In this document: piece by piece, positions 1 through 64,000 of the stretch
Layout: every line of letters begins with the position of its first letter
How positions within the stretch are numbered: the stretch's first letter is position 1
The notes under the pieces: generated by a model
The model's input: the letters and a program-made list of their open reading frames with translations, nothing else
The model's database searches: none
Told to the model about the DNA's origin: nothing
Assembly (NCBI GenBank): GCA_021372475.1
Contig: JAJFUJ010000162.1
Coordinates: 15,173-79,172 of the forward strand
Reading direction: 5' to 3'
Origin: Chloroflexota bacterium
Lineage (GTDB): Bacteria > Chloroflexota > Anaerolineae > UBA1429
Length of the DNA stretch: 64,000 nucleotides
Translations under genes and position numbers: made by a program

Positions 1-103
1 TTATCATAACAATTTTCTCAGTGCACATAGAGGGAGGAAGATTGTAATCCCCGGGCATGGATATGCGCCAGAGTGGCTCATCCCTTTGCTGTATGATATA
101 GTG

Positions 104-141
104 AAAGCGCCTGCTGCGGCAATAGCCGCAGCAGGCGCTTT
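104..141. terminator. Perfect 17-bp GC-rich inverted repeat (AAAGCGCCTGCTGCGGC-aata-GCCGCAGCAGGCGCTTT), likely a bidirectional intrinsic terminator downstream of htrA
   Basis: Read directly: perfect stem with a 4-nt loop and flanking A/T runs on both strands, about 60 nt past the htrA stop (minus strand). Confidence 0.5.
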
Positions 142-201
142 CTCGTTCTATCTTGATCTAGGGGGCCAATCTGCACATAGTTGCCCCTTTGTCTCGTTTA
201 C

Positions 202-1452
202 CTATGATGAACGCGCGTCCAAAGTGACGGATACCTGTAACGATTGCCCATTACGCAGAACTGTTAGTTCTACTGTCTGACCAACTTCAGTATAGCGCGC
301 CAGGTAGCTAATCAAATCATCGTACTTGTTTACTACAGTACCGTCTATCGCAGTAATGATATCGCCGTCTGTCGGCACCTGGCCGCCGAGGACCGTCTTG
401 GTTTGAGTGCTGGGATGCAGGCCAGCCTCATCCGCTGGGCTGCCGGGTGTAACTTCTACCACCATTACACCTCTTTGGGTAGATGGCAAACCGAGAGCTT
501 CGGCGATTGGCTGGCTGATAGTAAAGGTTGTGATTCCCAGCCTGGGATGTTGGTAAACGCCGTTTGTAATCAGTTGTGGGACTACCTTTTTTACAATGTT
601 GGATGGAATGGTAAAACCCACACCTGCTGAGCTCTGTGAAGAAGACTCGATAGCAGCGTTCACACCAATTACCTCACCGGACAAGTTCAACAAGGGTCCG
701 CCAGAGTTGCCTGGGTTAATCGCAGCATCGGTCTGGATAATATCGGGAATGGTATAGACGGATGCTGATGTTGAACTGCTGCTAGCAGGTATCGTCCTGC
801 CTAGTGCACTTACGATACCAGAGGTCATCGTTCCTTCCAAGCCAAATGGGTTGCCGATGGCGATAACCTGCTGCCCGACGCGCACCTGGTCGGAATCACC
901 AAGCGTCAGCGGAGCAGCGTTAACGCCGTCCCTCTCCACCTCTAGAACAGCCAGGTCGCTATCGGGATCTGCCCCTATCACCTTGGCAGGCAGAGTCGTA
1001 TCATCGGAAAAGGTCACATACACCAACTCTGCCCCGGCAATGACGTGGTTATTGGTAACAATGTGCCCCTGGTCATCATAGACAAACCCCGAGCCTTCCC
1101 CTACCTGGTAGGTAGGTGTATCCGATGAATTGACGGTAACGGCTTGAGATGCTACGCGGATATTCACGACCGATGGATTTATGCGCAGGTACAGCGCTTC
1201 CAAACCGGTAAGGTCTTCGGGTAACGGCGTCGGAGCTGCTGTCGCTACCGTAATGGCGGTATTTTGGGTTGTCCTTGTTGGCTGACTAGTGGAAGCAGAT
1301 TGAACCTGGGTTGTCTGTTGGCGCTCCGCCTGGTTCACTATGCGCGACAGCGTATTGACTCCTACGCAGCCGGATAGCATTAACGAGACAATCAAAATGA
1401 GCGTTAGCGTAACCGATGAGCTGATAATCGAACGACGCATATCAACCTCCAA
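202..1452 (-). CDS. htrA: Periplasmic trypsin-like serine protease with C-terminal PDZ domain (HtrA/DegP family)
   Basis: N-terminal TM/signal sequence. S1C catalytic region GSGFVYDDQGHIVTNNHVIAGA and GNSGGPLLN. C-terminal PDZ segment (GVMVVEVTPGSPADEAGL...GDIITAIDGTVV). Confidence 0.88.
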   Translation of the reverse strand: MEVDMRRSIISSSVTLTLILIVSLMLSGCVGVNTLSRIVNQAERQQTTQVQSASTSQPTRTTQNTAITVATAAPTPLPEDLTGLEALYLRINPSVVNIRVASQAVTVNSSDTPTYQVGEGSGFVYDDQGHIVTNNHVIAGAELVYVTFSDDTTLPAKVIGADPDSDLAVLEVERDGVNAAPLTLGDSDQVRVGQQVIAIGNPFGLEGTMTSGIVSALGRTIPASSSSTSASVYTIPDIIQTDAAINPGNSGGPLLNLSGEVIGVNAAIESSSQSSAGVGFTIPSNIVKKVVPQLITNGVYQHPRLGITTFTISQPIAEALGLPSTQRGVMVVEVTPGSPADEAGLHPSTQTKTVLGGQVPTDGDIITAIDGTVVNKYDDLISYLARYTEVGQTVELTVLRNGQSLQVSVTLDARSS

Positions 1453-1712
1453 ACTGACTATGAGTACTTCTGTATAAAAAACGTTACCTTATCGATGATT
1501 ATTCGAAGTAAACTCGTTTTCTTCTCGCAATCAGCGGGGGACAGTTGACCAGCAAGTTATAGCAGGCCACTGCAAGGAGCTTTTTTATAGTTGCCCGAGG
1601 GTCAGAACCATGAAAGGTATAACTCAAGCAAGGTATGGCAAGCAAGGTTTCCCCAGATAGCTGGCTACTTAAAGTCATTTATAAACAGCCTCTTCTCAAA
1701 ACGAGCACTCTA

Positions 1713-1721
1713 TGTTATAAT
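1713..1721 (+). promoter_or_regulatory. Extended -10 element TGtTATAAT with a weak -35 (TTCTCA, 1693-1698) upstream of the small zinc-ribbon gene
   Basis: TATAAT at 1716-1721 preceded by TG at 1713-1714, in an AT-rich intergenic region. Confidence 0.35.
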
Positions 1722-1832
1722 AAGAGTGAGCTCGTAGTATTTGCATATTTATAATACCATTCAAGTAACGGATACTCTCAGGTTAGGTTGGTCGGTGTCT
1801 ATTTATCTCTCATGACGTCGAGGAGGATGAAC

Positions 1833-2021
1833 ATGGACGGGCAAACTACAACACCTCAGATGGTCCACCTCAAGGAATGCCCCAAATGCGGCCGCAGCAA
1901 CCTAGCAGATGCCCGCTATTGTGAAGGATGCGGCGCCAATATCAAAGATGTTGAAGCCAAGATTGCCGCACCCGAAAAGAAAAAGGGGCTATTAGCCAAG
2001 TTATTTGGTCGCGAGTCCTAG
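1833..2021 (+). CDS. Small zinc-ribbon protein (about 62 aa)
   Basis: CPKCG...x11...CEGCG zinc-ribbon motif. GGAGG RBS at 1822-1826 lies 6 nt upstream of ATG 1833, so the ORF-track start at 1788 is likely over-extended. A terminator hairpin follows. Confidence 0.55.
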   Translation: MDGQTTTPQMVHLKECPKCGRSNLADARYCEGCGANIKDVEAKIAAPEKKKGLLAKLFGRES

Positions 2022-2040
2022 CATTCGGCTCCTGATAGGT

Positions 2041-2086
2041 AGGATGCACGCTTAAGCCGTCATCTTCAAGTGTGCATCCTTTTTGT
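2041..2086 (+). terminator. Rho-independent terminator (AGGATGCAC ... GTGCATCCT + TTTTTG)
   Basis: 9-bp inverted repeat followed by a T-run, immediately after the zinc-ribbon ORF stop. Confidence 0.5.
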
Positions 2087-2200
2087 CTTGTAATGGTATA
2101 TTCCACACGTCCGCAATTTTCCCCGTTTAGCAGTTCTCCTGCCCCTTGACCGTTTGGTTTTTTAGCGTTAGCCTAATGCTATTCAACCTGGAGGTTAGCG

Positions 2201-3358
2201 ATGAAAATCAAGTCGATCGAGTGTTTTACCCATCAGCAGGCACCTCGCCAGTTATCAGGAGCCAGACGCCCGGCCTGGGTGGCTGACGCCGAAGTGGCCA
2301 ATCCAATGAGCAAATTCGCTGAATACAAACGTTACCGCTCTTCATGGCTGCCCACATGGCCCGGTTTTTGGGTCAAGGTGACTGCCGAGGATGGCACATA
2401 TGGGCTGGGACCATGTTCCTTTGGCCGCGCAACCGCAGCCATCATCCAGGATCATTTTGCCAAGTTGTTGGTCGGGCAGGAAGCCCTGGCTATCGAGCGC
2501 CTATGGGATATGATGTTCCGCATGTCCAAACCGTATGGCACTGTCGGCCTGGCTTCATCAGCTATCAGCGGCGTTGATCTGGCATTGTGGGACCTGGCAG
2601 GGAAAATCCAGAGCAAACCCGTTTATGAGCTGCTGGGCGGTAAAATGCGCGATAAGATCTTCACCTACGCCACCGGCAATGATGTTGACTGGTATATGGA
2701 GTGTGGATTCAAGGCCGTCAAGCTGGCTTGCCCATACGGGCCAAGCGATGGAGTTTGGGGCATCGACCAAAACGAAAAACTGGTCGCGGAAACACGTTCA
2801 CTCGTCGGCAATGACGTGGAGATAATGCTCGATTGCTATATGGCTTTCGATGTCGAATATACGGTGCGGCTCGCCGAGCGCCTGCGCCCGTACCGGTTAA
2901 AATGGATTGAGGAATTCTTGATTCCGGAGGACCTTGATGGACATGTCGCTGTACGCGAGCGTATCCCGTGGCAGACGCTGGCAACCGGCGAGCACATGTA
3001 CACTCCATGGCCGTTCCAATGGCTGATCAAGCATCGCGCGCTGGACATCCTGCAGCCAGATATGAATTGGGTGGGGGGCATCACAGCATGCCGGCGCATA
3101 GCCGAGATGGCCGATGTAGCCGGCCTGACGGTAATCCTGCACGGCGGCGCGATGTCACCCTATGGCACTCATTTGACCATCGCAATGCCCAATATGCCGT
3201 GGGGTGAGTATTTTGTCGGCACAGCTCCCGGCATTCCGCTGGCCGAGGGGCATAGTTACGACGGCTCACTGGCCCCGATAGATAGCTACGTCACCGTCAG
3301 CGATACCCCTGGCTTTGGCGTGGATATACCGAGCGAACAGCTCATTCCATTCAACTGA
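2201..3358 (+). CDS. rhmD: Enolase-superfamily sugar-acid dehydratase, L-rhamnonate dehydratase (RhamD/YfaW)-like
   Basis: Blocks matching E. coli YfaW: ANPMSKF, ISGVDLALWDLAGK, LKWIEE, DILQPDMNWVGG. GGAGG RBS at 2189-2193. Confidence 0.75.
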   Translation: MKIKSIECFTHQQAPRQLSGARRPAWVADAEVANPMSKFAEYKRYRSSWLPTWPGFWVKVTAEDGTYGLGPCSFGRATAAIIQDHFAKLLVGQEALAIERLWDMMFRMSKPYGTVGLASSAISGVDLALWDLAGKIQSKPVYELLGGKMRDKIFTYATGNDVDWYMECGFKAVKLACPYGPSDGVWGIDQNEKLVAETRSLVGNDVEIMLDCYMAFDVEYTVRLAERLRPYRLKWIEEFLIPEDLDGHVAVRERIPWQTLATGEHMYTPWPFQWLIKHRALDILQPDMNWVGGITACRRIAEMADVAGLTVILHGGAMSPYGTHLTIAMPNMPWGEYFVGTAPGIPLAEGHSYDGSLAPIDSYVTVSDTPGFGVDIPSEQLIPFN

Positions 3359-3384
3359 GCGGCTTAGACAGGGCAGCGCACAAG

Positions 3385-6093
3385 CTAGTGCGCTGCCCTG
3401 TCTATCAACGCCAAGATGCTGCTGCCGGCAATCGGCACGCAAACAGAAATGCCTGGTTCGATTGTATGCGGCGCATAATAGCGCCGAGTCAATTCATCGA
3501 CCAGCGCGTTTATCGCGCTTGCATGCGCTAATACCATCATACAGCCGCCTAATCCGGCGCCGGCCAACTGAGCGCCGGCAACCTGAGGGATGTTTCTGGC
3601 GATATCGACCATCCAATCTATCTCGCGCGTGCTGCAGCGGTAGGAGCCGGGTTGAAGCTCCAACCGGGCTCGCTCGCTGCGGAGCAGGTCACCCGACGCG
3701 CTATCATCAATGAGAGCCTGCAAATACGCATCGCTAATCGGCGCTTGATAGGGCGCCTCGGCGCCATCCTGCGTATGCGCGACCACCCGATCACCGTTAT
3801 GGGAGATCTTCATCAGTTCGCCAAATGACTGCACCTGCCCTGAGGCTAGCAGCTCAACCCCGTAGCGGCTGCGCTCACATTCTGCCAGGCCGAACAGTAC
3901 CACCCCGCGAACAGGCAGCGGATACGTTGAAGTGCCCAAGGCTGCCAAAACTGAAGCTAATTCAGAGGCAGGCAAAGAGTCGGCGAGTTCCTCCCGTGAG
4001 ATACTTATCGGCAGGGACAACAATATCTGGTACAGCGAGCTCAAGGGGATGCGCAGATTGCGGACATTGACATCGCGCAGGTGCTCTAATAACGGCGCAT
4101 ACTGTGGATAGTTATGCTTGATAAGCAGCAGGCCAGCTCGGTAACAAGCGATACGCTGGTTGAATATCTCGCGCGCTTCCTGCGATTTACGCGCCTGAAT
4201 CCGCGAATCGCACACTACTAGGTGATAGCCAGGCGGAAAGTCGACCAGCCGCTTGACGCCGAACGGAAAGAACGTGACCTGGGCTACTTTGCCGCGCTGA
4301 CCGTACTTGATTGCCGCATGGTCGGCGCTGCCGCCGCGCGTGCCAACGAACCATTCCCCTTCTCCGGCTAAATCAATAAATTGTTCGGGCTGGATATCAA
4401 GCCTATTGACTGCGCTCATCGCCTCAAGGGTTGCGACGACAAGCGCTGAAGAAGAAGAGAGCCCGGCAGCAATCGGGATATTCCCATGAACATACAAGTC
4501 CATTCCATTAAGGGCTCGGTCGCGATAGTGTTTCTGCAGCCGCAGCACTGCCGCTTTGACGTACTGGCTCCAGTCTCCGTGCGCCGACCGTGACATCTCG
4601 AGAACCGCTGGGCTGTTGACTAATGACATCCAGTCATCCCAAGGTAACAGACTGACAAGCTCAGCAATCGAAAACTGAGTTTCCTTAAACTCCCCGCCAT
4701 TTACATTATGTAGTGTTATGATGTCATCCCGGCGCGGATGCACCACCGCAAGTATTTCGCGGTCGATAGCCAGCAGATTGCAGATGCCGCCCTGATGGTC
4801 GATATGGCGTCCCAGGATGTTCGCACGACCGGGTGAACGTACAACAGCTACTTGCGGGTCGCCCGTTGAATGCCTCCAGCAAAAGTGCAGCAATTCGGTC
4901 AGAGCACGTCGGCGTTCGTTCAACAATAGCTGGTCGCTGCCGTAGGCATGCGTGAACTCATTGGCGAGGCTAGTTGACAACGAGCTATTAACTCCGGAGC
5001 GGCCAACAGGTGTGAGTGCATCCAACCAACGGGATACCGGCCAGAAGTGCTCAGTAGGTCGAGTGATGACCAGAGCAGCCTGCTTTTTTGCACGGTAATA
5101 TGCTTCGACGGCCAGTAATTCCGCGGGATTATTGTAGCCCAACACCCGGCGTGAGTCCTGCACATAAAGTGTCCGCACGCTCCGGCCAGCCTGGACTAGG
5201 ATGTTGACGACATCGGACAAGTATTCCTCATGCTGTGCGTTATCGGTACTCAGATGATCCAATGCATATTGTAAAGCAGAGGCTCTGAGCAGATATACTG
5301 AAACGTTAACCTGGGTAATTTGTGCTACCTGCTGCGGCGACATGCTCACATTGCCGGCATTAGCCGTTTTGAACATAAATGAATCAGGTTTGCCATCCAG
5401 CAGTTCGTTCCACTCCTGTCGGGATAATTCCTCCGCCGTTTGCAGCCTTGTCCACAGGTCATTGAAGGTAACTTGCACTTTATCGGCGGGGGTGTGTTCC
5501 TGCAGGAGAGCCGTGGCTTCAGCGCGGGTCGGCGGCTGCCCGGCGGCTAATTTTTGCCTCAGTGCTAAGTAAGCCTCACGCTGCCACACATCCCGCATCT
5601 CGACGACACCGAGTGTCTGTCCGGCGCCATTTACAACAACCCGCCCTTGTTCGGATTCCAGAGAGCGGGAGGTTGAGACAAATGCCAAATCGCAGGCACT
5701 CGCATAATACAGCTCGTAGAGCTGCTCCAATACCTGCTGCTCCACGATGCGATCGCCTGCTACTAGCAGCAGGTCGGCATCCCCATCCAGCAACACGCTA
5801 TCGAGCGCCCGCAGGCCGATGCGTGCAGCATCGCCAGTGCCGCGTTGTTCAGCCTGATAAGCATAGATGATGCCGGAATGTTCCTGAGCTATCGTTTGCA
5901 TAACCTGGCTGGCTAGTGCGCCAACAACGACAATCGGATAAGCGATGCCGGAAGCTCGATAGATTTCAATGACGCGGTTAATGACCGGCCGACCGTCAAC
6001 CAGGAAGCAGACTTTATGCTGGGTAGCTGAGCCCATACGCGTACCTTTGCCTGCGGCCAAGATCAGGACGTATCGAGGTTTTGTACAAGGCAT
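3385..6093 (-). CDS. Bifunctional sugar-1-phosphate nucleotidyltransferase / GHMP sugar kinase (Fkp-like L-fucokinase / NDP-sugar pyrophosphorylase architecture)
   Basis: N-terminal YVLILAAGKGTRMG nucleotidyltransferase motif. GHMP-kinase motifs PGRANILGRHIDHQGG, HGNIPIAAGLSSSSALVVA and GAGLGGCMMVLA. About 900 aa. Start placed at the internal ATG (MPCTK...), which has an AAGGGG RBS and avoids overlap with the upstream gene; the ORF-track start at 6186 is rejected. Confidence 0.7.
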   Translation of the reverse strand: MPCTKPRYVLILAAGKGTRMGSATQHKVCFLVDGRPVINRVIEIYRASGIAYPIVVVGALASQVMQTIAQEHSGIIYAYQAEQRGTGDAARIGLRALDSVLLDGDADLLLVAGDRIVEQQVLEQLYELYYASACDLAFVSTSRSLESEQGRVVVNGAGQTLGVVEMRDVWQREAYLALRQKLAAGQPPTRAEATALLQEHTPADKVQVTFNDLWTRLQTAEELSRQEWNELLDGKPDSFMFKTANAGNVSMSPQQVAQITQVNVSVYLLRASALQYALDHLSTDNAQHEEYLSDVVNILVQAGRSVRTLYVQDSRRVLGYNNPAELLAVEAYYRAKKQAALVITRPTEHFWPVSRWLDALTPVGRSGVNSSLSTSLANEFTHAYGSDQLLLNERRRALTELLHFCWRHSTGDPQVAVVRSPGRANILGRHIDHQGGICNLLAIDREILAVVHPRRDDIITLHNVNGGEFKETQFSIAELVSLLPWDDWMSLVNSPAVLEMSRSAHGDWSQYVKAAVLRLQKHYRDRALNGMDLYVHGNIPIAAGLSSSSALVVATLEAMSAVNRLDIQPEQFIDLAGEGEWFVGTRGGSADHAAIKYGQRGKVAQVTFFPFGVKRLVDFPPGYHLVVCDSRIQARKSQEAREIFNQRIACYRAGLLLIKHNYPQYAPLLEHLRDVNVRNLRIPLSSLYQILLSLPISISREELADSLPASELASVLAALGTSTYPLPVRGVVLFGLAECERSRYGVELLASGQVQSFGELMKISHNGDRVVAHTQDGAEAPYQAPISDAYLQALIDDSASGDLLRSERARLELQPGSYRCSTREIDWMVDIARNIPQVAGAQLAGAGLGGCMMVLAHASAINALVDELTRRYYAPHTIEPGISVCVPIAGSSILALIDRAAH

Positions 6094-6103
6094 AGGCGCC
6101 CCT

Positions 6104-7939
6104 TTATACTTCGAAGCGAATTTTGACGCCTTCCAACCGCAGGCGCTGCACCAGCTCAGCCGAAGTGCTGCACAGGAGCGCTTCATCGATCATGCGTCTG
6201 GATTTCTCGATCGACCAATCCTGGAGCAGCCTGGCGATGGGCTGAAGGCGATCTACTGCCACGCTGAGCTTGATGCCTAAACCGCTCAACAGCAGCGCCT
6301 CTGGCCATTGCCCTGCCAAGACCCCGCAGACAGTCACCGGTTTCCCGCCTGCCTGGGCCATGCTGGCTATCCTGGACATGCAACGCCAAAAGGCAGGCTG
6401 CAGCCCGATACGCCCATCGAGTGTTGAAGCGCTCTCGCGGCTTTGGGCGAACATGAGCGCACCCAGGTCATTGCTACCGATACTGATAAAATCAGCTTCA
6501 GCCACCATTTCATCCAGGCACCAGACCATCGCAGGCACTTCGAGCGAAATCCCGAGTGGGAGATTCACCCGCGTACTGAGATAGCTTTCCACTGCGCGCT
6601 GCTCTTCCCTCAGGTAACTGCGCGCTGCCCGCCATTCCTGGGTGGTTCGCACCAGAGGAAGTAATGCCTGCAAATCATGGCCGATGCTGGCCCGCAGTAA
6701 TGCTCTGAACTGCACCTGCAGCATCGCCGGATTCTTGAGGATGAACGCCAAACCTCGTTTGCTGACCTCATCGCTATATGGCATGCCGGGGGTCAGGTCC
6801 GCGAGCCGAATAGTTACCGGCCTTTTGCCGCTAGCCGCCAGCAGCCCGTCTAGCTGGCGCGTCTGTTCCCCTTCATCCAACGAACTCGAACCAATATAGA
6901 ACACCTCGCTGCGCACCAGGCCGATGCCCGCAGCGCCGGCTGCTATTGCTGCCTTGACCAGCTCGCTGCTGTCAGCATTCGCCAGCAATCCCAGATGTGT
7001 CGCCGAAGCTCCCAGCGTTGGGAGCGCCGAACTGCTCCTTGCCGAGATCGGTTCGATCACTGCCTCATCGCGGACAGTGCCTTCCTGGCCATCTACAACC
7101 AGGTTATCGCAGGCAGCCATCTCTTCGAGGTCCGCAGGCTTGAAGCCGCTAACCATCGGTATCCCGAGCCAGCGCGCAGCAATCGCGGTGTGAGATGACT
7201 CGCCGCCCTCACAAGTGATAACAGCACGAATCCAACGCGCCTGCGAACCGAGTAAATGGGCGAGCAGCACCCGGTATCCCATCAGCACAAGTCCCTTATG
7301 GGCGGCAGGTTCTGCTTGTACCTGGCGCATTGCCGCGAATAAGCGCTGGCTCAGGTCCGCCAGGATCTCAGCGCCGGGAGCATTCTCAGCCGCAGGGGAT
7401 AAGACTAGATCAGCGGTGAGTCGTTCATCTGCCAGGAGCTGCCGCTCTGCGCTGACCAGCTCGATCAGGTCACCCGCGCCAATCGCGTGTAGCATCTCTT
7501 CCTCTACGGCAAGCTCTTCATCAACCCTCGAGCGCGCCAAGCTCCAATCCGGGTTTGCCTCCGGCTCAGCAGCTCCAAGATTCGGCAGTTCTCCGCCGAT
7601 ATACTCACTCGGCCACCAGGGGGCTCCGCTACCTACGCCAGGCACCAAACCGTTCGCGTTCCAATGGCGCGCCTGCTGCTGTTCAGAGCCCAGGAGCAGG
7701 ACGATAGAATCCAGCACGGATTGCGGCGTGTCCTGCGCAGCGACCAATTCAACCGTATCGCCGCAAGCGAGCGCCAACTGCAGCAGCGCGAGGGGGCTGC
7801 TGGCATCGGCTGTGCCGCGCGAGCCCACTACCTGGAGCTGCGCCTGGGCTGCCCGGACGATACCCGCAAGGCGAACTGCGATACGCGCATGTACCCCCTG
7901 CGGCGCCCTAACCACCAATTTACGTCTGATTTCGCCCAT
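6104..7939 (-). CDS. ptsI: Multiphosphoryl transfer protein: HPr domain fused to PEP-protein phosphotransferase (Enzyme I)
   Basis: N-terminal HPr-like segment (KLVVRAPQGVHARIAVRLAGIV, with the active His in GVHAR). EI phospho-histidine region GGESSHTAIAARWLGIPMVSG. EI PEP-binding region SIGSNDLGALMF. Confidence 0.78.
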   Translation of the reverse strand: MGEIRRKLVVRAPQGVHARIAVRLAGIVRAAQAQLQVVGSRGTADASSPLALLQLALACGDTVELVAAQDTPQSVLDSIVLLLGSEQQQARHWNANGLVPGVGSGAPWWPSEYIGGELPNLGAAEPEANPDWSLARSRVDEELAVEEEMLHAIGAGDLIELVSAERQLLADERLTADLVLSPAAENAPGAEILADLSQRLFAAMRQVQAEPAAHKGLVLMGYRVLLAHLLGSQARWIRAVITCEGGESSHTAIAARWLGIPMVSGFKPADLEEMAACDNLVVDGQEGTVRDEAVIEPISARSSSALPTLGASATHLGLLANADSSELVKAAIAAGAAGIGLVRSEVFYIGSSSLDEGEQTRQLDGLLAASGKRPVTIRLADLTPGMPYSDEVSKRGLAFILKNPAMLQVQFRALLRASIGHDLQALLPLVRTTQEWRAARSYLREEQRAVESYLSTRVNLPLGISLEVPAMVWCLDEMVAEADFISIGSNDLGALMFAQSRESASTLDGRIGLQPAFWRCMSRIASMAQAGGKPVTVCGVLAGQWPEALLLSGLGIKLSVAVDRLQPIARLLQDWSIEKSRRMIDEALLCSTSAELVQRLRLEGVKIRFEV

Positions 7940-9622
7940 CTAGATGACTCCTGTGAAGCCGGCAATGAAACCAACTACCGATATCCCCAGCACAACCCAA
8001 GTGGGCTTAATGCGGTGTTTGAGTACCCACAAACATAGCAGGCACATCCCCAGCACGAGCGCTTGCGGCACAAGCGCATCCAGGATACCCTGCAGGGGCA
8101 CCACTTGGCTGCCCAGGTTCAGGGTCACCAGCAGGTTCAGGGGAACCGCCCGCGCTAGCAGAACGCCCAACATCACACTGCCGACCAACTCCAGGCTTGC
8201 GAGCCACTGCTGCCAAGCTCCTGATGCGATGCGCCGCTGAATCAATGACCGGCTACCCCGGTAACCTGCCATGTAACTCAACGCACCTACTCCCCAAATG
8301 CTGATAGCCACCATCAGGGTGTAGATAACCGGCCCCAGTAAACCAACCTGGCGAGTCAATCCAATCCCTAGCATCAGAGCGAGTGGGATCCAGGTCCCCT
8401 GGATAAGCGAATCGCCGATGCCAGAGATCGCTCCCATCAACCCTATTTTGATAGCATTGACTGTATTGTAGTTTGGTTCGGCTTCGCAAGCTTGTTTCTC
8501 CTCCATAGCTGCGACCGTACCGATAACAAAGGCCCCTAGGTTAGGCTCGCTATTGAAGTAAGTAATATGCCTATTAAGAGCTTCTGCTCGTTCCCTTTGG
8601 TTAGGGTATAGACGGTTGATAATCGGGATCATGCTATGAGCAAAACCCAAACCCTGCATACGTTCATAGTTATAACTGGCATGCGAAAAGAACAGCCAAT
8701 TGAGCCATGAGACGGCCAGATCCCTTCGCTTCAACTTACGCGGGAGATACGGGGCATTGGCATCCGTTTCAGGAGCTGCCGTCTGAGCCGTAGGCTGCAC
8801 GAGCCAGGCGATGCACGCTGCTGCAAGCGCCAGAGCCAACAAAGGCCAATCGGTCAACGCCGCAACCAAAAAGCCAAGGATGAACCAGGCGCCATTACGC
8901 CCGTGCCACAACAGAGTCAGGCTATAAGCTAGGCCCACTATGGGCAATACAGCGCCCGCACCGGAGAGACCTTTAAGCAGCCAGGACGGAATCTGCGCCA
9001 GGTTCTGGCTGAGCCAGGCAGGTCCCCAATAGACGGCGGCTGCGCAAGGTAGCAGGCTGATCAATACAAGCAGCGCCTGCGGCGCGAGCACATTGCACCA
9101 TACCCAGGCTTTGGTGTTACCCTGGCTCGCCAGATATTCAGCCCACCTGACGAAAACAACATCCAGCGACATACGCAGTTGATAAATGAGGTATCCCAGA
9201 ATACCGACCGGTACAGTCAGAGCCAGGGCGGCCTCAGCATCCAGGCCACCACCCAGCGCCAACGCCGTGCCGAGGTATCCGGCCAACGAGATATCGCTGG
9301 GAAGCGAACCGCCGGCAGCAACAAAACCGAGATAAGCCAGGTTTATCGTTGCGCCGATCTGCGCGCCTTCCAACGGCGCTCCCAAAATAAGCCCGACTAA
9401 TGTGCCGCCAACCAATGGCCGGTACAACGTAAAAAAGCCAATGCCCGCAACCCAAGCGCTCTGCGACAGGTAATAACACAGGCCAATAAGGAAAGCCGCC
9501 AACAAACTAATCGGGCGGGTTGGCGTTGCGTCGGCAGCATGGCTGAGCAAACCCGGGGCGGCAAGCGATACGCCGCCAAGCAGGGCCAGCCAGGCCGCTA
9601 CCCAGCGGAATCTGGGCGCCAT
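7940..9622 (-). CDS. PTS mannose/sorbose-family EIIC-EIID fusion permease
   Basis: N-terminal half resembles ManY (RPLVGGTLVGLILGA). C-terminal half resembles ManZ (SYNYERMQGLGFAHSMIPIINRLYP, GLMGAISGIGDSLIQGTW, WVVLGISVVGFIAGF). The start is uncertain: the ATG at 9622 overlaps the IIB stop by 25 nt, and the ORF-track start at 9754 is probably too far upstream. Confidence 0.75.
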   Translation of the reverse strand: MAPRFRWVAAWLALLGGVSLAAPGLLSHAADATPTRPISLLAAFLIGLCYYLSQSAWVAGIGFFTLYRPLVGGTLVGLILGAPLEGAQIGATINLAYLGFVAAGGSLPSDISLAGYLGTALALGGGLDAEAALALTVPVGILGYLIYQLRMSLDVVFVRWAEYLASQGNTKAWVWCNVLAPQALLVLISLLPCAAAVYWGPAWLSQNLAQIPSWLLKGLSGAGAVLPIVGLAYSLTLLWHGRNGAWFILGFLVAALTDWPLLALALAAACIAWLVQPTAQTAAPETDANAPYLPRKLKRRDLAVSWLNWLFFSHASYNYERMQGLGFAHSMIPIINRLYPNQRERAEALNRHITYFNSEPNLGAFVIGTVAAMEEKQACEAEPNYNTVNAIKIGLMGAISGIGDSLIQGTWIPLALMLGIGLTRQVGLLGPVIYTLMVAISIWGVGALSYMAGYRGSRSLIQRRIASGAWQQWLASLELVGSVMLGVLLARAVPLNLLVTLNLGSQVVPLQGILDALVPQALVLGMCLLCLWVLKHRIKPTWVVLGISVVGFIAGFTGVI

Positions 9623-10089
9623 ACTAGCGGCAGGTCGTGGTAGCGTGCCTGAATTATGATATTTAAACCGCATGCCGTGAGCGATCGCAGCACCTCCTTT
9701 TCTGAAGGCGACAGGTACACCTGAGCGGAGACGCGTTGGCGTCCGGTGCGCCATCCCAGGGCACCAAGCATAACCACCTCTGGATTATAGCCGGCACTCA
9801 GCAATAGCTGCAGCTCTTCCAGGCTCGGAAGCAGCACCAATACGGCGTTCTCGTCGCTGCGCTGCCACAAGTATTCCGCCGCGTCCCGCGCATTGCCTAT
9901 CCATAATTGATAGCGTTCAGCCAGAGCCGAACGCACAAGCGCCCTTTGGCCGTCATCCAGCGACTCGTGGACGACCATCACGCACACCGGATCGAGATAG
10001 CGCAGCCAGTCGAAAATCACTTGGCCGTGAACAAGACGGTCATCCACACGCACCAATACCCGACCAGCAGGCGACATGATATTCCTCAA
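9598..10089 (-). CDS. PTS mannose/sorbose-family EIIB
   Basis: VLVRVDDRLVHGQVIFDW matches the IIB(Man/Sor) IDDRLIHGQV phospho-histidine motif. 163 aa. Confidence 0.75.
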   Translation of the reverse strand: MRNIMSPAGRVLVRVDDRLVHGQVIFDWLRYLDPVCVMVVHESLDDGQRALVRSALAERYQLWIGNARDAAEYLWQRSDENAVLVLLPSLEELQLLLSAGYNPEVVMLGALGWRTGRQRVSAQVYLSPSEKEVLRSLTACGLNIIIQARYHDLPLVWRPDSAG

Positions 10090-10536
10090 CTAGCGGATGC
10101 CTTCCGGCAAGAGGTGGATATCATGCACTGCCGCCTGCAGAACGCGCCTGGCTAAAACATCCAACGACTCGGTTCGTGCTGAACTCACGCATGCCTCCAA
10201 GACCATTGCCAGGTTCATACCGCTCAATACGACAGCTCTATCTTTCCAGGGCGGGACACCGGCTATCTGCGAGGCAATCTGCCAGGGAGTCCCACCATAT
10301 ATATCGGTTAGCACAAGAAATGAAGCCTGCGGACCCAAAGCTCGCATCGTCTCAAGGAGCCGATCGTATAAATAGCTCGGATTATCCGCTCCATCCAAAT
10401 CGAACGCCTGCAGTAGTTGGCCAGATCCCACTATTACCTCCGCAGCACACTTATATGCTGCCGCCAGGCCGGAATGGGCAACCAGGATTATATGAAACAA
10501 GATTTTGTTCTCCACATAAATCAGCCAGCCCAACAC
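10090..10536 (-). CDS. PTS mannose-family EIIA
   Basis: ILFHIILVAHSGLAAAYKCAAEVIVG...LTDIYGGTPWQIASQI resembles the ManX IIA domain (GTHGWAAE...DTWGGSPFN). The ORF extends to 10689, but the first roughly 55 codons are low-complexity with no homology, so the true start is probably an internal GTG/TTG near 10515-10536. Confidence 0.65.
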   Translation of the reverse strand: MLGWLIYVENKILFHIILVAHSGLAAAYKCAAEVIVGSGQLLQAFDLDGADNPSYLYDRLLETMRALGPQASFLVLTDIYGGTPWQIASQIAGVPPWKDRAVVLSGMNLAMVLEACVSSARTESLDVLARRVLQAAVHDIHLLPEGIR

Positions 10537-10759
10537 GATAGGAGCTCCCCTTGGCCGCGGAGATGCTTCCCTTGCATCTGTCGCCCCATCCCTTTCAGGA
10601 GCTACGTCGTCGATATCAAGCAAGGGCGCGCCAGGGGATATATGGAAATGCAGCCACCCATCTACAGAGCATCCATCCCTTTCAGCCATTCCCTATGGTT
10701 ATTCTAGCATCAGGTAGTTGGTATGGCAACGCTTCGTTATGCATTTAGGGCGTGGATGT

Positions 10760-10810
10760 AAGCTTGATAATTGAACAATTTTGATTATTATGATATCAGA
10801 TATTAGCCTC
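10760..10810. promoter_or_regulatory. AT-rich divergent promoter region between the PTS operon (minus strand) and murA (plus strand)
   Basis: A 50-nt AT-rich block with several -35/-10-like hexamers (TTGATA, TTGAAC, TATTAT, TATTAG) inside an otherwise GC-rich intergenic region. Confidence 0.35.
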
Positions 10811-10853
10811 ACAGTTAGCGTCTAGCCTGCAATCTGGGCGACACCAAGGTGGG

Positions 10854-12188
10854 ATGATGCCATTTGTAATTGAAGGGGGACATCCGCTGAGCGGGTATGT
10901 GGATGTTGAAGGTGCTAAGAACGCTGCATTACCTATTATAGCTGCTACTTTGCTCACCGCTGACGAGTGCTTGCTGGAGAATGTGCCTTTCATCGAGGAT
11001 ATTCGGACTATGCTCAAGGTGCTGCACCACCTGGGGGTGGCTGCTCGTTTCGAGGGCCCCAATACGCTGCGCATAAAGGCAACCCGCATCTCCAAGGCCT
11101 ATTTGCCGGCCGATTTAGCTAAAGCGATGCGTGCCAGTTTCCTGGTTGTCGGCCCGCTGCTCAGCCGCTTTGGCCAGGCCGAAGCGCCGCATCCGGGCGG
11201 CTGCAGCATCGGCATCAGACCTGTCAGCGTGGACTTGCAGGGATTTCAGCATATGGGCGCTGAAATCAATATGTCGGATGTCAACTATGTCATTCGGGCG
11301 CCCGGGCTGCATGGCGAGCGCTTAATACTGGATTATCCCAGCCATACCGGTACCGAGAACGTCATTATGGCCGCTTGTTTGGCCGAGGGCACCACAGTTA
11401 TAGAGAATGCCTCCATCGAACCCGAAGTTGCAGACCTGATTTCCTTTTTATGCGCGATGGGGGCGCGTATCTCTGGCGCCGGCACCAGTACGCTGCACAT
11501 CGAAGGCACTGGACGTCTGCACGGCGCTTGCTTCAGGGTGATGCCCGACCGTATGGTAGCTGGCACTTATATACTTGGTGCGCTTGTCTCCGGCGGTGAT
11601 GTGGCAATGAGCGGTGTTGTCGCGCCGTATCTTGGGGCGCTATCGAACAAGCTGCAGGAAGCTGGCGCCGAGGTTTACATCAGCCAGAACGAATATCGCG
11701 TGCGCTATGTACAGCCGCTGCGGGCGGTAGATATACAGACCTACCCGTACCCTGGATTTCCAACGGATTTGCAGGCCCCTTTCACCACCGTGATGACTCA
11801 GGCGGAGGGCGATAGCTCTACCGCCGAAATGATGTTCGACGGACGGCTTCAATACGTGGACCAGCTCAAGCGTATGGGCGCAGCTATCGATATACTCGAT
11901 AACGGCCGCCGTGCTATAGTACACGGCCCTACAAGGCTCAAAGGAGCTGAAGTGCAGGCACTGGATATCCGTTCCGGAGCGGCCATGGTGATGGCCGCAC
12001 TGGCCGCCGAGGGTCAAACCACGATAAGCAATGTCACCTATATTGACCGAGGGTACCAAGATATAGACAAGCATCTCACCAGCCTAGGCGCGGTTATTTC
12101 CCGCAGCGCTGAAGAAGAACACTGCTGCCCTCCTAGCGATTCGAGCGAACCTGTTGAATGGTCCGCAATAAGTGAACTCAAAAACTAG
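10854..12188 (+). CDS. murA: UDP-N-acetylglucosamine 1-carboxyvinyltransferase
   Basis: EPSP-synthase fold start MMPFVIEGGHPLSGYVDVEGAKNAALPIIAA. Catalytic Cys context GGCSIGIRPV. AGGTGGG RBS. Confidence 0.9.
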   Translation: MMPFVIEGGHPLSGYVDVEGAKNAALPIIAATLLTADECLLENVPFIEDIRTMLKVLHHLGVAARFEGPNTLRIKATRISKAYLPADLAKAMRASFLVVGPLLSRFGQAEAPHPGGCSIGIRPVSVDLQGFQHMGAEINMSDVNYVIRAPGLHGERLILDYPSHTGTENVIMAACLAEGTTVIENASIEPEVADLISFLCAMGARISGAGTSTLHIEGTGRLHGACFRVMPDRMVAGTYILGALVSGGDVAMSGVVAPYLGALSNKLQEAGAEVYISQNEYRVRYVQPLRAVDIQTYPYPGFPTDLQAPFTTVMTQAEGDSSTAEMMFDGRLQYVDQLKRMGAAIDILDNGRRAIVHGPTRLKGAEVQALDIRSGAAMVMAALAAEGQTTISNVTYIDRGYQDIDKHLTSLGAVISRSAEEEHCCPPSDSSEPVEWSAISELKN

Positions 12189-12213
12189 ACTGCCCACGGG
12201 CTAACCGGCTCCT

Positions 12214-12244
12214 AGCCATCAATTGTGTACTGATGGCTTTTATG
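12214..12244 (+). terminator. Rho-independent terminator after murA (AGCCATCA-loop-TGATGGCT + TTTTAT)
   Basis: 8-bp inverted repeat followed by a T-run, 25 nt past the murA stop. Confidence 0.5.
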
Positions 12245-12281
12245 TTATGATTGCGTCCGATAAAAGGTTCGAGGAGGACCG

Positions 12282-13283
12282 ATGTTTGAAAAGCAGATAG
12301 GCATCGACCTCGGCACAGTCAATGTGCTGGTTTATGTGCGCGGCAAAGGCGTTGTGCTCAATGAGCCTTCTGTCGTCGCTATTTCACAGGTCGATAATCG
12401 GATCCTAGCGATTGGAAACGAAGCGCGCGCAATGCTGGGGCGCACGCCAGATACGATTGAGGTTGCCCGCCCCATGCGCAACGGCGTGATTGCCGATTAC
12501 GTCGTGACCGAGGCGATGTTGCGCTACTTTATCGGTAAAGTATGCAACCATTTTGAACGGCGCCCTGAGATTATGATCAGTGTGCCAGTCGGGGTCACCA
12601 GCGTAGAGAGCCGCGCCGTCAGAGATGCGGCTATTCAAGCAGGCGCTCGCATCGCTCATCTCATCCCTGAGCCGTTAGCTGCAGCTTTAGGCGCGAATAT
12701 GCCGATCGGCACGCCGACGGGCAATATGATTGTTAATATCGGCGGCGGTGCATCAGAGGCAGCAGTGATATCGATGTACGGTATCGTAGTATCCAACTCG
12801 GTGCGTGTAGCCGGTGAAAAGCTGGATGATGCTATCGCTGCATATATTCGTCGTAAGTACAATTTGATGATTGGCGAGAGCACGGCGGAACAAATCAAGA
12901 TAGAGATTGGTTCCGCCATTCCGCTTGATGAGGAAATGCGCCTGGAAGTGCGTGGCCGCGATCAGGTCGCCGGCTTACCCCGCACTATTACCATCACTTC
13001 TACTGAAGTGAGCGACGCGCTCTCCGAGCCGCTTGGCGTCATTGCCGCTACGGTTCGTACGGTACTGGAGAAGACTCCGCCCGAGCTTTCTTCCGACATC
13101 ATCGACCGCGGGATGGTCATTGTGGGGGGCGGGGCGCTGCTGCGTAATATCGACCGCTTCTTTACGCGCGAGACGGGTGTGCCCTGCCACGTTGCTGAAA
13201 AGCCGATGCTGTGCACGGCCCTGGGAGCTGGGCGCGGCTTGGAGTATCTACCGCTCATCCGCCGAGCAGTGGAGTCTACCTGA
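12282..13283 (+). CDS. mreB: Rod shape-determining actin homolog MreB
   Basis: [34 protein letters not shown] is the canonical MreB N-terminus. GGAGG RBS 5 nt upstream. Confidence 0.92.
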
Positions 13284-13316
13284 TTCCAGGAGCGCCAGGT
13301 CCCTCGAGAGAGCCTG

Positions 13317-13928
13317 TCAAGCCCAGTGCTGAGCGCGAATAAAATCATCTGCTGTGTTGATATTAAAGAACGAGATTAAGTGTGGATCATACAACTTAAT
13401 CTCGTTTTCGCTTACCTCGCGAATATTTTGCCCAGTATAAAAACTGATAACGCGCATCTTGTTCTGAGCAATGGCCGTGCGTAACGACGGGACTACCTTA
13501 CGGTGATAAAGCGCATGAAACGGCTCCAGGCCAACCGACAGCTTGGGCACAACTATCGTATATTCCTGTCGAAGGCTCAACATATAGCGTACCAGTGGGA
13601 GCTGGATGAACGGCATATCACAGGCCATGAGGAAGACCCAATCATTGCGGGCGTGCTCCAGCCCCACAAAGATGGCCGGCAATACTCCTCTGTTGCCAGG
13701 AGGATCGTGAACGACTGCCGCGCCCTTTACTGTGATATCTTGGTCAGCGCGCGCCACACAAATAACATCATCGCTGAGTTGCAGTGCGGTAGAGACACCC
13801 CTTTGGATAAGCGGGACGCCCTCCAGCAGCAGGGTTGCTTTATCCTGGCCGATACGTTCACCGCGCCCACCTGCAAGAATAACGATGCTGACAGGTAACT
13901 CAGGCGATGAGTAATTCTGAATATTCAC
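13317..13928 (-). CDS. mobA: Molybdenum cofactor guanylyltransferase (MobA-like NTP transferase)
   Basis: VSIVILAGGRGERIGQDKATLLLEGVPLI and MACDMPFI motifs. Confidence 0.75.
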   Translation of the reverse strand: MNIQNYSSPELPVSIVILAGGRGERIGQDKATLLLEGVPLIQRGVSTALQLSDDVICVARADQDITVKGAAVVHDPPGNRGVLPAIFVGLEHARNDWVFLMACDMPFIQLPLVRYMLSLRQEYTIVVPKLSVGLEPFHALYHRKVVPSLRTAIAQNKMRVISFYTGQNIREVSENEIKLYDPHLISFFNINTADDFIRAQHWA

Positions 13929-13960
13929 ACTATCATCCGCGGCAGTGACTAGTAATAGAT

Positions 13961-14000
13961 ATGAAAATAAAGGATGCCCTTGCGATGAATCGGGGCATCC
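13961..14000 (-). terminator. Rho-independent terminator downstream of the ACP gene (GGATGCCC ... GGGCATCC, T-run on the minus strand)
   Basis: 8-bp inverted repeat at 13972-13979 / 13992-13999, with an A-run on the plus strand at 13963-13970 (a T-run on the minus strand). Confidence 0.5.
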
Positions 14001-14030
14001 TAGATCCCTAAGTGATGTTCAACCGCGAAG

Positions 14031-14267
14031 CTAACCCAGTTTTTTCTCTGCCAGATTTACGACATCTGCGACGGTAACGACATCCTTGGTCTCATCCTCG
14101 CTAATCGTAAAACCAAACTCATCCTCAAGGTCGTTCAACAGCTCAACCAGATAGAGCGAGTCTACTTTGAGATCCTCGCGCAGTTTGGCGGTAGGAACGA
14201 CTTCTTCAGGCTTTACCTGCAGCCGATCCACGATAATCTTCTGAACGCGCTCAAACGTAGTGCTCAT
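14031..14267 (-). CDS. acpP: Acyl carrier protein (78 aa)
   Basis: Phosphopantetheine-attachment context LKVDSLYLVELLNDLEDEFGFTISEDE (DSL motif). Monocistronic, with its own terminator. Confidence 0.8.
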   Translation of the reverse strand: MSTTFERVQKIIVDRLQVKPEEVVPTAKLREDLKVDSLYLVELLNDLEDEFGFTISEDETKDVVTVADVVNLAEKKLG

Positions 14268-14422
14268 TAGCCCTCCTAACCTGGTAAAAGAATGTGTTTG
14301 GCAGCAGATTCAGCCTATTATAACATCCGCGGATATGGGAGTCAATCATTCGCCTAAACCTGCGCTGCATTTCTTAACACTCTATCTGGCAATTGGTTAC
14401 GCGTTTCGTCGAATATGAATCA

Positions 14423-14451
14423 TTGACACAGCTTCGTATTCCAAGTAAAGT
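14423..14451 (+). promoter_or_regulatory. Sigma-70-like promoter for idi: -35 TTGACA (14423-14428), 17-nt spacer, -10 TAAAGT (14446-14451)
   Basis: Consensus -35, a plausible -10, then a GGAGGA RBS at 14466-14471 and ATG at 14476. Confidence 0.4.
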
Positions 14452-14475
14452 CATTATGTTATGCGGAGGAATAGG

Positions 14476-15492
14476 ATGCTAGAGCAGCGTAAACGCGAAC
14501 ATCTGGATATCTGCTTGAAACAGGGCGTGAACTCGTCTATCGCGAACGGCTTTGAGCGTTACCGGTTCACACATAATGCTCTCCCTGAGCTTGATTTAGA
14601 CCAGGTGCAGCTCAGCACGAGCTTTCTAGGGCATACACTCGAGGCGCCGTTATTGATTTCAGCGATGACCGGCGGGACCAGGGATGCTGCGGTGTTGAAT
14701 GCGCGTCTCGCTCAGGCCGCGAACAAGTTCGGGATAGCGATGGGGGTCGGTTCCCAGCGCGCGGCAATCGCGAATCCGGCTTTGCTGGAGACCTATCAGG
14801 TGCGCAGGTACGCGCCTGATATCATGCTCTTGGCGAATTTAGGTGCAGTTCAACTCAACAATGGCTATGATCTCGCCGAATGTCAACAAGCGGTAGCCAG
14901 TATCGATGCTGATGCCTTGGTCCTGCATCTAAACCCGCTCCAGGAAGCGCTGCAAAGCGATGGCAATACTAATTTCAGCCAACTGCTGGATAAAATCCAC
15001 GGTATATGCAGCGCTCTGCCGGTCCCCGTAATCGTCAAAGAAATAGGTTACGGGCTCTCCCCCCAGACAGCCGAGTATCTCCTAGAGGCCGGCGTGGCTG
15101 CTCTCGATATTGCCGGCGCGGGTGGCACTAGTTGGAGCGAAGTCGAGCGTTTGCGCTCCGCCGATTCAGCCAGGGCGCAGATTGCATCTGGATTCAGAGG
15201 GTGGGGCATCCCCACCGCAGAAGCGCTCAATACGCTGCATCGAGCCTTTCCTCAAGCCCTTTTGATTGCCAGCGGCGGTATTCGCGACGGTATCGAGGTG
15301 GCCAAGGCGCTGAGCCTCGGTGCGAGCCTGGCAGGTATCGCCAGACCTTTATTGATTGCCGCCCATAGCTCGCAGGACGAACTAGAGGCTGCGCTCCAGG
15401 TTATCATTGAGCAGTTGCGCATCAGTATGTTTTGCACCGGCTCACGGACTCTGGGGGAACTGCAGAACAGTATTACCGCTGTTAGCGATTAA
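14476..15492 (+). CDS. fni: Type 2 (FMN-dependent) isopentenyl-diphosphate delta-isomerase
   Basis: MLEQRKREHLDICL...SAMTGGTRDAAVLN...GASLAGIARPLL matches IDI-2. Start moved to ATG 14476, which sits behind a GGAGGA RBS; the track start at 14461 lies inside the RBS. Confidence 0.85.
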   Translation: MLEQRKREHLDICLKQGVNSSIANGFERYRFTHNALPELDLDQVQLSTSFLGHTLEAPLLISAMTGGTRDAAVLNARLAQAANKFGIAMGVGSQRAAIANPALLETYQVRRYAPDIMLLANLGAVQLNNGYDLAECQQAVASIDADALVLHLNPLQEALQSDGNTNFSQLLDKIHGICSALPVPVIVKEIGYGLSPQTAEYLLEAGVAALDIAGAGGTSWSEVERLRSADSARAQIASGFRGWGIPTAEALNTLHRAFPQALLIASGGIRDGIEVAKALSLGASLAGIARPLLIAAHSSQDELEAALQVIIEQLRISMFCTGSRTLGELQNSITAVSD

Positions 15493-15504
15493 GGTGGTTG
15501 TAGG

Positions 15505-17217
15505 ATGAGCGAATGGGTAATCACCACGAACAGGGCGCGCTGCCGAGATTGTTATCGCTGCGTGCGCATCTGCCCTGTCAAGGCCGTGCGCGTCGAAAAC
15601 GGCCAGGCGCAGATTGTGCCGGAGTTATGTGTGGCTTGCGGAAGCTGTGTGCGGGAATGCCCTCAGGGCGCCAAAGTGGTTCGAGATGACCGAGCATTAG
15701 TGCGTCAGGCAATCAAGTCCGGCCGGCCGGTATATGCTACCGTTGCTCCTTCTGCGCCGGCATATTTTGGCATCAAGGAGTTCGACCAACTGCACGGGGC
15801 GCTTGAACAATTGGGATTCACTGACGCCTTTGAGACCGCATTTGGCGCGCAGATGGTTGCTCCGGCGCACCGCGAATTTGTAGAGCACGACCGGAATAAG
15901 TGGCCTATCGTCGCTTCCGCCTGCCCGGTAGTGGTGAACCTTTTCGAGCGCTATTATCCAGACTTGCTTGCCCACCTGGCGCCGATTGTTTCGCCGATGA
16001 TTGCCCACGGCCGGTACCTGCGCAACAAGTACGGCCCCGAAGCGCTGATTGTCTTCATTGGGCCATGCATTGCAAAAAAAGAGGAGCTGCGCGATCCTGA
16101 GGTTGCCGGCGCGGTAGATGCTGCCCTTACCTTCAACGAGTTGGAAGAGTGGCTCGGGCAGGATAATGTCGCGCTACCAGAGCCTTCCGCAGAATTGGCC
16201 GATGCGCCACAAGCCAATGCGCGCCTTTTCCCCGTGGAAGGCGGTTTGGTCGGCACAGCCAGGATGAACACGGATATGCTCTCCAGCCAGATAATTGCCA
16301 CGTCAGGGATGGATGCCTGCCGTGATGTATTGGACAGTATTCGTTCCGGCGAGTTGACGGTGTGTATGGCTGAGTTAATGGCTTGCGACGGCGGATGCAT
16401 TAACGGGCCGGTTATGTCGGCCAAGAGCGGTCCGAGCCTGGCGCGCCAAAAGGTGATGGCTTATGCTGGGAAGCGCCAGACACAGCCGCTGCCCTCTCCC
16501 GAAGAGCGCCCCAATCTGGAAAGGAAATACAACGACCACAACATCAAGATGCCGGATTTCGCGGAAGAGCGCATCCGTGAAGTGATGCGGCTGGTCGACA
16601 AGTACACGCCCGAAGACGAACTCAACTGTGGCGCTTGTGGTTATGCGACTTGCCGCGACAAGGCGATCGCTACTTTGCGCGGTATGGCCGAAAGCACGAT
16701 GTGCATCCCCTATATGCGCCGGCGGGCGGATTCGCTCCGCCAACTTGTTATGGATGTAACGCCGAATGCTATCATCATTGTCGACAAAAACCTACGTATC
16801 CTGGACATGTCCCCTTCTGCGCAGCGCATGTTTGAGCGCAGCCTCAATTCCGTCCAGGGGCAGCCGATCAATATGGTTATTCCGTTGGCCAATAGCTTTG
16901 AGCGCGTTCACGAAACTGGCATCGCGGTGATGAACGAACTGCTGCGCATTAATGACAACCTGGTTGTCGAGCAATCCGTTGTGCCTGTAACTTTCCAGAA
17001 CATGCTTATGGCGATTCTGCGCGATGTGACCGAACGCGAGGTGCAGCAGGCCGAGTTGACCCACATCCGCACAGAAACCCTGACGCGTACCCAGGAGGTG
17101 ATTGCCAACCAGATGCGCGTTGCACAGGAAATTGCCCAACTCCTCGGCGAAACGACCGCTGAAACCAAGATGGCCCTAACAAGGCTGGCCAAGCTGATTG
17201 AGAACGGCGAATCCTGA
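15505..17217 (+). CDS. Sensory [FeFe]-hydrogenase-like protein (HydS/HfsB type): 2x[4Fe-4S] N-domain, H-cluster domain, Cx2Cx4Cx16C motif, C-terminal PAS domain
   Basis: CRDCYRCVRICP and CVACGSCVRECP ferredoxin motifs. H-cluster motifs L1 ASACP (variant of TSCCP), L2 GPCIAKKEE, L3 ELMACDGGCINGP. Exact CGACGYATC-x16-C motif. PAS-like segment (VTPNAIIIVDKNLRILDMSP...). AGGTGG RBS. Confidence 0.8.
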   Translation: MSEWVITTNRARCRDCYRCVRICPVKAVRVENGQAQIVPELCVACGSCVRECPQGAKVVRDDRALVRQAIKSGRPVYATVAPSAPAYFGIKEFDQLHGALEQLGFTDAFETAFGAQMVAPAHREFVEHDRNKWPIVASACPVVVNLFERYYPDLLAHLAPIVSPMIAHGRYLRNKYGPEALIVFIGPCIAKKEELRDPEVAGAVDAALTFNELEEWLGQDNVALPEPSAELADAPQANARLFPVEGGLVGTARMNTDMLSSQIIATSGMDACRDVLDSIRSGELTVCMAELMACDGGCINGPVMSAKSGPSLARQKVMAYAGKRQTQPLPSPEERPNLERKYNDHNIKMPDFAEERIREVMRLVDKYTPEDELNCGACGYATCRDKAIATLRGMAESTMCIPYMRRRADSLRQLVMDVTPNAIIIVDKNLRILDMSPSAQRMFERSLNSVQGQPINMVIPLANSFERVHETGIAVMNELLRINDNLVVEQSVVPVTFQNMLMAILRDVTEREVQQAELTHIRTETLTRTQEVIANQMRVAQEIAQLLGETTAETKMALTRLAKLIENGES

Positions 17218-17230
17218 GGAGTATTGAACT

Positions 17231-18406
17231 ATGCGTCAGGTCGTTGAGGTAACCTCCGAGAGCCTCTCAAAATACGGCGAGGAGCTGTGCGGCGATACCG
17301 TCAAAATCAATACTACGGATACTTACCTTACCGTGGTTCTGTCGGATGGGTTAGGCAGCGGTGTCAAGGCAAATATCCTCTCTACCCTCACCGCGCAGAT
17401 TGCCGGCTCGATGTTCGAACAAGGTGCTGAAATCCAAGATGTGATGCAGACGCTGGTCGATACCCTGCCAGAGTGCCAGGTGCGCAAGCTGGCGTACGCG
17501 ACCTTCGCTATGGTAAAAGTTTACCGCGGCCATGAAGTTTACCTGGTTGAATACGACAGCCCTCCGCTCATCCTGGTGCGCAACAATGAAATTATCCAAG
17601 TCGATACCAAGGAAAGGGTTGTCAGCGGGCGCAAACTGCGCGAGGCTAAATTCGAGGTATATGACAAAGATTATATGGTGCTTGTCAGCGACGGCTACGA
17701 GCACGCCGGTGTAGGCGGAATATATCGCCTCGGTTGGGGGTGGCAAAACATAGCCATCGCGGTCAAACGTTGGGCGCAGACCGGCTGCGACGCGTATAGC
17801 CTGACGCAAGCCCTCAAGCGCACCTGTACCAAGCTCTATGACGGCAAGCCAGGGGATGACGCGACAGCAGTAGGAATGCGCGTGCGGCCAGCCATCGTTG
17901 TCACCATCCTGACCGGACCGCCGGCAGATAAAAACAATGACGAGCTAATCGTGCGCAAGCTGATGGAAAGCCCTGGGCAGAAAGTGATTTGCGGCGGCAC
18001 CACAGCACAAATGGCCGCCCGAGTACTTGGCAAAGAACTCAAGGTAGACTGGGTGCCGCCTAACCAGCGCGTCTCGTCCAATTCGCGCCGCAAACATACA
18101 CCGCCTACTGCCCGGTTGGAAGGAGTTGACCTTGTCACCGAAGGTATCCTGACCCTCGGTCAGACGGTCGAATTGCTGGAAAAGGCACACGACATCCACG
18201 AGCTGCCTACCGATGAAGATGCGTCAACCCGGCTGGCTCGCATTTTGTTGAGTGCTGACGTCATCACGCTTGTCGTAGGCACTGCGGTCAATCCCAACCA
18301 GGTTGCGGATGTCATCCGCGGCGAGCCGATGCGGATGATCTATGTCCGCCAGCTCCAGCAAATCCTCGCACCCACTACCAAGAAGGTTAACCTTATCAGC
18401 ATCTAG
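17231..18406 (+). CDS. SpoIIE/PP2C-family serine phosphatase (HfsC-like partner of the sensory hydrogenase)
   Basis: PPM-type metal-binding motif VVLSDGLGSGVKANI. 14-nt gap after the hydS-like gene, same strand. The C-terminal roughly 170 aa has an unassigned fold. Confidence 0.65.
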   Translation: MRQVVEVTSESLSKYGEELCGDTVKINTTDTYLTVVLSDGLGSGVKANILSTLTAQIAGSMFEQGAEIQDVMQTLVDTLPECQVRKLAYATFAMVKVYRGHEVYLVEYDSPPLILVRNNEIIQVDTKERVVSGRKLREAKFEVYDKDYMVLVSDGYEHAGVGGIYRLGWGWQNIAIAVKRWAQTGCDAYSLTQALKRTCTKLYDGKPGDDATAVGMRVRPAIVVTILTGPPADKNNDELIVRKLMESPGQKVICGGTTAQMAARVLGKELKVDWVPPNQRVSSNSRRKHTPPTARLEGVDLVTEGILTLGQTVELLEKAHDIHELPTDEDASTRLARILLSADVITLVVGTAVNPNQVADVIRGEPMRMIYVRQLQQILAPTTKKVNLISI

Positions 18407-18411
18407 CTGTG

Positions 18412-19899
18412 CTAAGATTGCGTTAAGCCCAGGCGCACATATTGCTCAGGCGGCGCATCGTTAGCGCGCATCTCAGCAACCAACATATCAATCATCCGGC
18501 TCTCCAAGCGCGCGTCCTTCAGCGGGCGCTCCTGAAGCGGGTCATCAGCCAGGTCATATAGATAGGTACCGAACTGTTTCCCTGCGTTCAAGCCAGCTCT
18601 GGCAGGGATGCGCATGGTATGGCATCCTTTAGTAAAGGAAAAGGGCTCCGCCAGGGAGACGCCGTTAAACTCTTCTACGCTGAACATCCCCGTCATATGG
18701 GTAGGCATCAGGGTATATTCATACAGAGGGGTATTCTCGGGCGTAGCATTGGCCCGCATATAGACGTATCGCCCGTCGGTAACGTTCACATGCGCGCCGT
18801 GCAACCCAAATAGTCCGGCTTCCCGCACCGGCGTATCGTCGGCAATGGTTGCCCGCAGCGGATTCCCTTGCATATCGGCGGGTAAAGGAACACCAAAATA
18901 CGCTAGCAGAGTTGCCGGCAGATCGATCGTCTGTACCAGGGATTTACGGCGTTCGCCGCGCGCACCACAGCGCGGATCCCAGATGAATAACGGGGTATGC
19001 GCCACCTCGTCCCAAAAAGGCTGGACAACCTTGGCCCACCAATCGTGTTCGCCCAGCAGAAACCCGTGGTCTGTGTTCACGATGAGCAGCGTATCCTTCC
19101 ATAGATCCAATTCATCCATCACATCCATCAGGCGCCCCAGGTACCAATCGCACATACTGTGCAGGGCAGCGCTCATACAGCGCATATGCTGCACCTCGTC
19201 AGGATTTTCGACCACGCGGGCGTAATTCGGCCAATCAAAGTGCTGGCCGTGATACGCATGCGGGTAAAGGTCTTGGAAGCGCTGCGAGCTAAAATAGGGT
19301 TCGTGCGGGTCAAAAGTCTCGATAGTCAAGAACCAGTCGTCCTGGGCATGGTTCATCCGCAGGAAGTCAATGCCGGCTTGAAACGTGCGCGGCTGCGGCA
19401 TCTGTTCCTCGTTGGCCGTATGCAGCCGGTTGACCCAATCCTGCCGCAGCCTGGCGGTTGGTCGGGGATTGTTCAGGAACTGGGGCAAATCGATTGGTCT
19501 CAGGTCAGGTATCCAGGCATCACCCTCCTGGCCACGGAAACTCTCCCAGGTGCTGTAGCGATTGTGATAGGTGCAGCCGCCGTCCTCCCAATAATGGTAA
19601 TGGTCGCTGGCAAGGTGGCTGGTAATACCATGTTTTTTTAGGATTTCGGGTAACGAGTCATCGAAGGGCTCCAGGGGGCCCCAACTGCGGTGTAGAAAGT
19701 TGTAACGGCCGGTATGCAGCTCGCGCCTGGCGGGCATGCACGGCATCGAACCGACATATGCGGTATCAAAGGTCACGGCATGTTCCGCCAACCGCGTAAA
19801 GTTCGGCGTCATCACCCAGCGATAAGCGCCAGGCTCGTGCTGATAGGGGCTGAGCATACGCCGGTTAAGCGAATCATACATCAGCATGATAGCCCGCAT
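18412..19899 (-). CDS. Sulfatase-family hydrolase (Cys-type, formylglycine-dependent)
   Basis: Sulfatase signature C-M-P-A-R (SMPCMPARRELHTGRY) and the general alkaline-phosphatase-superfamily fold. Confidence 0.75.
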   Translation of the reverse strand: MRAIMLMYDSLNRRMLSPYQHEPGAYRWVMTPNFTRLAEHAVTFDTAYVGSMPCMPARRELHTGRYNFLHRSWGPLEPFDDSLPEILKKHGITSHLASDHYHYWEDGGCTYHNRYSTWESFRGQEGDAWIPDLRPIDLPQFLNNPRPTARLRQDWVNRLHTANEEQMPQPRTFQAGIDFLRMNHAQDDWFLTIETFDPHEPYFSSQRFQDLYPHAYHGQHFDWPNYARVVENPDEVQHMRCMSAALHSMCDWYLGRLMDVMDELDLWKDTLLIVNTDHGFLLGEHDWWAKVVQPFWDEVAHTPLFIWDPRCGARGERRKSLVQTIDLPATLLAYFGVPLPADMQGNPLRATIADDTPVREAGLFGLHGAHVNVTDGRYVYMRANATPENTPLYEYTLMPTHMTGMFSVEEFNGVSLAEPFSFTKGCHTMRIPARAGLNAGKQFGTYLYDLADDPLQERPLKDARLESRMIDMLVAEMRANDAPPEQYVRLGLTQS

Positions 19900-20005
19900 A
19901 GTACCACTCCCAATGGCTAGTTGTTCTCAATCTCGGATTTACAATAAGGTTAATCGTATTCTGACATTTCGTCAACAGGATGATTGTTCTCCACTGGCCG
20001 ACAAC

Positions 20006-20034
20006 CTTGACGCCATCAGCGGTGGAGGTTATAC
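20006..20034 (+). promoter_or_regulatory. Sigma-70-like promoter: -35 TTGACG, 17-nt spacer, -10 TATACT
   Basis: Hexamers at 20006-20011 and 20029-20034, 30 nt upstream of the 20065 start codon. Confidence 0.45.
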
Positions 20035-20064
20035 TCTCCGTCAGCTATCCGGTAAGGAGCGCGT

Positions 20065-21630
20065 ATGACTAGCGTGAAACGCACTCTCCACCAGCGCCTG
20101 TGGAACCCTTATATCATCGTCTTTATCGGCAGCGCCGGCAGCATGATAACAGAGCTGGTGGCCAGCCGGATGATCGCCCCCCAGATAGGTGTATCGCTAT
20201 ATACCTGGACCTCGGTCATCGGTGTCATCCTGGCGGGCAGTTCCCTCGGGAATTACCTCGGTGGGCGCCTTGCCGACCGCTACGGCTCACCACGGCTGCT
20301 TGGAATCGTCTTCGCATTGGCCAGCATCGCCAGCCTGTCAATCCTGCCACTGCGCGAATTAGCTAACTCGATCCGATGGGGCCCCAATTTCCCGCTGCTG
20401 CTGCGGGTAGTCTTGTATATCGGGATTATCTTTATCCTCCCCAGCCTGATGCTGGGCTGCGTGTCGCCGATCGTCGTCAAAATCAGCCTCAGCAATCTGG
20501 AGCATTCCGGTTCGACCGTCGGCAAAATCTACGCCTGGGCAACCGTGGGCTCCATCGTTGGCACATTCGCCACCGGCTTTTGGTTGATCTCGCTCTTTGG
20601 CACAAAAACAATCATCGTGCTGGTTTCCGCCGTGCAGATGATAGTCGGCGTATGGTTTCTGGCTTCTGCCAAGCTGAAGCCAGCACTGATTGGCGCCACA
20701 GCAGCCTTACTGATATATGGATGCCTGCTAGGCATCCTGTATTGGCGCGGGATGCTCGGTTCAGAGTGCATGCGGGAAACGAATTATTTTTGCATCAACA
20801 CCTACGACCGCGACCAGAATGAGGATATTAAAGCGGTGGAGGGAGCACAATACAAGCCGCTCATTATCCGTGAATTGGTGCTGGATCGGCTTGTGCATAG
20901 TTATGTTGACCTAGAGAATCCCTCGAGGCTGGTATACGGCTATGAACGCACGTATGCGGATGTCATCAAGCCGCTTTTGGCCAGGAAAGGTATGCTGGAT
21001 TCATTCTTTATCGGTGGCGGAGGTTATACTTTCCCCCGCTATTTGGAGCTGCAAGCTCCCGGAAGCGAACTGGTGGTAGCAGAAATCGATCCCGGGGTGA
21101 CTGAAGTCGCCCGCGAAAGGCTTAATCTGCCGTTGACGACGACAATCAAGACGGTGAACCTTGATGCGCGCATCCTGATGGAGACACAGCAGCAAGATAA
21201 AGCGTATGACCTGGTGTTTGGCGATGCTTTTAACGACTACTCCGTGCCCTACCATCTGACCACGCTCGAGTTCGACCAGATGATTAGCCATATGCTACGC
21301 GACGACGGTTTGTATATCGCCAATATCATCGACGGCGGCACGCACGGGCATTTCCTGCGTGCCTTTGTGCGCACCGTGGAGGCGGTATTCCCTTATGTTG
21401 AAGTAATCCCCTCCACTGAGGGCTGGCGAACCGCTTTCCGCACGACCTTTGTCATTGTTGCCAGCCGGCAGCCTATCGACCTCTCAAGCTTGTTGCAGTC
21501 GACTGCGCCGCTTTCGCACCAAGAATTGGCTGAGTATCTGGCGCTCGAAAAACCGCTTATTTTGACCGATGACTATGTGCCGGTAGATACGCTGCTAGCG
21601 CCAGTTTATGTAGATTCCGAGCGCATGTAA
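20065..21630 (+). CDS. Fused MFS-like membrane domain / spermidine synthase-like aminopropyltransferase
   Basis: About 230 aa of N-terminal multi-TM region, followed by the FIGGGGYTFPRY...LVFGDAFNDYSVPYHLTT spermidine-synthase fold. Confidence 0.7.
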   Translation: MTSVKRTLHQRLWNPYIIVFIGSAGSMITELVASRMIAPQIGVSLYTWTSVIGVILAGSSLGNYLGGRLADRYGSPRLLGIVFALASIASLSILPLRELANSIRWGPNFPLLLRVVLYIGIIFILPSLMLGCVSPIVVKISLSNLEHSGSTVGKIYAWATVGSIVGTFATGFWLISLFGTKTIIVLVSAVQMIVGVWFLASAKLKPALIGATAALLIYGCLLGILYWRGMLGSECMRETNYFCINTYDRDQNEDIKAVEGAQYKPLIIRELVLDRLVHSYVDLENPSRLVYGYERTYADVIKPLLARKGMLDSFFIGGGGYTFPRYLELQAPGSELVVAEIDPGVTEVARERLNLPLTTTIKTVNLDARILMETQQQDKAYDLVFGDAFNDYSVPYHLTTLEFDQMISHMLRDDGLYIANIIDGGTHGHFLRAFVRTVEAVFPYVEVIPSTEGWRTAFRTTFVIVASRQPIDLSSLLQSTAPLSHQELAEYLALEKPLILTDDYVPVDTLLAPVYVDSERM

Positions 21631-21684
21631 TATACCGGCTGCCTACATTTATTGCGGTCAGCAGAACCCGATTGGAGATGAGTT

Positions 21685-22854
21685 ATGCAAGAACTAGCGC
21701 TGCGATATGGGATGAATCCGCACCAAAAACCGGCGCGCGTATTTTCAAGTGACGGTGAGCTGCCGATTTCCGTTCTGAACGGTGCGCCCGGATATATCAA
21801 CCTGCTGGATGCCCTGAATTCATGGCAGTTGGTGCGCGAGCTAAAAGCGGCCAGCGGGCTGCCGGCCGCAACCTCCTTCAAGCACGTCAGCCCAGCCGGC
21901 GCTGCTTTGGGTCTTCCGCTGAGCGAGGTTGAGGCGATTTCGTGCTTTGTGCAGGATATTGAGCTTTCCCCACTGGCAAGCGCCTATGCCCGCGCGCGCG
22001 GGGCCGATCGCATGTCTTCGTTCGGCGATTGGGCTGCGCTTTCGGATACCTGCGATGAGCCGACCGCGCGGTTGATCAACCGGGACGTCTCTGACGGCGT
22101 GATTGCCCCTGATTATGAGCCCGCTGCACTCGAAATCCTGCGCGCCAAGCGCGAAGGCGGCTACCGTGTGCTGCGCATTGATCCCAACTACAACCCGCCC
22201 GCTATGGAGCAGCGTCAAGTATTCGGCATCACGCTCGAGCAGCACCGCGACGATTACACCGTTACTGCCGATATGTTTAAGAACACTGTCACGAACAATA
22301 CCACTATCCCGGCCAATGGCTTACGCGACCTGATTGTTGCTACGATAGGATTAAAGTACACCCAGTCGAATTCGGTCGCCCTTGCGTTCAACGGGCAGAT
22401 CACCGGCGTAGGCGCCGGCCAGCAATCCCGCGTGCACTGCACCCGGCTGGCTGCCAGCAAATCGGACTTGTGGTTCCTGCGGCAGCACCCGCGGGTGCTC
22501 GGCTTCAAGTTCGCCAAAGGGCTGCCGCGCGCCGAGCGCAACAATGCGATTGACGTTTTCTTTTTGGAAAACCTGACCAGAGCGGAGCAGACGGCCTGGG
22601 AAAAGTGTTTTCGGCAGGTGCCGCAGCGCCTGACGCATGAGGAAAAACTAGGCTGGCTGGCTCAGGTCAACCATGTTGCGCTTAGCTCGGATGCCTTTTT
22701 CCCATTTCGGGATTCAATCGATCGCGCTTCTGCCAGTGGTGTGCGTTATGTCGCCCAGGCGGGCGGCTCCCTGAACGATGCGGGGGTCATTGAAGCCTGC
22801 AATGAGTATCATATGGTGATGTCCCTGACGGGCATCCGCCTGTTCCACCACTAG
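21685..22854 (+). CDS. purH: AICAR transformylase domain protein (PurH formyltransferase domain only, no IMP cyclohydrolase/MGS domain)
   Basis: LRYGMNPHQ motif (PurH LRYGENPHQ). Length of 389 aa matches the AICARFT domain alone. Confidence 0.65.
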   Translation: MQELALRYGMNPHQKPARVFSSDGELPISVLNGAPGYINLLDALNSWQLVRELKAASGLPAATSFKHVSPAGAALGLPLSEVEAISCFVQDIELSPLASAYARARGADRMSSFGDWAALSDTCDEPTARLINRDVSDGVIAPDYEPAALEILRAKREGGYRVLRIDPNYNPPAMEQRQVFGITLEQHRDDYTVTADMFKNTVTNNTTIPANGLRDLIVATIGLKYTQSNSVALAFNGQITGVGAGQQSRVHCTRLAASKSDLWFLRQHPRVLGFKFAKGLPRAERNNAIDVFFLENLTRAEQTAWEKCFRQVPQRLTHEEKLGWLAQVNHVALSSDAFFPFRDSIDRASASGVRYVAQAGGSLNDAGVIEACNEYHMVMSLTGIRLFHH

Positions 22855-22875
22855 TCGATACCCGGGGAGGTAACA

Positions 22876-23436
22876 GTGCTGCGGTCAGAATTGCTGCACG
22901 GCGAGAATATCCTGCTCTCCGCCGTCACCAAAGCGGACGCTCCAGCTATCGCCAGATGGACCGCGGATGCCGAGTATCTGCGGCTGCTCGATGCCGATCC
23001 CGCCAGGCCCCTCAATGAAGATCAGGTGCTGGAATGGATTAGCGAGATTCCCAAGCGCAAGAACAGCTTCCCGTTCGCCTTACGACGCAAGAGCGATCAG
23101 GAACTGGTTGGGCTCACGGAGCTGGACGATGTGAACTGGCAGCATGGCAATGCCTATCTCTCGATCGGGTTAGGCAAGCCGTATTGGGATATGGGCTTCG
23201 GGACAGAGGCGATGGAGCTAATCGTGCGCTATGCTTTCCAGGAGCTCAACCTGCATCGTCTGCAGCTTACCGTTTTCGAGTACAATGAACGCGCTCTGGC
23301 CGTTTACCGCAAGGTGGGATTCGTTGAGGAAGGGCGTCAGCGCGAGTGGATCCACCGTGATGGCAAACGCTACGCCATGATCCTGATGGGTTTGCTCGCC
23401 AGCGACTGGCGGCAGATGCATGGACTCCAGCCCTAA
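22876..23436 (+). CDS. GNAT-family N-acetyltransferase (RimJ/RimL-like)
   Basis: Acetyl-CoA binding block LHRLQLTVFEYNERALAVYRKVGF. GTG start behind a GGGAGG RBS. Confidence 0.75.
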   Translation: MLRSELLHGENILLSAVTKADAPAIARWTADAEYLRLLDADPARPLNEDQVLEWISEIPKRKNSFPFALRRKSDQELVGLTELDDVNWQHGNAYLSIGLGKPYWDMGFGTEAMELIVRYAFQELNLHRLQLTVFEYNERALAVYRKVGFVEEGRQREWIHRDGKRYAMILMGLLASDWRQMHGLQP

Positions 23437-23447
23437 GTGCTACCGTA

Positions 23448-24629
23448 CTATTTGCCCTTGCGGGCATTGTAATCCAGCAGGGACGCGCGCTGGATGGCAT
23501 CATCCCCCCAGCGGGCGCGGATGGCATCCAGCGTGTCGTTCAATCTGCTACGACGGATATCGCTGTGCTCGAACAGGTTCAATTGATACCCGCCCTGTTC
23601 GAGCAGGTTACTCATCCCGACGCCTAGCAGTCGAACCGCGTCCCCGGCCTTCCACTGCGCCTTGAGCAAACGCAGCGCTTCCTGGTAGACAACCTGCTCC
23701 TGATCGGTAGGATTCTCCAGTATGGCTTGGCGGGTGATGGTGCTGAAATCCGGATAGCGCAGCTTGATGCGTACTGTCCTCCCAACCAGCGCATGCGCAC
23801 GCATGCTGCTGGCCACCTGTTCGCTCATACTTAGCAATGTTCTGGCGAGCCGGCCATAGTCACGCACATCTTCGCTAAAGGTAACCTCTTTACTGACCGA
23901 ACGGCGCTCGCGTTCGGTCGTTACCTGGCTTACGTCTATACCGCGCGCGAGCTGCTGCAACGGTTCTGCCTGACTGCCCAGAAGGCGCTCCAGCGCCAGG
24001 GTGGGGTAATCCGCCAATTTGCCGATGGTAGTTATGCCCAGGCTGCGCAGGTGCGCTCCCGTGACCTTGCCGACGCCCCATAAGCGCTCGATTGCCAGCG
24101 GCGCTAGAAAAGAGGCCTCTTCCCCAGGAGGGACGATGACCAGCCCGTGCGGCTTGCCGTAATCACAGGCAATCTTCGCTACAATTTTACAGGCGGCCAC
24201 GCCCAGCGAAACTGGCAGGTTCACTTCAGAGTTGACGCGCTCCTGAATCATATGGGCGATATGTTCAATCGGTCCCCAAAGCTTCTCGCAGCCGGTTACA
24301 TCCAGAAAAGCTTCATCGATCGAGACTTGCTCAACGAGCGGGGTCACTTGCTTGAGAATATCCATCACCTGCTCGGAATAATGACCATACATGCGGTAAT
24401 GGCCGTGTACGATAATCCCCTGAGGGCACAGCCGTATAGCCTGCCCCATGGGCATCGCCGAGTGAACGCCGTAAGCGCGGGCTGCATAGGAACAGGAGGC
24501 AACCACACCGCGACCGCTGGGATCGCCGCCAACGATAACGGGCTTGCCTTTTAGTGTGGGGTCAAGCAGTTCCTCGACAGAAGCAAAGAATGCGTCCAGG
24601 TCAACGTGTATTATCCAGCGCATAGCCAT
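23448..24629 (-). CDS. dinB: DNA polymerase IV (Y-family translesion polymerase)
   Basis: IIHVDLDAFFASVEE...KPVIVGG is the canonical DinB N-terminus. Confidence 0.9.
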   Translation of the reverse strand: MAMRWIIHVDLDAFFASVEELLDPTLKGKPVIVGGDPSGRGVVASCSYAARAYGVHSAMPMGQAIRLCPQGIIVHGHYRMYGHYSEQVMDILKQVTPLVEQVSIDEAFLDVTGCEKLWGPIEHIAHMIQERVNSEVNLPVSLGVAACKIVAKIACDYGKPHGLVIVPPGEEASFLAPLAIERLWGVGKVTGAHLRSLGITTIGKLADYPTLALERLLGSQAEPLQQLARGIDVSQVTTERERRSVSKEVTFSEDVRDYGRLARTLLSMSEQVASSMRAHALVGRTVRIKLRYPDFSTITRQAILENPTDQEQVVYQEALRLLKAQWKAGDAVRLLGVGMSNLLEQGGYQLNLFEHSDIRRSRLNDTLDAIRARWGDDAIQRASLLDYNARKGK

Positions 24630-24749
24630 TGCTGCTCACCTCTTGCCCTTGAGCTCATTATAACACACTCCGCCAAGAGCTTGCGCAGCCATCCGCTGTG
24701 CGATAATATAATAACGAGTCCATAGTGTTTTAGTGCGGGAGGTTGCAAC

Positions 24750-25907
24750 ATGTTAGCCACGCGCGAATACCTGGAGACGATTGAGTTGGAACATTTGGCG
24801 CCTTACGCGCAGCTCAGCAAGCACACGCATACTCGCGGGAGGGTTCATCCCGAGCCAGAACACGCGTACCGCACCGCTTTCCAGCGCGATCGCGACCGCG
24901 TCCTGCATACGACGGCTTTCCGACGCCTGGAATACAAGACGCAGGTATTTGTAAACTATGAAGGTGACCACTACCGCACGCGCTTGACACATACCCTCGA
25001 GGTATCCCAAATTGCGCGTACCCTGGCCCGCGTTTTGCTAGTGAACGAGGACCTGACGGAAGCGATTGCCCTGGCGCATGATTTGGGGCACACCCCGTTC
25101 GGCCACGCGGGCGAACGCACGCTGCACGACAAGATGCTCGATTTCGGCGGATTCAACCACAACACCCACGGGCTGCGCATTGTGGAGGAGCTGGAGGATC
25201 GATATCCCTCCTTCCATGGATTGAACCTCACTTGGGAAGTCCGCGAAGGCATCATTAAGCATGCCACCGAGTACGACACGCCGCAGGCTGTCGATTATGA
25301 GCCGCAGCTTCGTTCTTCGCTCGAAGGACAAATTATTAACACCGCCGATGAAATCGCTTACAATACCCACGACCTTGATGATGGCCTGAGATCGGGACTG
25401 ATTTCACCGCAGCAGTTGCTGGATGTCGAACTGTGGCGCGAGGCGCTGCGCGAACTGCAGTTGGATTCGAATAGCCTGAGCTCACTTGACCGCAACAGGA
25501 TTATCCACTATCTGATCAACCGCGAGGTAACGGACGTTGTGCAGGCAACCGAGCGTGGGCTGCAGCAATCGCAAGTCAACAGCCCGGATGAAGTGAGGGC
25601 TGCTCCCCAAGACCTGGTGGTATTCTCCGAAGCCCAGAGCGCTCTCAATCGCGAACTGCGGGATTTCCTGTACCGCAACCTCTACCGCAATTGGCGTGTC
25701 ATGCGCATGACCGCCAAGGTAACCCATATGGTCGGCGAACTGTTTGACTATTTCGTAGAGCACCCGGAACTGCTGCCGCCTGAGCACCAGCTAAGGGCAA
25801 AGGATCTGCCAATTCAACGCGTCGTCTGCGATTATATCGCCGGCATGACCGACCGCTACGCTTTGCAGGAATACCGACGGCTGCTGGATCCCGAAGAGAA
25901 GGGCTAG
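24750..25907 (+). CDS. dgt: dGTPase-like HD-domain deoxynucleoside triphosphate triphosphohydrolase
   Basis: RTRLTHTLEVSQIAR...HDLGHTPFGHAGE HD motif. Confidence 0.85.
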   Translation: MLATREYLETIELEHLAPYAQLSKHTHTRGRVHPEPEHAYRTAFQRDRDRVLHTTAFRRLEYKTQVFVNYEGDHYRTRLTHTLEVSQIARTLARVLLVNEDLTEAIALAHDLGHTPFGHAGERTLHDKMLDFGGFNHNTHGLRIVEELEDRYPSFHGLNLTWEVREGIIKHATEYDTPQAVDYEPQLRSSLEGQIINTADEIAYNTHDLDDGLRSGLISPQQLLDVELWREALRELQLDSNSLSSLDRNRIIHYLINREVTDVVQATERGLQQSQVNSPDEVRAAPQDLVVFSEAQSALNRELRDFLYRNLYRNWRVMRMTAKVTHMVGELFDYFVEHPELLPPEHQLRAKDLPIQRVVCDYIAGMTDRYALQEYRRLLDPEEKG

Positions 25908-25908
25908 C

Positions 25909-27138
25909 TCAGTCGGCCATCTCCGCGGTAATTTCGAGCGCCAGCCTGCGGAAATAACTTTTGTTCGGGTCGATGCTGGTATCGTATTCAGCAGCCACGA
26001 CTTGGGCTGTAATACGCAGGGAACGTGTCTCCAGGATGATTAACGCCCCAGGCTCGGCAAGTACCAGGTCGCCTTTGGCGCTCAAACGGTTGTTGAGCGT
26101 AGGGTTCTCATAGGCGTATTCGCTCACCAGGAACTTGCTGACGCTGCTCACATCGCCTTTATCAAACAACCATACCTCCAGAGCATCCACATGCTGAGGA
26201 CCGATAGCCGGCAACACATCGCTCACGCCGATGCCACAATCCCCCATAAAGACGCCTTCAGGCGTAGAGATGGTGAACGAGCAGTCAAAGTCGTCAGCGC
26301 CAAAGGCATATTCAGCTTCATAACTACCCAACACGCCCGCCTCTGCGCTCTCAACCGCGTCTGTCAGGATATTCTCGTTCTGTCTATCGTCTGTAGCAGG
26401 CCGGGTAAGGTGCGGGTCGGGAGCCTGGAATTTCGGGGTAGGAGTAATGCGCTGCGGTTCGGCGTCTAGCTCTTCGACCGGCACAAAGGGCTGCCCGCTG
26501 GTATACTGGGCAGCCGCCTCACCGCTCAGCGCATGGCTGGGCGCGGTATCGAACTGCTCCACGTCAGGCTCGCTCTCAGCCTCAACCTGCATGCTGGTAT
26601 CGCCAGGCACCCCTGGCTCCTCACCACCCTCCTGGCGTTTGAGATTTTGTTTGGCCATATACCATAGCCCCAGAGCCAGCAGGGCCAGAAAAACCAACAC
26701 GGCGCCAATAAAGAGCAAGATACGCCATACTTCTACATTGCGCCGGGCATTAGGCTCTTCCTCCAAAGCTCCTTCCTGAGGCAGGTTGAGAGCATCGGCC
26801 ATGCTCAACAGACGCTGCGCCCCCTGTTCATCACTTTGATTCTGGAGGGCTGTAGCTTCCTGCTCAATCACGGCCCCAAGCTGCTTCCAGGTCAAATCAT
26901 CGTTGACCAGACGGCCAAGGCGCTGGCGGGCAAGTTCCTCATCGCCATTGAGCGCGAAAGAATCGGCAGCCATGCTAATCCAGGCGCTGCGGTCGGCCTC
27001 TGGAAGCGTATCGGTTGCATCTGCCCCCTTTGAGAATGCCCCCCCTATGGCAAGGCCCAAGAGCAGACAGACGACGCCAATACCGATGAACCAGGCAAGT
27101 TTGTTATCACGGTCAAGTGAAAATCCCCTTTTTCTCAT
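25909..27138 (-). CDS. Hypothetical membrane-anchored protein with an acidic, low-complexity central region
   Basis: GAGGAGG RBS 5 nt before ATG 27138; the track start at 27240 is rejected. Two predicted TM helices and a D/E-rich linker. No recognisable domain. Confidence 0.5.
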   Translation of the reverse strand: MRKRGFSLDRDNKLAWFIGIGVVCLLLGLAIGGAFSKGADATDTLPEADRSAWISMAADSFALNGDEELARQRLGRLVNDDLTWKQLGAVIEQEATALQNQSDEQGAQRLLSMADALNLPQEGALEEEPNARRNVEVWRILLFIGAVLVFLALLALGLWYMAKQNLKRQEGGEEPGVPGDTSMQVEAESEPDVEQFDTAPSHALSGEAAAQYTSGQPFVPVEELDAEPQRITPTPKFQAPDPHLTRPATDDRQNENILTDAVESAEAGVLGSYEAEYAFGADDFDCSFTISTPEGVFMGDCGIGVSDVLPAIGPQHVDALEVWLFDKGDVSSVSKFLVSEYAYENPTLNNRLSAKGDLVLAEPGALIILETRSLRITAQVVAAEYDTSIDPNKSYFRRLALEITAEMAD

Positions 27139-27158
27139 TCCAGCCTCCTCAGTATATG

Positions 27159-28241
27159 CTAGCTCTGAATTGGTTGAACAACTGCCACTTTGGGCGCCTG
27201 CGTCAGGATTGTACAACCTGAGTCGTCCAAAAGCACACAATCCTCAATGCGGATTCCTCCCCAGCCCTGCTCGTATACACCCGGCTCGATGGTGACCACT
27301 GCACCGGCAGGCAGCTTGGCGACAGTCAGGCGAGAAAGGCTGGGCTTTTCATGGATCTCAAGCCCGACACCGTGACCTAGACCGTGCCCGAATTTATCAG
27401 CCAGACCGGCATCGGCTATCACCCGTCTCGCCAAGGCATCCGCCTCAACGCCAGTCATGCCAGCTCTGACGCTCGCTTCGGCAGTCTGCTGAGCTCGCAA
27501 TACCAAGTCCCAGCGTTCCAGATAGGTATCATCAGCGCGGCCATAACAGAATGAGCGCGTGATATCCGAACAATACCCATGATAACGCGCGCCGATATCT
27601 ATCACAAGCATATCGCCAATGCGCAGGCTACGTTCACCCGGTATAGCGTGCGCCATCGCACCGTTCTCACCAACGGCAGTGATCGAGTCAAACGAAAGCG
27701 CTTCTGCGCCGTGGGTACGCATGAACGACTCTATCTCCCAGGCGATTTGCAGCTCGTTAACGCCGGGTCTGAGCCACTCCATGATATGCAGCATCGCCTC
27801 ATCCGCAATCCTAACTGCCTCCTTGATGACGGATACTTCCGCTTCATCCTTGCTGACGCGCAGATCTTCCACCAGATTAGTCTGGGGCACCCACTCGACT
27901 CCGCTAGGAAGGGCTTGCTGGTATTCGGTGAACGTCTTGACGGTCAGCGCGTGGCTCTCAAAGCCAAGACGCTTGACAGGCAAAGCCGAAAATGCCAGCG
28001 CAAGCGCGGCTGTCATCGTTTCTGTGATTTTCACGAGTGTAAACTCGGGAGCCTGGCGCTCAGCCTGCTCGAAATAGCGCGAATCGGTCACAATCAAGGC
28101 ATCGCCGGGGGTAACCAACAGTACACAATCACCGCTGGTAAAGCCGGAGATATAACGGATATTACTCGCTTGAGTAATCATCAGGGCATCGAGTGCCTGG
28201 CTAGATAATGCGCTACGCAGCCTGCTCAATCTGTTTGTCAT
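27159..28241 (-). CDS. pepP: Xaa-Pro aminopeptidase / M24 metallopeptidase
   Basis: M24 motifs DIGARYHGYCSDITR, HGLGHGVGLEIHE and AVVTIEPGVY. Confidence 0.85.
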   Translation of the reverse strand: MTNRLSRLRSALSSQALDALMITQASNIRYISGFTSGDCVLLVTPGDALIVTDSRYFEQAERQAPEFTLVKITETMTAALALAFSALPVKRLGFESHALTVKTFTEYQQALPSGVEWVPQTNLVEDLRVSKDEAEVSVIKEAVRIADEAMLHIMEWLRPGVNELQIAWEIESFMRTHGAEALSFDSITAVGENGAMAHAIPGERSLRIGDMLVIDIGARYHGYCSDITRSFCYGRADDTYLERWDLVLRAQQTAEASVRAGMTGVEADALARRVIADAGLADKFGHGLGHGVGLEIHEKPSLSRLTVAKLPAGAVVTIEPGVYEQGWGGIRIEDCVLLDDSGCTILTQAPKVAVVQPIQS

Positions 28242-28264
28242 CGCCTATATTCCTCTGAGCATAT

Positions 28265-28978
28265 TTATGCGGATTCCGCCATCAGCCGAATCGCAGTGAG
28301 ATTGCCTTCCACTACTCGAACACTGAATAACGCACCAAAATTGGCTGTAAAGCGGTCCTCTACCTCGCGCATAGGCGGCGTCTTGCCTAGTTCAGCCGCT
28401 AGGCTGGTAACTCCGCCGTCGGTGATCCCGCAAGGGATTATCATCGACCAGTGGCGCATATTCGGGTCAACATTGAACGCCAAACCATGATAGCATATCC
28501 CGCCCTTGATGCGAACCCCAAGCGCCGTAAGCTTGTTGTTGCCTACCCAAACCCCGATAATTCCATCGCGGCGATGGGTGTTGATGCCGTAATCGGCAGC
28601 CAAAGCTGCAGCGACATCCTCCAGGCGGTGCATATAGTCGCTTGGGCCCAAGCCCAGGGTCGGAAGGTGTAGGATCGGATAGGCGACCAGTTGCCCGGGG
28701 CCGTGATAAGTCACGTCGCCGCCACGTTCGGTCCGACAAACCTGGACGCCTTCACCCGCCAATGCCTCCGAGCTGGCAAGAATATGGGTTGGATCGGCGC
28801 GCCGCCCCAGGGTAATCACCGGCTCATGCTCCAGGAGCAGCAGCACATCCGGAATGCGGTTCTGCTGACGCAGCGCAACCAGCTCTTTCTGCAGTTCCTC
28901 AACCGGCAGATACGGCTGCAGCCCGAGCCTACAGCAAAACACCTGGCCTATATATCGGCTTCCTATATCCTGGCTCAT
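28265..28978 (-). CDS. lipB: Lipoyl(octanoyl) transferase
   Basis: RGGDVTYHGPGQLVAYPIL is the LipB signature. Confidence 0.85.
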   Translation of the reverse strand: MSQDIGSRYIGQVFCCRLGLQPYLPVEELQKELVALRQQNRIPDVLLLLEHEPVITLGRRADPTHILASSEALAGEGVQVCRTERGGDVTYHGPGQLVAYPILHLPTLGLGPSDYMHRLEDVAAALAADYGINTHRRDGIIGVWVGNNKLTALGVRIKGGICYHGLAFNVDPNMRHWSMIIPCGITDGGVTSLAAELGKTPPMREVEDRFTANFGALFSVRVVEGNLTAIRLMAESA

Positions 28979-28985
28979 GTTTGCG

Positions 28986-29921
28986 CTAACCCAACCTGGC
29001 GCCTATAAATCCGCGGTGACCGCGGGCAAATTCAATCGCTGTCATCGCGCGTTTATTGGCCGGCTGCACTTGATCGAACAACAGCATACCTTCGCCTGCA
29101 ATGACTCCCACCTGTCCATCATACATTATTACAGTACCTGGCTCCCCTTGCAGCGGCGTTTCGACGGTGCTTGACGCTTTCAGCACCTTGAGCAGGAGAC
29201 CGTCCAGCAGCGTCCAGGTGCCCGGCCATGGATTCAGGGCGCGCACCTGGCGCTCCAGCATGCTGCTGGACAAGCTAAAATCCAACTTGCCTTGCATGCG
29301 GGTGAGCGGCGGCGCCCAGGTAACTTGGCTCTCATCCTGTGGCTGGGGTATTATTTTACCTGCCAGCCAATCCGGCAGTGTATCCTTCAGCAGAGCAGCA
29401 CCGCAATGCGCCAGCTTATTTGTGAGTGATGGTGTGGCGTCATCCGGGGCAATAGGCATGCTGCGCTGCGCGATGATTGCGCCCGTATCCATGCCAGTAT
29501 CCGTATGCATAAGCGTGACCCCAGTTATCTCATCGCCGTTCAGGATTGCAGCCGCAATCGGCGCCGCACCGCGCCAGCGGGGCAAAAGGGAAGCGTGCAC
29601 GCCGATGCATCCGCCGGGGGCAAGCGTCAAGATATTCTGGCGCAGAATCTGGCCGTAAGCTGCCAGAACGAGCACGTCCGGCGCGAGCGCGCGTAAATGA
29701 GCGTAAAGAGCGACATCGCGCCGCAGGCTGGGAGGTTGAATTACGGGGAGCTGGTGCGCTGCCGCCCACACCTTGACGGGCGGCTGTATCAGCCTGGTGC
29801 GGCCTCGTCCGGCAGCTTGGTCCGGTTGAGTGATAACAGCTACCACCTCATGCGTATCGTACAAGCATTCCAGGACTGGCACCGCGAACTCGGGTGTGCC
29901 TAGAAACACCACCTTGGCCAT
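28986..29921 (-). CDS. fmt: Methionyl-tRNA formyltransferase
   Basis: MAKVVFLGTPEFAVPVLECL N-terminus. GAAGGAG RBS upstream of the internal ATG; the track start at 29978 is likely over-extended. Confidence 0.88.
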   Translation of the reverse strand: MAKVVFLGTPEFAVPVLECLYDTHEVVAVITQPDQAAGRGRTRLIQPPVKVWAAAHQLPVIQPPSLRRDVALYAHLRALAPDVLVLAAYGQILRQNILTLAPGGCIGVHASLLPRWRGAAPIAAAILNGDEITGVTLMHTDTGMDTGAIIAQRSMPIAPDDATPSLTNKLAHCGAALLKDTLPDWLAGKIIPQPQDESQVTWAPPLTRMQGKLDFSLSSSMLERQVRALNPWPGTWTLLDGLLLKVLKASSTVETPLQGEPGTVIMYDGQVGVIAGEGMLLFDQVQPANKRAMTAIEFARGHRGFIGARLG

Positions 29922-30107
29922 ATCAGCAACGCACTCCTTCACACAAACCAGTATCCAGTGATTCCCACTGGCAGCCATTCTAGCACAGCCTGGTCAGCCA
30001 GGCAATGCGCAACCTAGCATCAACGGCAGCGTATTGTACGTGTAAGACAATTGATACATGCTAAAAACTAGGCCGAATAAACTTAAATTAATGACGGAGG
30101 ACACATA

Positions 30108-30551
30108 ATGACCGAGCATGAGACAAAACCCCTGGAGCCATTCGGATTACCTGAAGAGCCGAGCAACGCGTCTTCAGGAAATGCCTCCATGAACCAGGTG
30201 CCGAGCGAAGACCGCCTGTGGGCGGGATTGGCCTATTGGAGCCAAATCGTATTGCCAGGCGTGCTGCCAGCGATTCTGCTCCTGAGCGGCCACACCAACA
30301 AGAACAAGTTCGTACGCTACCATGCCATTCACAGCTTAGCCTTCATATTGCTTTCTGTAATCTATCTGATTATAGCGACTATCTTTGTCATCACGATTGC
30401 TGAGGTGGCTTCTTTTACGCTATGTATGACCTGGCTGCTTTTCCTGGTGCCGGCCGTACCACTCATCTATTATGGCGTTCACGCCTACAAAGGCGAAACT
30501 CGCAATGTGCCTTGGCTGACCGGCTTTCTCAAGCAATGCCGCCTTATCTAG
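30108..30551 (+). CDS. Small integral membrane protein (DUF4870-like)
   Basis: Three or four predicted TM helices. WAGLAYWSQIV...RYHAIHSLAF block. No enzymatic motif. Confidence 0.5.
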   Translation: MTEHETKPLEPFGLPEEPSNASSGNASMNQVPSEDRLWAGLAYWSQIVLPGVLPAILLLSGHTNKNKFVRYHAIHSLAFILLSVIYLIIATIFVITIAEVASFTLCMTWLLFLVPAVPLIYYGVHAYKGETRNVPWLTGFLKQCRLI

Positions 30552-30567
30552 CCTGAAGGAACATAAA

Positions 30568-30597
30568 CTTGCCCAACAGGGGCCGGCCTTGCTATAA
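30568..30597 (+). promoter_or_regulatory. Sigma-70-like promoter for recJ: -35 TTGCCC, 18-nt spacer, -10 TATAAT
   Basis: Hexamers at 30568-30573 and 30592-30597. ATG at 30625. Confidence 0.45.
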
Positions 30598-30624
30598 TCC
30601 AGAAAACAATCCTGTGAGGAAAGC

Positions 30625-32310
30625 TTGGCAGCTAAAAACTGGCGCCTTCGGCGGCGTGAGAATGATGCATTTGTCAACGGCCATCCTGAGATCGATCCGC
30701 TACTGGCCAAGATTCTTTGGGCGCGGCACATCGATCAACCCGAGCAACTAGCGTCTTTTCTGCGTGAGCCTGGCCTGCTTTTGGCAGATCCTCTGCTCAT
30801 GCTCGGGATGGATAGAGCCACCGACCGCCTGGCGCGGGCAATCGAATCGCATGAGCAGATGGTCGTCTATGGCGATTTCGATGCTGACGGCGTATCGTCC
30901 ACAGCGCTGCTCTTGAGCGCGCTGCGGGCGCTTGGCGCCGTAGTCGATACCTATATTCCTGATCGTTTCTCTGAATCTTACGGATTGAACACTCCTGCGC
31001 TGGAACGCTTATACAGCATGGGTGCCCGTCTGGTCGTTACGGTGGATTGCGGTATACGTTCGGTGGCTGAAGTGGAGGCTGCCAACCGCCTGGGATTGGA
31101 TATCGTCATTACCGATCACCACGCAATTCCGCCTGTGCTGCCACCGGCCTATGCCGTAGTTGATCCCAAGCAATCCGGCTGCCCATATCCCTTCAAGGAA
31201 CTGTCCGGCGTTGGCATCGCCTATCAACTCAGCCGCGCTTTGTACCATAAGCTGTGCCAGCGCGAACCAGAGCGCGAGCTGCTCGATTTAGTGGCGCTTG
31301 GCACCGTTTCGGATATCGTTCCGCTGACGGGCGAGAATCGCATACTCGTGCAGCACGGGCTTGATGTGCTGCACCGTACCCAGCGCCCAGGATTACAGGC
31401 GCTGATGTGTACGGCCGGCATTGTCCCCGAACAAGCGGATAGCACGGCGATAGCCTTCCGGCTCGGACCGCGCATCAATGCCGCCGGACGGCTGCATTCT
31501 GCACAGCTCGCACTCGATCTGCTGACTACGAACGAACCCGATAAGGCTGAGTCGCTGGCGCAGCAACTTTCGGCAATCAACGGTGAACGGCAGAGCCTGC
31601 TCAACGAGCAGGTGGAGCTGGCGCAAGAGCTGCTGAGCAAAACCAACCACGAGCGCTTGTTGTTCGCGGCGCATCCGGATTTCCACGAGGGGTTGGTCGG
31701 GCTAGTTGCCAGCAGACTGTGCGAGGAGTATTACCGGCCGGCGTTTGTCATGAAGTGCGGTGACGAGAACACCCGCGGCTCTGCACGCAGCATCGAGGGG
31801 CTGCATGTTACGGCGGCGCTCGATACCTGCCAAGACCTGCTGCTGCGTTATGGCGGGCATGCCAAGGCAGCCGGATTTACACTCGCCACCAGGGATATTG
31901 ATAACCTTCGGGAGCGGCTAGAGCAACATATCGCTTCCCTCATCCAGGCAGATACCTTTACCCAGCGCCTGCTGGTAGATGCCATCGTTCCGCTGGAGAT
32001 GATTTCGCCACATTCGCCCGTAGCGCTGCAGTCTCTGGAACCCATCGGCGACGCAAATCCAGAGCCGGCGCTGGCTACACTGGCCCTAAAGGTTGCGCAT
32101 GTCCGCCAGATTGGCGCAGATAACCGGCATCTGCGCCTGGATGTGAGCGACGGCAACCGAGCGCTGCCTGTGATTGCCTTCCGCCAGGGGGATAAAGCGG
32201 CTGCCCTCGCGAATGGGCAGCTCATTGATATGGTCTACCGCCCCAGTATCGAGGCATGGCAGGGGCAGGAAACGCTCCAACTAATCGCTCAGGATATACG
32301 GATTCACTAA
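30625..32310 (+). CDS. recJ: Single-stranded-DNA-specific exonuclease RecJ (DHH/DHHA1)
   Basis: DHH motif VVTVDCG...IVITDHH and the C-terminal DHHA1 block (GGHAKAAG). Confidence 0.9.
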   Translation: MAAKNWRLRRRENDAFVNGHPEIDPLLAKILWARHIDQPEQLASFLREPGLLLADPLLMLGMDRATDRLARAIESHEQMVVYGDFDADGVSSTALLLSALRALGAVVDTYIPDRFSESYGLNTPALERLYSMGARLVVTVDCGIRSVAEVEAANRLGLDIVITDHHAIPPVLPPAYAVVDPKQSGCPYPFKELSGVGIAYQLSRALYHKLCQREPERELLDLVALGTVSDIVPLTGENRILVQHGLDVLHRTQRPGLQALMCTAGIVPEQADSTAIAFRLGPRINAAGRLHSAQLALDLLTTNEPDKAESLAQQLSAINGERQSLLNEQVELAQELLSKTNHERLLFAAHPDFHEGLVGLVASRLCEEYYRPAFVMKCGDENTRGSARSIEGLHVTAALDTCQDLLLRYGGHAKAAGFTLATRDIDNLRERLEQHIASLIQADTFTQRLLVDAIVPLEMISPHSPVALQSLEPIGDANPEPALATLALKVAHVRQIGADNRHLRLDVSDGNRALPVIAFRQGDKAAALANGQLIDMVYRPSIEAWQGQETLQLIAQDIRIH

Positions 32311-32398
32311 TTGCGGTGAAAACGCGCAACTCGGCATACAGAAAAAACGAATAGTAATATAATACTGATGTAGCGCATGATGAAAGGAGTTGTCTATT

Positions 32399-33073
32399 AT
32401 GGCATCACTATTGGAAAGAGTCGGTACACTCATCTCGGCCAATCTGAACTATCTGGTAAGTAAGGCGCTCAAAGCCAACAGCATGGCTGTTATCGATGAG
32501 TACATCCGTAAAATTGAGGATAACCTTGAGGCCCTCGAGGATGCCGCGGCTACTGTCGGCGGCGAGGCCAAGGGAATGCGCCGCAAGGCTCAGGAATACC
32601 AGGCCAAATCCGAGGAGTTGGACCGCAGTATCGACCTGTTCCTGCGCTCCGGCAAGGAGGATCTGGCTCGCTCAACCCAGAGCAACCTGAACACGATGAT
32701 GCGTCTGGCGGATACCTACAAAGAACAAGCTGATTCCCAGGAAGCAGAATATCACAAGCTGGTGGAAGCCAAAGGCAAGCTTGAGACTAAGCTGACGGAA
32801 ACCAAGCAGGAGCGCGAGGAGCTGCAGGCCATGCTCGATCTGGCCAAATCCAAAGAGACCACACACAAAGTTGTATCCGGAGTGGCCGGAGCTACCGCGG
32901 CTGATAGCGGCATTGACGAGATGCGCACAGCCATTCAGTCACGCCTGGATAAGGCAGCCGCCCAGGGCGAGATGGATGCTTCGCGTTTAGAACGTCAGGC
33001 TGCCGAGGTGCTTGAGCAGGATACGCTGGACACTCAGTTGGCTGAGCGCAAGCGCAAGCTTGGTCTCAGTTGA
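32399..33073 (+). CDS. pspA: PspA/IM30 (ESCRT-III-like) membrane-stress protein
   Basis: Coiled-coil PspA N-terminus MASLLERVGTLISANLNYLVSKA. AAAGGAG RBS and a TATAAT box at 32358-32363. Confidence 0.85.
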   Translation: MASLLERVGTLISANLNYLVSKALKANSMAVIDEYIRKIEDNLEALEDAAATVGGEAKGMRRKAQEYQAKSEELDRSIDLFLRSGKEDLARSTQSNLNTMMRLADTYKEQADSQEAEYHKLVEAKGKLETKLTETKQEREELQAMLDLAKSKETTHKVVSGVAGATAADSGIDEMRTAIQSRLDKAAAQGEMDASRLERQAAEVLEQDTLDTQLAERKRKLGLS

Positions 33074-33164
33074 TATATTCAGTAACGCTAGAGGCATTTC
33101 AGCCTGCTCGGGATGCCTCTTCGATATTTTGTTGTATCTGCCTGTCTTGTCGATGAGGTAAGGC

Positions 33165-34349
33165 ATGACCAAAACGCGCTGGGTTTTTATTATTCTCATT
33201 TTAATCGTCGCCGTGGTAGTCGGCGCGGCGCTGCTCACTCGCCAGAACGAGGGGATTACCACCGTCAGCGAGAGCGGGCCAATCGAAGTGCGCATTGTAT
33301 GCGCTCTGCCTGTCGAGCCGTTTGTGTCACAAGCTGCCAAACAGTATAACGCGGAAAAGCACGAGCTCGAAGGGCGGGTCATCGAGGTCAGTATCGTGCC
33401 CATGGACGGCTTGACCGCGATGAGCCGCTGGGAAAGCGGCGAAATGGAGCCTGTGCCGACGGTGTGGATACCCGACAGCCGTTACCTGGTGGAACTCGTC
33501 AATGCCACGCTCAAAGAACAACGCGGACGGGATGTCTTTTTAACCGGCGGGGAATACCGTGCCCGACCGATTGCCACCTCGCTCTTTTGCTGGGCTATCT
33601 GGCAGAGCCGCGACCAGGTTCTCGAAGCCAAATACGGCGCGAACCTCGGTTGGAAGGATATCCACGATGCGGCCATCACGGCGGGCGGTTGGCCAGAGTT
33701 GGGAGGCAAAGCGGAGTGGGGCTATTTCAAGCTGGTAGTGCCCAATCCGCGGCGCAATGTGGGCGGGTTGATGGCGATGGTAGCTGCCGCCGGTGAATAC
33801 TGGCAGAAAACGCGCATCTCGGTTGAGGATGTGACCAATCCCGAGTTCCAGCAATGGCTGAAAGAGCTGATGGGGGCCGTGACTGACTTTTCCAGCCTAG
33901 GCTCTTACTCCGCTGAAAACCTGGCTTTGTTCGGTTATTCGATGGGAGATGGTGGCCAACTACTGGAAAGCGATCTGCTGGTAAACATGGCCGGCATGCA
34001 AACTCGCTGGGTGGAGCCGATGGACGTGCGCTATCCGCAGTACATCACCTGGTTCGACTTTCCCTATACGATTTGGATGGGAGACGAAACCACCGCGCAG
34101 GAGAAAAATGCTGCCCTGGATTTCCAACACTATCTGCTGACTGCAGACGTCCAGAAACTAGCGGTGGGCTACGGCCTGCGGCCAGCCAACACCGAGGTTG
34201 CGATAGACGACGCGGACAGCCTGTTCGTCAAGTGGCAGGAGCAAGGCGTGTTGGCTGTGGTGCCTGCGACCACCCAGATGCGCCCGCCTGATCGTGAAGT
34301 GCTGTTGGCTTTGCTACGCTGGTTCGATCTCAACGTGAGTCAGCGTTAA
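33165..34349 (+). CDS. Membrane-anchored periplasmic solute-binding-like protein (paralog of the next gene)
   Basis: N-terminal TM helix plus a roughly 350-aa binding-protein-like ectodomain. Shares blocks with the next ORF (FKLVVPNPRRNVGGLMAMVAAAG versus FKWSHPSAGTASGLLTTLAIFYAG). Confidence 0.5.
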   Translation: MTKTRWVFIILILIVAVVVGAALLTRQNEGITTVSESGPIEVRIVCALPVEPFVSQAAKQYNAEKHELEGRVIEVSIVPMDGLTAMSRWESGEMEPVPTVWIPDSRYLVELVNATLKEQRGRDVFLTGGEYRARPIATSLFCWAIWQSRDQVLEAKYGANLGWKDIHDAAITAGGWPELGGKAEWGYFKLVVPNPRRNVGGLMAMVAAAGEYWQKTRISVEDVTNPEFQQWLKELMGAVTDFSSLGSYSAENLALFGYSMGDGGQLLESDLLVNMAGMQTRWVEPMDVRYPQYITWFDFPYTIWMGDETTAQEKNAALDFQHYLLTADVQKLAVGYGLRPANTEVAIDDADSLFVKWQEQGVLAVVPATTQMRPPDREVLLALLRWFDLNVSQR

Positions 34350-34404
34350 CCGTTAAACCAGTGGGCAGCTCGCCTGTGGTCTGTATAGGATTTGGAGAAC
34401 GAGC

Positions 34405-36081
34405 ATGTCTTATCGCGTGCGGTCAACCAAACGGCATTCAGCACTAACTGTGGTTATACCGATATTGATTGTATGCGGTATGTTTGCCTGCATCCTGACG
34501 ACGGCGTTGAGCAAGTGCGGAAACATACTCAACGGCAGCTCCGAGAGCGCCCCCACTTTGCGCCTGGCTTATTCCTCGGATAAAGAAAGCGTTTTTAGCG
34601 CCCTGATCGACCGCTTCCTAGCAACGAATCCGAAACTGCCGGATGGCCAGGCGGTAACCTTGGAAGGGGAGTCCCTATCTTCTGATAAAATCGTCGAGAC
34701 GGCATTACTTGGTTCTGTGCAAGTCATCAGCCCGGATTCCTCCCTGTGGCTTTCCGAGCTGGACCGCCGTTGGGCAGAGCAGCAAGGCACGGATACCTAC
34801 CTGGTCGGCGATAGCACACGTTATATGGTCAGCCCGATAGTCATCGCCATGTGGAGCGATATTGCCGAATCGCTCGGTTACCCTCAAAGCGAACTAGGGT
34901 GGGCGGATTTACTCCGCGCCGCCCAGGAAAATCCGCAGTTCAAATGGAGCCATCCCTCGGCCGGCACAGCCAGCGGCTTGCTGACGACTTTGGCGATTTT
35001 CTATGCCGGGGCGGGCATCACCCGCGGCCTGGACGAGGCGACAGCGACTGCACCACAAACGATCGCCTATGTCAGCGAACTGGAGAAGACGGTCAGCCAC
35101 TATGGCGAGGCCGAGGAAAAGGTTATCCAGCAGGTCGAAGCTCAGGGACGCAGCTATCTGGATGCGTTCGTTATCCAGGAGCAGTTGTTGGTGCAATACA
35201 ATATCGCCCACCCATCCAGCCTAGTAGCTGTTTACCCTGTCGAGGGCACGCTATGGGCCGACCATCCGCTCGCACTGCTGGAGCTGCCGGACCTAACCGA
35301 TGACCAGCGCCTAGCCTATGATCTGTTCAAGCAGTTCCTGCTTTCCACAGAGGTGCAGCAGTACCTGCTCTCCGAGGGGTACCGGCCGGCGGACCTTGAG
35401 GTTAAGCTGGATAGCGCAGGCTCAGTGCTCACCAAAGCGAATGGGGTCGATTCAGCTCAGCCATACACCACCCTGCAGGTACCCAATTCCGAGGTTGTCG
35501 ATGTCGTGCTGAATGCCTGGGCTTATACCAAGCGCCCGGCCAACATCTACCTGGTAGCCGATGTTTCAGGCAGTATGGAAGGGGATAAGCTCGCCAGCGC
35601 TCAAGAAGCATTATCTGCTTTTATCCAGCAAATCCCAAACGATACTGAACGTGTTGGCTTAATCGCTTTCAGCTCCTCGGCGCGCGAGGTTGTACCGCTC
35701 ACGATGATCGGCACCGGCCGCGAGCAGCTCGAACAAGCCATTAGCGGCTTGAGCGCCAACGGCAATACCGCGTTGCTGGATGGCGTCTCCCTAGGATTCA
35801 CCAAACTGCAGGACCTCGATGACCGCGAACGCATCAACGCGATTGTGGTCATGACCGACGGCAAGGAAAACAACTCAGTCATCCGCCTGAGCTCGCTCAC
35901 GCGGGAGCTTGAGGCGGCATCCAAGTCAAGCCTGCCGGTGCTGGTGTTCTGCATCGCCTATGGCGAGGATGCGGAACTGCAGCCTCTGGAATCAATGGCG
36001 CAAGCTACCGGCGCATTTGCCCGCTCAAGCGGTACAACCGATATCTCTGACTTGTACAAAACTTTGTCCACTTATTTCTAG
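34405..36081 (+). CDS. Membrane-anchored solute-binding-like protein with a C-terminal von Willebrand factor A (vWA) domain
   Basis: N-terminal TM. The binding-protein-like domain is paralogous to the previous ORF. vWA MIDAS motif IYLVADVSGSMEGDKL and NGNTALLDG...VVMTDGKEN. Confidence 0.65.
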   Translation: MSYRVRSTKRHSALTVVIPILIVCGMFACILTTALSKCGNILNGSSESAPTLRLAYSSDKESVFSALIDRFLATNPKLPDGQAVTLEGESLSSDKIVETALLGSVQVISPDSSLWLSELDRRWAEQQGTDTYLVGDSTRYMVSPIVIAMWSDIAESLGYPQSELGWADLLRAAQENPQFKWSHPSAGTASGLLTTLAIFYAGAGITRGLDEATATAPQTIAYVSELEKTVSHYGEAEEKVIQQVEAQGRSYLDAFVIQEQLLVQYNIAHPSSLVAVYPVEGTLWADHPLALLELPDLTDDQRLAYDLFKQFLLSTEVQQYLLSEGYRPADLEVKLDSAGSVLTKANGVDSAQPYTTLQVPNSEVVDVVLNAWAYTKRPANIYLVADVSGSMEGDKLASAQEALSAFIQQIPNDTERVGLIAFSSSAREVVPLTMIGTGREQLEQAISGLSANGNTALLDGVSLGFTKLQDLDDRERINAIVVMTDGKENNSVIRLSSLTRELEAASKSSLPVLVFCIAYGEDAELQPLESMAQATGAFARSSGTTDISDLYKTLSTYF

Positions 36082-36088
36082 GCGAAAG

Positions 36089-36913
36089 ATGACCGTTCAT
36101 TCAAATCCGGAAGAGCTAAAGAAAAAGACCAAGCGGGCGATTATCGCCAACGCCTTCTACCGCGTCGAGAGCGCCCTGACGATTGGCCTGACTATCCTGT
36201 TAATCGTCTTCATGCCGCAGCCCTTTGGCTGGTGGCAGTGGTGGTACTGGCTGATACTCGGCGGAACGGCGGAGGTGTTGATTGTGGTCACCAGCCTGAC
36301 CGACCAGACTACGGCAAACCAGGTAGTGACGATGGTTCTGCGGGAGAAATACGACCCAGGCCAAATTAAAACCCAGAAATACCGAGAACAAGTAAATAAG
36401 GCGCTGCTTTACCGGCAGTATATCGAACAGCTCATCTACAACAGCCCGCCCGGCGTACTGCGCGACCATCTGTATGATAGCACCGCCGGAATAGCGGATT
36501 GGATCGGCAAGATATTTGACTTAGCCAAGCGCCTGGATGTGTACGCCAGGGATGAAGTCCTTCACCGCGACCTGATCTCAGCTCCAGGGGAGGTTACCAG
36601 GCTGCTCAACGCAGCCAGCAACGAGGATGACCCGGAAGTAAAGGCGCAGATCCAGTCAGCGCTCACGGCTGCGCAGGGCCATTGGAATAACCTGCGCACC
36701 TTGGAAAACAAGATGGAACAGGCCGAGTTTCGCCTGGAGGAGACGGTTACCTCACTTGGGACGGTGTATTCGCAGTTTCAGCTTGTCTTCGCCCAGCGGC
36801 TGGGAGGCGCTGAGGCTCAACGCCTAAGCGCTGATATCAAAGACCAGGTCCAGCGTCTCCAGGATATTATCACTACGATGAGCGAGGTTTACACTGCGGC
36901 GCCTACCGGGTAG
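36089..36913 (+). CDS. Hypothetical membrane protein with two N-terminal TM helices and a C-terminal coiled-coil region
   Basis: ATG at 36089, 7 nt after the vWA gene stop. Hydrophobic segments then heptad-like charged repeats. The ORF-track start at 35909 is rejected because it overlaps the upstream gene. Confidence 0.5.
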   Translation: MTVHSNPEELKKKTKRAIIANAFYRVESALTIGLTILLIVFMPQPFGWWQWWYWLILGGTAEVLIVVTSLTDQTTANQVVTMVLREKYDPGQIKTQKYREQVNKALLYRQYIEQLIYNSPPGVLRDHLYDSTAGIADWIGKIFDLAKRLDVYARDEVLHRDLISAPGEVTRLLNAASNEDDPEVKAQIQSALTAAQGHWNNLRTLENKMEQAEFRLEETVTSLGTVYSQFQLVFAQRLGGAEAQRLSADIKDQVQRLQDIITTMSEVYTAAPTG

Positions 36914-36942
36914 GAGCTGTACATCAAGGAGGCGATTCGCCG

Positions 36943-38094
36943 ATGGATTCCAAAGTGCTGCGTGCGATAGTTTGTTCGCTGCTGCTTTTGAGTGTTCTCA
37001 CTGGTTGTAAGGGGACCTCCGCACCGACAAAAGGTGATTTGATTGTTTACGTCGCGGCACCCCTTTCGGGGTGGCAGGCGGACGGCGGACAGACCGTTGT
37101 CGGCGGCGCCAGGGTTGCGGCCGAACGCGCCAACGCGGAGGGCGGGGTGCTGGGGTACTCTATCAAGGTAGTGGCTTTGGACGATGAAGCGGATACCGAT
37201 GTCGCCCTTACCGTCGCCAACCAGATTGCCGGCGCTATTCATGGCGGCGAACGCGTGCTCGGGATTATCGGCCACTATAACAGCGGACAAAGTGCAGCGG
37301 CGCTCCAGATATATAAAGACCTGCCGGTTATCGTCATCACGCCTACTAGCAGCGATCCCAGCTTGACGCATGAAGGTTATACCAATTTCTTCCGGGTCAA
37401 CGCCACCGATGCTTCGCAGGCGCCTTACGATGCCAGTTTTATGGTGAATGACCTGCAAGCCCAGCGCATTGCGGTAGTCTATGCCGAGAACGATTACGGC
37501 CAGGCTTTGCGGGATGAGATGGTCAAAGCGCTGGAGGCCCTCGGAAAACCAGCAGTTGCGGTCATCGGCATACCAGAAGGCGCTGACTCGCAGCAGGCTG
37601 CCGTGGCCCAGATTCAACAGATTAACCCCGACATGGTATTCCTGGCAGGATATGAGACAGAAGGGTATGTGCTGCTTCCCGAGCTGCGCAGCGCCGGGGT
37701 AACCGCTAAGTTTATGGCCAGCGATGGCTGCTTCCTCTATGAGTTTATCGACGGGTCGGGCAAAGCCGCCGAAGGCGTGTATGTGAGTGGGTTTGCGCCC
37801 GATACCCGCACGGTTACTGATAAGCAGTGGTGGAGCAATTACCAACAGATTGAAACCCGCAACCCAGGCACTTACAGTCTGGCTGGTTATTCCGCGATGA
37901 CCGTCCTCATCGAGGGAGCTCGCCAGGCCAATAGTCTGGATTATGTGAAGGTTGGGGATGCCCTGCGCTCCGGCGAATTCAGCACTCTGGTTGGCACGAT
38001 CCAATACGATGCCAACGGCGACCTGCAGGACCAGCGTATCTTTATCTTCCAGGTTATAAATGACGAGTTCGTGCAGGTCAAGCCAACCCCATAA
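36943..38094 (+). CDS. LivJ/LivK-family (type-I periplasmic binding) lipoprotein with no adjacent permease genes
   Basis: Lipobox LLSVLTGC. Binding-protein blocks IVYVAAPLSGWQADGG and RIAVVYAENDYGQALRDEM. Confidence 0.75.
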   Translation: MDSKVLRAIVCSLLLLSVLTGCKGTSAPTKGDLIVYVAAPLSGWQADGGQTVVGGARVAAERANAEGGVLGYSIKVVALDDEADTDVALTVANQIAGAIHGGERVLGIIGHYNSGQSAAALQIYKDLPVIVITPTSSDPSLTHEGYTNFFRVNATDASQAPYDASFMVNDLQAQRIAVVYAENDYGQALRDEMVKALEALGKPAVAVIGIPEGADSQQAAVAQIQQINPDMVFLAGYETEGYVLLPELRSAGVTAKFMASDGCFLYEFIDGSGKAAEGVYVSGFAPDTRTVTDKQWWSNYQQIETRNPGTYSLAGYSAMTVLIEGARQANSLDYVKVGDALRSGEFSTLVGTIQYDANGDLQDQRIFIFQVINDEFVQVKPTP

Positions 38095-38233
38095 GATACC
38101 TTCGACCGCATCTATATCGCCGATTCTTTAAAAAATCCACCAAACGGAGTATAGGCAGCCGACCTCTCTTTTGCTATTATAGAGGCAGCCTTGGCAATCA
38201 CGTGATTTAGGCTATGAGGTGTCGGCATTGGGG

Positions 38234-38266
38234 CCGTTTAGCAAACGTTGCTGAACGGTTTTTTTA
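38234..38266 (+). terminator. Terminator-like hairpin (CCGTTTAGCAA-acg-TTGCTGAACGG + TTTTTTT), 22 nt upstream of the GOGAT operon start codon
   Basis: Imperfect 11-bp inverted repeat followed by a 7-T run. It may terminate the upstream binding-protein gene, or act as a leader attenuator. Confidence 0.45.
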
Positions 38267-38287
38267 TTCATCCGAGATGGGGACAAA

Positions 38288-39802
38288 ATGGCGCTTTCGT
38301 ATATTAGTCCGCAGTTTATCATCGAACGGGATGCATCGCGCTGCATCGCTTGCCAGGTATGCGTGCGGCAGTGCGCAAACGATGTCCATTCGTATAATGA
38401 GGAAGACGGTCTGGTCAGCAGCCACTCGTTGAATTGTGCGGGCTGTCACCGCTGCGTAACCGCCTGTCCGACTCAAGCCTTGAATGTACGCCTTTCGCCG
38501 CTCGACTTTCGCCCGCACGCAAACTGGACGCCTTCCATCATCACGAATATCTACAAACAGGCGGAATCAGGTGGTATGCTGCTCACGGGGATGGGCTGTG
38601 ACCAGCCGTACCGCATCTACTGGGACCATATGGTGCTCAATGCCTCGCAAGTAACCAATCCTTCCATCGACCCGTTGCGTGAACCGATGGAGCTCAAAAC
38701 TTACCTCGGCAGCAAGCCGGAGCAGCTCGAGTTCAGCCAGTCTCAGGATGGACTCGAACTCGACACAGAGATAGGTCCGCAATTGGAACTGGCCATACCG
38801 ATCATGTTTTCGGCCATGTCTTATGGCTCAATCAGTTTTAACGCCTGCGAGAGCCTGGCGCGCGCCGCCCAGATCGCCGGCACCTACTATAACACCGGTG
38901 AAGGCGGGTTACATCCTGACCTGTACAAATATGGGGCAAACACCGTCGCTCAGGTTGCTTCGGGGCGGTTTGGCGTTCATCTGAACTACCTAAATGCCGT
39001 CGCCGCGCTTGAAATCAAGGTAGGGCAAGGCGCCAAGCCTGGCATCGGCGGTCATTTGCCTGGGGAGAAAGTCAGCCTGGATATCTCGCGCACACGTATG
39101 ATTCCTCAGGGCACCGATGCGATTTCTCCCGCGCCGCACCACGATATTTACTCTATCGAGGATTTACGGCAGCTTATCTTCGCCCTCAAAGAAGCCACCC
39201 ATTACAGCAAGCCCGTCAGCGTCAAGGTGGCGGCGGTGCACAACATCGCCCCGATAGCCAGCGGCATCGTGCGCGCCGGCGCGGATATCGTGGCCATCGA
39301 CGGCCTGCGCGGCGGCACCGGCGCAGCGCCGACGGTCATCCGCAACAATGTGGGAATCCCCATCGAGATGGCCATCGCAGCGGTTGACCAGCGCCTGCGG
39401 GATGAAGGTATTCGCCACCGCGCGTCGCTGGTCGCGGCCGGCTCCATCCGTTCCAGCTCCGATGTCGTCAAGGCAATTGCGTTAGGGGCCGACGCCGTGT
39501 ATATAGCCACCTCGGCATTGGTTGCGCTGGGCTGCCATCTCTGCCAGCGCTGTTACACCGGCAAGTGCAACTGGGGCATCGCCACGCAGGACCCCTACTT
39601 GACCAAACGCCTTAATCCCAACATCGGCGCGCGCCGTTTGGTCAACCTGCTGCGCGCCTGGTCTCTGGAGATCAAAGAGATGATGGGCGGGATGGGCGTC
39701 AACTCGATTGAATCGCTGCGCGGTAACCGCGACCACCTGCGCGGCGTGGGGCTGAACCAGGTAGAGCTAGATGCATTGGGCATTAAGGCGGCGGGTTACT
39801 AG
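38288..39802 (+). CDS. gltB: Archaeal-type glutamate synthase subunit (FMN/Fe-S domain, GltB domain-2 homolog) with an N-terminal 2x[4Fe-4S] ferredoxin domain
   Basis: CIACQVCVRQC and CAGCHRCVTACP motifs. GOGAT FMN-domain blocks GEGGLHPDL, KVGQGAKPGIGGHLPGEKV and LRGGTGAAP. Confidence 0.85.
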   Translation: MALSYISPQFIIERDASRCIACQVCVRQCANDVHSYNEEDGLVSSHSLNCAGCHRCVTACPTQALNVRLSPLDFRPHANWTPSIITNIYKQAESGGMLLTGMGCDQPYRIYWDHMVLNASQVTNPSIDPLREPMELKTYLGSKPEQLEFSQSQDGLELDTEIGPQLELAIPIMFSAMSYGSISFNACESLARAAQIAGTYYNTGEGGLHPDLYKYGANTVAQVASGRFGVHLNYLNAVAALEIKVGQGAKPGIGGHLPGEKVSLDISRTRMIPQGTDAISPAPHHDIYSIEDLRQLIFALKEATHYSKPVSVKVAAVHNIAPIASGIVRAGADIVAIDGLRGGTGAAPTVIRNNVGIPIEMAIAAVDQRLRDEGIRHRASLVAAGSIRSSSDVVKAIALGADAVYIATSALVALGCHLCQRCYTGKCNWGIATQDPYLTKRLNPNIGARRLVNLLRAWSLEIKEMMGGMGVNSIESLRGNRDHLRGVGLNQVELDALGIKAAGY

Positions 39803-39822
39803 CGTATCTTGGGAGTTAAGGC

Positions 39823-40281
39823 ATGAAAAAGAAGCGTATCGTGATCCACGAGGAATACTGCATCGGCTGCCGGCTGTGCGAGGTGCACTGCCTGGTGCAG
39901 CACAGCAAGTCCAGGGATATCGTCAAAGCCTTCAAAGAAGAACGCTCCAGTACGATGGCCCGCGTCATGGTGGAAGAGAGCGGCCCGGTTTCGTTTGCCT
40001 TACAGTGCCGCCAGTGCAGCGAATCCAACTGCCTCGAAGCCTGCATCTCAGGCGCTATGCACCGCGATCCGGAGACTGGCGCCGTAGTCTGCGACGAGAG
40101 CAAATGTGTGGGCTGCTGGATGTGCATCATGGTCTGCCCGGCCGGCGCAATCCGCCAGAACCTGACCGGTACGCACATCGCCAGCAAATGCGACTTGTGC
40201 TACGGCTCTGCTATGCCGGCCTGCGTGCTAAACTGCCCCAATGAGGCTTTGACGTATGAAGAAGTGGAAGTGAGGGACTAA
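39823..40281 (+). CDS. 4Fe-4S dicluster ferredoxin-domain protein (GOGAT electron-transfer subunit)
   Basis: CIGCRLCEVHC and CVGCWMCIMVCP cluster motifs. Confidence 0.75.
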   Translation: MKKKRIVIHEEYCIGCRLCEVHCLVQHSKSRDIVKAFKEERSSTMARVMVEESGPVSFALQCRQCSESNCLEACISGAMHRDPETGAVVCDESKCVGCWMCIMVCPAGAIRQNLTGTHIASKCDLCYGSAMPACVLNCPNEALTYEEVEVRD

Positions 40282-40284
40282 CCC

Positions 40285-41562
40285 GTGCAGATTATAATCA
40301 TCGGCAATTCCGCAACCGCCGTCGGCGCGATAGAGTCCTTCCGCGAGTACGACCAGAGCGCTGAAATTACCGTGGTTAGCGAAGAACCTCACCTGATATA
40401 TTCGCGCCCTCTGTTATCGCATTTTCTAGGGAAGGAGATCGAGCGCAGCCGCCTGGCCTACCGCCCCAGCGACTTTTATGTGAAGCACAGTATTCGACCC
40501 ATACTGGAAGATGCCGTTACCGCCGTCGAGCCGGAGGCGCATACCATTAGGACCGCGTCGGGACTAAGCCTGCACTATGACAAATTGCTCATCTGCACCG
40601 GCGGCACGCCGATTGTGCCCCCACTGCAAGGCATCGATATACCAGGTATATATACCTTCACCAAACTGCAGGATGCACTATCCATTGAAAGATATATTGA
40701 TGACTATCCCATCTCCCGCGCGGTGGTGGTTGGCGGCGGCATGATCGGCATCAAGGCTGCGAACGCGCTGATGAAACGTGGCATCCCGCTGACGATGGTC
40801 GAACTTGCACCGCGTATCCTGAGCGCAGCTATGGATGAAGCCGGTTCAGCAATGCTGACCCAGATACTAGCGGAGCATTCCGTTCAGGTTCTTACGAATA
40901 ACACGGTTACCAGCATCCATCAGTCAGAAGGCCGTTTCAGCGGAGTGACCTTACGCGACGGCCGCGAACTGGGCGCGGAACTGCTCGTATTCGGGATTGG
41001 GGTGCGGCCGCGGGTTGAACTCGCCAAAGCAGCCGGCCTGGTCGTTAACAAAGGTATTGTCGTCGATAAGTTTATGCGCGCCTCAGCGCCCGATATCTAC
41101 GCCGCCGGCGATGTGGCCGAAGCCTACGACCTCGTGGTGGATATGAACCGTACCGTTGCTATCTGGCCGAATGCCTACCGCCAGGGAGCAATAGCTGGCG
41201 CTCATATGGCTGGAGTCGATCGGGCAGACATCGGCGGAATTGCTATGAACGCCGTCGAAGTATGCGGTGTGCCGGCTATGTCCATCGGCAACGGCAACGT
41301 CACCGGCTCAGAGTATGAAGTATTATCCGAGATCGACGAACGTTCCCAGAATTATAAACGGTTGGTGCTGCAGAACGACCGTCTAGTGGGAGCTCTCCTG
41401 ATAGGCAACATCTCACGGGCGGGCATCTACACCGGGTTAATCCGCCACAAGCTCGACGTGAGCAGCGTGCGCAAGAACCTGCTTAGCGAGCACTTTGGGC
41501 TGCTCTCGTTGCCCGACCAATACCGCAAGCATGTCGTCTCCGGCTCGAGCATCGAGATTTAG
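40285..41562 (+). CDS. FAD/NAD(P)-dependent pyridine nucleotide-disulfide oxidoreductase (GltD-like reductase partner)
   Basis: Two Rossmann dinucleotide motifs (IIIIGNSATAVGA, VVVGGGMIGIKAA). GTG start 3 nt after the previous stop. Confidence 0.75.
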   Translation: MQIIIIGNSATAVGAIESFREYDQSAEITVVSEEPHLIYSRPLLSHFLGKEIERSRLAYRPSDFYVKHSIRPILEDAVTAVEPEAHTIRTASGLSLHYDKLLICTGGTPIVPPLQGIDIPGIYTFTKLQDALSIERYIDDYPISRAVVVGGGMIGIKAANALMKRGIPLTMVELAPRILSAAMDEAGSAMLTQILAEHSVQVLTNNTVTSIHQSEGRFSGVTLRDGRELGAELLVFGIGVRPRVELAKAAGLVVNKGIVVDKFMRASAPDIYAAGDVAEAYDLVVDMNRTVAIWPNAYRQGAIAGAHMAGVDRADIGGIAMNAVEVCGVPAMSIGNGNVTGSEYEVLSEIDERSQNYKRLVLQNDRLVGALLIGNISRAGIYTGLIRHKLDVSSVRKNLLSEHFGLLSLPDQYRKHVVSGSSIEI

Positions 41563-41574
41563 GAGGTATGAGCA

Positions 41575-42732
41575 ATGGCATGGGCTGATAGTGAAAACCG
41601 TTACAAGCAGGATAAAGTTTACGATGCCTGCGGTCTTTTTGGATTTATAGACACAACGGGGGCCAAGCACGACGGCAATAAGGTTGTGGCCGCACTCAAT
41701 AGCATGAAAGAGCGCGGTAACGGGCTTGGAGCAGGATATGCAGCCTATGGATTGTATCCCGAGTTCAATGACCATTATTGCTTCCATACCATGCACAGCG
41801 ACGAAGCCCACCGCCTCGAACTCGACACTTACCTGCGTAAGCACTTTGCCGTCGTCCACGATGAGCCTATCCCGCATAAACACGTGCAAGAGATCCTCGA
41901 CCCACCGGTAGTCTGGCGCTACTTTCTTTTTCCGCAGAGCGCCCACATGGTTGGGCGTTCCGAAGAGGATTACATCGTCCACGAAGTGATGCACATCAAC
42001 TCCCATTTCGAGGGTTCTTTTGTGGTTTCCAGCGGTAAGAACATGGGCATCTTTAAAGGCGTCGGACACCCTGAGGCGATTGCCGAGTTCTATCAGATCC
42101 AAAACTACCAGGCATACATGTGGACCTCGCACAACCGGTTCCCTACCAATACCCCGGGCTGGTGGGGCGGCGCCCATCCGTTTGGGTTGCTGGATTGGTC
42201 AGTGGTGCACAATGGCGAGATATCCTCCTACGGCATCAACCGACGCTATATCGAGCAGCACGGTTATTGCTGCACCATGCGTACCGATACCGAGGTCTTT
42301 GCCTATGCCGCCGACCTGCTTGTGAGGCGACACCACCTGCCCTTTGAGATTGCTGCGGCTGTGTTCGCCAGCCCGCTTTGGTCGGATATTGAGCGTATGT
42401 CAGAACGCGAGCAGCGCATATATCGTGCGCTGCGCCAGACTTACGGGCGATTGCTAATGAACGGACCTTTTACCATCATTCTAGCCAAGTCCGGCGTGAT
42501 GATGGGATTGGGCGACCGCATTCGGCTGCGTCCGCTGGTAGCTGGCATCAGGGGGGGCACGCTCTATGTTTCCTCCGAGCTCTCATCGATCTACCTGGTC
42601 GAACCGGAAATCGAACAAACCTGGATGCCGCAAGGGGGTGAACCGGTAATCGGCAGGCTTGGCACGGCTCCTCAAGCCCCACAGGAACACAAGCAGGTTC
42701 ACAGAGTGGTAGCACAAGGAGTGGAAGCATGA
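41575..42732 (+). CDS. Class-II (Ntn) glutamine amidotransferase subunit of archaeal-type glutamate synthase (GltB domain-1 homolog)
   Basis: Ntn nucleophile context DACGLFGF (the Cys is preceded by a 17-residue propeptide). Also NGLGAGYAAY and HNRFPTNTPG blocks. Confidence 0.8.
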   Translation: MAWADSENRYKQDKVYDACGLFGFIDTTGAKHDGNKVVAALNSMKERGNGLGAGYAAYGLYPEFNDHYCFHTMHSDEAHRLELDTYLRKHFAVVHDEPIPHKHVQEILDPPVVWRYFLFPQSAHMVGRSEEDYIVHEVMHINSHFEGSFVVSSGKNMGIFKGVGHPEAIAEFYQIQNYQAYMWTSHNRFPTNTPGWWGGAHPFGLLDWSVVHNGEISSYGINRRYIEQHGYCCTMRTDTEVFAYAADLLVRRHHLPFEIAAAVFASPLWSDIERMSEREQRIYRALRQTYGRLLMNGPFTIILAKSGVMMGLGDRIRLRPLVAGIRGGTLYVSSELSSIYLVEPEIEQTWMPQGGEPVIGRLGTAPQAPQEHKQVHRVVAQGVEA

Positions 42733-43493
42733 GCACTGCCGCTGTACAAACTAAAACCCAAACGTTGGACGCCGGTGGCTTGTATTACCGCGATCTGAAC
42801 GAACGTCTGCTGGAACTGGTAAACGAAGGCGCAGAGACTGTCGAAATACTCAATGTGAACGGTCAGCGTTACCTGGGAACCAACCTCCAACGCCCGGTGC
42901 GGCTGATCGTCCACGGTATTCCTGGCAATGACCTGGGCGCTTTCATGGACGGCCCGCAAATTACGGTATTAGGCAGCGCTCAGGACGGCTGCGGCAATAC
43001 GATGAACTCGGGTTCAATTATCATCCATGGCTCAGCGGGCGATATCCTGGGACACTCGATGCGCGGCGGCACTATTCTGGTGAAGGGTAACGTGGGCTAC
43101 CGCGTTGGCATCCACATGAAAGAATACGAGACCGTCCGACCGGCTATTGTCATTGGCGGCACCGCGCAGCATTTTCTAGGGGAATATATGAGCGGCGGTG
43201 TGCTGGTGGTGCTGGGCTTGAACCTGGATAGCGATGAACTGCATCCGACCCATTTTCTAGGCACGGGTATGCATGGCGGCGTGATATTTATGCGCGGGCG
43301 TGTAGATGCTTCCTACTTAGGGAAAGAAGTCGGCCAGGAGAAAATGGACGATGCGGATAACTGGCTGCTGCAGCGTTTGGTCCAAGAGTATGCCGATACC
43401 TTCAAAGTTGACTCCGAAGGCATCTTTAGTGTACCATTCATCAAATTAGTGCCGCGCACAAAACGCCCTTACGGGCAACTCTATGCCTATTGA
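42729..43493 (+). CDS. Glutamate synthase GXGXG-domain subunit (GltB domain-3 homolog)
   Basis: Repeated GXGXG beta-helix motifs (VHGIPGNDLGAFMDG, IHGSAGDILGHSMRGG, VKGNVGYRVG). 4-nt overlap with the upstream gene. Confidence 0.85.
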   Translation: MSTAAVQTKTQTLDAGGLYYRDLNERLLELVNEGAETVEILNVNGQRYLGTNLQRPVRLIVHGIPGNDLGAFMDGPQITVLGSAQDGCGNTMNSGSIIIHGSAGDILGHSMRGGTILVKGNVGYRVGIHMKEYETVRPAIVIGGTAQHFLGEYMSGGVLVVLGLNLDSDELHPTHFLGTGMHGGVIFMRGRVDASYLGKEVGQEKMDDADNWLLQRLVQEYADTFKVDSEGIFSVPFIKLVPRTKRPYGQLYAY

Positions 43494-43507
43494 TGATGGT
43501 GTAATGC

Positions 43508-44317
43508 ATGCATCCCTATCTGAACTTGGACTGCGAGCGCGAGACCGCACGTATCTGCCGGTTTATCGCGCAAACGCTTTGCGAAGCACATTGCTCCAAG
43601 CTGGTGCTTGGACTTTCCGGCGGAATAGACTCCACCCTGATAGCCACCCTTGCGGTGCGTTGCCTTGGCGCAGAGAACGTGCTGGGTGTGCTGATGCCGT
43701 ACCGCACATCTAACCCGGATAGCACGGCCCACGGCCTGTTGGCCGCCAAGACATTGCATATCCATCCGCGGCGTTTTGAGATAACGCTCATGGTAGAAGC
43801 GCTCAGCAAGGCCAACCCGCATATGAGCGCTTTGCGTATGGGCAATATTATGGCGCGCTGCCGGATGACCGTGCTCTATGATTGTTCAGCCGATTTCGGC
43901 GGATTGGTCGCTGGCACAAGCAACCGCACCGAAACGCTGCTTGGTTACTTTACCTTGTACGGCGATAGCGCCGCGGCGCTCAAGCCGATCGCCCATCTAT
44001 ATAAATGCCAGGTCAGGCAGTTGGCGGCTTACTTGGGATTACCGCAGGTGATTATAGATAAGGCTCCCAGCGCCGACCTCTGGGAAGGGCAAACCGACGA
44101 AAGTGACCTGGGCTTTACCTATGACCAGGCTGACGAAGTGCTGTATTTGCTAAGCGAATGCCACTGGAGTATCGCTCAGGTTGCTGCGGCAGGCATCGGT
44201 GCGGAGATAGCCCAAGCTGTCGCCAAGCGCATGGCAGCGAATGCTTTCAAGCGCGCTGAACCAGCCGCGTTAATCCCTGATAATCCACTGGCACAATCAC
44301 CAGCGGCAGTGCGGTGA
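43508..44317 (+). CDS. nadE: NH3-dependent NAD+ synthetase
   Basis: PP-loop LGLSGGIDST. Length of 269 aa. Confidence 0.85.
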   Translation: MHPYLNLDCERETARICRFIAQTLCEAHCSKLVLGLSGGIDSTLIATLAVRCLGAENVLGVLMPYRTSNPDSTAHGLLAAKTLHIHPRRFEITLMVEALSKANPHMSALRMGNIMARCRMTVLYDCSADFGGLVAGTSNRTETLLGYFTLYGDSAAALKPIAHLYKCQVRQLAAYLGLPQVIIDKAPSADLWEGQTDESDLGFTYDQADEVLYLLSECHWSIAQVAAAGIGAEIAQAVAKRMAANAFKRAEPAALIPDNPLAQSPAAVR

Positions 44318-45444
44318 ATATGCTTAAAAATAAAGGACTACTGGCTCTCGAGGATGGCAGCACCTATGCAGGCGAATCGGTTGCCGCAGCGGGCGAATGG
44401 GTGGGCGAGATTGTCTTTAACACCTCGATGATGGGCTATCAGGAGATCATCACCGACCCCTCCTATTGGGGACAGATGGTGGTCTTCACCTACCCGCATA
44501 TCGGCAATGTCGGCGTCAACGAACAGGATGTCGAATCCAGGCAGCCATATGTGCGCGCTGTGATTGCCCGCCAAATTTGTAAACAACCTTCCAATTGGCG
44601 CGCTACCAGCTCACTTCCCGCTTATTTATGTCAAGCGGGTGTGCCCGCCCTATCGGGGATAGACACCCGCAGCTTGACGCTAAGGCTGCGCACCAAGGGC
44701 GTTATGCGGGCAGCCATTTCTACCGTTCGTTTCGAGCCGGAGCGGCTCATCGAGATGGCGCGCAATGCGCCGGATATGAGCGCACTGGAGCCGGCCGATG
44801 AGGTAACCTCCGCTATAGTGAACCGCTGGACGGAAGCTATCCCGGAAGCCTGGCAGCCGGTAGTGCGCACGAGCTGCAAAGCTCCCCTGGTTGTAGTGCT
44901 TGATTGCGGCACAAAGCGCAATATCATGCGCTGCCTGGTTACCTTCGGGGCGCAGGTTACGACAGTGCCTGCTTCCACATCGGCTGAACGTATCCTGGCG
45001 CTCAAACCGGATGGCGTGCTGGTGAGCAACGGGCCGGGCGATCCCACGAGTTGGCTGCCGACCGTTGAGACCATCCGCCAATTGATTGGGCGGGTGCCTC
45101 TCTTTGGATTATGTCTCGGACATCAGCTTATCGCCCTAGCCTGCGGTGCACGTACTTATAAATTGCCGTTCGGGCACCACGGCAGCAATCATCCAATCCA
45201 ACCTGTGGGCGGCGGCCTGGTTGAGATAACAGCTCAGAATCATAACTATGTGGTGAGCGGCGATTCTATCGCCAACTCTCCCCTGGAAGTAACCTACCGC
45301 AATCTGAACGACGGCACTATCGAGGGCCTGCGTTCTGCTGCGCTGCACATTACGACCGTTCAACACCACCCCGAGGCTTCGCCAGGGCCGCACGATAGCC
45401 GGCACCTGTTAGCTGAATTTGTAAACTCGCTTGGTGAAGCTTAG
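44314..45444 (+). CDS. carA: Carbamoyl-phosphate synthase small (glutaminase) subunit
   Basis: [32 protein letters not shown]. Triad context GLCLGHQL. Confidence 0.92.
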
Positions 45445-45467
45445 CTGTAACACCCTTAGGAAATTGT

Positions 45468-48400
45468 ATGCCTAAACGAAATGACCTGCACAGGATTCTG
45501 ATAATCGGCTCCGGCCCGATCGTCATCGGCCAAGCTTGTGAGTTCGATTATTCCGGGACACAGGCCTGTAAAGCCCTGCGCGAAGAGGGCTATCAGACGG
45601 TGCTCGTGAACTCGAATCCTGCTTCGATTATGACCGATCCCGAGATTGCCGATATCACCTACATTGAGCCATTGACGTCTCAGGTACTGGAGCGCATCAT
45701 CGCCCAAGAACGGCCTGATGCCTTATTATCGACGATGGGCGGGCAGACTGCGCTCAACCTCGCGACCGAGTTGTTCCGCTCCGGCGCACTGGAACGCTAC
45801 CACGTCGAGCTAATCGGCGCCAACGCGCACTCGATCGAGTTGGCCGAGGACCGCGAGCTGTTCAAGCGCACCATGCTGGGGGCCGGACTGGATGTCCCGC
45901 GCAGCTTTTCCATCACCACGCCCGAAGAGGCGCGGATGGTGCTCGCGCAGGTCGGTTTGCCGGCCATCATCCGTCCTTCGTTTACCCTGGGCGGCACGGG
46001 GAGCGGCATCGCCTATAACCGTGAGGATTATGACGAAATGATTGACCACGGCCTGGAGCAAAGCCCGGTGCACCAGGTGCTGGTTGAGGAATCGGTTATC
46101 GGTTGGAAAGAGATCGAGATCGAAGGCATGCGCGATGCGGACAGCAACTTTGTTGTCGTCTGCACAATCGAGAATATGGACCCGATGGGGGTTCATACGG
46201 GCGACAGCATCACGGTAGCGCCCATTCAGACGTTGACCGATAAGGAGTACCAGGTACTGCGCGACCAAACTCGCATCATCATGGAATGCGTCGGAGTAGA
46301 GACCGGCGGATCCAATGTCCAGTTCGCCATCCACCCCGAGACGGGGCGCACCGTCGTCATCGAGATGAACCCACGCGTCTCGCGCAGTTCAGCCTTATCC
46401 AGCAAAGCTACCGGCTTTCCGATAGCCAAAATCGCTGCCAAGCTGGCCGTCGGCTACCGTTTGCCCGAAATCAGAAACGACATCACGCGCGAGACGCCGG
46501 CCTCTTTCGAGCCGATGCTGGATTATGTGGTGGTCAAGATTCCACGTTGGAATATGGAGAAATTCCCGCAGGCTGACGCGACACTCGGCACGCAGATGAA
46601 GTCGGTCGGCGAGGTGATGGCGATTGGCCGCACCTTTGGCGAGGCGCTCAATAAAGGTCTCTGCGCTCGTGAAGACAGCCGCGACGGCATCTTTGACCGT
46701 GAGGCCGCTAATGCTTCGCTGGAAGAGATCCGGCGGCACTTGATAGTGCCTAACCCGGAGCGTGTCTTTTATATTGTGCCGGCCCTCGATGCCGGATTGA
46801 GCATTGCTGAAATTAACGAGCTTGCGCACATCGACCCCTGGTTCCTGCGCGAGATTGACTCCATGCGCGAGCTGCGCGATCAGATTAGCGGAGCGCCCCT
46901 GGAATCCATTGATGCGGATATGTTGCGCACACTCAAACGCGCCGGATTTGCTGACCGATTGATTGGGCGTCTCGTTTCCCCCAAGCTGCCCGAACTCGAG
47001 GTGCGCGCCTACCGCAAGAGATTAGGCATCCTGCCGGTCTATTCGCGTGTAGATACTTGCGCCGCCGAGTTCCCGGCGCACACCCCCTATCTCTACAGCA
47101 ACTATGAATCGGTATGTGAAGCCGACCCAAGCAGTGCACGCAAGATAATCGTCCTCGGCAGCGGACCAAACCGCATCGGGCAGGGCATCGAATTCGATTA
47201 TTGCTGTACCCACGCCGTCAAGGCCTTCCGCGAGATGGGTTTTGAGACCACCATGATTAACTGCAACCCGGAAACGGTCTCTACCGATTATGATGAAAGC
47301 GACCGGCTCTACTTTGAACCGCTGACCCTGGAGCATATCCTCAATATCTGCGACCTCGAGCACCCCGAGGGTGTAGTCGTGCAATTCGGGGGGCAGACGC
47401 CGCTCAAACTGGTGGGCAAGCTGGCCGCGGCCGGTGTGCCTATCCTGGGGACCTCGCCGGAGGGGATCGACCTGGCGGAGGATCGCGAGCGATTCGGCGC
47501 GCTGATGCAAGAGATTGGCCTGCCGATGCCTGACCATGGCTGCGCTCGTTCGCCCGCTGAAGCCTTCGAGGTTGCCAGCAGTATCGGTTACCCGGTCATC
47601 GTGCGGCCTTCTTATGTCTTGGGCGGCCGGGCAATGGCCATCGTATATACTCCCCAGGATTTGGAGCAGTATATCCGCTCTGCAGTGCAGGTAGCCGAGG
47701 ATACGCCGATTCTAATCGATAGATTTCTCGAGGATGCTTTCGAAATGGATGTGGACTGCGTCTGTGATGGGAAGGACGTCCGCATTGCCGCCATTATGGA
47801 GCAGATCGAGCTGACCGGCGTGCACTCTGGTGACAGCGCCTGTGTGATTCCAACCGTCATGGTGGGCGAAGAGGCGCTGCAGACGCTGCGCGACTATACG
47901 CGGCGCCTGGCTCAGGCGCTCAAGACTGAGGGCTGCCTCAATATCCAGTATGCGATGAAAGATGGCACCGTATACGTCATCGAAGCTAATCCGCGCGCTT
48001 CACGGACTGTGCCGTATGTCAGCAAGGCTACCGGCGTCACCTGGGTGCGGGTAGCTTGTGAGATCCTGGCCGGGCACATGCTGCAAGAGATGCATGTCCC
48101 TGATGAACCGCTGTTGCACGGACATTTTTGTAAGGAAGTCGTCATGCCGTTTCTCAAATTCCCCGGTGAGCCTGCCATCCTGTTGCCCGAGATGCGCAGC
48201 ACCGGTGAGGTGATGGGCATGGACGAAAGTTTTGGTATGGCCTATGCCAAGGCGCAGATGGCGGCCGGCAACTCGCTGCCGACGCGGGGCACGGTGTTTC
48301 TTTCGGTTAACAACCACGATAAGCAGAACCTGCTGCCAATCGCGCAGAAACTGGCAGCCCTTGGCTTCAAGATGGTCGCCACTCGCGGGACTGCCCAGGC

Positions 48401-48695
48401 TTTGCGTACGGCAGGGCTGGATGTCGCCACCATCCTCAAAGTTAGCGAAGGCCGTCCGAACGGTGTTGATTTGATAATCAACGGTGAAATCGACTTGGTC
48501 ATAAATACACCGCTGGGCAGCCGGGCCTTTGGTGACGAGCACCTGCTGCGCCAAGCAGCGATAAACCACGGCGTGCCTGTACTGACAACTTTGTCAGGAG
48601 CACATGCGGCGGCGATGGCAATCGAGAGTTTGCGCAACGGTCGTGTTGAGGTAAAGAGTCTGCAGGAGCACATGCGGGAACGGATTGGCGGTTAA
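45468..48695 (+). CDS. carB: Carbamoyl-phosphate synthase large subunit
   Basis: 1075 aa with duplicated ATP-grasp halves ([24 protein letters not shown] / [24 protein letters not shown]) and the MGS-like C-terminus. Confidence 0.95.
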
Positions 48696-50194
48696 TGCCT
48701 CCTTCAGAAGCGGTTGTTACGGTTCGCGACATCATACACCTGGCGCTGCCTTCTGGGACTACTGTCGCCGGCGGGAGCTCGGCGCTCGAGCATAAGGTTG
48801 AGTGGGTAACCTCGCTGCGTGCAGCGTTTCCCCTGTTTGGCTCGCTGGATAGCGGCTATCTGGCGATTGCCAGGCTGAGCCTGGCTCGCGGCCTGGATAA
48901 CCGGATTACTCCGGCTTATCTGATTGCCGAGCTACACCGCGTCGAGGCGGCCGCCCTGGTTGTCGATGAACCCATCTCTGAGCAGGATGCTCATTTAGCT
49001 GATGAGTTTGCTCTCCCCGTTATCTGTCTCCCTCCCGCCAGCGATCTGTATGAGATTGAGCGCAGCGCTCTGCGCACCATTATCGACCGCGAGGGTCAGA
49101 TAACCCGACGCGAACTAGAGATACGCCAGCGTCTGTACGCAGTATTCGAGCGCGGCGGAATAGAGTCACTCCTCGCTGAAGCCGCTGCAATCTGCGGTGG
49201 CAGATGGGTGCTATATACCCCCAACCACTCCCGTGTGGCATCCGCTGGCAGCGGCAGCCAGCCGCAGGAGCAGCAATACCTCGTTTCTGTCGCCGGACGT
49301 ACCCATGGTCAGCTTTCGGTATTTTTGGAGCATACGCCAACCAATTTAACCGAACAAATCACGGTTCGTCAGACGGTTGATATTTGCGGGATCGCTCTGG
49401 TGGAGCTAACCGCCCGACGTGAAGCTGAGGAACGCTTCGGCGCCGAATTGATCGAGCAACTCCTGAACAATACGGAGGATGGAGCGACCATTACCAAGCG
49501 GTTAGAGCGGCTCGGTCTATCGGTAATAGATAACAATTGCAGTATCGCCGCCGTGCTGGGCGGAGTTGGCGACCATGCTGCAGCAGCCAGCGAGGATGTC
49601 GCTTTTCGCCTGGTCAATATCAGCAAGCAGGATGGCGCTCAGGCTATTGCGGCCCCGTATCGGCATCTGATTGTCGTGATAATGAGCACGAAAAACCAGA
49701 TGCCGGATCGTACCAGCCATCGGTGGCTGCAGCAGGCATTCGAGCCGACCAGCGCAGACTGCATGGTCGGCGTGGGACGCTGCTTGCACGGAGTAGCGGG
49801 GATTCGCCAATCCGTGCTGCAAGCGATTGATGCCTGGGATCTTGGGCAGTATATCAAGACTACCAGCGGTCCGTTTTACTACGAGGAACTCGGATTGTAC
49901 CGTTTACTCGCCCGGCTGCGGGGTAACGATGAGATGCACCGCTTTTACCAGGAAACCTTGGGAGCGCTGGCTGATTATGACAAGCGCCACAATGCCGAAC
50001 TCGTACATACGCTTGCAGTCTTTTTTGAACAGAACGCGAACGCCAGCCAAGCCGCACGCGCTCTCTACATTCACCGCAACACGCTTAATTACCGCTTACA
50101 GAGAATCTGTGAAATCACTGGGCTCAACCTTGAGGATCCTGAAGCTCGCTTAGCGTTTCAAATTGCCCTAAAAATTCACCGAATATCTGCCTAG
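48695..50194 (+). CDS. PucR/CdaR-family transcriptional regulator
   Basis: C-terminal PucR-type HTH (ASQAARALYIHRNTLNYRLQRICEITGL). The start codon overlaps the carB stop (ATGA). Confidence 0.75.
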   Translation: MPPSEAVVTVRDIIHLALPSGTTVAGGSSALEHKVEWVTSLRAAFPLFGSLDSGYLAIARLSLARGLDNRITPAYLIAELHRVEAAALVVDEPISEQDAHLADEFALPVICLPPASDLYEIERSALRTIIDREGQITRRELEIRQRLYAVFERGGIESLLAEAAAICGGRWVLYTPNHSRVASAGSGSQPQEQQYLVSVAGRTHGQLSVFLEHTPTNLTEQITVRQTVDICGIALVELTARREAEERFGAELIEQLLNNTEDGATITKRLERLGLSVIDNNCSIAAVLGGVGDHAAAASEDVAFRLVNISKQDGAQAIAAPYRHLIVVIMSTKNQMPDRTSHRWLQQAFEPTSADCMVGVGRCLHGVAGIRQSVLQAIDAWDLGQYIKTTSGPFYYEELGLYRLLARLRGNDEMHRFYQETLGALADYDKRHNAELVHTLAVFFEQNANASQAARALYIHRNTLNYRLQRICEITGLNLEDPEARLAFQIALKIHRISA

Positions 50195-50322
50195 TTGGGC
50201 ATCTTGCACAAATACTCGCCGGCTATACTGTCATACTTGCCCGATGTGAAAGCGTTTCGAATCGTATATATTCTTTAGCGTAACTTGCCTTACGCGCCAT
50301 GCTGCAATGGGGAGTTGCTGTA

Positions 50323-51648
50323 ATGTTTTACTCCGTAAATCAAGTGCTCCAGCTCGTACAGGAAGGAGAAATTCAGTTTATTAACTTGCAATTCTCCGAC
50401 ATTGTTGGGCTGCTCAAGAGCATCACATTGCCTGCCAAGCAGCTCGAACAAGCTTTTACAAACGGAGTCTGGTTCGATGGCTCCTCGATTGAAGGATTTG
50501 CGCGCGTCAGTGAGAGCGATATGTTCCTTGTGCCGGATCCTGCCTCGTTCGCCATCATCCCTTGGCGAGATGGGGCTCATAAAACCGCCCGTTTGATTTG
50601 TAACGTATATACGCCGGATGGCGATGAGTTTATTGGCTCACCGCGCGGCGCCTTGAAGCGCACCGTAGCCGAAGCCGCCAAGTTAGGTTACTCGTACCAA
50701 GTTGGCCCAGAGTATGAGTTCTTTTTGTTTGGCACCGATGACAATGGCGATCCAGATCCGGATGTTATCCATGACCATGCCGGCTATTTTGATTCCACTG
50801 CTGACAGGGCGACCCTGGTCAGGCAAGATATGATAAACGCTCTGGAAGCGTTAGGCATCGAGGTCGAGACCGGACACCACGAGTGTGCGCCCGGGCAGCA
50901 TGAAATCGATTTTAGGTACAGTGATGCCTTGTCCGCTGCGGATAATTCGATTACTTTCAAATACGTTCTCAAAACAATCGCACAAAAGCATAATTTATAT
51001 GCTTCATTTATGCCTAAACCACTGATGTCTGTGCCGGGCTCGGGCATGCACTGTCATCAAAGTCTGTGTTTTTTAGAGACCGGCAGCAATGCCTTTGCCG
51101 ATGCTGCCGACCCCTATGGCTTATCGAAAACAGCCAAGCAGTTTATCGCCGGCCAGCTTGCGCATGCGCGCGGCATGTCGGCAATTGTTGCCCCTTTGGT
51201 GAACTCTTATAAGCGCCTTGTGCCAGGCTATGAGGCACCTATTTATGTGAGCTGGGCGCGCATTAATCGTTCGGCGCTGATTCGCGTCCCGCGCTCCAAT
51301 AATAGTAACGTGCGCTTGGAGTTGCGCTGCCCTGACCCCAGTTGCAACCCATATTTGGCGTTGGCCGTCATGCTGGCAGCCGGGTTGGATGGAATTGTCA
51401 ACGATTTACCGCTGCCTGACCCAACCGAAGAGGATTTATTCGAATCCGAATGGGCCCGCCACGGGCTACAGATGTTACCCCGCACACTGCGGGAAGCGCT
51501 GGATGAGCTGGAGCGAGACACCGTTATCCAGCAAGCACTGGGGCCGCATATCCTTGAGCGTTTTGTGGATGCTAAAACGCAGGAATGGGAGGATTATCGT
51601 GTTGATGTGAGCTCTTGGGAGCGCAACCGTTACTTGAGGATTTTCTAA
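50323..51648 (+). CDS. glnA: Glutamine synthetase type I (GSI-alpha-like, no adenylylation tyrosine)
   Basis: GS beta-grasp and catalytic domains (FDGSSIEGF, GPEYEFFLF, MPKPL...GSGMHCHQSL). F replaces Y at the adenylylation-site position (EEDLFESEW). Start moved to ATG 50323, which lies behind a GGGGAG RBS. Confidence 0.85.
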   Translation: MFYSVNQVLQLVQEGEIQFINLQFSDIVGLLKSITLPAKQLEQAFTNGVWFDGSSIEGFARVSESDMFLVPDPASFAIIPWRDGAHKTARLICNVYTPDGDEFIGSPRGALKRTVAEAAKLGYSYQVGPEYEFFLFGTDDNGDPDPDVIHDHAGYFDSTADRATLVRQDMINALEALGIEVETGHHECAPGQHEIDFRYSDALSAADNSITFKYVLKTIAQKHNLYASFMPKPLMSVPGSGMHCHQSLCFLETGSNAFADAADPYGLSKTAKQFIAGQLAHARGMSAIVAPLVNSYKRLVPGYEAPIYVSWARINRSALIRVPRSNNSNVRLELRCPDPSCNPYLALAVMLAAGLDGIVNDLPLPDPTEEDLFESEWARHGLQMLPRTLREALDELERDTVIQQALGPHILERFVDAKTQEWEDYRVDVSSWERNRYLRIF

Positions 51649-51753
51649 CGTTATCAGAGTGAATCCTGGGATTAGTTAGGTATACCTGATATTGGATAGC
51701 AGACAATGGGCTTAATGACGTTATTTATTATTTTTCGCATGGGAGGGATCTAG

Positions 51754-53169
51754 ATGCCAGGTTCTGTAAAGGATGTTTTAGAATTGGGTAAAAGCGTCAA
51801 GATGGTGGACATCCGCTTCACTGATTTGCCGGGTGTTTGGCAGCATTTTACCATTCCTGTTAACCGCCTGGATGAAGACTTGTTTACAAATGGAATAGGT
51901 TTTGACGGTTCGTCGATCCGCGGCTTTAAGGAGATTCACGAATCCGATATGCTGCTTATGCCGGATCCAGCCAGCGCGTTCATCGACCCGATTTTTGAGG
52001 TGCCAACCCTGGATATCGTCTGTGACGTCTACGACCCGGTTACGCTCCAACCATACGGCCGCGACCCGCGCTATGTAGCTCGCAAGGCCGAGGCTTATCT
52101 CAAGCAGACCGGCATCGCCGACTCAGCCTATATGGGGCCTGAGGCTGAGTTCTTTATCTTCAGTGATGTACGTTACGGCGTTGAATCAAATTCTGCCTTC
52201 TACCGTATTGACAGCCCTGAAGGCTGGTGGAATTCAGCCAGCGAAGAAGGCACCCACCTGGGCGGACAGATTCCACCCAAACGCGGCTATTTCCCCGTCC
52301 CACCTACCGACACCCTGCAGGATGTCCGTAGCAAGATGGTGCTGGCCTTGATGGCCAGCGGCATGGAGATAGAGATTCATCATCACGAAGTCGCTACGGC
52401 CGGTCAATCAGAAATTGGCCAAAAGTTCAATACGCTGCTCAAATCTGCTGACGGCGTGATGAAATACAAATACATCATCAAGAACGTAGCGCGCCAAAAC
52501 GGGCTCACCGCGACATTTATGCCCAAGCCGCTCTTTGGCGATAACGGCAGTGGGATGCACACCCACCAAAGCTTGTGGAAGAAGGGCGTCAATCTCTTTT
52601 ACGACGAAGCCGGTTACGCCCAACTCTCCGACTATGCCCGCTGGTATATCGGCGGCCTGCTCAAACACGCCCCTGCGCTGTTAGCTTTTACATCGCCAAC
52701 CACCAACTCCTACCGCCGCTTGGTGCCTGGTTTTGAAGCGCCGGTTATCCTGGCATATTCACAGCGCAACCGTTCGGCCGCCTGCCGTATTCCAGTGTAT
52801 TCCAAGAGTCCCAGCGCCAAACGCGTCGAGTTCCGCCCGCCCGACCCGAGCTGCAATCCTTACCTGGGCTTTGCCGCGATGTTAATGGCCGGCCTGGATG
52901 GCATCCAGAACCGCATCGACCCCGGCGAACCGATGGATAAAGATCTCTACGGCCTAAAGCCGGAGGAACTCGAGGCAATCCGGCAGGTGCCCGGTTCACT
53001 CACTGCCGTACTCGATGCTGTTGAGGCCGACCACGACTTTTTGACCAAGGGAGATGTCTTCACGGAGGATTTGATCGAGACATGGGTAAGCTACAAGCGC
53101 GAAGTCGAAGCTGCACCCATGAGCCTGCGCCCGCATCCTTATGAGTTTATGCTCTATTACGATATTTAG
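51754..53169 (+). CDS. glnA: Glutamine synthetase type I (GSI-beta, adenylylation site conserved)
   Basis: GS motifs [18 protein letters not shown] and [19 protein letters not shown]. Adenylylation loop [12 protein letters not shown] (E. coli NLYDLPPEE). GGGAGGG RBS. Confidence 0.9.
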
Positions 53170-53190
53170 GTCTTAGCTGCAATCCTCCTC

Positions 53191-53227
53191 CACACAAGCC
53201 GGGCTTAGCCTGGCTTGTGTGTTTTTG
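53191..53227 (+). terminator. Rho-independent terminator after GSI-beta (CACACAAGCCGGG-cttag-CCTGGCTTGTGTG + TTTTTG)
   Basis: 13-bp near-perfect inverted repeat followed by a T-run, 22 nt past the stop. Confidence 0.6.
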
Positions 53228-53272
53228 CGTGATGCCTAAACTAAACCCATAACTCACAGGATTACAGCATCA

Positions 53273-56200
53273 ATGGCAGACTGGCTCGATCCGCGTTTGG
53301 AACCTGTTCTAGAGCGTTTATTACGTTCTATCCCATCTGCGGCTATCCCAGATAGATGGGCAGCTACACTAGTACATGCTCTGAGTACTACCGCTAACCC
53401 TGAACGCGCCCTGCTGAATCTGGATACGTTCAGCCAAAGCGTCGGCGATGCGGCCGCATTCTGGTCCGAGCTGGCAACAAGTCCTCGTCTACTGCAGATA
53501 CTGCTTAGCCTGTTTGCCGGCAGCCAGCACCTCTCGCAGGTATTGATCCGCCACCCAGAATACTGGCCGCGCCTGGTACAGATCCCGTCGCTCGCTCATG
53601 CGGTAGTCCTGCAGCAATATCTGGATGAATTGCAGGTCTATCAGGAATCTGCGGATGACCAGTTACTATCGCAAAACCTCTGCCGTTGGCAGGGATGGGA
53701 AATGCTGCGCATCGGGCTGTGCGATCTGGCTGGTCTGATGGATCTGACTGCCGTCACGACTCAGCTATCCCTTCTGGCGGAGAGCCTGGTGCGCATTTGC
53801 CTGCAGAGGAACCTGAAAAACGAGGCGGCCCAAGGTTTCGTCATCTTGGCATTGGGCAAGTTGGGCGGCCAGGAACTCAACTACAGCTCTGATATTGACC
53901 TGATCTGCTTATCTGAGCATGACACAATTGCTTACGTGCGGGCGGCTGAGCAGGCCGTGCACTTGCTCAGTCAAGTTACCAGCGAAGGTTTTCTTTACCG
54001 AGTGGATATGCGTCTGCGTCCCTGGGGGCAGTCGGGCTCTTTAGTGCCGACGCGAGCTGCCTATACCCGCTACCTGAAGCAGAGCGCCCGCTTGTGGGAG
54101 AAACAGGCTCTGCTCAAAGCGCGTCCAATTGCCGGCGATTTAGCTTTTGGCGCCGCCTTTCTGGCAGAGACCCAGCCGCTTCTGATGAGCTGCGACAACG
54201 AGGCTATTCGCAGCGATGTGCGCGAGATGAAGCAGAAAATCGAGGATGACCTGGCAGAGCACGGCCGCGCCTGGGGCGAAGTCAAACTAGGGCGCGGCTC
54301 TATACGCGATGTTGAGTTTGTTACCCAGTATCTGCAGTTGACGCACTGCGGTAAACATCCTGCCATATTGGGTGGCAACACGGTGAATGTCCTCAAACAG
54401 TTGAGAGACGAGAAAATTATCACCTCGCACGATTACCGTGTTCTGGTCGAAGGATACACTTTTTTACGGCCGCTGGAGCATTACCTGCAGATGACGGATT
54501 ACCGCCAGGTTCACATACTTCCGCAGGAGCAGCATGAACTCGATGCCCTGGCACGCCGGCTCGGATTCCGCGGCGCCAAGGCGGGTGAAGTGCTGCTTGC
54601 CCGGTATCATGAGCATTCTGAAGCGATTCGCGCCGTTTATGAGCAGCAGCTATACGGCAAGGAGGCCGCTATGACAGCTCAGCATAATGCTCTCGAACCC
54701 CTCGTACGCCGCCACCTCGAAAGGCTTAGCCCCTTCTATCTAGAGACGTTTACCGCCGTCGAAATCCAGCACCATGCCGAGTTAATCGAAAGGTTGAATG
54801 AACATAACCTTGTGGAGGTCGAAGCAACAGTAAACCGTGATAGCCAGGTCGCTCTGACGATTGTGGGGTATGACTTCCCCGGCGAATTGTCGCTGATTTG
54901 CGGCTTGCTTTTCGTACATGGCTTTAGTATCAGTGATGGCAACATATTCACCTACGAACCTGCTGAAAACCACCACGAAGAGCTTTCTCGTGAAGAGCAG
55001 CGTCGTAAAATCGTCGATGTCCTGAATGTTACCGAAATACACCCAAGCGGCATAGCCGATATCTGGCAGCGTTACCATGACGATCTCGAGGCGCTTCTGG
55101 CTCAAGTGGAACATGGCAATTCATTGGCCGTACAAGCGGATTTAGCCAGTCGTATTGCGGTTGCCTTACCACCTGCCAATGAGGCCGACATTCATCTGCA
55201 TCCAATCGAGGTCCGCATCGACAACACTTCATCGGAGCGCTATACCTTGCTGCATATCGAGGCGGCCGATACGATGGGCTTCTTATACGAGCTGACTAAC
55301 GCCCTGGCCTTGATGGGTTACCAGATCTCATTGGTGACGGTGGATTCAACCGGGCAGCGCGCGCATGATATTATCTACCTTACGGATGCTGCCGACCGTA
55401 AGGTAACCAGCAAAACCCGCAAGAACGAACTGACCACAGCAGTCATATTGATCAAACACTTTACCCATCTGCTGCCAAGGTCGCCTAATCCGGAATCGGC
55501 CCTGCTGCATTTCCGCGAGTTAGTGGCAGAATTGATGCGCCGCCCCGACTGGATGCATGAGCTATCCTCTCTGGAAAGTCCGGATGTCCTCGCTGTCCTG
55601 ACTAAATTGCTGGGCGTGAGCGACTTTCTATGGGATGACTTCCTGCGCCTGCAGTATGACAGCTTGTTCCCTTTGCTAAACGATATCAACGAGTTAAATG
55701 CAGTCAAGACGCCGCCCGAGCTCGAGGCTGAACTGTGCGCCTTGCTGGACGCTGCGCCTGACTATGCGGCCAAACGCGAGGCACTCAACCGCTTCAAAGA
55801 CCGCGAGATGTTCCGCATCGACTTGCGCCACATCCAGGAGTTAGTCGGCAGCTTTGCCCAGTTCGCCCATGAGTTGACCGACCTGGCTGACGTCGTTATC
55901 CGCACAGGTATTGAGCTGTGTATCGAGCGGGTAGCGGGCCAATACGGCGAGCTGCGTGATGCAACAGGCAACCTTGTGCCCTGGTGCTTGAGTGCGTTGG
56001 GCAAGTGCGGCGGCCGTGAGCTCGGCTATGCCTCTGATATCGAGCTGCTCTTTATCTATTCCGGCATAGTGTCTCCCAACTTGGCCATTTCAGCGAACGA
56101 GTATTACAACAAGGTTATCGTAGAGCTGCTCAACCTGATCCAAAGTAAGCATGAGGGTATATTCCATATCGACTTGCAGCTTCGGCCGTTCGGGAGCGCC

Positions 56201-56833
56201 GGCAGCATCGCCGTGCCGCTGGAATCCTTCCAGCGCTATTACGCTCCGAATGGGGCTGCCTGGCCGTATGAGCGCCAGGCGTTAATCAAGCTGCGGCCCC
56301 TCGCCGGCGACTCGGCATTGGGAGAGCAACTGCTCGGGTTGCGCGACCAGTTTGTCTTTCGCTCGGAATCGCTGGATATCCAGGCAATCAGGGCGATGCG
56401 CGAACGTCAGGTTCGCCAATTGGTGGCGGGGGGTACGCTTAACGTCAAGTTCAGCCCAGGCGGCACTGTCGATGCCGAATATCTTGTACAGACGCTGCAG
56501 ATTCGCTACGGCCAGCATAACCCCGAGCTGCGCCTGGCAAACACCCTCGACGCGATGGGCGCTTTACATCAGGCCGCTATTCTGACGGATGACCAATACG
56601 CGCAGCTTCAGGAGAGCTACATTTTCCTACGGCGTATGGTGGACTCGCTGCGCATGGTGCGCGGCAATACGCGCGACCTGACAGTGCCGGAGCCGGGCAG
56701 CGATGAATACGCTTACCTGGCCCGGCGTATGGGGCTTCATCGCGACATAGATAAACTGGGCGCTCATATAGCGGAAGCGATGAGCACTATCCAGCGCTTG
56801 CAGGCGCAGTTGTGGGCTGCATCTACCCTTTAG
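53273..56833 (+). CDS. glnE: Glutamine synthetase adenylyltransferase/adenylyl-removing enzyme GlnE with two inserted ACT-like domains
   Basis: Two GlnE nucleotidyltransferase cores (LGKLGGQELNYSSDIDLICL, LGKCGGRELGYASDIELLFIY). Between them, two ACT-like segments (VALTIVGYDFPGELSLICGLLFVHGFSISDG, LLHIEAADTMGFLYELTNALALMGYQISLVTVDSTGQRAHDIIYLTD). 1186 aa, versus about 950 aa for a canonical GlnE. Confidence 0.85.
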   Translation: MADWLDPRLEPVLERLLRSIPSAAIPDRWAATLVHALSTTANPERALLNLDTFSQSVGDAAAFWSELATSPRLLQILLSLFAGSQHLSQVLIRHPEYWPRLVQIPSLAHAVVLQQYLDELQVYQESADDQLLSQNLCRWQGWEMLRIGLCDLAGLMDLTAVTTQLSLLAESLVRICLQRNLKNEAAQGFVILALGKLGGQELNYSSDIDLICLSEHDTIAYVRAAEQAVHLLSQVTSEGFLYRVDMRLRPWGQSGSLVPTRAAYTRYLKQSARLWEKQALLKARPIAGDLAFGAAFLAETQPLLMSCDNEAIRSDVREMKQKIEDDLAEHGRAWGEVKLGRGSIRDVEFVTQYLQLTHCGKHPAILGGNTVNVLKQLRDEKIITSHDYRVLVEGYTFLRPLEHYLQMTDYRQVHILPQEQHELDALARRLGFRGAKAGEVLLARYHEHSEAIRAVYEQQLYGKEAAMTAQHNALEPLVRRHLERLSPFYLETFTAVEIQHHAELIERLNEHNLVEVEATVNRDSQVALTIVGYDFPGELSLICGLLFVHGFSISDGNIFTYEPAENHHEELSREEQRRKIVDVLNVTEIHPSGIADIWQRYHDDLEALLAQVEHGNSLAVQADLASRIAVALPPANEADIHLHPIEVRIDNTSSERYTLLHIEAADTMGFLYELTNALALMGYQISLVTVDSTGQRAHDIIYLTDAADRKVTSKTRKNELTTAVILIKHFTHLLPRSPNPESALLHFRELVAELMRRPDWMHELSSLESPDVLAVLTKLLGVSDFLWDDFLRLQYDSLFPLLNDINELNAVKTPPELEAELCALLDAAPDYAAKREALNRFKDREMFRIDLRHIQELVGSFAQFAHELTDLADVVIRTGIELCIERVAGQYGELRDATGNLVPWCLSALGKCGGRELGYASDIELLFIYSGIVSPNLAISANEYYNKVIVELLNLIQSKHEGIFHIDLQLRPFGSAGSIAVPLESFQRYYAPNGAAWPYERQALIKLRPLAGDSALGEQLLGLRDQFVFRSESLDIQAIRAMRERQVRQLVAGGTLNVKFSPGGTVDAEYLVQTLQIRYGQHNPELRLANTLDAMGALHQAAILTDDQYAQLQESYIFLRRMVDSLRMVRGNTRDLTVPEPGSDEYAYLARRMGLHRDIDKLGAHIAEAMSTIQRLQAQLWAASTL

Positions 56834-56838
56834 CCGTG

Positions 56839-57108
56839 CTACTTTTTCCCGGATTCCTTACGCCAGCGTTCGATATCTTCTTTAGGAGTAACTTTAGGAT
56901 GCATCGGCGCCGGCAGTTCGTCGTCCGCAGCGCTGCCGGCCGCTCCTGCGATGGCGAAGCGGGAGACGACTTTATTAGCACATCCTCCGCACTTGGGACA
57001 GACCGCCGTATCTGTCTGGGCGGAGTTGCTGCTCAGCTTTACCAGTGCATCGAAGCGAGCACTACACTGCGTACAGACATAATCATAGATAGGCACAATT
57101 CCCTCCAT
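56839..57108 (-). CDS. FmdB-family zinc-ribbon putative regulatory protein
   Basis: VPIYDYVCTQCSARFD...CPKCGG is the FmdB signature (PIYEY-C-x2-C ... C-x2-C). Confidence 0.6.
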   Translation of the reverse strand: MEGIVPIYDYVCTQCSARFDALVKLSSNSAQTDTAVCPKCGGCANKVVSRFAIAGAAGSAADDELPAPMHPKVTPKEDIERWRKESGKK

Positions 57109-57123
57109 TCCTGTGCACAAACA

Positions 57124-58461
57124 TCAATCGCGCGGCAGCCGCAAAAACGGCAGCGTCGTAACGGCTTGTAAAAGCCCGCCGATGAGTATGGCCGAGCGCA
57201 GCCCGAGCGTATCACTTAGCGCAGCGCCAATTAAGGGGCCAATAAAGACGGCCAGGTTCGCCTCAATGCTCCAGAAAGCGGCGAAAAGCGGCTGCCGTTC
57301 GGCTTGGCAAGCTCCCAGCATCAGGTCAAAGAGCCCCACATCAATCCCCGATGCAGTCATACCCCAGAGCAGCGCGACCGGTAAGATCCAGATGGCACTG
57401 GGTAGAAAGGAACTGATAATCACGTAGGCTGCCAAACCCAGCGCTGATATAAATAACACCTTGCGGTGTCCGATGCGGTTAGCAATCCGTCCCCAAAGCA
57501 TATAACCGACCACGAGAGCGCCATAGCCAACGGTGCCGCGTAATCCGATCAAGGTATCCGGAGCGCGCAGTTCATTTACCCACAGCAGCGTAAATAGAGG
57601 AACGGGCATATTAAGAGCCACCCGATAGAGAAAGGTGGCTAACAGATAAACCACGAACGGTTTGTGACTAAACACCGGTCGAAAATAGTTGCGGACACGC
57701 TCTCGCCAGGGAGCTCCGCGCTGCGGTTTGATTACCTGGATAGGCGCGATTTTTATCCGGGCAAAGAATATCGGGTCGATCACCGCTACCGCAAACGAGA
57801 TAAAGAAGACCAACTGATAGTTGAAAGGGAAAGCAACATGGTCAAGCAGCCAACCAAAAAAGGCGCTCGATACTGCCATTACCAGGCTCATCAAGGCCCA
57901 GCGAGTGCCGTTGAGCTGAGCCCGGCGCTGCGGCGATACCGCCCGTGCCATGACAGCCGTCCAGGCCGGGATAGTAACCGCTTCTGCGAGGACCTTGAAA
58001 GACCACAGGATAATCAGCACAATCGGCAGGTAGCCTACCGGGACAAAAAAGGGCGCTACGGCACAGAGCAGGTAACCGAGCAACACCAACGATATCCAAG
58101 TAACCCGCACTTTGACCTGGTTTTCCTGGCGTTCGGCGATAACCGCACCCGGAATCAGGAATATGACGGCGACCAGAGCAGGGCCTGAAGTCAGCCAGCT
58201 CACCATCGCAGAGTTCGCGCCCAGACGCGCCAAAAAGACAGGTAAAAATGCAACAATGCCGCCGGAAGCTACTCCCACCATGGCGGTATTCAGATACAAC
58301 AAGCGCATATTGCGCTCTTCCTGGTTCTGAGGGTGCAGCAGCAATATGCGGCTCAAGCCAGCTTTGAGATAATTCAAAGCGTGTGAAATCGAGAATGCCA
58401 AAGCGTTTGCTCCATACTGTGCTAGGCTGGTAAAATAATCTATACACAGCCCGGTGGTCAC
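57124..58461 (-). CDS. MFS transporter
   Basis: Twelve predicted TM segments. The true start may be the internal ATG near 58308 (MRLLYLN...). Confidence 0.7.
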   Translation of the reverse strand: MTTGLCIDYFTSLAQYGANALAFSISHALNYLKAGLSRILLLHPQNQEERNMRLLYLNTAMVGVASGGIVAFLPVFLARLGANSAMVSWLTSGPALVAVIFLIPGAVIAERQENQVKVRVTWISLVLLGYLLCAVAPFFVPVGYLPIVLIILWSFKVLAEAVTIPAWTAVMARAVSPQRRAQLNGTRWALMSLVMAVSSAFFGWLLDHVAFPFNYQLVFFISFAVAVIDPIFFARIKIAPIQVIKPQRGAPWRERVRNYFRPVFSHKPFVVYLLATFLYRVALNMPVPLFTLLWVNELRAPDTLIGLRGTVGYGALVVGYMLWGRIANRIGHRKVLFISALGLAAYVIISSFLPSAIWILPVALLWGMTASGIDVGLFDLMLGACQAERQPLFAAFWSIEANLAVFIGPLIGAALSDTLGLRSAILIGGLLQAVTTLPFLRLPRD

Positions 58462-58528
58462 TCACGAGATGCGACACACACGGCGTATCATTATACTCAC
58501 AATACTCGAAACGAGGTACTAGTTAACG

Positions 58529-59074
58529 ATGCAGGTATTTGAGACAACTTTATCTGGCGTCAAAATCATCGAGCCGAAAGTTTTCCCGGATGCGCGCGGA
58601 TTTTTCTTTGAGAGTTACAACAAACGTGACCTGGCCGCCTGCGGGATCACCACCGACTTTGTACAGGATAATCACAGCCATTCGCAGTATGGGACGCTGC
58701 GCGGCATGCATTTTCAGCTTGCGCCGGGCCAGGCCAAGTTGGTGCGCATAGTAGTGGGCGAAGTGTATGACGTAGTCGTTGACTTACGGCGCAATTCGGC
58801 CACTTTTGGGCAATGGTACGGGATCACGCTTTCAGCCGAAAACAAGCGGATGCTCTATATTCCTGTCGGCTTTGCCCACGGGTTCTGTGTGCTCAGCCAA
58901 CACGCCGAGTTCCTTTACAAGGTTTCCAGCTACTATGACCCGCAGGCCGAACGCGGGTTGGCCTGGGACGACCCGGAGGTGGGGATTACCTGGCCGATCC
59001 AACAGCCGCTGCTCTCCGCACGCGACCAGGCACACCCCGGGTTACATGGTATTCCGCTCAGCGAACTGTTTTAG
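58529..59074 (+). CDS. rfbC: dTDP-4-dehydrorhamnose 3,5-epimerase
   Basis: GVKIIEPKVFPDARGFFFESYN and RGMHFQ cupin motifs. Confidence 0.88.
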   Translation: MQVFETTLSGVKIIEPKVFPDARGFFFESYNKRDLAACGITTDFVQDNHSHSQYGTLRGMHFQLAPGQAKLVRIVVGEVYDVVVDLRRNSATFGQWYGITLSAENKRMLYIPVGFAHGFCVLSQHAEFLYKVSSYYDPQAERGLAWDDPEVGITWPIQQPLLSARDQAHPGLHGIPLSELF

Positions 59075-59088
59075 CAACTAACTATCGC

Positions 59089-60147
59089 CTATACCAGGGC
59101 ACAGGGCAGTTCGGTGGGCTTGTGCACCCCCTGCTGGGTAATGATGGCCTTGATCAGGTGCGCCGGCGTTACATCAAAGGCCGGGTTGCGCGCTTGTGCC
59201 CCTTGGTGTGACATGCGCACACGCGTCAATTCACCACGGTCATCCCGCCCGACCACATACAGCACCTCATCCTGGCTGCGTTCCTCGATGGGGATGTCAT
59301 CGCCGCTGGCGCACGCCAGATCAATCGTGCTCATCGGGGCTGCCACGTAAAACGGCACCTGGTTGGCCGCTGCGCACACGGCCTTTTCATAGGTGCCGAT
59401 TTTATTGGCAGCATCGCCGTTGCGCGCGATACGGTCGGCGCCCACAATCACCAGGTCAACCTCGCCGCGGTGCATCAGGAAGCCGGCGGCGTTATCCGCG
59501 ATTATGGTGTGCTCGATACCCTCCCCGTTCAATTCCCAGGCAGTCAGCGAAGCTCCCTGGCAGCGCGGACGGGTTTCATCCACCCAGACCGAGACGCGCT
59601 TGCCCTGGCGGGCGGCCATATAAATCGGTGCCAGCGCACTGCCCCAATCCACAAATGCCAGCCACCCGGCGTTACAGTGCGTGAGCACGCGCGCGCCGTC
59701 TGAGATTAGTTCTGCGCCGTGGCGGCCGATTGCTTCGCCAGCGGCCGCGTTCTCATCCGCCAGGGCTTCGGCAGCCTCAACGGCCAGCAAGCGCGCCTGA
59801 GCTGCCGTAGCTCCTTTTAGGGCTGCGGCATACACCCTCTCGATAGCATAGAAAAGGTCCTGCGCAGTCGGGCGGGTTCGGCGCAGCGCCTCTCTGCCGG
59901 ACTCGATATATGTCATAAAACGGTCGTCATCGGGCGCTTCGAGCACCACCTGCGCCATACCGTAACCGGCAGAGGCGCCGATGGCGCCAGCCCCGCGTAC
60001 GAGCATACTGCGGATAGCCTCCGCCGTCTGCAGATGGTTCTCCAGCGAACTAAGCTCAAAGCGGTGCGGGATAAGCTGCTGGTTGATCATCCGCACTGTG
60101 CGGCCTTCCATCCAGACCGTGCGATAAGGTACGCCGTTGACCTGCAT
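59089..60147 (-). CDS. mtnA: S-methyl-5-thioribose-1-phosphate isomerase (eIF-2B alpha/beta/delta family)
   Basis: MtnA N-terminus YRTVWMEGRTVRMINQQLIPHRFE and VIVGADRIARNGD. Confidence 0.85.
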   Translation of the reverse strand: MQVNGVPYRTVWMEGRTVRMINQQLIPHRFELSSLENHLQTAEAIRSMLVRGAGAIGASAGYGMAQVVLEAPDDDRFMTYIESGREALRRTRPTAQDLFYAIERVYAAALKGATAAQARLLAVEAAEALADENAAAGEAIGRHGAELISDGARVLTHCNAGWLAFVDWGSALAPIYMAARQGKRVSVWVDETRPRCQGASLTAWELNGEGIEHTIIADNAAGFLMHRGEVDLVIVGADRIARNGDAANKIGTYEKAVCAAANQVPFYVAAPMSTIDLACASGDDIPIEERSQDEVLYVVGRDDRGELTRVRMSHQGAQARNPAFDVTPAHLIKAIITQQGVHKPTELPCALV

Positions 60148-60179
60148 CCTGCTCCAATCTCGTATGGATTATGTAGGAA

Positions 60180-61142
60180 CTAGAAACCCCGCTGCTTGTC
60201 GATTTGGTTGAGCAGCGGGAATTCGCTGTTAATGAACCTGCGTAAGTTCGTTTGCATAACGGCATAAAGCTGCTCGAGCTCGTACTGGCTGCCGCCGGCA
60301 GTATGTGGCGTCAACTGCAGGTTGGGCAGATCCCAGAGTTCGCTTTCCGGTGGCAACGGCTCGGTCTCGAAAATATCCAGTGCTGCGCCGGCAAGCTTGC
60401 CAGTGCGCAGCGCATCCGCCAACGCTCGTTCATCGATGATGCCGCCGCGTGATACGCCAACCAGAAAGGCGCCGTCGCTCATTTGAGCGATTTCCACCGC
60501 GCCGATCATGCCGGCAGTGGCCGGAGTATAGGGCACCGTTACGACGCAGTAATCCGATTCGGCCATCAAGGCAGCCAGCCCCCCAATGCCTTCAAGGCGT
60601 TCCACATAATCCGGTTTATCGCCAGGATACAGGTCCACCGCAACGATGCGCATATCAAAGCCGGCTGCTCGTTTGGCCACCGCGCGGCCGATAACGCCAA
60701 AGCCGATGATGCCAAGAGTAGCTCCGGCTAGCACGCGCAGATTATTGCGTAGCTCAACGGACGCCCAACAGTGCTGCTGCTGCCTGCGGAATGAAGTGCC
60801 CAGGCCGCGCGAGAAAAAGAGTATCATGGCCATGGTTTGGTCCGCCAGGCTGGCGCCATGGGTGCCGCGGGCATTGGTGAGCAGCACCTCGCTGGCGACC
60901 AATTCAGGAATCTCCATAAAGCCGTTGACGCCGGTGCTGGGCGCTTGAATCCAGCGCAGCCGGCGAGCGCTAAGGAATTCGGCGCGATCGCACCATCCCC
61001 ACAGGATATCCGCATCTTCCAGCGCCTGCGCAAATGCTACTTTCTCGTAGGCTTCCTGCACCTGCAGCGCAGGGAAGGCCGCCCGCAGTTTAGGGACAAC
61101 CTTTTCCAGGCCAAGCTGGTTCGGTCCAACTACGATTTTCAT
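60180..61142 (-). CDS. D-isomer-specific 2-hydroxyacid dehydrogenase (NAD-binding)
   Basis: GIIGFGVIGRAVAKRA Rossmann motif. The catalytic His context from LQLTPHTAGGSQ. Confidence 0.78.
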   Translation of the reverse strand: MKIVVGPNQLGLEKVVPKLRAAFPALQVQEAYEKVAFAQALEDADILWGWCDRAEFLSARRLRWIQAPSTGVNGFMEIPELVASEVLLTNARGTHGASLADQTMAMILFFSRGLGTSFRRQQQHCWASVELRNNLRVLAGATLGIIGFGVIGRAVAKRAAGFDMRIVAVDLYPGDKPDYVERLEGIGGLAALMAESDYCVVTVPYTPATAGMIGAVEIAQMSDGAFLVGVSRGGIIDERALADALRTGKLAGAALDIFETEPLPPESELWDLPNLQLTPHTAGGSQYELEQLYAVMQTNLRRFINSEFPLLNQIDKQRGF

Positions 61143-61266
61143 AGTATGCTCCTCCATATTGGAGTGTGAAACATACTAGCAGTTTAGCCTGCGTGATCGA
61201 AATGGTCAATAGCTCTGCCGTTATGCTTGTGGTACAATAATGGCCGAACCTAAATTGGAGGGATAG

Positions 61267-61821
61267 ATGATAGTCGGTAAGCGCATCACGCTGCGCGCCT
61301 GGGAGAAGAGCGACCTCGAAACGTTTACGCGCTGGTTCAACGACCCGGAGGTGACTATTTATTTGGGAAACGCTTATCCCAGCCTTTCGCTAAGCGAAGA
61401 GGAGAAATACCTCGCTGAAAACATTAGCCGGCCATATACGTATGCTATTATGTTAAATGATGGCGACAGAATCATCGGCAATTGCGACCTGCATGCGATA
61501 AATATGCGCGAACGGACAGCGGAACTTGGCATCGTCATCGGTGAAAAGGAATATTGGAGCCAGGGTTACGGCCGCGAAGCCATCGGTATGTTATTGGAGA
61601 TTGGATTTGAGCATATCGGGCTCAACCGTATCGGGCTCTATTTGGTGAGCATCAACACACGCGGGTACAGGTGCTACCTGGCATCAGGTTTCAAAGAGGA
61701 AGGGCGGTTGCGGCAAAATAGTTATATCCAGGGTAGTTTTCACGACGATATCGTGATGTCGGTGCTTGCCGAGGAATACCGCGCGCGTAAAGCACAGGTT
61801 GCAGGAGCAGCCCAGGGATGA
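61267..61821 (+). CDS. GNAT-family N-acetyltransferase (RimJ/RimL-like)
   Basis: Acetyl-CoA block LNRIGLYLVSINTRGYRCYLASGF. Confidence 0.72.
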   Translation: MIVGKRITLRAWEKSDLETFTRWFNDPEVTIYLGNAYPSLSLSEEEKYLAENISRPYTYAIMLNDGDRIIGNCDLHAINMRERTAELGIVIGEKEYWSQGYGREAIGMLLEIGFEHIGLNRIGLYLVSINTRGYRCYLASGFKEEGRLRQNSYIQGSFHDDIVMSVLAEEYRARKAQVAGAAQG

Positions 61822-62837
61822 AACGGTGCGTCGCCCGGCTGATTGTGGTTTTGGCAGGCACACTGTTGCTGAGCGGCTGCTCCAGCATAGGCCCAGTCCT
61901 GGCCTGGCTTGTCCCGCCAACCGCCACCCCGACTGCCACGGCGACGCCAACCATAACACCGACGGCGACCTCAACCCCTACACCGACCAGCACGCCCACG
62001 CCGACGGCAACGCCGACGCCCACCCTGCCGCCGCTCCAAATCTACCTGCAGGTCGATCCATCCGAAGTGGCGCAGGGCAAAACGGCGCTAATCTCGGTGG
62101 TTACCAACCGACCTTGCCAGGTGACCGGCAGCGCGGGCGAACAGCAGCTTGTCTTTGTGAGTTCCGGCGCCTACAACTACAGGGCTTTCCTGGGCATCTC
62201 CCCCATAGCAGACCTGGCTTCCCTGGATATTAACGTGACCGCTCAGGCGCAGGACGGCAGTACAGCCTCGGCCGCTGCGGCTATTTCTATTATCGCCGGC
62301 GCCTTTGAGTATGAGGAAATCGACTTTACGCCCGAAGTCGGAGCTTTGCTATCACCCGATATCTCGGTGCCGGAGGCGGAGCGCCTGCAGGCGTTGTTCT
62401 CGCTCTCAACTACCAACATCCGCTGGAGCGGCGTATTTACCTGGCCGCATCAGGGACAGATTACTTCTTCCTTCGGCGAGCGCCGGCTGTATGACGGCGA
62501 GCTCTCCAGCTACCATGGCGGTCTGGACATCGCCGGAGAAGCTGGTGCACCGGTATATGCTGCTGCCAGCGGTCAGGTCATCCTGGCAGAGCCCCTGCAG
62601 GTGCGCGGGAATGCGGTAATCATCGATCATGGCGCTGGCGTCCTGAGCGCCTATTACCATCTGCAGGATATCGTAGTCAGCCCATGGCAGATGGTGAGCC
62701 AGGGCGAGTTAATCGGCCATCTCGGCACCACCGGGCTTTCCACTGGACCGCACCTACACTGGGAGATGCGTGTGGCTGGGATGCCGGTTGACCCGCTGGA
62801 GTGGACCACACGCTTGATGAGCGCGGGAGATAACTAA
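61818..62837 (+). CDS. M23-family peptidoglycan endopeptidase lipoprotein with a Thr-Pro-rich linker
   Basis: Lipobox LLSGC. TP repeat linker. M23 motifs YHGGLDIAG, IIDHGAGVLSAYYHL and GPHLHWE. Confidence 0.82.
   Translation: MKRCVARLIVVLAGTLLLSGCSSIGPVLAWLVPPTATPTATATPTITPTATSTPTPTSTPTPTATPTPTLPPLQIYLQVDPSEVAQGKTALISVVTNRPCQVTGSAGEQQLVFVSSGAYNYRAFLGISPIADLASLDINVTAQAQDGSTASAAAAISIIAGAFEYEEIDFTPEVGALLSPDISVPEAERLQALFSLSTTNIRWSGVFTWPHQGQITSSFGERRLYDGELSSYHGGLDIAGEAGAPVYAAASGQVILAEPLQVRGNAVIIDHGAGVLSAYYHLQDIVVSPWQMVSQGELIGHLGTTGLSTGPHLHWEMRVAGMPVDPLEWTTRLMSAGDN
61920..62035 (+). repeat. Thr/Pro/Ala-rich low-complexity repeat (TPTATATPTITPTATSTPTPTSTPTPTATPTPT) encoding an interdomain linker
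   Basis: ACN-CCN codon repeats seen directly in the sequence. Confidence 0.8.
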
Positions 62838-62838
62838 T

Positions 62839-63591
62839 ATGCCAATCACAAACAAGAAACCCCTTATATATGCCCATCGCGGCGCGCGCGATGTCGCGCC
62901 CGAAAACACACTGGCAGCCTTCAAGGCAGCCGTGAGTGCGCAAGCGGACGGCGTCGAGTGCGATGTCTCGCGTTGCGCGACAGGCGAAATCGTTATTCTG
63001 CACGACGATAGGCTCGACCGCACTACCAACGGCGTGGGCTTGCTCAGCCAGATCGCTTTCCAGGCACTGCGTCAACTCGACGCGGGCGCCTGGTTTGCGC
63101 CCGAGTTTACCGGCGAAAGACTGCCCACCCTCGAAGAGCTGCTGAACCTTGCAGGGAACAGCCTGCGCCTGAACATCGAGATCAAGGGGATGAGCGAGCA
63201 AGATGACGGCCTCGAGGTCGAGATTGCCGGCTTGCTGAGGCAGCACGGCCAACAAGACTCGACGATTATCTCATCCTTTAATCCGTTTGCGCTCAGGCGC
63301 ATGCACACCGCTGATCCCGAGATTGGCTGCGCCCTGCTGTACACGCAGGATTCCCCTATCTATCCGCTGCTGCCGGCTGTGATCGATAAACTGACCCTCA
63401 AAGCGCTGCATCCCGAGTTCTCGTTAGTTGATGAAGCGTATGTGACGCGCGCACACAAGCGGGGTTATCTGGTGAATGTATGGACGGTGAACGAGCAGGA
63501 TGATATGCTGAGGATGATTAACTTGGGCGTGGATGGGATTATTACCGACCATCCTGCCTTATTGCGCAAGCTGCTGGTTGCGAGGAGGTAA
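62839..63591 (+). CDS. ugpQ: Glycerophosphodiester phosphodiesterase
   Basis: GDPD motifs [25 protein letters not shown] and [13 protein letters not shown]. Confidence 0.85.
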
Positions 63592-63594
63592 ATA

Positions 63595-64000
63595 TGGCTG
63601 AGCATGCGCTGGTTCAACTGGCGCGCAAAACTATCGAGCTGTATGTGCGCGAACACAAAGTGCTGACGCCGCCGACCGAGCCGACCCCGGAGATGCGTCA
63701 ACGCGCAGGAGTGTTCGTCTCGCTGCACCGCCAAGGCGAGCTGCGCGGCTGCATCGGCACGATCGAGCCAACGCAGGCGGACGTCGCCCGCGAAGTCATC
63801 GCGAACGCCATCAGCGCCGCCACGCGCGACCCACGCTTTACGCCGATGCGCGCGAATGAACTCGCCGACCTGGATATCTCCGTCGATGTGCTGACGGCTC
63901 CAGAAGCTATTGACTCGCCCGATGAGCTGGACCCCAAGCGCTACGGCGTGATTGTAGCGTCGGGCGGCCGGCGCGGTTTGCTGCTGCCGGATTTGGAGGG
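63595..64000 (+). CDS. AMMECR1-domain protein (5' part; truncated by the window end)
   Basis: [11 protein letters not shown] is the AMMECR1 signature. The ORF runs off the window. Confidence 0.7.

Follow-up and report, generated by a model that had tools for sequence, protein, structure and literature searches.

The window, by which we mean the whole stretch of 64,000 nucleotides analysed here, carries five minus-strand genes lying in the same direction, which encode EIIA-Man, EIIB-Sor, an EIIC-EIID fusion, an HPr-EI fusion, and a 902-aa protein with NTP-transferase and GHMP-kinase domains (Table 1). The original prediction had described such a co-directional set of PTS and nucleotidyltransferase/kinase genes, and the ORFs and domains were as claimed. 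The domain assignments, together with the 10-nt gap in front of the last gene, likewise bore out the claim of a complete four-polypeptide mannose-family PTS directly upstream of a bifunctional pyrophosphorylase/GHMP-kinase gene.

Table 1. Features of the PTS–kinase locus and its flanks (positions in the window)
Feature	Position	Strand	Remarks
Small zinc-ribbon protein, 62 aa (CPKCG...CEGCG)	1833..2021	+	Upstream of the enolase gene, co-directional
Enolase-superfamily sugar-acid dehydratase, RhamD group	2201..3358	+	Both MR_MLE domains; separate convergent transcription unit
Near-perfect 20-nt palindrome, 17-bp hairpin	3365..3404		-41 kcal/mol, z = -7.9 on either strand
Bifunctional NTP_transferase + GalKase_gal_bdg/GHMP_N/GHMP_C protein, 902 aa	3385..6093	-	Pfam; equals P0001
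HPr-Enzyme I fusion, 611 aa	6104..7939	-	PF00381 + PF00391 + PF02896 (PTS-HPr, PEP-utilizers, PEP-utilizers_C)
PTS EIIC-EIID fused permease, 560 aa	7940..9622	-	PF03609 aa 85-317 + PF03613 aa 340-603 (long-ORF numbering)
PTS EIIB, sorbose/mannose type	9598..10077 (ORF to 10089)	-	Pfam PF03830; ATG with GAGG SD 6 nt upstream
PTS EIIA, mannose family, 199-aa ORF	10090..10689	-	Pfam PF03610, domain aa 67-177
Promoter-like site TTGCCA-17 nt-TAGAAT, with TG	10701..10729	-	Consensus match only; candidate operon promoter upstream of the EIIA ORF
murA (UDP-GlcNAc 1-carboxyvinyltransferase)	10854..12188	+	NCBIfam 515 and 498 bits, above cutoffs

The junctions between the five genes, as read from the sequence, are gaps of 0–12 nt or an overlap of 25 nt. 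The EIIA stop codon is followed after 12 nt by the EIIB ATG, which is preceded by a GAGG Shine-Dalgarno (SD) sequence, the end of EIIB overlaps the start of EIICD by 25 nt, and the HPr-EI ATG immediately adjoins the EIICD stop codon. The 10 nt between the HPr-EI stop codon and the ATG of the fusion gene are accompanied by an SD-like sequence, AGGGGCGCCT. The ORF starts at 6186, 9754, and 10689 are over-extended versions of the genes. Within the operon, promoter-like sites were found only upstream of EIIA, and the region holds no more of them than shuffled sequence does. Since the junctions are tight and carry SD-like sequences and a single promoter-like site lies upstream, the PTS genes and the fusion gene are probably co-transcribed as one operon. 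An Rfam scan of positions 1–14500 at E <= 0.1 gave no match, and no riboswitch or leader RNA was recognised there.

The conserved domain of EIIA starts near a GTG at about 10515 (MENKILFHIILVAHSG), and the first 58 codons of the ORF, which are not conserved among relatives, are probably a leader. The His of the 'VAHSG' motif was invariant in an alignment of EIIA with the related loci L081, L087, and L088 and with E. coli ManX, and the phospho-His in the 'DDRLVHGQV' motif of EIIB was invariant across relatives. These residues align with His10 and His175 of ManX. EIIB is of the sorbose type with His, not Cys, and EIIA is of the mannose type with an N-terminal active His, as in TC 4.A.6. The fused permease scored 239 bits with PF03613 and 183 bits with PF03609 in a single protein, so that the IID and EII-Sor IIC characters of TC 4.A.6 are both present; the NCBI protein MCE5259516.1 is this EIIC-EIID, with identical length and start. 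The specific NCBIfam models (AgaF, AgaW, ManZ, and others) all scored far below their cutoffs. AgaF was the best match for EIIA (58 bits against a cutoff of 130) and AgaW for IIC, and these weak matches place the GalNAc/GalN (Aga) and mannose systems closest.

In the HPr-EI fusion, an alignment to EI structures (including 2hro) matched the EI motifs GGESSHTAIAAR, 'SIGSNDL', and 'VCGVLAG' to the catalytic His and Cys residues. The HPr motif 'GVHAR', read from the translation, corresponds to the canonical HPr motif with His15 and is retained in the HPr-domain relatives that were aligned. PF05524, the N-terminal helical HPr-binding subdomain of EI, was detected neither in the HPr-EI of the window nor in its five closest relatives. 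The alignment showed that this region is shortened but present, with two deletions compared with other Anaerolineae HPr-EI proteins. The phosphorelay residues are complete, with the EI His, the Cys of the PEP-binding domain, the HPr His, the EIIA His, and the EIIB His all intact. The PTS and fusion genes in the window also have uninterrupted reading frames, and conservation held at all catalytic and phospho-transfer positions checked.

The 902-aa protein consists of a GlmU-type sugar-1-phosphate nucleotidyltransferase (aa ~5–340), which contains a helical insert of ~80 aa at 175–253, and a GalK/GALK2-type GHMP anomeric sugar kinase (aa ~415–900). The N-terminal domain shows the GlmU signatures LAAGKGTRM, QAEQxGT, DNAQxEEYL, and GxNN and matches NTP_transf_3, NTP_transferase, and GlmU, the GlmU models scoring 120–135 bits against cutoffs of 367–718. 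In a Pfam search the fusion gave no hexapeptide-repeat match that would correspond to the C-terminal left-handed beta-helix acetyltransferase of GlmU; the GHMP kinase stands there instead. The kinase half is closest to the human GalNAc kinase GALK2, both by sequence (E = 3e-26) and by predicted fold (TM 0.80), and it has the galactose-binding signature, the GHMP motif II (PxxxGLSSSA), and the catalytic Asp (GGxxD). With the four top-scoring galactokinase models it reached 101–120 bits against cutoffs of 227–499, which is below the equivalog level. The kinase signature 'GRHIDHQGG' contains a family-invariant Arg (Arg430) at the position where GalK and GALK2 carry Glu. This replacement speaks against plain Gal or GalNAc as the sugar. 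The JGI label 'N-acetylgalactosamine kinase' is an automatic name only.

The enzyme had been called Fkp-like, and only the domain order matched this description. Membership in the Fkp family was rejected, because the Fucokinase domain PF07959 was not found at E <= 0.01 and Fkp was absent from the top 50 structural matches; by sequence and predicted fold the N-terminal domain is GlmU and the kinase GALK2/GalK. A search of the accessible literature found no paper on a bacterial fusion of the GlmU-GalK type.

The enolase gene had been regarded as a divergent, RhamD-like member of the same sugar island. It is instead convergent with the operon, tail-to-tail with the fusion gene, and belongs to a separate unit. 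The actual divergent gene is murA, which is 82–83% identical in L081 and L094 and keeps its position there. The enolase scored 294 bits with the L-rhamnonate dehydratase model, below the equivalog cutoff of 393 yet in the best-matching subgroup, and its best PDB matches also belong to the RhamD group (2oz3/3ekg at 249 bits; 3fxg/2p0i). It is 85–90% identical across the related loci. The zinc-ribbon protein, before whose gene a promoter-like site lies at 1693–1721, is 81% identical to its 62-aa counterpart in L081, which is encoded at the corresponding place. These two genes, a zinc-ribbon protein and a RhamD-group dehydratase, would form a plus-strand unit outside the operon. The stop codons of the enolase and fusion genes are 26 nt apart, and that of the fusion gene sits in the loop of the intervening hairpin. 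The hairpin looks like a bidirectional terminator, but it has no U-tract. Apart from this palindrome, direct and inverted repeats were at chance level. The best explanation of the region is a core Anaerolineae chromosome in which two transcription units meet tail-to-tail at a strong hairpin.

A PTS had been considered unexpected in Chloroflexota. The EIIC-EIID protein has more than 200 relatives; the best 120 listed were all fused, and all named ones among them came from Anaerolineae/Chloroflexota, which makes the fused cassette typical of Anaerolineae. One related genome has an EIICD (P0121) that is 94% identical. The same EIIA-EIIB-EIICD-HPr-EI cassette occurs in other genomic contexts at L087 and L088, and L089 has a reduced EIIB-EIICD-EI set in which neither an HPr domain nor EIIA was called. 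A search of the accessible literature found no paper on PTS in Anaerolineae/Chloroflexi or on natural IIC-IID fusions. The family of the fusion enzyme is also widespread, occurring in Chloroflexota, Spirochaetes, Planctomycetota, and Lentisphaerota, where its gene usually stands alone. No PTS was present within 10 kb of the fusion gene in any of 80 GTDB loci. A search for conserved neighbours at 83 loci revealed no family in more than six, and those were due to local synteny. Conversely, the fusion enzyme stood beside the PTS at only two of the 29 sufficiently long Anaerolineae loci with fused EIICD.

The pairing is found in one clade of about eight loci (the window, L081, L084, L085, L090, L091, and L094/L095), which was monophyletic in an NJ tree, and its place on the chromosome, between murA and the enolase gene, is constant. 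A spacing of 10–26 nt is retained within the clade despite identities of only 48–64% for the fusion protein and 33–68% for HPr-EI. In L090, the N-terminal domain of the fusion protein is deleted and the kinase half follows directly behind HPr-EI, its frame remaining open as far as the contig end. L094 has lost the N-terminal insert and carries GKGARM in place of GKGTRM. In L091 the fusion gene looks split, but the interruption is a run of N (a scaffold gap) and not a frameshift.

Elsewhere, the neighbours of the fusion gene are scattered and include genes for a GH20 hexosaminidase, a TviC/WbpP-like UDP-HexNAc(A) 4-epimerase, an LmbE-type deacetylase, a ROK protein, and a sulfatase. In these other lineages they lend the surroundings of the gene an amino-sugar flavour. 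Phosphatase genes follow the fusion gene only in L001 and L008 (HAD-IIA) and in L086 and L092 (metallophosphoesterase), and in the window there is none. No gene for a phosphatase, a mutase, an epimerase, or amino-sugar catabolism that could complete a pathway was found in the operon or in the 64-kb window.

The compact and fused gene set had also been taken as a possible sign of horizontal acquisition. The low identities of EIIA (35–38%), EIIB (42–44%), HPr-EI (33–51%), and the fusion protein (48–60%) compared with MurA (82–83%) and MreB (90–92%) may be added in its favour, and a recombinational swap of the cassette among relatives could give such divergence. Nevertheless, a recent arrival of the island is very improbable. 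In GC3 and codon usage the five genes fall inside the range of the window, no tRNA gene (scan of 1–20000) or flanking direct repeat borders the block, and no mobility-type Pfam domain was present among the ORFs scanned. The named close homologues are all from Chloroflexota, and no sign of horizontal transfer was seen. The same site is occupied in at least four related genomes, and the flanks are conserved in L081 and L094/L095. Moreover, other non-core flanking genes are equally divergent, HtrA being 63% and a MobA-like protein 57% identical. An anomalously fast evolution of the PTS block was also considered, but holds at most in a weaker form: the non-core flanks are themselves only 57–63% identical, and clearly lower values are confined to EIIA, EIIB, and HPr-EI.

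Thus, it seems fairly likely that the locus is one operon of two independent modules, which plausibly share a sugar of the Gal/HexNAc type, with the enolase unit separate. The first module would be a self-contained mannose-family PTS made up of EIIA, EIIB, fused EIIC-EIID, and fused HPr-EI. Since its catalytic residues are intact, phosphate is expected to pass from PEP via the EI His, the HPr His, the EIIA His, and the EIIB His to a hexose or hexosamine crossing the membrane, giving a sugar-6-phosphate. In the second module, the GALK2-like half would phosphorylate the anomeric hydroxyl of a free sugar, and the GlmU-like half would convert the sugar-1-phosphate and UTP to a UDP-sugar. This one-protein salvage or Leloir-like activation would most plausibly act on an N-acetylhexosamine or another galacto-configured sugar, and the probable reaction of the 902-aa enzyme leads from a free amino sugar to a UDP-sugar. 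The two modules appear to have become neighbours and co-transcribed in one small clade, where a shared substrate class would be the likeliest functional link between them. Sugar imported by the PTS may be used as the 6-phosphate in glycolysis. Another possibility is that it loses its phosphate, or enters without one, and is then made into a UDP-sugar for envelope synthesis or 4-epimerisation. The original prediction had taken the coupling of PTS and kinase to suggest a non-canonical route. This was not supported, as the modules are independent almost everywhere and a known galactose route in Lactococcus/Streptococcus already combines import by a Man-PTS, dephosphorylation, and a GHMP kinase/Leloir route (PMC6085457).

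It is also conceivable, although rather unlikely, that the two modules are adjacent by chance. A rearrangement in the ancestor of the clade would then have put a stand-alone salvage gene behind the PTS, giving read-through without a shared substrate or pathway. This account agrees with the independence of the modules in nearly all other genomes and with the lack of a pathway-completing gene at the locus. Furthermore, the unrelated murA, mreB, htrA, and enolase genes are syntenic in the same genomes. Because the whole neighbourhood is syntenic, the conserved adjacency is of little weight, and it could reflect the general synteny of fairly close relatives. On the other hand, the 10–26-nt spacing has survived the divergence of both adjoining proteins, and in L090 the kinase half has stayed directly behind HPr-EI after the deletion of the N-terminal domain. 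The L090 deletion can also be read, together with the long branches in the NJ tree, the insert loss and motif change in L094, and the shortened HPr-binding subdomain of EI, as a sign that the operon is under relaxed selection and decaying in the clade. We regard decay as very improbable: in the window the frames are open and the checked residues conserved, and what looked like a split gene in L091 reflects a gap in the scaffold.

A further, very unlikely possibility is a sequential, mutase-independent route, in which a hexose or HexNAc 6-phosphate from the PTS is phosphorylated by the GHMP kinase to a sugar-1,6-bisphosphate and then converted to a UDP-sugar. The bisphosphate would be trimmed by a phosphatase before uridylylation or uridylylated directly, in parallel with HddA/GmhB/HddC on the way to GDP-heptose. 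The GHMP half would then be a sugar-6-phosphate 1-kinase with Arg430 binding the 6-phosphate, so that the Man-PTS product would reach a UDP-sugar without a mutase, a reading that we also hold to be very unlikely. The family-invariant Arg in place of the sugar-binding Glu of the GalK 'GEH' motif is in line with this route. The Glu position, which is Ala in Arabidopsis GalAK, presumably lies near the C6 substituent in GalK structures, and an Arg there could therefore bind an anionic group. However, even those lineages in which no PTS was observed next to the gene have the Arg without exception, and it could be accounted for just as well by a uronic acid or a sulfated sugar. The route also draws on L090, where the kinase half alone remains behind the PTS, and on the HAD-IIA phosphatase or metallophosphoesterase genes that follow the fusion gene at four loci. 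The latter represent only two independent cases, with none in the window, and phosphatase neighbours are too rare to support a bisphosphate route sufficiently. Phosphorylation at O1 of a sugar that already bears a distal phosphate is known for some GHMP kinases (WcbL/HddA; PMC4691232).

Taken together, the PTS is ordinary for the lineage. Since its pairing with the two-domain enzyme is limited to one small clade, the pairing counts as a minor curiosity, not as a novel type of pathway, and the findings on the operon do not overturn current understanding. A compact mannose-family PTS that is self-sufficient, with IIC and IID fused and HPr frequently joined to EI, is common in Anaerolineae, a record that is useful for the metabolic reconstruction of these abundant, mostly uncultured fermenters of digesters and sediments. 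The analysis also flags a large family of predicted one-polypeptide sugar-kinase/UDP-sugar pyrophosphorylases with an unusual invariant Arg in Chloroflexota, Spirochaetota, and PVC phyla, which is attractive for one-pot nucleotide-sugar synthesis. The substrate of the fusion enzyme would reveal which environmental sugar these glycan degraders salvage, and the clade-specific operon is a natural test of a link between PTS uptake and anomeric activation. If true, the sugar-6-phosphate 1-kinase reading would provide a hexose counterpart of HddA/GmhB/HddC and a new activity for a widespread family of ~900-aa proteins.

The PTS described here has the same four domain families as E. coli ManXYZ and AgaVWEF/AgaBCD (TC 4.A.6), with the phospho-His of EIIA and EIIB conserved. 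In contrast to these systems, IIC and IID form a single polypeptide, IIA and IIB are separate (ManX is IIAB), and HPr and EI are fused and encoded within the operon. No Aga or Nag catabolic genes are nearby, unlike in the Aga systems, and the specific models scored far below their cutoffs. HPr and EI are likewise joined in one polypeptide in multiphosphoryl transfer proteins such as Pseudomonas FruB (IIA-HPr-EI; PMC2405797), and the catalytic His and Cys are conserved here; the order is, however, HPr-EI without IIA, and the N-terminal helical subdomain of EI is shortened. The enolase resembles the RhamD group most closely by PDB and NCBIfam matches and has both MR_MLE domains, but it remains below the equivalog cutoff and shares its convergent unit with a zinc-ribbon gene.

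The 902-aa enzyme is similar in size to Bacteroides Fkp, which has ~900–950 aa. An N-terminal pyrophosphorylase and a C-terminal GHMP kinase are combined in one polypeptide for sugar salvage in Fkp/plant FKGP and in the zebrafish glucuronokinase/UDP-GlcA pyrophosphorylase (PMC11982464, PMC3938481). The fusion has the C-terminal GHMP kinase in common with Fkp/FKGP, whereas its N-terminal domain is of the GlmU type, not PF07959, and probably uses UTP, and its kinase is closest to GALK2/GalK. The proposed chemistry, from HexNAc via HexNAc-1-P to UDP-HexNAc, is the same as that of GALK2 with UAP1/AGX1, Bifidobacterium NahK with a pyrophosphorylase, and Pseudomonas AmgK/MurU. In the present enzyme, both predicted activities are fused, and Arg replaces the Glu of GALK2; NahK and AmgK have a different kinase fold. 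The galactose route of Lactococcus lactis and Streptococcus mutans likewise consists of a mannose-family PTS, a GHMP anomeric kinase, and UDP-sugar formation (PMC6085457), as proposed here, although those bacteria have no single operon for these genes and make the kinase and the uridylyltransferase as two proteins.

The ORF listing and the profile searches confirmed the gene content that had been proposed for the island. The five minus-strand genes are tightly spaced in an operon-like manner. At the junctions read in the sequence, the EIIB ATG, which has a GAGG Shine-Dalgarno, follows the EIIA stop codon after 12 nt, the end of EIIB overlaps the start of EIICD (the fused EIIC-EIID permease) by 25 nt, the ATG of HPr-EI (fused HPr and Enzyme I) abuts the EIICD stop codon, and 10 nt (AGGGGCGCCT) separate the HPr-EI stop codon from the ATG of the large enzyme. 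The length of EIICD, 560 aa, equals that given by NCBI for MCE5259516.1, and the 902-aa large enzyme is identical to P0001, a protein record from an NCBI 'Chloroflexi bacterium' MAG. Over the first 58 codons of the EIIA ORF (10516-10689), relatives show no conservation; the domain begins near a GTG at ~10515. Were this extension untranslated, it would give the operon a ~175-nt leader; Rfam recognised no element in the 10516-10689 region. A promoter-like TTGCCA-17-TAGAAT lies just upstream of EIIA at 10729-10701, although such matches in the region are not commoner than in shuffled sequence. Overall, the original prediction was right in its observations after some corrections, and its interpretation was partly supported.

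Features of the PTS operon and its immediate flanks (window positions)
Feature	Position	Strand	Remarks
Zinc-ribbon protein, 62 aa	1833-2021	plus	Upstream of enolase, same strand; kept at the same place in relatives
Enolase-superfamily protein	2201-3358	plus	Top-scoring models and closest solved relatives are L-rhamnonate dehydratases
Near-perfect 40-nt palindrome, 17-bp hairpin	3365-3404	either	-41 kcal/mol, z = -7.9
Large enzyme, 902 aa: N-terminal nucleotidyltransferase, C-terminal GHMP kinase with galactokinase signature	6093-3385	minus	Fifth in transcription order
HPr-EI, 611 aa: PTS-HPr, PEP-utilizers mobile domain, PEP-binding domain	7939-6104	minus	Fourth
EIICD, 560 aa: EII-Sor (IIC) and EIID-AGA (IID) in one protein	9622-7940	minus	Third
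EIIB, sorbose type	10077-9598	minus	Second; ORF listing and profile searches
EIIA-man	10689-10090	minus	First; ORF listing and profile searches
murA	10854-12188	plus	Truly divergent neighbour of the PTS operon; mreB next

The enolase gene had been described as divergent; it is in fact convergent with the large-enzyme gene, their stop codons being 26 nt apart. Its product scored 294 bits against the L-rhamnonate dehydratase model, below the curated cutoff of 393. The palindrome between the two genes holds the stop codon of one of them in its loop and lacks a U-tract. The zinc-ribbon protein is 81% identical to that encoded at the same position in L081, one of the loci of relatives in other genomes and metagenomes, and a 62-aa zinc-ribbon gene was also called in L085; conservation of this protein and of the enolase (85-90% identical) far exceeds that of the adjoining operon. 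The rest of the window is core chromosome, including genes for glutamine synthetases, GlnE, carbamoyl-phosphate synthase, glutamate synthase, RecJ and DinB. A nitrogen-assimilation cluster (38288-43493 and 50299-56833) encodes two glutamine synthetases, the GlnE adenylyltransferase and an archaeal-type split glutamate synthase, with Glu_synthase, GATase_2 and GXGXG as separate genes. A [FeFe]-hydrogenase-like protein with a C-terminal PAS domain, the architecture of sensory hydrogenases, is followed directly by a SpoIIE/PP2C-type phosphatase (15505-18406). A minus-strand gene 12 kb away from the operon (18412-19899) encodes a sulfatase with an N-sulphoglucosamine-sulphohydrolase-type C-terminal domain; in locus L086 (4523-5944), a similar sulfatase gene is immediately downstream of the large-enzyme gene.

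A complete PTS had been considered unexpected in Chloroflexota, and horizontal acquisition had been suggested. The PTS is typical of the lineage, and no signal of horizontal transfer is present. A search with the fused EIICD gave 215 relatives; all of the 120 listed were fused (520-600 aa), and every one of those bearing a name was from Anaerolineae, Anaerolineales or Chloroflexota. A metagenome scan added 80 loci. Two Anaerolineae MAGs (L087 and L088) carry the same EIIA-EIIB-EIICD-HPr-EI cassette in an entirely different neighbourhood, and a 3.07-Mb Anaerolineales chromosome (L089) carries EIIB-EIICD-EI, in which no HPr domain is fused and no EIIA gene was called. In GC, GC3 and synonymous codon usage, the five genes lay within the spread of the 49 ORFs of the window. 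Neither a tRNA gene nor a flanking repeat was found near the locus, and no mobility-type Pfam domain was found among the window ORFs scanned.

All phospho-transfer residues checked in the PTS are present. The EIIA His in 'VAHSG' and the EIIB His in 'DDRLVHGQV' are invariant in relatives and align with ManX; the HPr domain has 'GVHAR', and the EI part has GGESSHTAIAAR, 'SIGSNDL' and 'VCGVLAG', aligned with the His and Cys that are catalytic in EI structures. The EI similarity starts only at about EI residue 128. The N-terminal helical, HPr-binding subdomain of EI is shortened (aa ~86-189), with two deletions in the alignment with other Anaerolineae HPr-EI fusions. PF05524, which represents this subdomain, was undetected in the window protein and its five closest relatives, whereas it is weakly present in the other fusions.

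The operon was compared with its flanks in two related loci. Identity between the window and L081 was 90% for MreB, 90% for enolase, 82% for MurA, 63% for HtrA and 57% for a MobA-like protein, as against 61% for EIICD, 60% for the large enzyme, 51% for HPr-EI, 42-44% for EIIB and 35-38% for EIIA. With L094, the flanks were 92% (MreB), 83% (MurA) and 85% (enolase) identical, and the operon proteins 51% (EIICD), 48% (large enzyme) and 33% (HPr-EI). Thus, the block is at the fast end of the genome's divergence range, and the soluble PTS proteins show this most clearly. The large enzymes of L094 (11301-13739) and L095 (7167-9605), 48% identical to that of the window, lack the ~80-aa helical insert of its N-terminal domain and have GKGARM for GKGTRM; MreB and MurA of L095 are nevertheless 83-92% identical. 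In L090 (3618-4364, Logan ERR11532801_126658), where HPr-EI is 68% identical to that of the window, the nucleotidyltransferase half is deleted and the kinase half alone follows HPr-EI; the first ~327 residues are gone, leaving a short in-frame remnant and a new ATG at about window residue 375. An apparent split of the gene in L091 was a scaffold gap. Since all catalytic motifs are intact in the window and its PTS-linked relatives, outright decay of the operon is unlikely.

The large enzyme had been called Fkp-like. It does not belong to the Fkp family: the Fucokinase domain (PF07959) was unmatched, and no Fkp was among the top 50 Foldseek matches. Its N-terminal half aligns across the whole pyrophosphorylase domain of GlmU, with the motifs LAAGKGTRM, QAEQxGT, DNAQxEEYL and GxNN, and differs from GlmU by an extra helical insert of ~80 aa and the lack of the acetyltransferase domain. 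The kinase half is closest in sequence to human GALK2, an N-acetylgalactosamine kinase (E = 3e-26, versus 1e-15 for galactokinases). Its AlphaFold model was reasonably confident (pLDDT 81.7) and matched 2a2c best in Foldseek (target TM 0.80). Motif II (PIAAGLSSSSA) is conserved, as is the catalytic 'GGSADH'. The sugar-binding signature is PGRANILGRHIDHQGG, compared with PGRVNIIGEHIDYCGY in GALK2: Arg430 (alignment numbering; motif GRHIDHQGG), invariant across the whole family, replaces the Glu of GalK and GALK2, and 'HQGG' stands where those have 'Y(N/C)xG'. We take this Glu to lie near the C6 hydroxyl in galactokinases and to be Ala in plant galacturonokinase. The Arg at this site therefore hints that the substrate may carry an anionic or otherwise different C6 group.

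The family comprised 321 matches of 40-64% identity, nearly all of ~900 aa with both domains. In GTDB contigs (one genome per species), the hosts were Chloroflexota, Spirochaetaceae, Lentisphaerota/Victivallales, Planctomycetota, Verrucomicrobiota and a few others. No PTS gene, enolase or murA was found within 10 kb of the gene at any of 80 GTDB loci, and no neighbouring family was common to more than 6 of 83 loci. Conversely, among 29 fused-EIICD loci that extended 5 kb or more downstream, just two had the large enzyme, and these were near-identical. The pairing was observed in the window, L081, L084, L085, L090, L091 and L094/L095. The PTS-linked enzymes form one long-branched clade in an NJ tree, and at every locus whose flanks can be seen (L081, L094, L095) the site is identical, with mreB-murA on one side and enolase on the other, and htrA beyond enolase where the sequence extends that far (L081, L094). 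Linkage of the enzyme to the PTS was therefore a single event in a narrow lineage. In some Lentisphaerota/Victivallales genomes, the large-enzyme gene has in its vicinity another galactokinase-like gene, which stands alone and has the motif 'GAHVDHQ' (L057, 13527-14870, and four other Victivallales loci); in others it is near a gene for a TviC/WbpP-like UDP-HexNAc(A) 4-epimerase (L044, 3029-4063, and five other loci). In two Chloroflexota genomes, the gene directly downstream of it encodes a HAD-IIA (NagD-like) phosphatase (L001, 12753-13526; L008, 7321-8196), and a metallophosphoesterase gene comes after it in L086 and L092.

The most economical functional link between the PTS and the large enzyme would be that a single sugar is shared out between glycolysis and the making of UDP-sugar. 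The PTS would serve the lineage for general uptake of hexoses and hexosamines, supplying sugar-6-phosphate, and the large enzyme would convert free sugar via sugar-1-phosphate to UDP-sugar in one protein. The GlmU-type and GALK2-type similarity points to an N-acetylhexosamine-like substrate, as do neighbours in other genomes (GH20 hexosaminidase, TviC/WbpP-like 4-epimerase, LmbE-type deacetylase, ROK protein and sulfatase), while KduD/IolB neighbours and Arg430 keep an acidic sugar in play. Since no phosphatase, epimerase or mutase is encoded near the operon among the window ORFs scanned, an incidental adjacency of the PTS and large-enzyme genes remains a serious rival to this shared use of one sugar. 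The kinase might instead act on the PTS product itself to form a 1,6-bisphosphate, for which heptose-7-phosphate kinases are a precedent (PMC4691232) and some weak contextual hints exist; because Arg430 does not vary even in those lineages in which no PTS was observed next to the gene, we regard this as very improbable.

In sum, one small Anaerolineae clade pairs a lineage-typical PTS with a member of a widespread, uncharacterised family of putative bifunctional UDP-sugar salvage enzymes. The finding is of modest interest, and the substrate of the large-enzyme family is most worth an experiment. No paper on this bacterial GlmU-type/GALK2-type fusion family was found in the literature searched; bifunctional sugar-1-kinase/pyrophosphorylases are an established kind, as in Fkp and the zebrafish glucuronokinase/pyrophosphorylase. 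The original prediction had objected that the PTS phosphorylates O6 and the kinase O1. A published route answers this, and the suggestion that the coupling implies a non-canonical route was not supported. In Lactococcus lactis, galactose taken up through PTSs, among them the mannose-family Ptn system, loses its phosphate before a GHMP galactokinase feeds it into the Leloir pathway, and Streptococcus mutans couples uptake by its Man-PTS to the Leloir route as well, in part so that the envelope is supplied with UDP-galactose (PMC6085457).

Follow-up and report, generated by a model that had tools for sequence, protein, structure and literature searches.

The window, a 64,000-nt stretch of Chloroflexota DNA analysed as a whole, carries on its minus strand a gene for a bifunctional nucleotidyltransferase/GHMP kinase (3385..6093; 902 codons plus a stop, giving 902 aa), delimited from the ORF, the start site and Pfam matches. 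The original prediction had given these coordinates with no strand; the reading frame is real and lies on the minus strand, the plus-strand translation of 3385..6093 being full of stops. The mechanical ORF reaches 6186 and would give 933 aa, but the credible start is the ATG at 6093..6091, since the TAA of the upstream gene lies at 6106..6104 and a Shine-Dalgarno-like AAGGGG (6099..6104, minus strand), overlapping that stop codon of the HPr-Enzyme I gene, stands 5 nt before the ATG. The protein is 100% identical to P0001, which carries the NCBI name 'NTP transferase domain-containing protein [Chloroflexi bacterium]'.

As its final cistron, the gene closes a mannose-family PTS operon that is complete and has all four phospho-His motifs. 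A 10-nt gap separates it from a fused HPr-Enzyme I gene (6104..7939, minus strand), identified using Pfam, NCBIfam and the phospho-His motifs GVHARIA and GGESSHTAI. The other components, also on the minus strand, are a fused mannose-family IIC-IID permease (7940..9754; Pfam EII-Sor and EIID-AGA), a sorbose/mannose-type IIB (9598..10089; Pfam and NCBIfam, with the phospho-His motif DDRLVHGQV) and a mannose-type IIA (10090..10689; Pfam, with AgaF as the best NCBIfam model, below its cut-off). Which codon starts IIC-IID is uncertain, as its ORF and the IIB gene overlap, and the true IIA start is probably downstream of 10689, since the domain begins only at residue 67; the IIA orthologue in locus L003 has 130 aa. 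For IIC-IID the closest specific NCBIfam models were AgaW/AgaE and GalN IIC/IID, all below cut-off, and the PTS parts of the window match Aga (GalNAc/GalN) models best. The PTS arrangement around the fusion gene is kept in a 60%-identical relative, and a divergent MurA gene lies next to the operon in both the window and L003. Scanned for promoters and terminators, the operon gave counts no higher than those of shuffled sequence.

Five Pfam families exceeded their curated cut-offs in the fusion protein: GHMP_kinases_N (1.1e-17), NTP_transf_3 (5.9e-13), GalKase_gal_bdg (3.4e-11), GHMP_kinases_C (5.8e-09) and NTP_transferase (7.7e-09). As sequence matches these are far beyond chance. They agree with the domain order proposed in the original prediction, an N-terminal nucleotidyltransferase followed by a C-terminal GHMP kinase, and all four motifs quoted there were found, at residues 10-21 (LILAAGKGTRMG), 421-436 (PGRANILGRHIDHQGG, the GalK signature), 536-554 (HGNIPIAAGLSSSSALVVA) and 845-856 (GAGLGGCMMVLA, motif III). 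The kinase is smaller than the C-terminal two-thirds then assigned to it, beginning at about residue 370 or 411 and ending at 902, which is roughly 55-59% of the protein.

The nucleotidyltransferase half is a GlmU-like uridyltransferase fold in two parts. The first (residues 1-168, 5590..6093, minus strand) was assigned from PDB matches, a residue map on E. coli GlmU and family invariance, and contains the key residues G15, R19, K27, Q80, G85, T86, D114, G150 and E165; the second (residues 258-340, 5074..5322, minus strand) contains N263, the NAQxEEYL motif (285-292) and N321. Between them, within the uridyltransferase fold, lies a family-specific insertion of about 85 aa (residues 169-257, 5323..5589, minus strand), around which the GlmU alignment is split and which the AlphaFold model predicts to be four helices and a beta-hairpin. 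Residues W214, F239 and F241 of the insertion are invariant in the family alignment, and family forms of about 800 aa lack it. GlmU itself lacks such an insertion, whose place would be between E154 and N169 in E. coli numbering, and it has an acetyltransferase beta-helix, whereas in the AlphaFold model of the fusion protein no beta-helix domain, and no run of short beta-strands, was found after the nucleotidyltransferase fold: the alpha/beta fold extends to about residue 340 and is followed by helices and then the kinase. The joining segment (residues 341-410, 4864..5073, minus strand) was delimited from pLDDT, secondary structure and stand-alone kinase alignments. It consists of a linker modelled at low confidence (340-368 by pLDDT) and two helices (370-408) that stay with the kinase in its stand-alone relatives, which align from about residue 375.

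Among solved structures, the GlmU uridyltransferase domain dominates the significant matches to residues 1-340. Among PDB sequence matches to this half at E<=0.01, 17 of 18 were GlmU (best 4.6e-19), the remaining one being a weak match to the nucleotidyl transferase 4y7t (E 0.004), and no significant similarity to GalU/RmlA-type enzymes appeared in this search. Thirteen of the 15 E. coli GlmU active-site positions that were checked are identical here and invariant in the family (G14, R18, K25, Q76, G81, T82, D105, G140, E154, N169, E195, Y197 and N227); the two changed positions are Y103 (Ala112) and V106 (Arg115). In GlmU, Q76 and G81 are the uracil contacts. Retention of this uracil-binding Gln and Gly suggests that the nucleotide is UTP rather than GTP, while Ala112 and Arg115 may point to a sugar that carries some other group, which might be anionic. 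NCBIfam GlmU equivalogs scored 76-135 bits against cut-offs of 367-725 (best, 135 against 611) and aligned only over the first ~170 positions and a second stretch.

Residues 411-902 (3388..4863, minus strand) were identified as a galactokinase-clade GHMP kinase using Pfam, phmmer, profile and Foldseek searches and a motif census. The domain contains the GalK signature, a phosphate-binding loop GLSSSSA (544-550), Asp591 within GTRGGSADH, and motif III, and its Pfam scores all exceed the gathering scores (GalK galactose-binding signature 43.0 bits, GHMP_N 64.4, GHMP_C 36.7). By every method the closest solved kinase was the human GalNAc kinase GALK2, with a phmmer E-value of 3.4e-26, a Foldseek E-value of 1.3e-24 (TM 0.81) and a family-profile E-value of 3.6e-42, where its 147 bits were about 50 bits above any galactokinase among the matches listed. 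The catalytic pair, R423 in PGR and D591 in GxxD, aligns to GALK2, and Arg423, Asp432, the GLSSSS loop and Asp591 were invariant in 30 diverse members. An anomeric-sugar kinase had been predicted, with placement among mevalonate or homoserine kinases named as the outcome that would speak against it; sequence, profile and Foldseek comparisons all group the kinase with galactokinase and GalNAc kinase and not with those enzymes. Among distant kinase matches was the PDB entry 9ulx, 'AbGHMP'. The protein has both domains, and each keeps its catalytic residues, which do not vary across the family.

The sugar site departs from that of galactokinases. Their G-E-H-x-D-Y motif reads G-R-H-x-D-H here, the Glu being replaced by R429, which is invariant in the family, and the Tyr by His. 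In the motif census, the three variable positions read R/H/Q in 162 of the 248 matched family sequences and R/H/R in 71. A second invariant Arg, Arg586, lies beside the catalytic Asp. We presume that the galactokinase Glu at the Arg429 position touches the sugar C6 hydroxyl and that plant GalA kinase has Ala there. Exchange of this Glu for an invariant Arg makes an acidic or 6-phosphorylated sugar possible. The NCBIfam galactokinase equivalogs were missed, with scores of at most about half their cut-offs (120.8 against 443, and 114.2 against 226.65).

At least 548 species genomes carry the ~900-aa fusion, in phyla that include Chloroflexota, Spirochaetota, Lentisphaerota, Planctomycetota and Verrucomicrobiota, so the family is not rare, contrary to the earlier description of the Fkp-type enzyme as uncommon in bacteria. 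Sources name it only generically, although 'GalNAc kinase' annotations also occur, and our literature search found no experimental study or enzymology of any member. In Armatimonadia the halves are separate adjacent genes, a 345-aa GlmU-like gene overlapping the start of a 557-aa kinase gene; the 345-aa protein has 31% identity to the N-terminal half, insertion included. As a gene arrangement, this split form argues for functional coupling of the two activities.

Gene neighbours were examined in 163 non-redundant loci with gene calls from a codon-usage model for which the target gene served as training set; greedy ORF choice was unfit for this purpose because it selected antisense ORFs in GC-rich loci. 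Most loci have no conserved neighbour, with 151 different Pfam families among first neighbours and 167 among second neighbours. Extended-SDR nucleotide-sugar enzymes occurred in 16 of the 163 loci (11 on the same strand within 110 nt). We had considered these to be uniformly TviC-like, but WbpP-like epimerase, true UXS, RmlB and Gmd all occur among them, and the claim that an epimerase always follows was therefore dropped. A WbpP/WbgU-like UDP-HexNAc 4-epimerase was found in six loci, as well as in the split locus (3.1e-101 to WbpP), and a NagA-like deacetylase in eight (five on the same strand within 370 nt); PIG-L deacetylase occurred in six, the GlcNAc 2-epimerase family in four and GH20 hexosaminidase in two. 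An archaeal long form adjoins NAGPA and YdjC, and an 822-aa form sits in a Wzx/Wzy/Wzz polysaccharide locus. A 301-aa protein that is translationally coupled in three Chloroflexi-type loci had no Pfam, NCBIfam or PDB match. Overall, gene context offers only thin evidence, and each of these associations is mostly limited to one lineage.

We consider it very probable that the protein joins an anomeric kinase to a uridylyltransferase and makes a UDP-sugar. In the first step, the C-terminal galactokinase-type GHMP domain would use ATP to place a phosphate on the anomeric (C1) hydroxyl, with Arg423 and Asp591 as the putative catalytic pair. In the second, the N-terminal GlmU-type domain would move UMP from UTP to the sugar-1-phosphate, with UDP-sugar and pyrophosphate as the products. 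The chemistry of the two steps, the use of UTP and the identity of the sugar are what we infer from the sequence; as the original prediction had cautioned, sugar specificity cannot be read from it with certainty. The full statement towards which we lean, tentatively, is a one-chain route from free HexNAc (GlcNAc and/or GalNAc) to UDP-GlcNAc/UDP-GalNAc, which would sidestep NagA-GlmM-GlmU. GALK2 and GlmU as the nearest relatives, the WbpP-like, NagA-like, PIG-L and GH20 neighbours and the best matches of the PTS parts, to Aga models, are all consistent with it. Arguing against it are R429 and His in place of the galactokinase Glu and Tyr, the Glu being retained in GALK2, and NCBIfam scores that fall far short of all the equivalog cut-offs for GlmU and galactokinase. 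In addition, a PTS delivers sugar 6-phosphates and not the free sugar that an anomeric kinase normally takes.

The same proposed chemistry is used for HexNAc salvage by GALK2 with AGX1/UAP1, by Bifidobacterium NahK with GlmU and by Pseudomonas AmgK with MurU/GlmU, but these pairs are separate proteins, whereas here there is a single chain. Neither NahK nor AmgK is a GHMP kinase, AmgK having a different fold, while GALK2 keeps GEHIDY where the family has GRHxDH. Membership of the AmgK-MurU system was rejected, the MurU match being marginal and the kinase here a GHMP kinase.

The strongest rival keeps the chemistry and changes the sugar to a uronic acid (GlcA/GalA), giving a glucuronokinase/UDP-glucuronate pyrophosphorylase whose UDP-GlcA would supply decarboxylases and epimerases; it is unlikely, though well within consideration. 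Such an enzyme is known in zebrafish DrGKUP (PMC3938481), and the family would be its bacterial functional analogue. Directly downstream of the gene, five loci have a true orthologue of UXS (3.3e-118 to human UDP-glucuronate decarboxylase), an arrangement that fits UDP-GlcA better than a HexNAc product: the distance is 4-63 nt, with both genes on one strand, in four Lentisphaeria/Victivallales-type loci and 615 nt in the fifth. UXS-like SDRs occur in two other phyla. First neighbours include MR_MLE dehydratase (six), KduI (two) and the UDP-glucose dehydrogenase family (two), a GntR-FCD regulator is also among the neighbours, and invariant Arg429 and Arg586, with Arg115 for GlmU V106, would suit an acidic sugar. 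The UXS linkage is essentially that of one lineage, however, its UXS proteins being 70-80% identical to each other, and the HexNAc-specific neighbours (NagA-like 8, WbpP-like 6-7, PIG-L 6, GH20 2) are more numerous and more widely spread. The enzymes closest to both domains, GALK2 and GlmU, act on HexNAc, and the conserved GlmU residues include those that hold GlcNAc.

A second alternative, to which we give a small chance, is that the substrate is a HexNAc 6-phosphate, supplied here by the PTS and in other organisms by a 6-kinase. It would be converted to HexNAc-1,6-bisphosphate and then uridylylated, either directly to UDP-HexNAc-6-P or once the 6-phosphate had been removed, a mutase-free route from PTS product to nucleotide sugar resembling the HddA-GmhB-HddC logic of GDP-heptose synthesis. 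The position of the gene at the end of a complete mannose-family PTS operon, kept in the 60%-identical relative, speaks for this, as do the NagA-like enzymes, which act on HexNAc-6-P and rank second in frequency among the specific neighbours, and an HD-domain phosphohydrolase 30-866 nt downstream in four Spirochaete loci. Arg429, at the presumed C6-OH-binding Glu position, and Arg586 and Arg115 would be candidate 6-phosphate binders. On the other side, PTS linkage was seen in only 2 of the 163 loci, other loci have ABC or MFS transporters, which deliver free sugar, and the window operon encodes no phosphatase. We know of no described case of UDP-HexNAc-6-P metabolism. There is a precedent for the kinase step in the GHMP kinase HddA/WcbL, which phosphorylates C1 of a sugar phosphate (PMC4691232).

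Conversion of a neutral hexose, Gal or Glc, to UDP-Gal/UDP-Glc (or a dTDP-sugar) as a fused alternative to Leloir GalK/GalT is decidedly improbable. The kinase does carry the galactokinase signature, its PDB matches were all galactokinase-clade among the matches listed, and a true dTDP-glucose 4,6-dehydratase adjoins the gene in Singulisphaera. Gln and Gly nucleobase contacts would suit dTTP as well as UTP. Against these points, the Glu and Tyr of GEHxDY, both sugar ligands in galactokinases, are changed, the galactokinase equivalog scores fall as short as given above, and the transferase is significantly similar only to GlmU and not to GalU/RmlA-type enzymes.

We regard as very improbable a GHMP/GlmU-type substitute for AmgK-MurU that would take MurNAc to UDP-MurNAc, bypassing MurA/MurB. 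MurA lies divergently beside the operon in the window and L003, a Ddl or Mur-ligase-family gene is near in two other loci, and an anionic lactyl substituent could account for the extra Arg residues; yet MurU (8hhd) was a marginal match to the family profile (E 0.016) and no cell-wall recycling neighbour recurs. Invariant GlmU E154 and N169, which we take to contact O3/O4 of GlcNAc, are hard to square with a 3-O-lactyl group. The MR_MLE neighbour was considered as a murein-peptide epimerase and rejected: it resembles sugar-acid dehydratases, with L-rhamnonate dehydratase as the nearest model (below cut-off), so cell-wall recycling gains no support from it.

Finally, the original comparison with Fkp holds as an analogy, in domain order and similar size, and does not extend to kinship beyond the superfamily level. 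Fkp/FKGP also place a pyrophosphorylase before a GHMP kinase in about 900-1050 aa and share the two-step salvage logic (Fkp has 949 aa; PMC11982464), but Fkp combines a PF07959-type fold with a left-handed beta-helix and uses GTP (PMC11982464), whereas the fusion protein has a GlmU-type domain with uracil contacts and no beta-helix. The Pfam Fucokinase family PF07959 gave no match at E<=0.1, and Fkp chains were absent from the 57 PDB phmmer matches at E<=1, from the best 60 of 90 PDB profile matches at E<=10 and from the top 50 Foldseek matches. A true Fkp/FKGP orthologue, an L-fucokinase/GDP-L-fucose pyrophosphorylase, is thus hardly credible despite the shared order and length and a true GDP-mannose 4,6-dehydratase after the gene in one Planctomycetota locus, given these absences, the retained GlmU uracil-type contacts and the GalK signature of the kinase.

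Natural single-chain enzymes from sugar to NDP-sugar are few; the literature we found names only the fucose enzymes Fkp/FKGP and the glucuronate enzyme of fish. Artificial kinase-uridyltransferase fusions are being built for glycan synthesis (PMC11267548). DrGKUP, a 619-aa fusion of glucuronokinase and putative UDP-glucuronate pyrophosphorylase, likewise has a bacterial-type nucleotidyltransferase before a GHMP sugar-1-kinase and uses ATP and then UTP to convert free sugar to UDP-sugar (PMC3938481), the scheme proposed here. Its kinase is of the plant glucuronokinase lineage, in contrast to the galactokinase/GALK2 clade, and its ~260-aa pyrophosphorylase is not described as GlmU-like, whereas the present family has ~900 aa and an 85-aa insertion. 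The family would be a third, independently assembled single-chain type, probably UDP-specific and probably acting on N-acetylhexosamine. Given the PTS linkage and the Arg that replaces Glu in the sugar site, the substrate could also be something more unusual. Hundreds of species from phyla that degrade glycans carry the fusion. Should the activity be confirmed, it would provide a direct HexNAc to UDP-HexNAc shortcut in bacterial amino-sugar metabolism, allow generic or 'GalNAc kinase' annotations to be corrected, and offer a ready one-enzyme catalyst for UDP-GlcNAc, UDP-GalNAc and their analogues.

The plus-strand reading of 3385..6093 is rich in stop codons, and the fusion gene lies on the minus strand, a detail that can now be added to the original prediction. 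Its mechanical ORF spans 3385..6186 (933 aa); since the TAA of the upstream gene is found at 6106..6104 and AAGGGG stands 5 nt ahead of the ATG at 6093, the coordinates first proposed define the correct 902-aa product. The four motifs quoted with them were all recovered, at residues 10-21, 421-436, 536-554 and 845-856. In a Pfam search of the 902-aa protein, five families exceeded the curated cut-offs: NTP_transf_3 and NTP_transferase (residues 9-163), the galactokinase galactose-binding signature (411-453), GHMP_kinases_N (511-598) and GHMP_kinases_C (797-873). An identical protein, encoded on an 82.6-kb MAG contig, is listed at NCBI under the name 'NTP transferase domain-containing protein [Chloroflexi bacterium]'.

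The N-terminal domain is GlmU-like. Among the solved proteins matching residues 1-340 at E<=0.01 in the PDB search, 17 of 18 are GlmU (best 4.6e-19), the sole other match being 4y7t, a weak nucleotidyl transferase (E 0.004). The top NCBIfam matches are also GlmU models; they reach 76-135 bits where the cut-offs stand at 367-725, and align over the uridyltransferase part of GlmU only. The GlmU alignment is broken, covering query residues 6-173 and then 257-330, and therefore approximately 85 residues (169-257) are inserted between GlmU E154 and N169; in the AlphaFold model (mean pLDDT 84.4, pTM 0.64) this insertion forms four helices and a hairpin. Residues were mapped onto an E. coli GlmU sequence whose length (456 aa) and residues at 15 of 15 literature positions agreed with expectation, and the GlmU ranges match those of the PDB alignments. 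Thirteen GlmU positions are retained, namely G14 (G15 in the fusion protein), R18 (R19), K25 (K27), Q76 (Q80), G81 (G85), T82 (T86), D105 (D114), G140 (G150), E154 (E165), N169 (N263), E195 (E289), Y197 (Y291) and N227 (N321), and all of these are invariant across 30 diverse family members. Two positions are changed, Y103 to Ala112 and V106 to Arg115, the latter nearly invariant in the family. Q76 and G81, the uracil contacts of GlmU, are kept, so UTP is the likely nucleotide.

For the kinase half, human GalNAc kinase GALK2 was the closest solved protein by three methods: phmmer (3.4e-26), the family profile (3.6e-42; 147 bits, approximately 50 bits over the yeast, Lactococcus and Pyrococcus galactokinases) and Foldseek (1.3e-24, target TM-score 0.81). 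Mevalonate and homoserine kinases, the competing placement for this domain, matched much more weakly (E 1e-5 or worse), and the sugar-kinase assignment stands. R423 (the catalytic Arg of PGR), D432 (the Asp of HxD), the GLSSSS loop and D591 (the catalytic Asp) do not vary in the family, and the motif around the catalytic Asp reads G-[TS]-R-G-G-x-x-D-H. The sugar-site motif is G-R-H-x-D-H-[QR]-G-G, in contrast to G-E-H-x-D-Y in galactokinases and GALK2; of 248 matched sequences, 233 have R/H/Q or R/H/R at the variable positions, and this applies to stand-alone relatives as it does to fused ones. Galactokinases bind the sugar through the Glu and Tyr of their motif, and as both are changed in the family, the sugar pocket differs.

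Conserved catalytic residues are intact in both halves, and the enzyme very probably works in two steps, the chemistry and the nucleotide being inferred: the GHMP domain would phosphorylate the sugar at C1 using ATP, and the GlmU-like domain would then join UMP from UTP to the sugar-1-phosphate. A split-gene form also exists. In Armatimonadia, the start of a stand-alone kinase gene is overlapped by a GlmU-like gene of 345 codons whose product shares 31% identity with the N-terminal half of the fusion, insertion included; this arrangement speaks for cooperation between the two halves.

The architecture is common to more than 500 proteins of approximately 900 aa. At E<=1e-30, 457 clusters at 50% identity were reached, and relatives are encoded in at least 548 species-level genomes from Chloroflexota, Spirochaetaceae, Lentisphaerota/Victivallales, Verrucomicrobiota, Planctomycetota and scattered other groups; among the cultured carriers are Oligosphaera ethanolica DSM 24202, Victivallis vadensis, a Singulisphaera species and Blastopirellula marina. 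In databases the members carry generic names or the automatically assigned 'N-acetylgalactosamine kinase'. Variants include forms of approximately 800 aa without the insertion, forms of 1000-1300 aa with additional N-terminal regions, and stand-alone kinases of 520-560 aa. Two kinase relatives, P0212 and P0245 (1307-1314 aa), have N-terminal regions of approximately 790 aa in which no Pfam match was found and which are alternative fusion partners. One genome, GCA_040960625.1, encodes two paralogues (P0012 and P0062, sharing 54% and 50% identity with the window protein) whose surroundings, L004 and L088, are unrelated, which could represent two sugar specificities within the family.

Genomic context was examined in 163 non-redundant loci from genome and metagenome scans, with neighbor genes called using a codon model, clustered, and named by Pfam, NCBIfam and PDB searches. 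The fusion gene usually stands alone, without conserved partner genes: first neighbors comprise 151 Pfam families and second neighbors 167, and most loci have nothing in common. The neighbors that do recur show a tie to nucleotide-sugar metabolism. Extended-SDR nucleotide-sugar enzymes occur at 16 loci (11 on the same strand within 110 nt) and include a WbpP/WbgU-like UDP-HexNAc 4-epimerase at 6 loci and the split locus (3.1e-101 to WbpP), a true UDP-glucuronate decarboxylase at 5 closely related loci (3.3e-118 to human UXS1), and dTDP-glucose and GDP-mannose 4,6-dehydratases at one locus each. NagA-like deacetylases were found at 8 loci (5 on the same strand within 370 nt), the ten best PDB matches all being GlcNAc-6-P deacetylase. 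PIG-L deacetylase with Amidohydro_2 recurs at 6-7 Spirochaete loci, 4 of them with a GlcNAc-2-epimerase-family gene and 2-3 with an ABC importer. Other neighbors are GH20 hexosaminidase (2 loci), GFO/IDH/MocA oxidoreductases (13), MFS transporters (6) and HD phosphohydrolases (4); an 822-aa variant lies within a Wzx/Wzy/Wzz/sulfotransferase polysaccharide locus, and an archaeal long form adjoins NAGPA and YdjC. These neighbors lean toward N-acetylhexosamines, while a minority of them signal UDP-glucuronate, and we tentatively favor an N-acetylhexosamine as the sugar, with a little under even confidence.

Several loci have further features. In two Chloroflexi-type loci (L005 12733-13638 and L077 1605-2516), the start of a gene for a 301-aa protein, with no match in Pfam, NCBIfam or PDB, overlaps the fusion-gene stop and is followed by GH20; in a Kiritimatiellia locus (L002 12740-13840) the coupled downstream gene instead encodes a 'GSU2086 family' protein. 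A Lentisphaeria locus (L094 549-7753, on the same contig as L039) carries a GntR/FCD regulator, a pilin-like N_methyl protein, a sialidase-like BNR_2 protein, the fusion and, 4 nt downstream, a true UDP-glucuronate decarboxylase, a row that looks like an inducible glycoside-to-UDP-sugar module.

A uronic acid is an unlikely alternative to an N-acetylhexosamine. Besides the minority signal, MR_MLE (enolase-superfamily) genes, the first neighbor at 6 of approximately 83 loci, Planctomycetota loci included, hint at a sugar-acid link. The one in the window (2201-3358, plus strand) is convergent with the fusion, with 26 nt between stops, and its nearest NCBIfam model, L-rhamnonate dehydratase, falls below cut-off (294 vs 393 bits). 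The main unexplained feature of the family is the invariant Arg429 and Arg586 and nearly invariant Arg115, and acidic-substrate readings remain candidates because these residues are retained.

A HexNAc-6-phosphate, a distinctly doubtful substrate, is suggested by the window itself, where the fusion gene is the final cistron of a minus-strand PTS operon. IIA-Man (10090-10689) is followed by IIB (9598-10089), a fused IIC-IID (7940-9754) and a fused HPr-Enzyme I (6104-7939), the listed ORF starts of IIA-Man and IIC-IID being probably too far upstream. The PTS proteins carry all four phospho-histidine motifs; in the HPr-EI protein, Pfam found no EI N-terminal (HPr-binding) domain over residues 84-235. 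The nearest specific NCBIfam models are Aga (GalNAc/GalN) components, every one below cut-off. A PTS yields sugar 6-phosphates, which an anomeric kinase does not normally use. A kinase accepting the 6-phosphate may account for the link, free HexNAc arising within the cell may reconcile the two, or the link may be purely regulatory. A 60%-identical Anaerolineae relative (L003) keeps the PTS arrangement, the convergent MR_MLE gene and a divergent MurA-MreB pair; no other PTS was found among the 163 loci.

In this Chloroflexi MAG, the 6104-10689 (minus strand) genes make up a mannose-family PTS that is self-contained. Divergent from them, at 10854-13283 (plus), are MurA (over the NCBIfam cut-off) and MreB. 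At 15505-18406 (plus), a protein resembling the large subunit of [FeFe]-hydrogenases, of the sensory type with Fe-S and PAS domains, directly precedes a SpoIIE/PP2C-type phosphatase; the two look like a hydrogen-sensing signaling pair. A sulfatase with an SGSH_C (N-sulphoglucosamine sulphohydrolase C-terminal) domain (18412-19899, minus), approximately 12 kb from the fusion gene, may be a sign that sulfated amino-sugar glycans are used. The 389-aa PurH-like short protein at 21685-22854 (plus) matches Pfam AICARFT/IMPCHase over model positions 76-311 only.

The remaining sugars rank lower. A neutral hexose is improbable; the kinase half carries the galactokinase signature with a changed sugar motif. 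MurNAc is very improbable. L-fucose, the substrate implied by likeness to Fkp, is the least probable. The description 'Fkp-like' holds by analogy only, and the fusion protein is not an Fkp homologue: it has no match to Pfam PF07959, the AlphaFold model shows no beta-helix after the nucleotidyltransferase fold, and Fkp chains were absent from the PDB phmmer matches (57, E<=1) and the best 60 of 90 profile matches (E<=10), where weaker relatives, MurU among them, do appear. Fkp uses GTP, and its N-terminal half has a beta-helix (PMC11982464). Zebrafish DrGKUP is a closer architectural precedent, with a bacterial-type nucleotidyltransferase at the N-terminus, a GHMP glucuronokinase at the C-terminus and UTP dependence (PMC3938481). 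In a 2024 paper about engineered galactokinase-uridyltransferase fusions, the fucose and glucuronate enzymes are the only natural examples named (PMC11267548). Our literature search found no experimental study of the fusion family. The family is an independently assembled new form of the known bifunctional sugar-1-kinase/pyrophosphorylase salvage enzymes. Its value lies in annotation and biocatalysis, and there is a slight chance that the substrate is unusual.

Follow-up and report, generated by a model that had tools for sequence, protein, structure and literature searches.

The window, by which we mean the whole 64 kb stretch of DNA analyzed here, contains two adjacent genes that probably form the central part of a putative H2-sensing [FeFe]-hydrogenase system of group C, in which a sensor hydrogenase (HydS) is accompanied by a dedicated HfsC-type PP2C Ser/Thr phosphatase and would signal in response to H2 (Table 1). 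The module is an ordinary further example of a very common and already catalogued family whose signaling role is putative; reviews, too, call the sensory role of group C putative (PMC8924675). The coordinates, lengths, and spacings of the two open reading frames given in an earlier note on this DNA are exact, and its reading of the first gene product as a HydS/HfsB-type putative sensor is borne out by domain architecture, signature residues, full-length orthology, and conserved gene pairing.

Table 1. Features of the idi–hydS–PP2C locus, in window coordinates
Feature	Position	Strand	Basis
Type-2 (FMN-dependent) idi, immediately 5′ of hydS	14461..15492	+	TIGR02151
Sigma-70-like promoter match TTGACA-17-TAAAGT, 5′ of idi	14423..14451	+	10/12 positions match
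HydS/HfsB-type group C (M2f) putative sensory [FeFe]-hydrogenase, 570 aa	15505..17217	+	Pfam, orthology, signature residues
Two ferredoxin-type CxxCxxCxxxCP [4Fe-4S] motifs (C13–C23, C42–C52)	15541..15660	+	Fer4 family matches
H-cluster domain	15727..16410	+	Fe_hyd_lg_C 4.5e-55; alignment to solved HydA/DdH
L1 ASACP (residues 137–141)	15913–15927	+	Motif verbatim
L2 GPCIAKKEE (residues 186–194)	16060–16086	+	Motif verbatim
L3 ELMACDGGCINGP (residues 290–302)	16372–16410	+	Motif verbatim
C-terminal Cx2Cx4Cx16C [4Fe-4S] motif (C375, C378, C383, C400)	16627..16704	+	PF04060
PAS domain	16741..17034	+	PF00989 1.6e-7, also PAS_8, PAS_4, PAS_9
Conserved C-terminal tail of HydS, QMRVA[HQ]EIAQLLGETTAETK...	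17047..17214	+	Conservation; no Pfam family
HfsC-like SpoIIE/PP2C phosphatase gene, 391 aa	17231..18406	+	ORF call, PF07228
PP2C (SpoIIE/RsbU-type) domain of the HfsC-like partner	17231..17890	+	PF07228, fold, motifs
Rossmann-like alpha/beta C-terminal domain, phosphatase residues 221–391	17891..18406	+	Conserved; unannotated in Pfam; subfamily-specific

HydS exhibits the architecture that had been proposed for it, namely, two [4Fe-4S] motifs, an H-cluster domain, a Cx2Cx4Cx16C motif, and a PAS domain, with all motifs present verbatim and with Pfam matches to Fer4 families (~1e-7, residues 5–56), Fe_hyd_lg_C (residues 75–302), the PF04060 FeS family (1.1e-8, residues 373–402), and PAS (residues 413–495). 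The N-terminal motifs read CRDCYRCVRIC and CVACGSCVREC, and their eight cysteines (C13, C16, C19, C23, C42, C45, C48, and C52) are invariant in an alignment of 16 homologs (A1), while the C-terminal motif reads CGACGYATC-x16-C at residues 375–400. HMMER alignment to the solved structures of HydA1 and DdH equates C140, C188, C294, C298, K191, and E194 of HydS with L1 C300, L2 C355, L3 C499 and C503, K358, and E361, respectively, and the four H-cluster cysteines together with K191 occur in 198 of 198 homologs. As judged from these residues, HydS retains all predicted ligands for the two N-terminal [4Fe-4S] clusters, the H-cluster, and the C-terminal [4Fe-4S] cluster. The same alignment places Ala139 at the proton-relay Cys C299 and Gly186 at M353, and the residues aligning to E279 and S319 are both Ala; HydS has thus lost the features on which fast turnover by group A enzymes depends. 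When the PDB was searched by sequence, group A-type hydrogenase chains alone were returned, and hence there appears to be no solved structure of any group C or D sensor.

These features place HydS within group C. Those that define this group, also termed M2f (PMC8163306), are found here: two [4Fe-4S] motifs, the H-cluster cysteines and K358, loss of C299, a small residue at M353, and a C-terminal cluster followed by PAS. One of the closest known counterparts is TmHydS, whose signature residues are A131, a Gly, and S267 (PMC10055695). It shares with HydS the order of two [4Fe-4S] clusters, H-domain, Cx2Cx4Cx16C, and PAS (PMC8163306; PMC10055695), the replacement of CpI-C299 by Ala (A131 there, A139 here), and that of M353 by Gly. 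TmHydS binds a genuine H-cluster, turns over H2 slowly, and stabilizes reduced states. However, the CpI-M497 position, Ser in TmHydS, is Met292 in the window HydS and Met in 23 of the 28 loci of the closer group (L001–L029). Since the S267M variant of TmHydS lowers the [4Fe-4S]H potential by ~50 mV and cuts activity (PMC10055695), this clade may be tuned differently; the Met, read from the alignment, is a modest addition to a known family. The related group D (M2e) enzymes likewise combine N-terminal clusters, an H-domain without the proton-relay Cys, and a C-terminal Cx2Cx4Cx16C motif, but they are without PAS and carry Ser or Thr at 353 (PMC8163306), so that the PAS domain and Gly of HydS assign it to group C rather than D. 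HydDB lists a "C3 phosphatase-linked (putative)" class (PMC5037454), which the pair fits, the choice between C1 and C3 being made from gene linkage only.

A more radical reassignment, that HydS is a Nar1/NARF-like non-hydrogenase Fe–S protein with an Fe_hyd_lg_C fold, is rejected as exceedingly improbable. All NCBIfam hydrogenase models do score under their trusted cut-offs (best TIGR04105, 217 bits vs. 450), but these models cover groups A and B only. Furthermore, the L1–L3 cysteines, K358, and E361 are kept, the M2f-specific C-terminal cluster and PAS are present, and HydS is a full-length ortholog of bacterial genes located within HydABC/Rex/AdhE loci.

The second gene had been described as a SpoIIE/PP2C, HfsC-like partner, an identification supported by its match to SpoIIE PF07228 (5.2e-14, residues 30–218), its PP2C fold, four Asp motifs, and its conserved pairing with hydS. 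The metal-binding motifs are GD22, SD39GxGxG, SD154G, and GD209D210. Their aspartates (D22, D39, D154, D209, and D210) do not vary across 34 homologs and can be aligned with 3pu9. The AF2 model (pLDDT 85) likewise retrieves 3pu9 in Foldseek (5.8e-12), and also SpoIIE, RsbU, and RsbX, with which the phosphatase shares both the catalytic fold and the metal-binding motifs. It differs from them in carrying a C-terminal Rossmann-like domain rather than an N-terminal RsbU-N, PAS, or response-regulator domain. Because the whole-model comparison was dominated by the PP2C domain, the C-terminal domain was refolded alone; by predicted fold comparison, it resembles cofactor- and nucleotide-binding Rossmann-like domains. 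The domain (~170 aa) is found in 719 representative clusters, is C-terminal in full-length proteins of ~385 aa, and belongs to a protein that is 60–85% identical over its full 391 aa among the 120 homologs listed. As modeled, the Rossmann-like domain is conserved and specific to this phosphatase subfamily, a modest addition to the known picture.

The pairing of the two genes recurs widely. HydS homologs number more than 6,000, many of them from Chloroflexota MAGs, and the full-length orthologs are 37–65% identical over 570 aa. Hundreds, at ~60–65% identity, come from Chloroflexota/Anaerolineae MAGs, and group C hydrogenases were already reported in Chloroflexi in 2021 (bioRxiv 10.1101/2021.08.23.457424), contrary to the suggestion that such systems are essentially uncharacterized in this lineage. 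Relatives' loci were collected by an alignment-based search of genome contigs, a single-protein scan having found none. The PP2C gene is present in 69 of 80 HydS loci, spanning Chloroflexota, Syntrophales-type lineages, Bacillota, Atribacterota, Armatimonadota, and others; of 78 related genomes, 68 have it immediately after hydS, and in 45 of these 68 the two reading frames overlap by 4 nt, an arrangement which suggests that the two genes are usually translationally coupled in relatives. Signature residues separate the orthologs from catalytic paralogs in the same loci: the Cx2Cx4Cx16C motif occurs in 78/78 orthologs versus 0/47 paralogs, Gly at position 353 is kept in 76 of 78 orthologs, and 40 of the 47 paralogs instead combine C299, M353, and M497 without the C-terminal motif. 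Ortholog scores are at least 372 bits, and those of all 47 paralogs at most 166. By these comparisons, the unit invariant across phyla is HydS plus the 391-aa PP2C. Around it, HydCBA, Rex, a small 2Fe-2S protein, a HATPase_c kinase, and AdhE recur, which matches the published hfs and Ruminococcus albus contexts (PMC5707799; PMC11837493).

Could HydS itself be a slow physiological catalyst under phosphorylation control, with the PP2C and an unlinked kinase regulating it, for example, at T550/T551? Slow H2 turnover is indeed documented for TmHydS and TamHydS (PMC10055695; PMC8163306), the TT motif of the tail is kept in ~90% of homologs, and a 170-aa HATPase_c, Ser-kinase-like protein flanks the pair in 12 loci (block L011–L027), mostly from Syntrophales-type or Deltaproteobacteria MAGs. 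We nevertheless regard this possibility as quite improbable, considering that the canonical proton pathway is lost, that a PAS domain and a C-terminal cluster have no catalytic role, and that catalytic paralogs usually adjoin the pair in other lineages, suggesting a division of labor.

The immediate surroundings of the window pair are sparse. Pfam annotation of 46 of the 48 called genes, which covered all but a 1,075-aa ORF (45468–48695) and a 119-aa ORF (56812–57171), detected no second hydrogenase-related gene and no HydE, HydF, HydG, or STAS. Six-frame HMM profiles for HydA, HydB, HydC, Rex, HATPase_c kinase, HfsA-like 2Fe-2S protein, and AdhE likewise detected none in the window, the only matches being the HydS and PP2C genes themselves plus ferredoxin-domain cross-hits. 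The claim that the window is free of catalytic hydrogenase and maturase genes therefore holds across the 46 genes and, for HydA/B/C, six frames. Similarly, no HATPase_c kinase was found, in line with the statement that an HfsD-like kinase is missing from the window; however, the label was wrong, as HfsD is a ferredoxin-linked [FeFe] hydrogenase (PMC11837493; PMC8924675). The window also yielded no RsbU/RsbV/RsbW-type module, to judge from STAS in the Pfam annotation of called genes and HATPase_c in the HMM search. No Rfam families were found between 13000 and 20500, and the Rex operator TTGTGAA-N4-TTCACAA (up to 3 mismatches) matched once, at 41589, versus 1.5 expected, with no match near the operon.

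These contents set the locus apart from the described systems to which it is most similar. In Thermoanaerobacterium, hfsABCD consists of the HfsB sensor, the HfsC Ser phosphatase, the ferredoxin-linked hydrogenase HfsD, and the small HfsA, and deletion of hfsB alters adhE expression and fermentation in a manner dependent on hfsC/D. The window has HfsB-like and HfsC-like genes, adjacent and in the same order, but only this B–C core, located after idi and away from fermentation genes; a six-frame HMM search with the F2/F0 profiles found neither an HfsA-like (thioredoxin-like 2Fe-2S) nor an HfsD-like gene in the window. The full hfs pattern of small 2Fe-2S protein, HydS, PP2C, and ~490-aa hydrogenase is displayed by other loci (L069, L079, and L074), some with AdhE in addition. 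The HydS of R. albus (Zheng et al. 2014, as summarized in PMC5707799 and PMC11837493) is also a PAS-containing sensor hydrogenase with proposed Ser/Thr phospho-relay signaling, but it has an adjacent Ser/Thr kinase and HydA2, neither of which is in the window. A parallel in the [NiFe] world is the group 2b regulatory HoxBC with HoxJ/HoxA, which similarly couples a low-activity hydrogenase to a PAS-containing partner and phosphorylation control (PMC5707799; PMC8163306), although it is evolutionarily unrelated and employs a histidine kinase and response regulator instead of a PP2C Ser/Thr phosphatase.

On its 5′ side, the pair adjoins idi, and on the other a convergent sulfatase gene. As the earlier note had stated, hydS begins 12 nt downstream of an FMN-dependent idi, identified by TIGR02151 (2.6e-122, 408 bits, cut-off 281), whose translation probably begins at ATG 14476, with GGAGG ahead of it; hydS and the PP2C gene are separated by 13 nt (the PP2C ATG lies 14 nt past the hydS stop). 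The idi–hydS gap carries an RBS-like GGTGG..AGG and no visible terminator-like hairpin. From this spacing and the absence of terminator-like hairpins, hydS and the PP2C gene are probably co-transcribed with idi. The promoter match 5′ of idi is possibly that of such a transcript, albeit a weak candidate: eight promoter-like sites were found versus 5.6 expected in shuffles, the promoter and terminator scan as a whole did not exceed shuffle background, and the promoter scan found no further plus-strand site from 14451 to the end of the PP2C gene. Taken at face value, the short gap with its ribosome-binding site and no terminator, and an idi–hydS–PP2C order common to a 79%-identical relative (L081/L082), might tie the module to isoprenoid synthesis, regulating or responding to type-2 IDI. 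This we consider very improbable and reject: idi is found in 0 of the 80 other HydS loci, and synteny with the relative extends over every gene from murA through the sulfatase, so that the shared order reflects simple shared ancestry. Being specific to a narrow lineage, the adjacency says little about module function; the stand-alone module with probable idi co-transcription is an arrangement peculiar to that narrow clade.

How, then, might the H2-sensing pair operate? H2 at the H-cluster would shift HydS to another redox state or conformation, and this change would reach the phosphatase by way of the C-terminal Fe–S module, PAS, and the conserved tail. HydS and the phosphatase would probably form a stoichiometric complex via the Rossmann-like domain of the latter. 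A changed rate of dephosphorylation of an unlinked phosphoprotein would in turn tune fermentative and redox metabolism. Mean column conservation in HydS is highest in the C-terminal Fe–S motif (0.86), followed by the tail (0.71), the H-domain (0.65), and PAS (0.58). The tail has no Pfam match and is a candidate output or docking element on the grounds of its conservation; when PAS plus tail was searched against PDB sequences, only marginal PAS matches emerged (E at least 0.1), and the resemblance to NtrB/FixL PAS structures was weak. H2 does not reduce the C-terminal cluster of the related group D enzyme (PMC13104023), which counts against the simplest redox-relay model, and our literature search found no paper naming HydS together with PP2C.

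The same evidence lends itself to a different input. HydS may sense a redox pool rather than H2, reading the ferredoxin or NAD(H) state via its accessory Fe–S clusters, possibly as an apoprotein without the [2Fe] subcluster, while the PP2C, perhaps through a nucleotide-binding C-terminal domain, generates the phospho-signal. Consistent with this are the C-terminal Fe–S module, not the H-domain, being the most conserved segment of HydS, the likeness of the phosphatase C-terminal domain to cofactor- and nucleotide-binding folds, the lack of hydEFG among the Pfam-annotated genes of the window, the frequent presence of Rex, an NADH sensor that adjoins HydS in 22 loci, and a published suggestion that HfsB may respond to redox potential (PMC11837493). 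We hold this reading to be unlikely. A bolder version of H2 sensing, which we deem rather unlikely, would make the pair a self-contained H2-to-phosphorylation transducer, whose previously undescribed C-terminal domain either docks onto the tail of HydS or is a binding site for a nucleotide, for example, NAD(H), thereby integrating H2 and redox inputs; uncoupled from hydrogenase operons, the Chloroflexota pair would sense external (interspecies) H2 via a low-potential H-cluster tuned by Met497 and would act on unlinked targets across the genome.

As one more instance of a common module, the locus leaves the picture of [FeFe]-type H2 sensing in anaerobes unchanged. The most constrained parts of the pair, namely, the PP2C C-terminal domain, the C-terminal Fe–S module of HydS, and the HydS tail, are as such the best candidates for signaling interfaces. 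HydS–PP2C pairs without a hydrogenase neighbor are seen in other Chloroflexota too, and such stand-alone pairs imply targets outside hydrogenase operons, which bear on H2-dependent regulation in syntrophic and fermentative communities.

The sensory-type [FeFe]-hydrogenase HydS and the PP2C phosphatase encoded beside it form a tight, conserved gene pair in which the cofactor ligands of the former and the catalytic residues of the latter are all intact. Both open reading frames lie exactly where the earlier note had placed them, directly 3′ of idi, and the HydS motifs that it quoted all occur verbatim in the sequence. In Pfam, HydS matches Fe_hyd_lg_C (4.5e-55), the PF04060 Fe-S domain, a PAS domain and ferredoxin-type 4Fe-4S families. 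An NCBI "Chloroflexi bacterium" MAG protein matches it at 100% identity, and it has more than 6,000 homologs at E below 1e-10, the nearest being ~571 aa long, 60-65% identical, and in many cases from Anaerolineae/Chloroflexota MAGs; the characterised example of its class is the Thermotoga sensor TmHydS (PMC8163306).

Features of the window and, where a locus is named, of related genomic loci
Feature	Position	Strand	Size	Remarks
Fusion protein	3385-6186	-	933 aa	Nucleotidyltransferase (MobA-like/NTP_transferase) + galactokinase-type GHMP kinase
Mannose-family PTS cluster	6104-10689	-		Fusions HPr-Enzyme I (611 aa), EIIC-EIID (604 aa); EIIA (199 aa)
ACP gene	14024-14267	-	81 aa	DSL phosphopantetheine motif; between MobA-like gene and idi
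Type-2 idi	end at 15492			12 nt upstream of HydS gene
HydS gene	15505-17217	+	570 aa
HydS tail	17047-17214		residues 515-570	QMRVA[HQ]EIAQLLGETTAETK; no Pfam family
PP2C gene	17231-18406	+	391 aa
PP2C stop to convergent sulfatase stop	18406-18412		5 nt	No terminator-like hairpin
ORF	25909-27240	-	443 aa	No Pfam match at E<=1e-4
Nitrogen-assimilation block	36943-56833	+
ORF	39771-40244	+	157 aa	No Pfam match at E<=1e-4; within glutamate synthase cluster; faint ferredoxin-like cross-matches
ORFs left out of Pfam scan	45468-48695; 56812-57171		1,075 aa; 119 aa
Protein 3′ of PP2C	L002:12949-13497; L004:13104-13658; L007:17280-17834; L008		~182 aa	No Pfam family
Family F7, right after PP2C	L052:12900-14381 and nine other loci		~500 aa	Clostridia-type loci

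Residue equivalences were taken from HMMER alignments of HydS to the solved HydA1 and DdH structures and are given in CpI numbering. C140 (C300), C188 (C355), K191 (K358), E194 (E361), M292 (M497) and C294/C298 (C499/C503) are in place, and the proton-relay Cys C299 is replaced by A139, like A131 of TmHydS. A121 and A159 presumably put Ala at proton-pathway positions E279 and S319, an assignment that is less certain because it depends on reading the alignment by eye and on CpI numbering. The four H-cluster Cys and K358 are invariant among 198 HydS homologs, ~99% of which have Gly at position 353 (G186, Met in CpI); about one in two sensory enzymes has Gly there (PMC10055695). Membership of group D was rejected on account of the PAS domain and of Gly at position 353. 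The C-terminal Cys motif occurs in 78/78 HydS orthologs of related loci, with scores against the window protein of 372 bits or more. None of the 47 further hydrogenase genes at those loci exceeds 166 bits, and 40 of them carry C299/M353/M497 without that motif. At the level of sequence, this contrast settles that HydS falls with the sensors and not the catalytic hydrogenases, and together with the domains, the lost C299 and G186 it agrees with the sensory identification first proposed.

Some positions vary within the family. Position 497 is Met in the window protein and in 23 of the 28 closer loci (L001-L029); most Bacillota-type sensors have Leu, Asn or Ser there. In TmHydS, the S267M substitution lowers the [4Fe-4S]H potential by ~50 mV, with a response only at low H2 proposed (PMC10055695); by analogy, and speculatively, Met at 497 may fit low-H2 syntrophic niches. 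Among Bacillota-type sensors (L030-L080), 12/50 with full sensor architecture keep the proton-relay Cys (residue 139 equivalent), and 20/50 have Asp at the second Cys of the second ferredoxin motif (residue 45 equivalent), which may denote an Asp-ligated or [3Fe-4S] cluster. In the tail, ~90% of the 78 orthologs keep the TT pair (550/551), and position 541 is His in 26/28 closer loci and Gln in the window HydS and Bacillota-type sensors.

The phosphatase is more conserved than HydS, with 60-85% full-length identity to its best 120 matches. The SpoIIE/PP2C partner anticipated earlier is borne out by Pfam (5.2e-14, residues 30-218), by invariance of all four metal-binding Asp motifs, and by an AlphaFold model (pLDDT 85, pTM 0.80) in which the PP2C domain is seen and which resembles Sphaerobacter PP2C (3pu9, 5.8e-12), SpoIIE, RsbU and RsbX. 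An exhaustive HMMER search with its C-domain, the Rossmann-like region at residues 221-391, returned 719 representative clusters; wherever the protein is full-length (~385 aa), the domain lies at approximately residues 225-390, a fixed placement that, judged from sequence, is a signature of this phosphatase subfamily. A search of one library of papers turned up no description of this domain or of a HydS-PP2C complex.

In 80 species-level genomes with a HydS ortholog, PP2C is present in 69 and directly downstream in 68; a 4-nt gene overlap in 45 of these 68 points to translational coupling, and HydS and PP2C probably form a stoichiometric complex. Recurrent neighbours, named by Pfam, agree with the gene contexts published for hfs and HydS. 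A small thioredoxin-like 2Fe-2S protein is encoded upstream, in the HfsA position, at 44 loci; bifurcating hydrogenases contribute HydC, HydB and HydA (30-40 loci), and Rex (22) and AdhE (5) recur as well. On the opposite strand, 12 loci of the L011-L027 block, the majority of which bear Syntrophales-type or Deltaproteobacteria MAG titles, have a HATPase_c kinase-like gene of 170 aa; this locus group also holds a ~1,150-aa GltD-fused hydrogenase. The ~182-aa protein, found in three Anaerolineae loci and one titled delta proteobacterium and absent from the window, could be a lineage-specific module component. The sole Pfam match of F7 is marginal (zinc-ribbon-like Cas12f1-like_TNB, 2.4e-4).

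Pfam scanning of 46 of the 48 called window genes and six-frame searches of the 64-kb window with HMMs made from accessory families of related loci found no second hydrogenase, HydB, HydC or radical-SAM/GTPase maturase, nor any HATPase_c kinase, STAS protein, Rex or AdhE, as the earlier note had held for catalytic hydrogenase, maturases and sensor-associated kinase. Its "HfsD-like kinase" is a mislabel, since HfsD is a ferredoxin-linked hydrogenase and HfsC the serine phosphatase (PMC11837493, PMC8924675). A complete hfsABCD operon was rejected because equivalents of HfsA and HfsD are missing from the window, and a classical partner-switching module because STAS protein and kinase are absent. 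The stand-alone layout is not unique to the window, as Chloroflexota loci L001, L005, L006 and L008 have the pair with no hydrogenase within ~10 kb.

The idi gene occurs in 0/80 HydS loci and only in the nearest relative (79% identity), where the entire murA-mreB-mobA-ACP-idi-hydS-PP2C-sulfatase block is syntenic; on this comparison the linkage is one of recent shared ancestry, without functional weight. RBS-like sequences precede hydS (GGTGG..AGG) and the PP2C gene (GGAG), no terminator-like hairpin separates idi, hydS and PP2C, and no + strand promoter-like site lies between the one just upstream of idi and the PP2C end. The promoter/terminator scan was not above background, so that co-transcription of the three genes is an inference from their arrangement. 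Neither a Rex box nor an Rfam element was found at the module. The idi start is probably ATG 14476 (GGAGG 6 nt upstream), not the first ATG at 14461 (window 14461-14478); the TIGR02151 match starts at residue 9 of the long form. The ACP gene fell below the 80-aa ORF cut-off first used, and its L081 homolog carries PF00550. The tight convergent PP2C/sulfatase layout recurs in L081, the nearest relative.

Elsewhere in the window, the PTS fusions are unusual, and the 933-aa fusion suggests a bifunctional sugar-1-phosphate activation enzyme. The large nitrogen-assimilation block holds a split archaeal-type glutamate synthase (separate genes Fer4+Glu_synthase, Pyr_redox_2, GATase_2 and GXGXG), NadE, CarA, a probable CarB, a PucR-type regulator, two glutamine synthetases and a 1,186-aa GlnE with an ACT-like domain.

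TmHydS binds an H-cluster and stabilises reduced states, with slow H2 turnover (PMC10055695), and hfsB deletion raises adhE expression and ethanol yield, an effect that requires hfsC/D (PMC5707799). In the proposed mechanism, H2 would change HydS, the change would pass through the C-terminal Fe-S module, PAS domain and tail to PP2C, and PP2C would dephosphorylate an unlinked target. Conservation of the Fe-S module (0.86) and tail (0.71) above the H-domain (0.65) and PAS (0.58) supports such a relay; H2 does not reduce the C-terminal cluster of the related group D enzyme (PMC13104023), which counts against the simplest redox version of the relay.

The domains, motifs and pairing described in the earlier note thus stand, and its caveats are mostly sound; its novelty is overstated, given that "[FeFe] group C3, phosphatase-linked (putative)" is an existing HydDB class (PMC5037454) and that a 2021 report described group C enzymes in Chloroflexi (bioRxiv 10.1101/2021.08.23.457424). 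The locus is an ordinary one for the HydS/PP2C family, and genetically tractable hosts are better ground for that family's mechanism.
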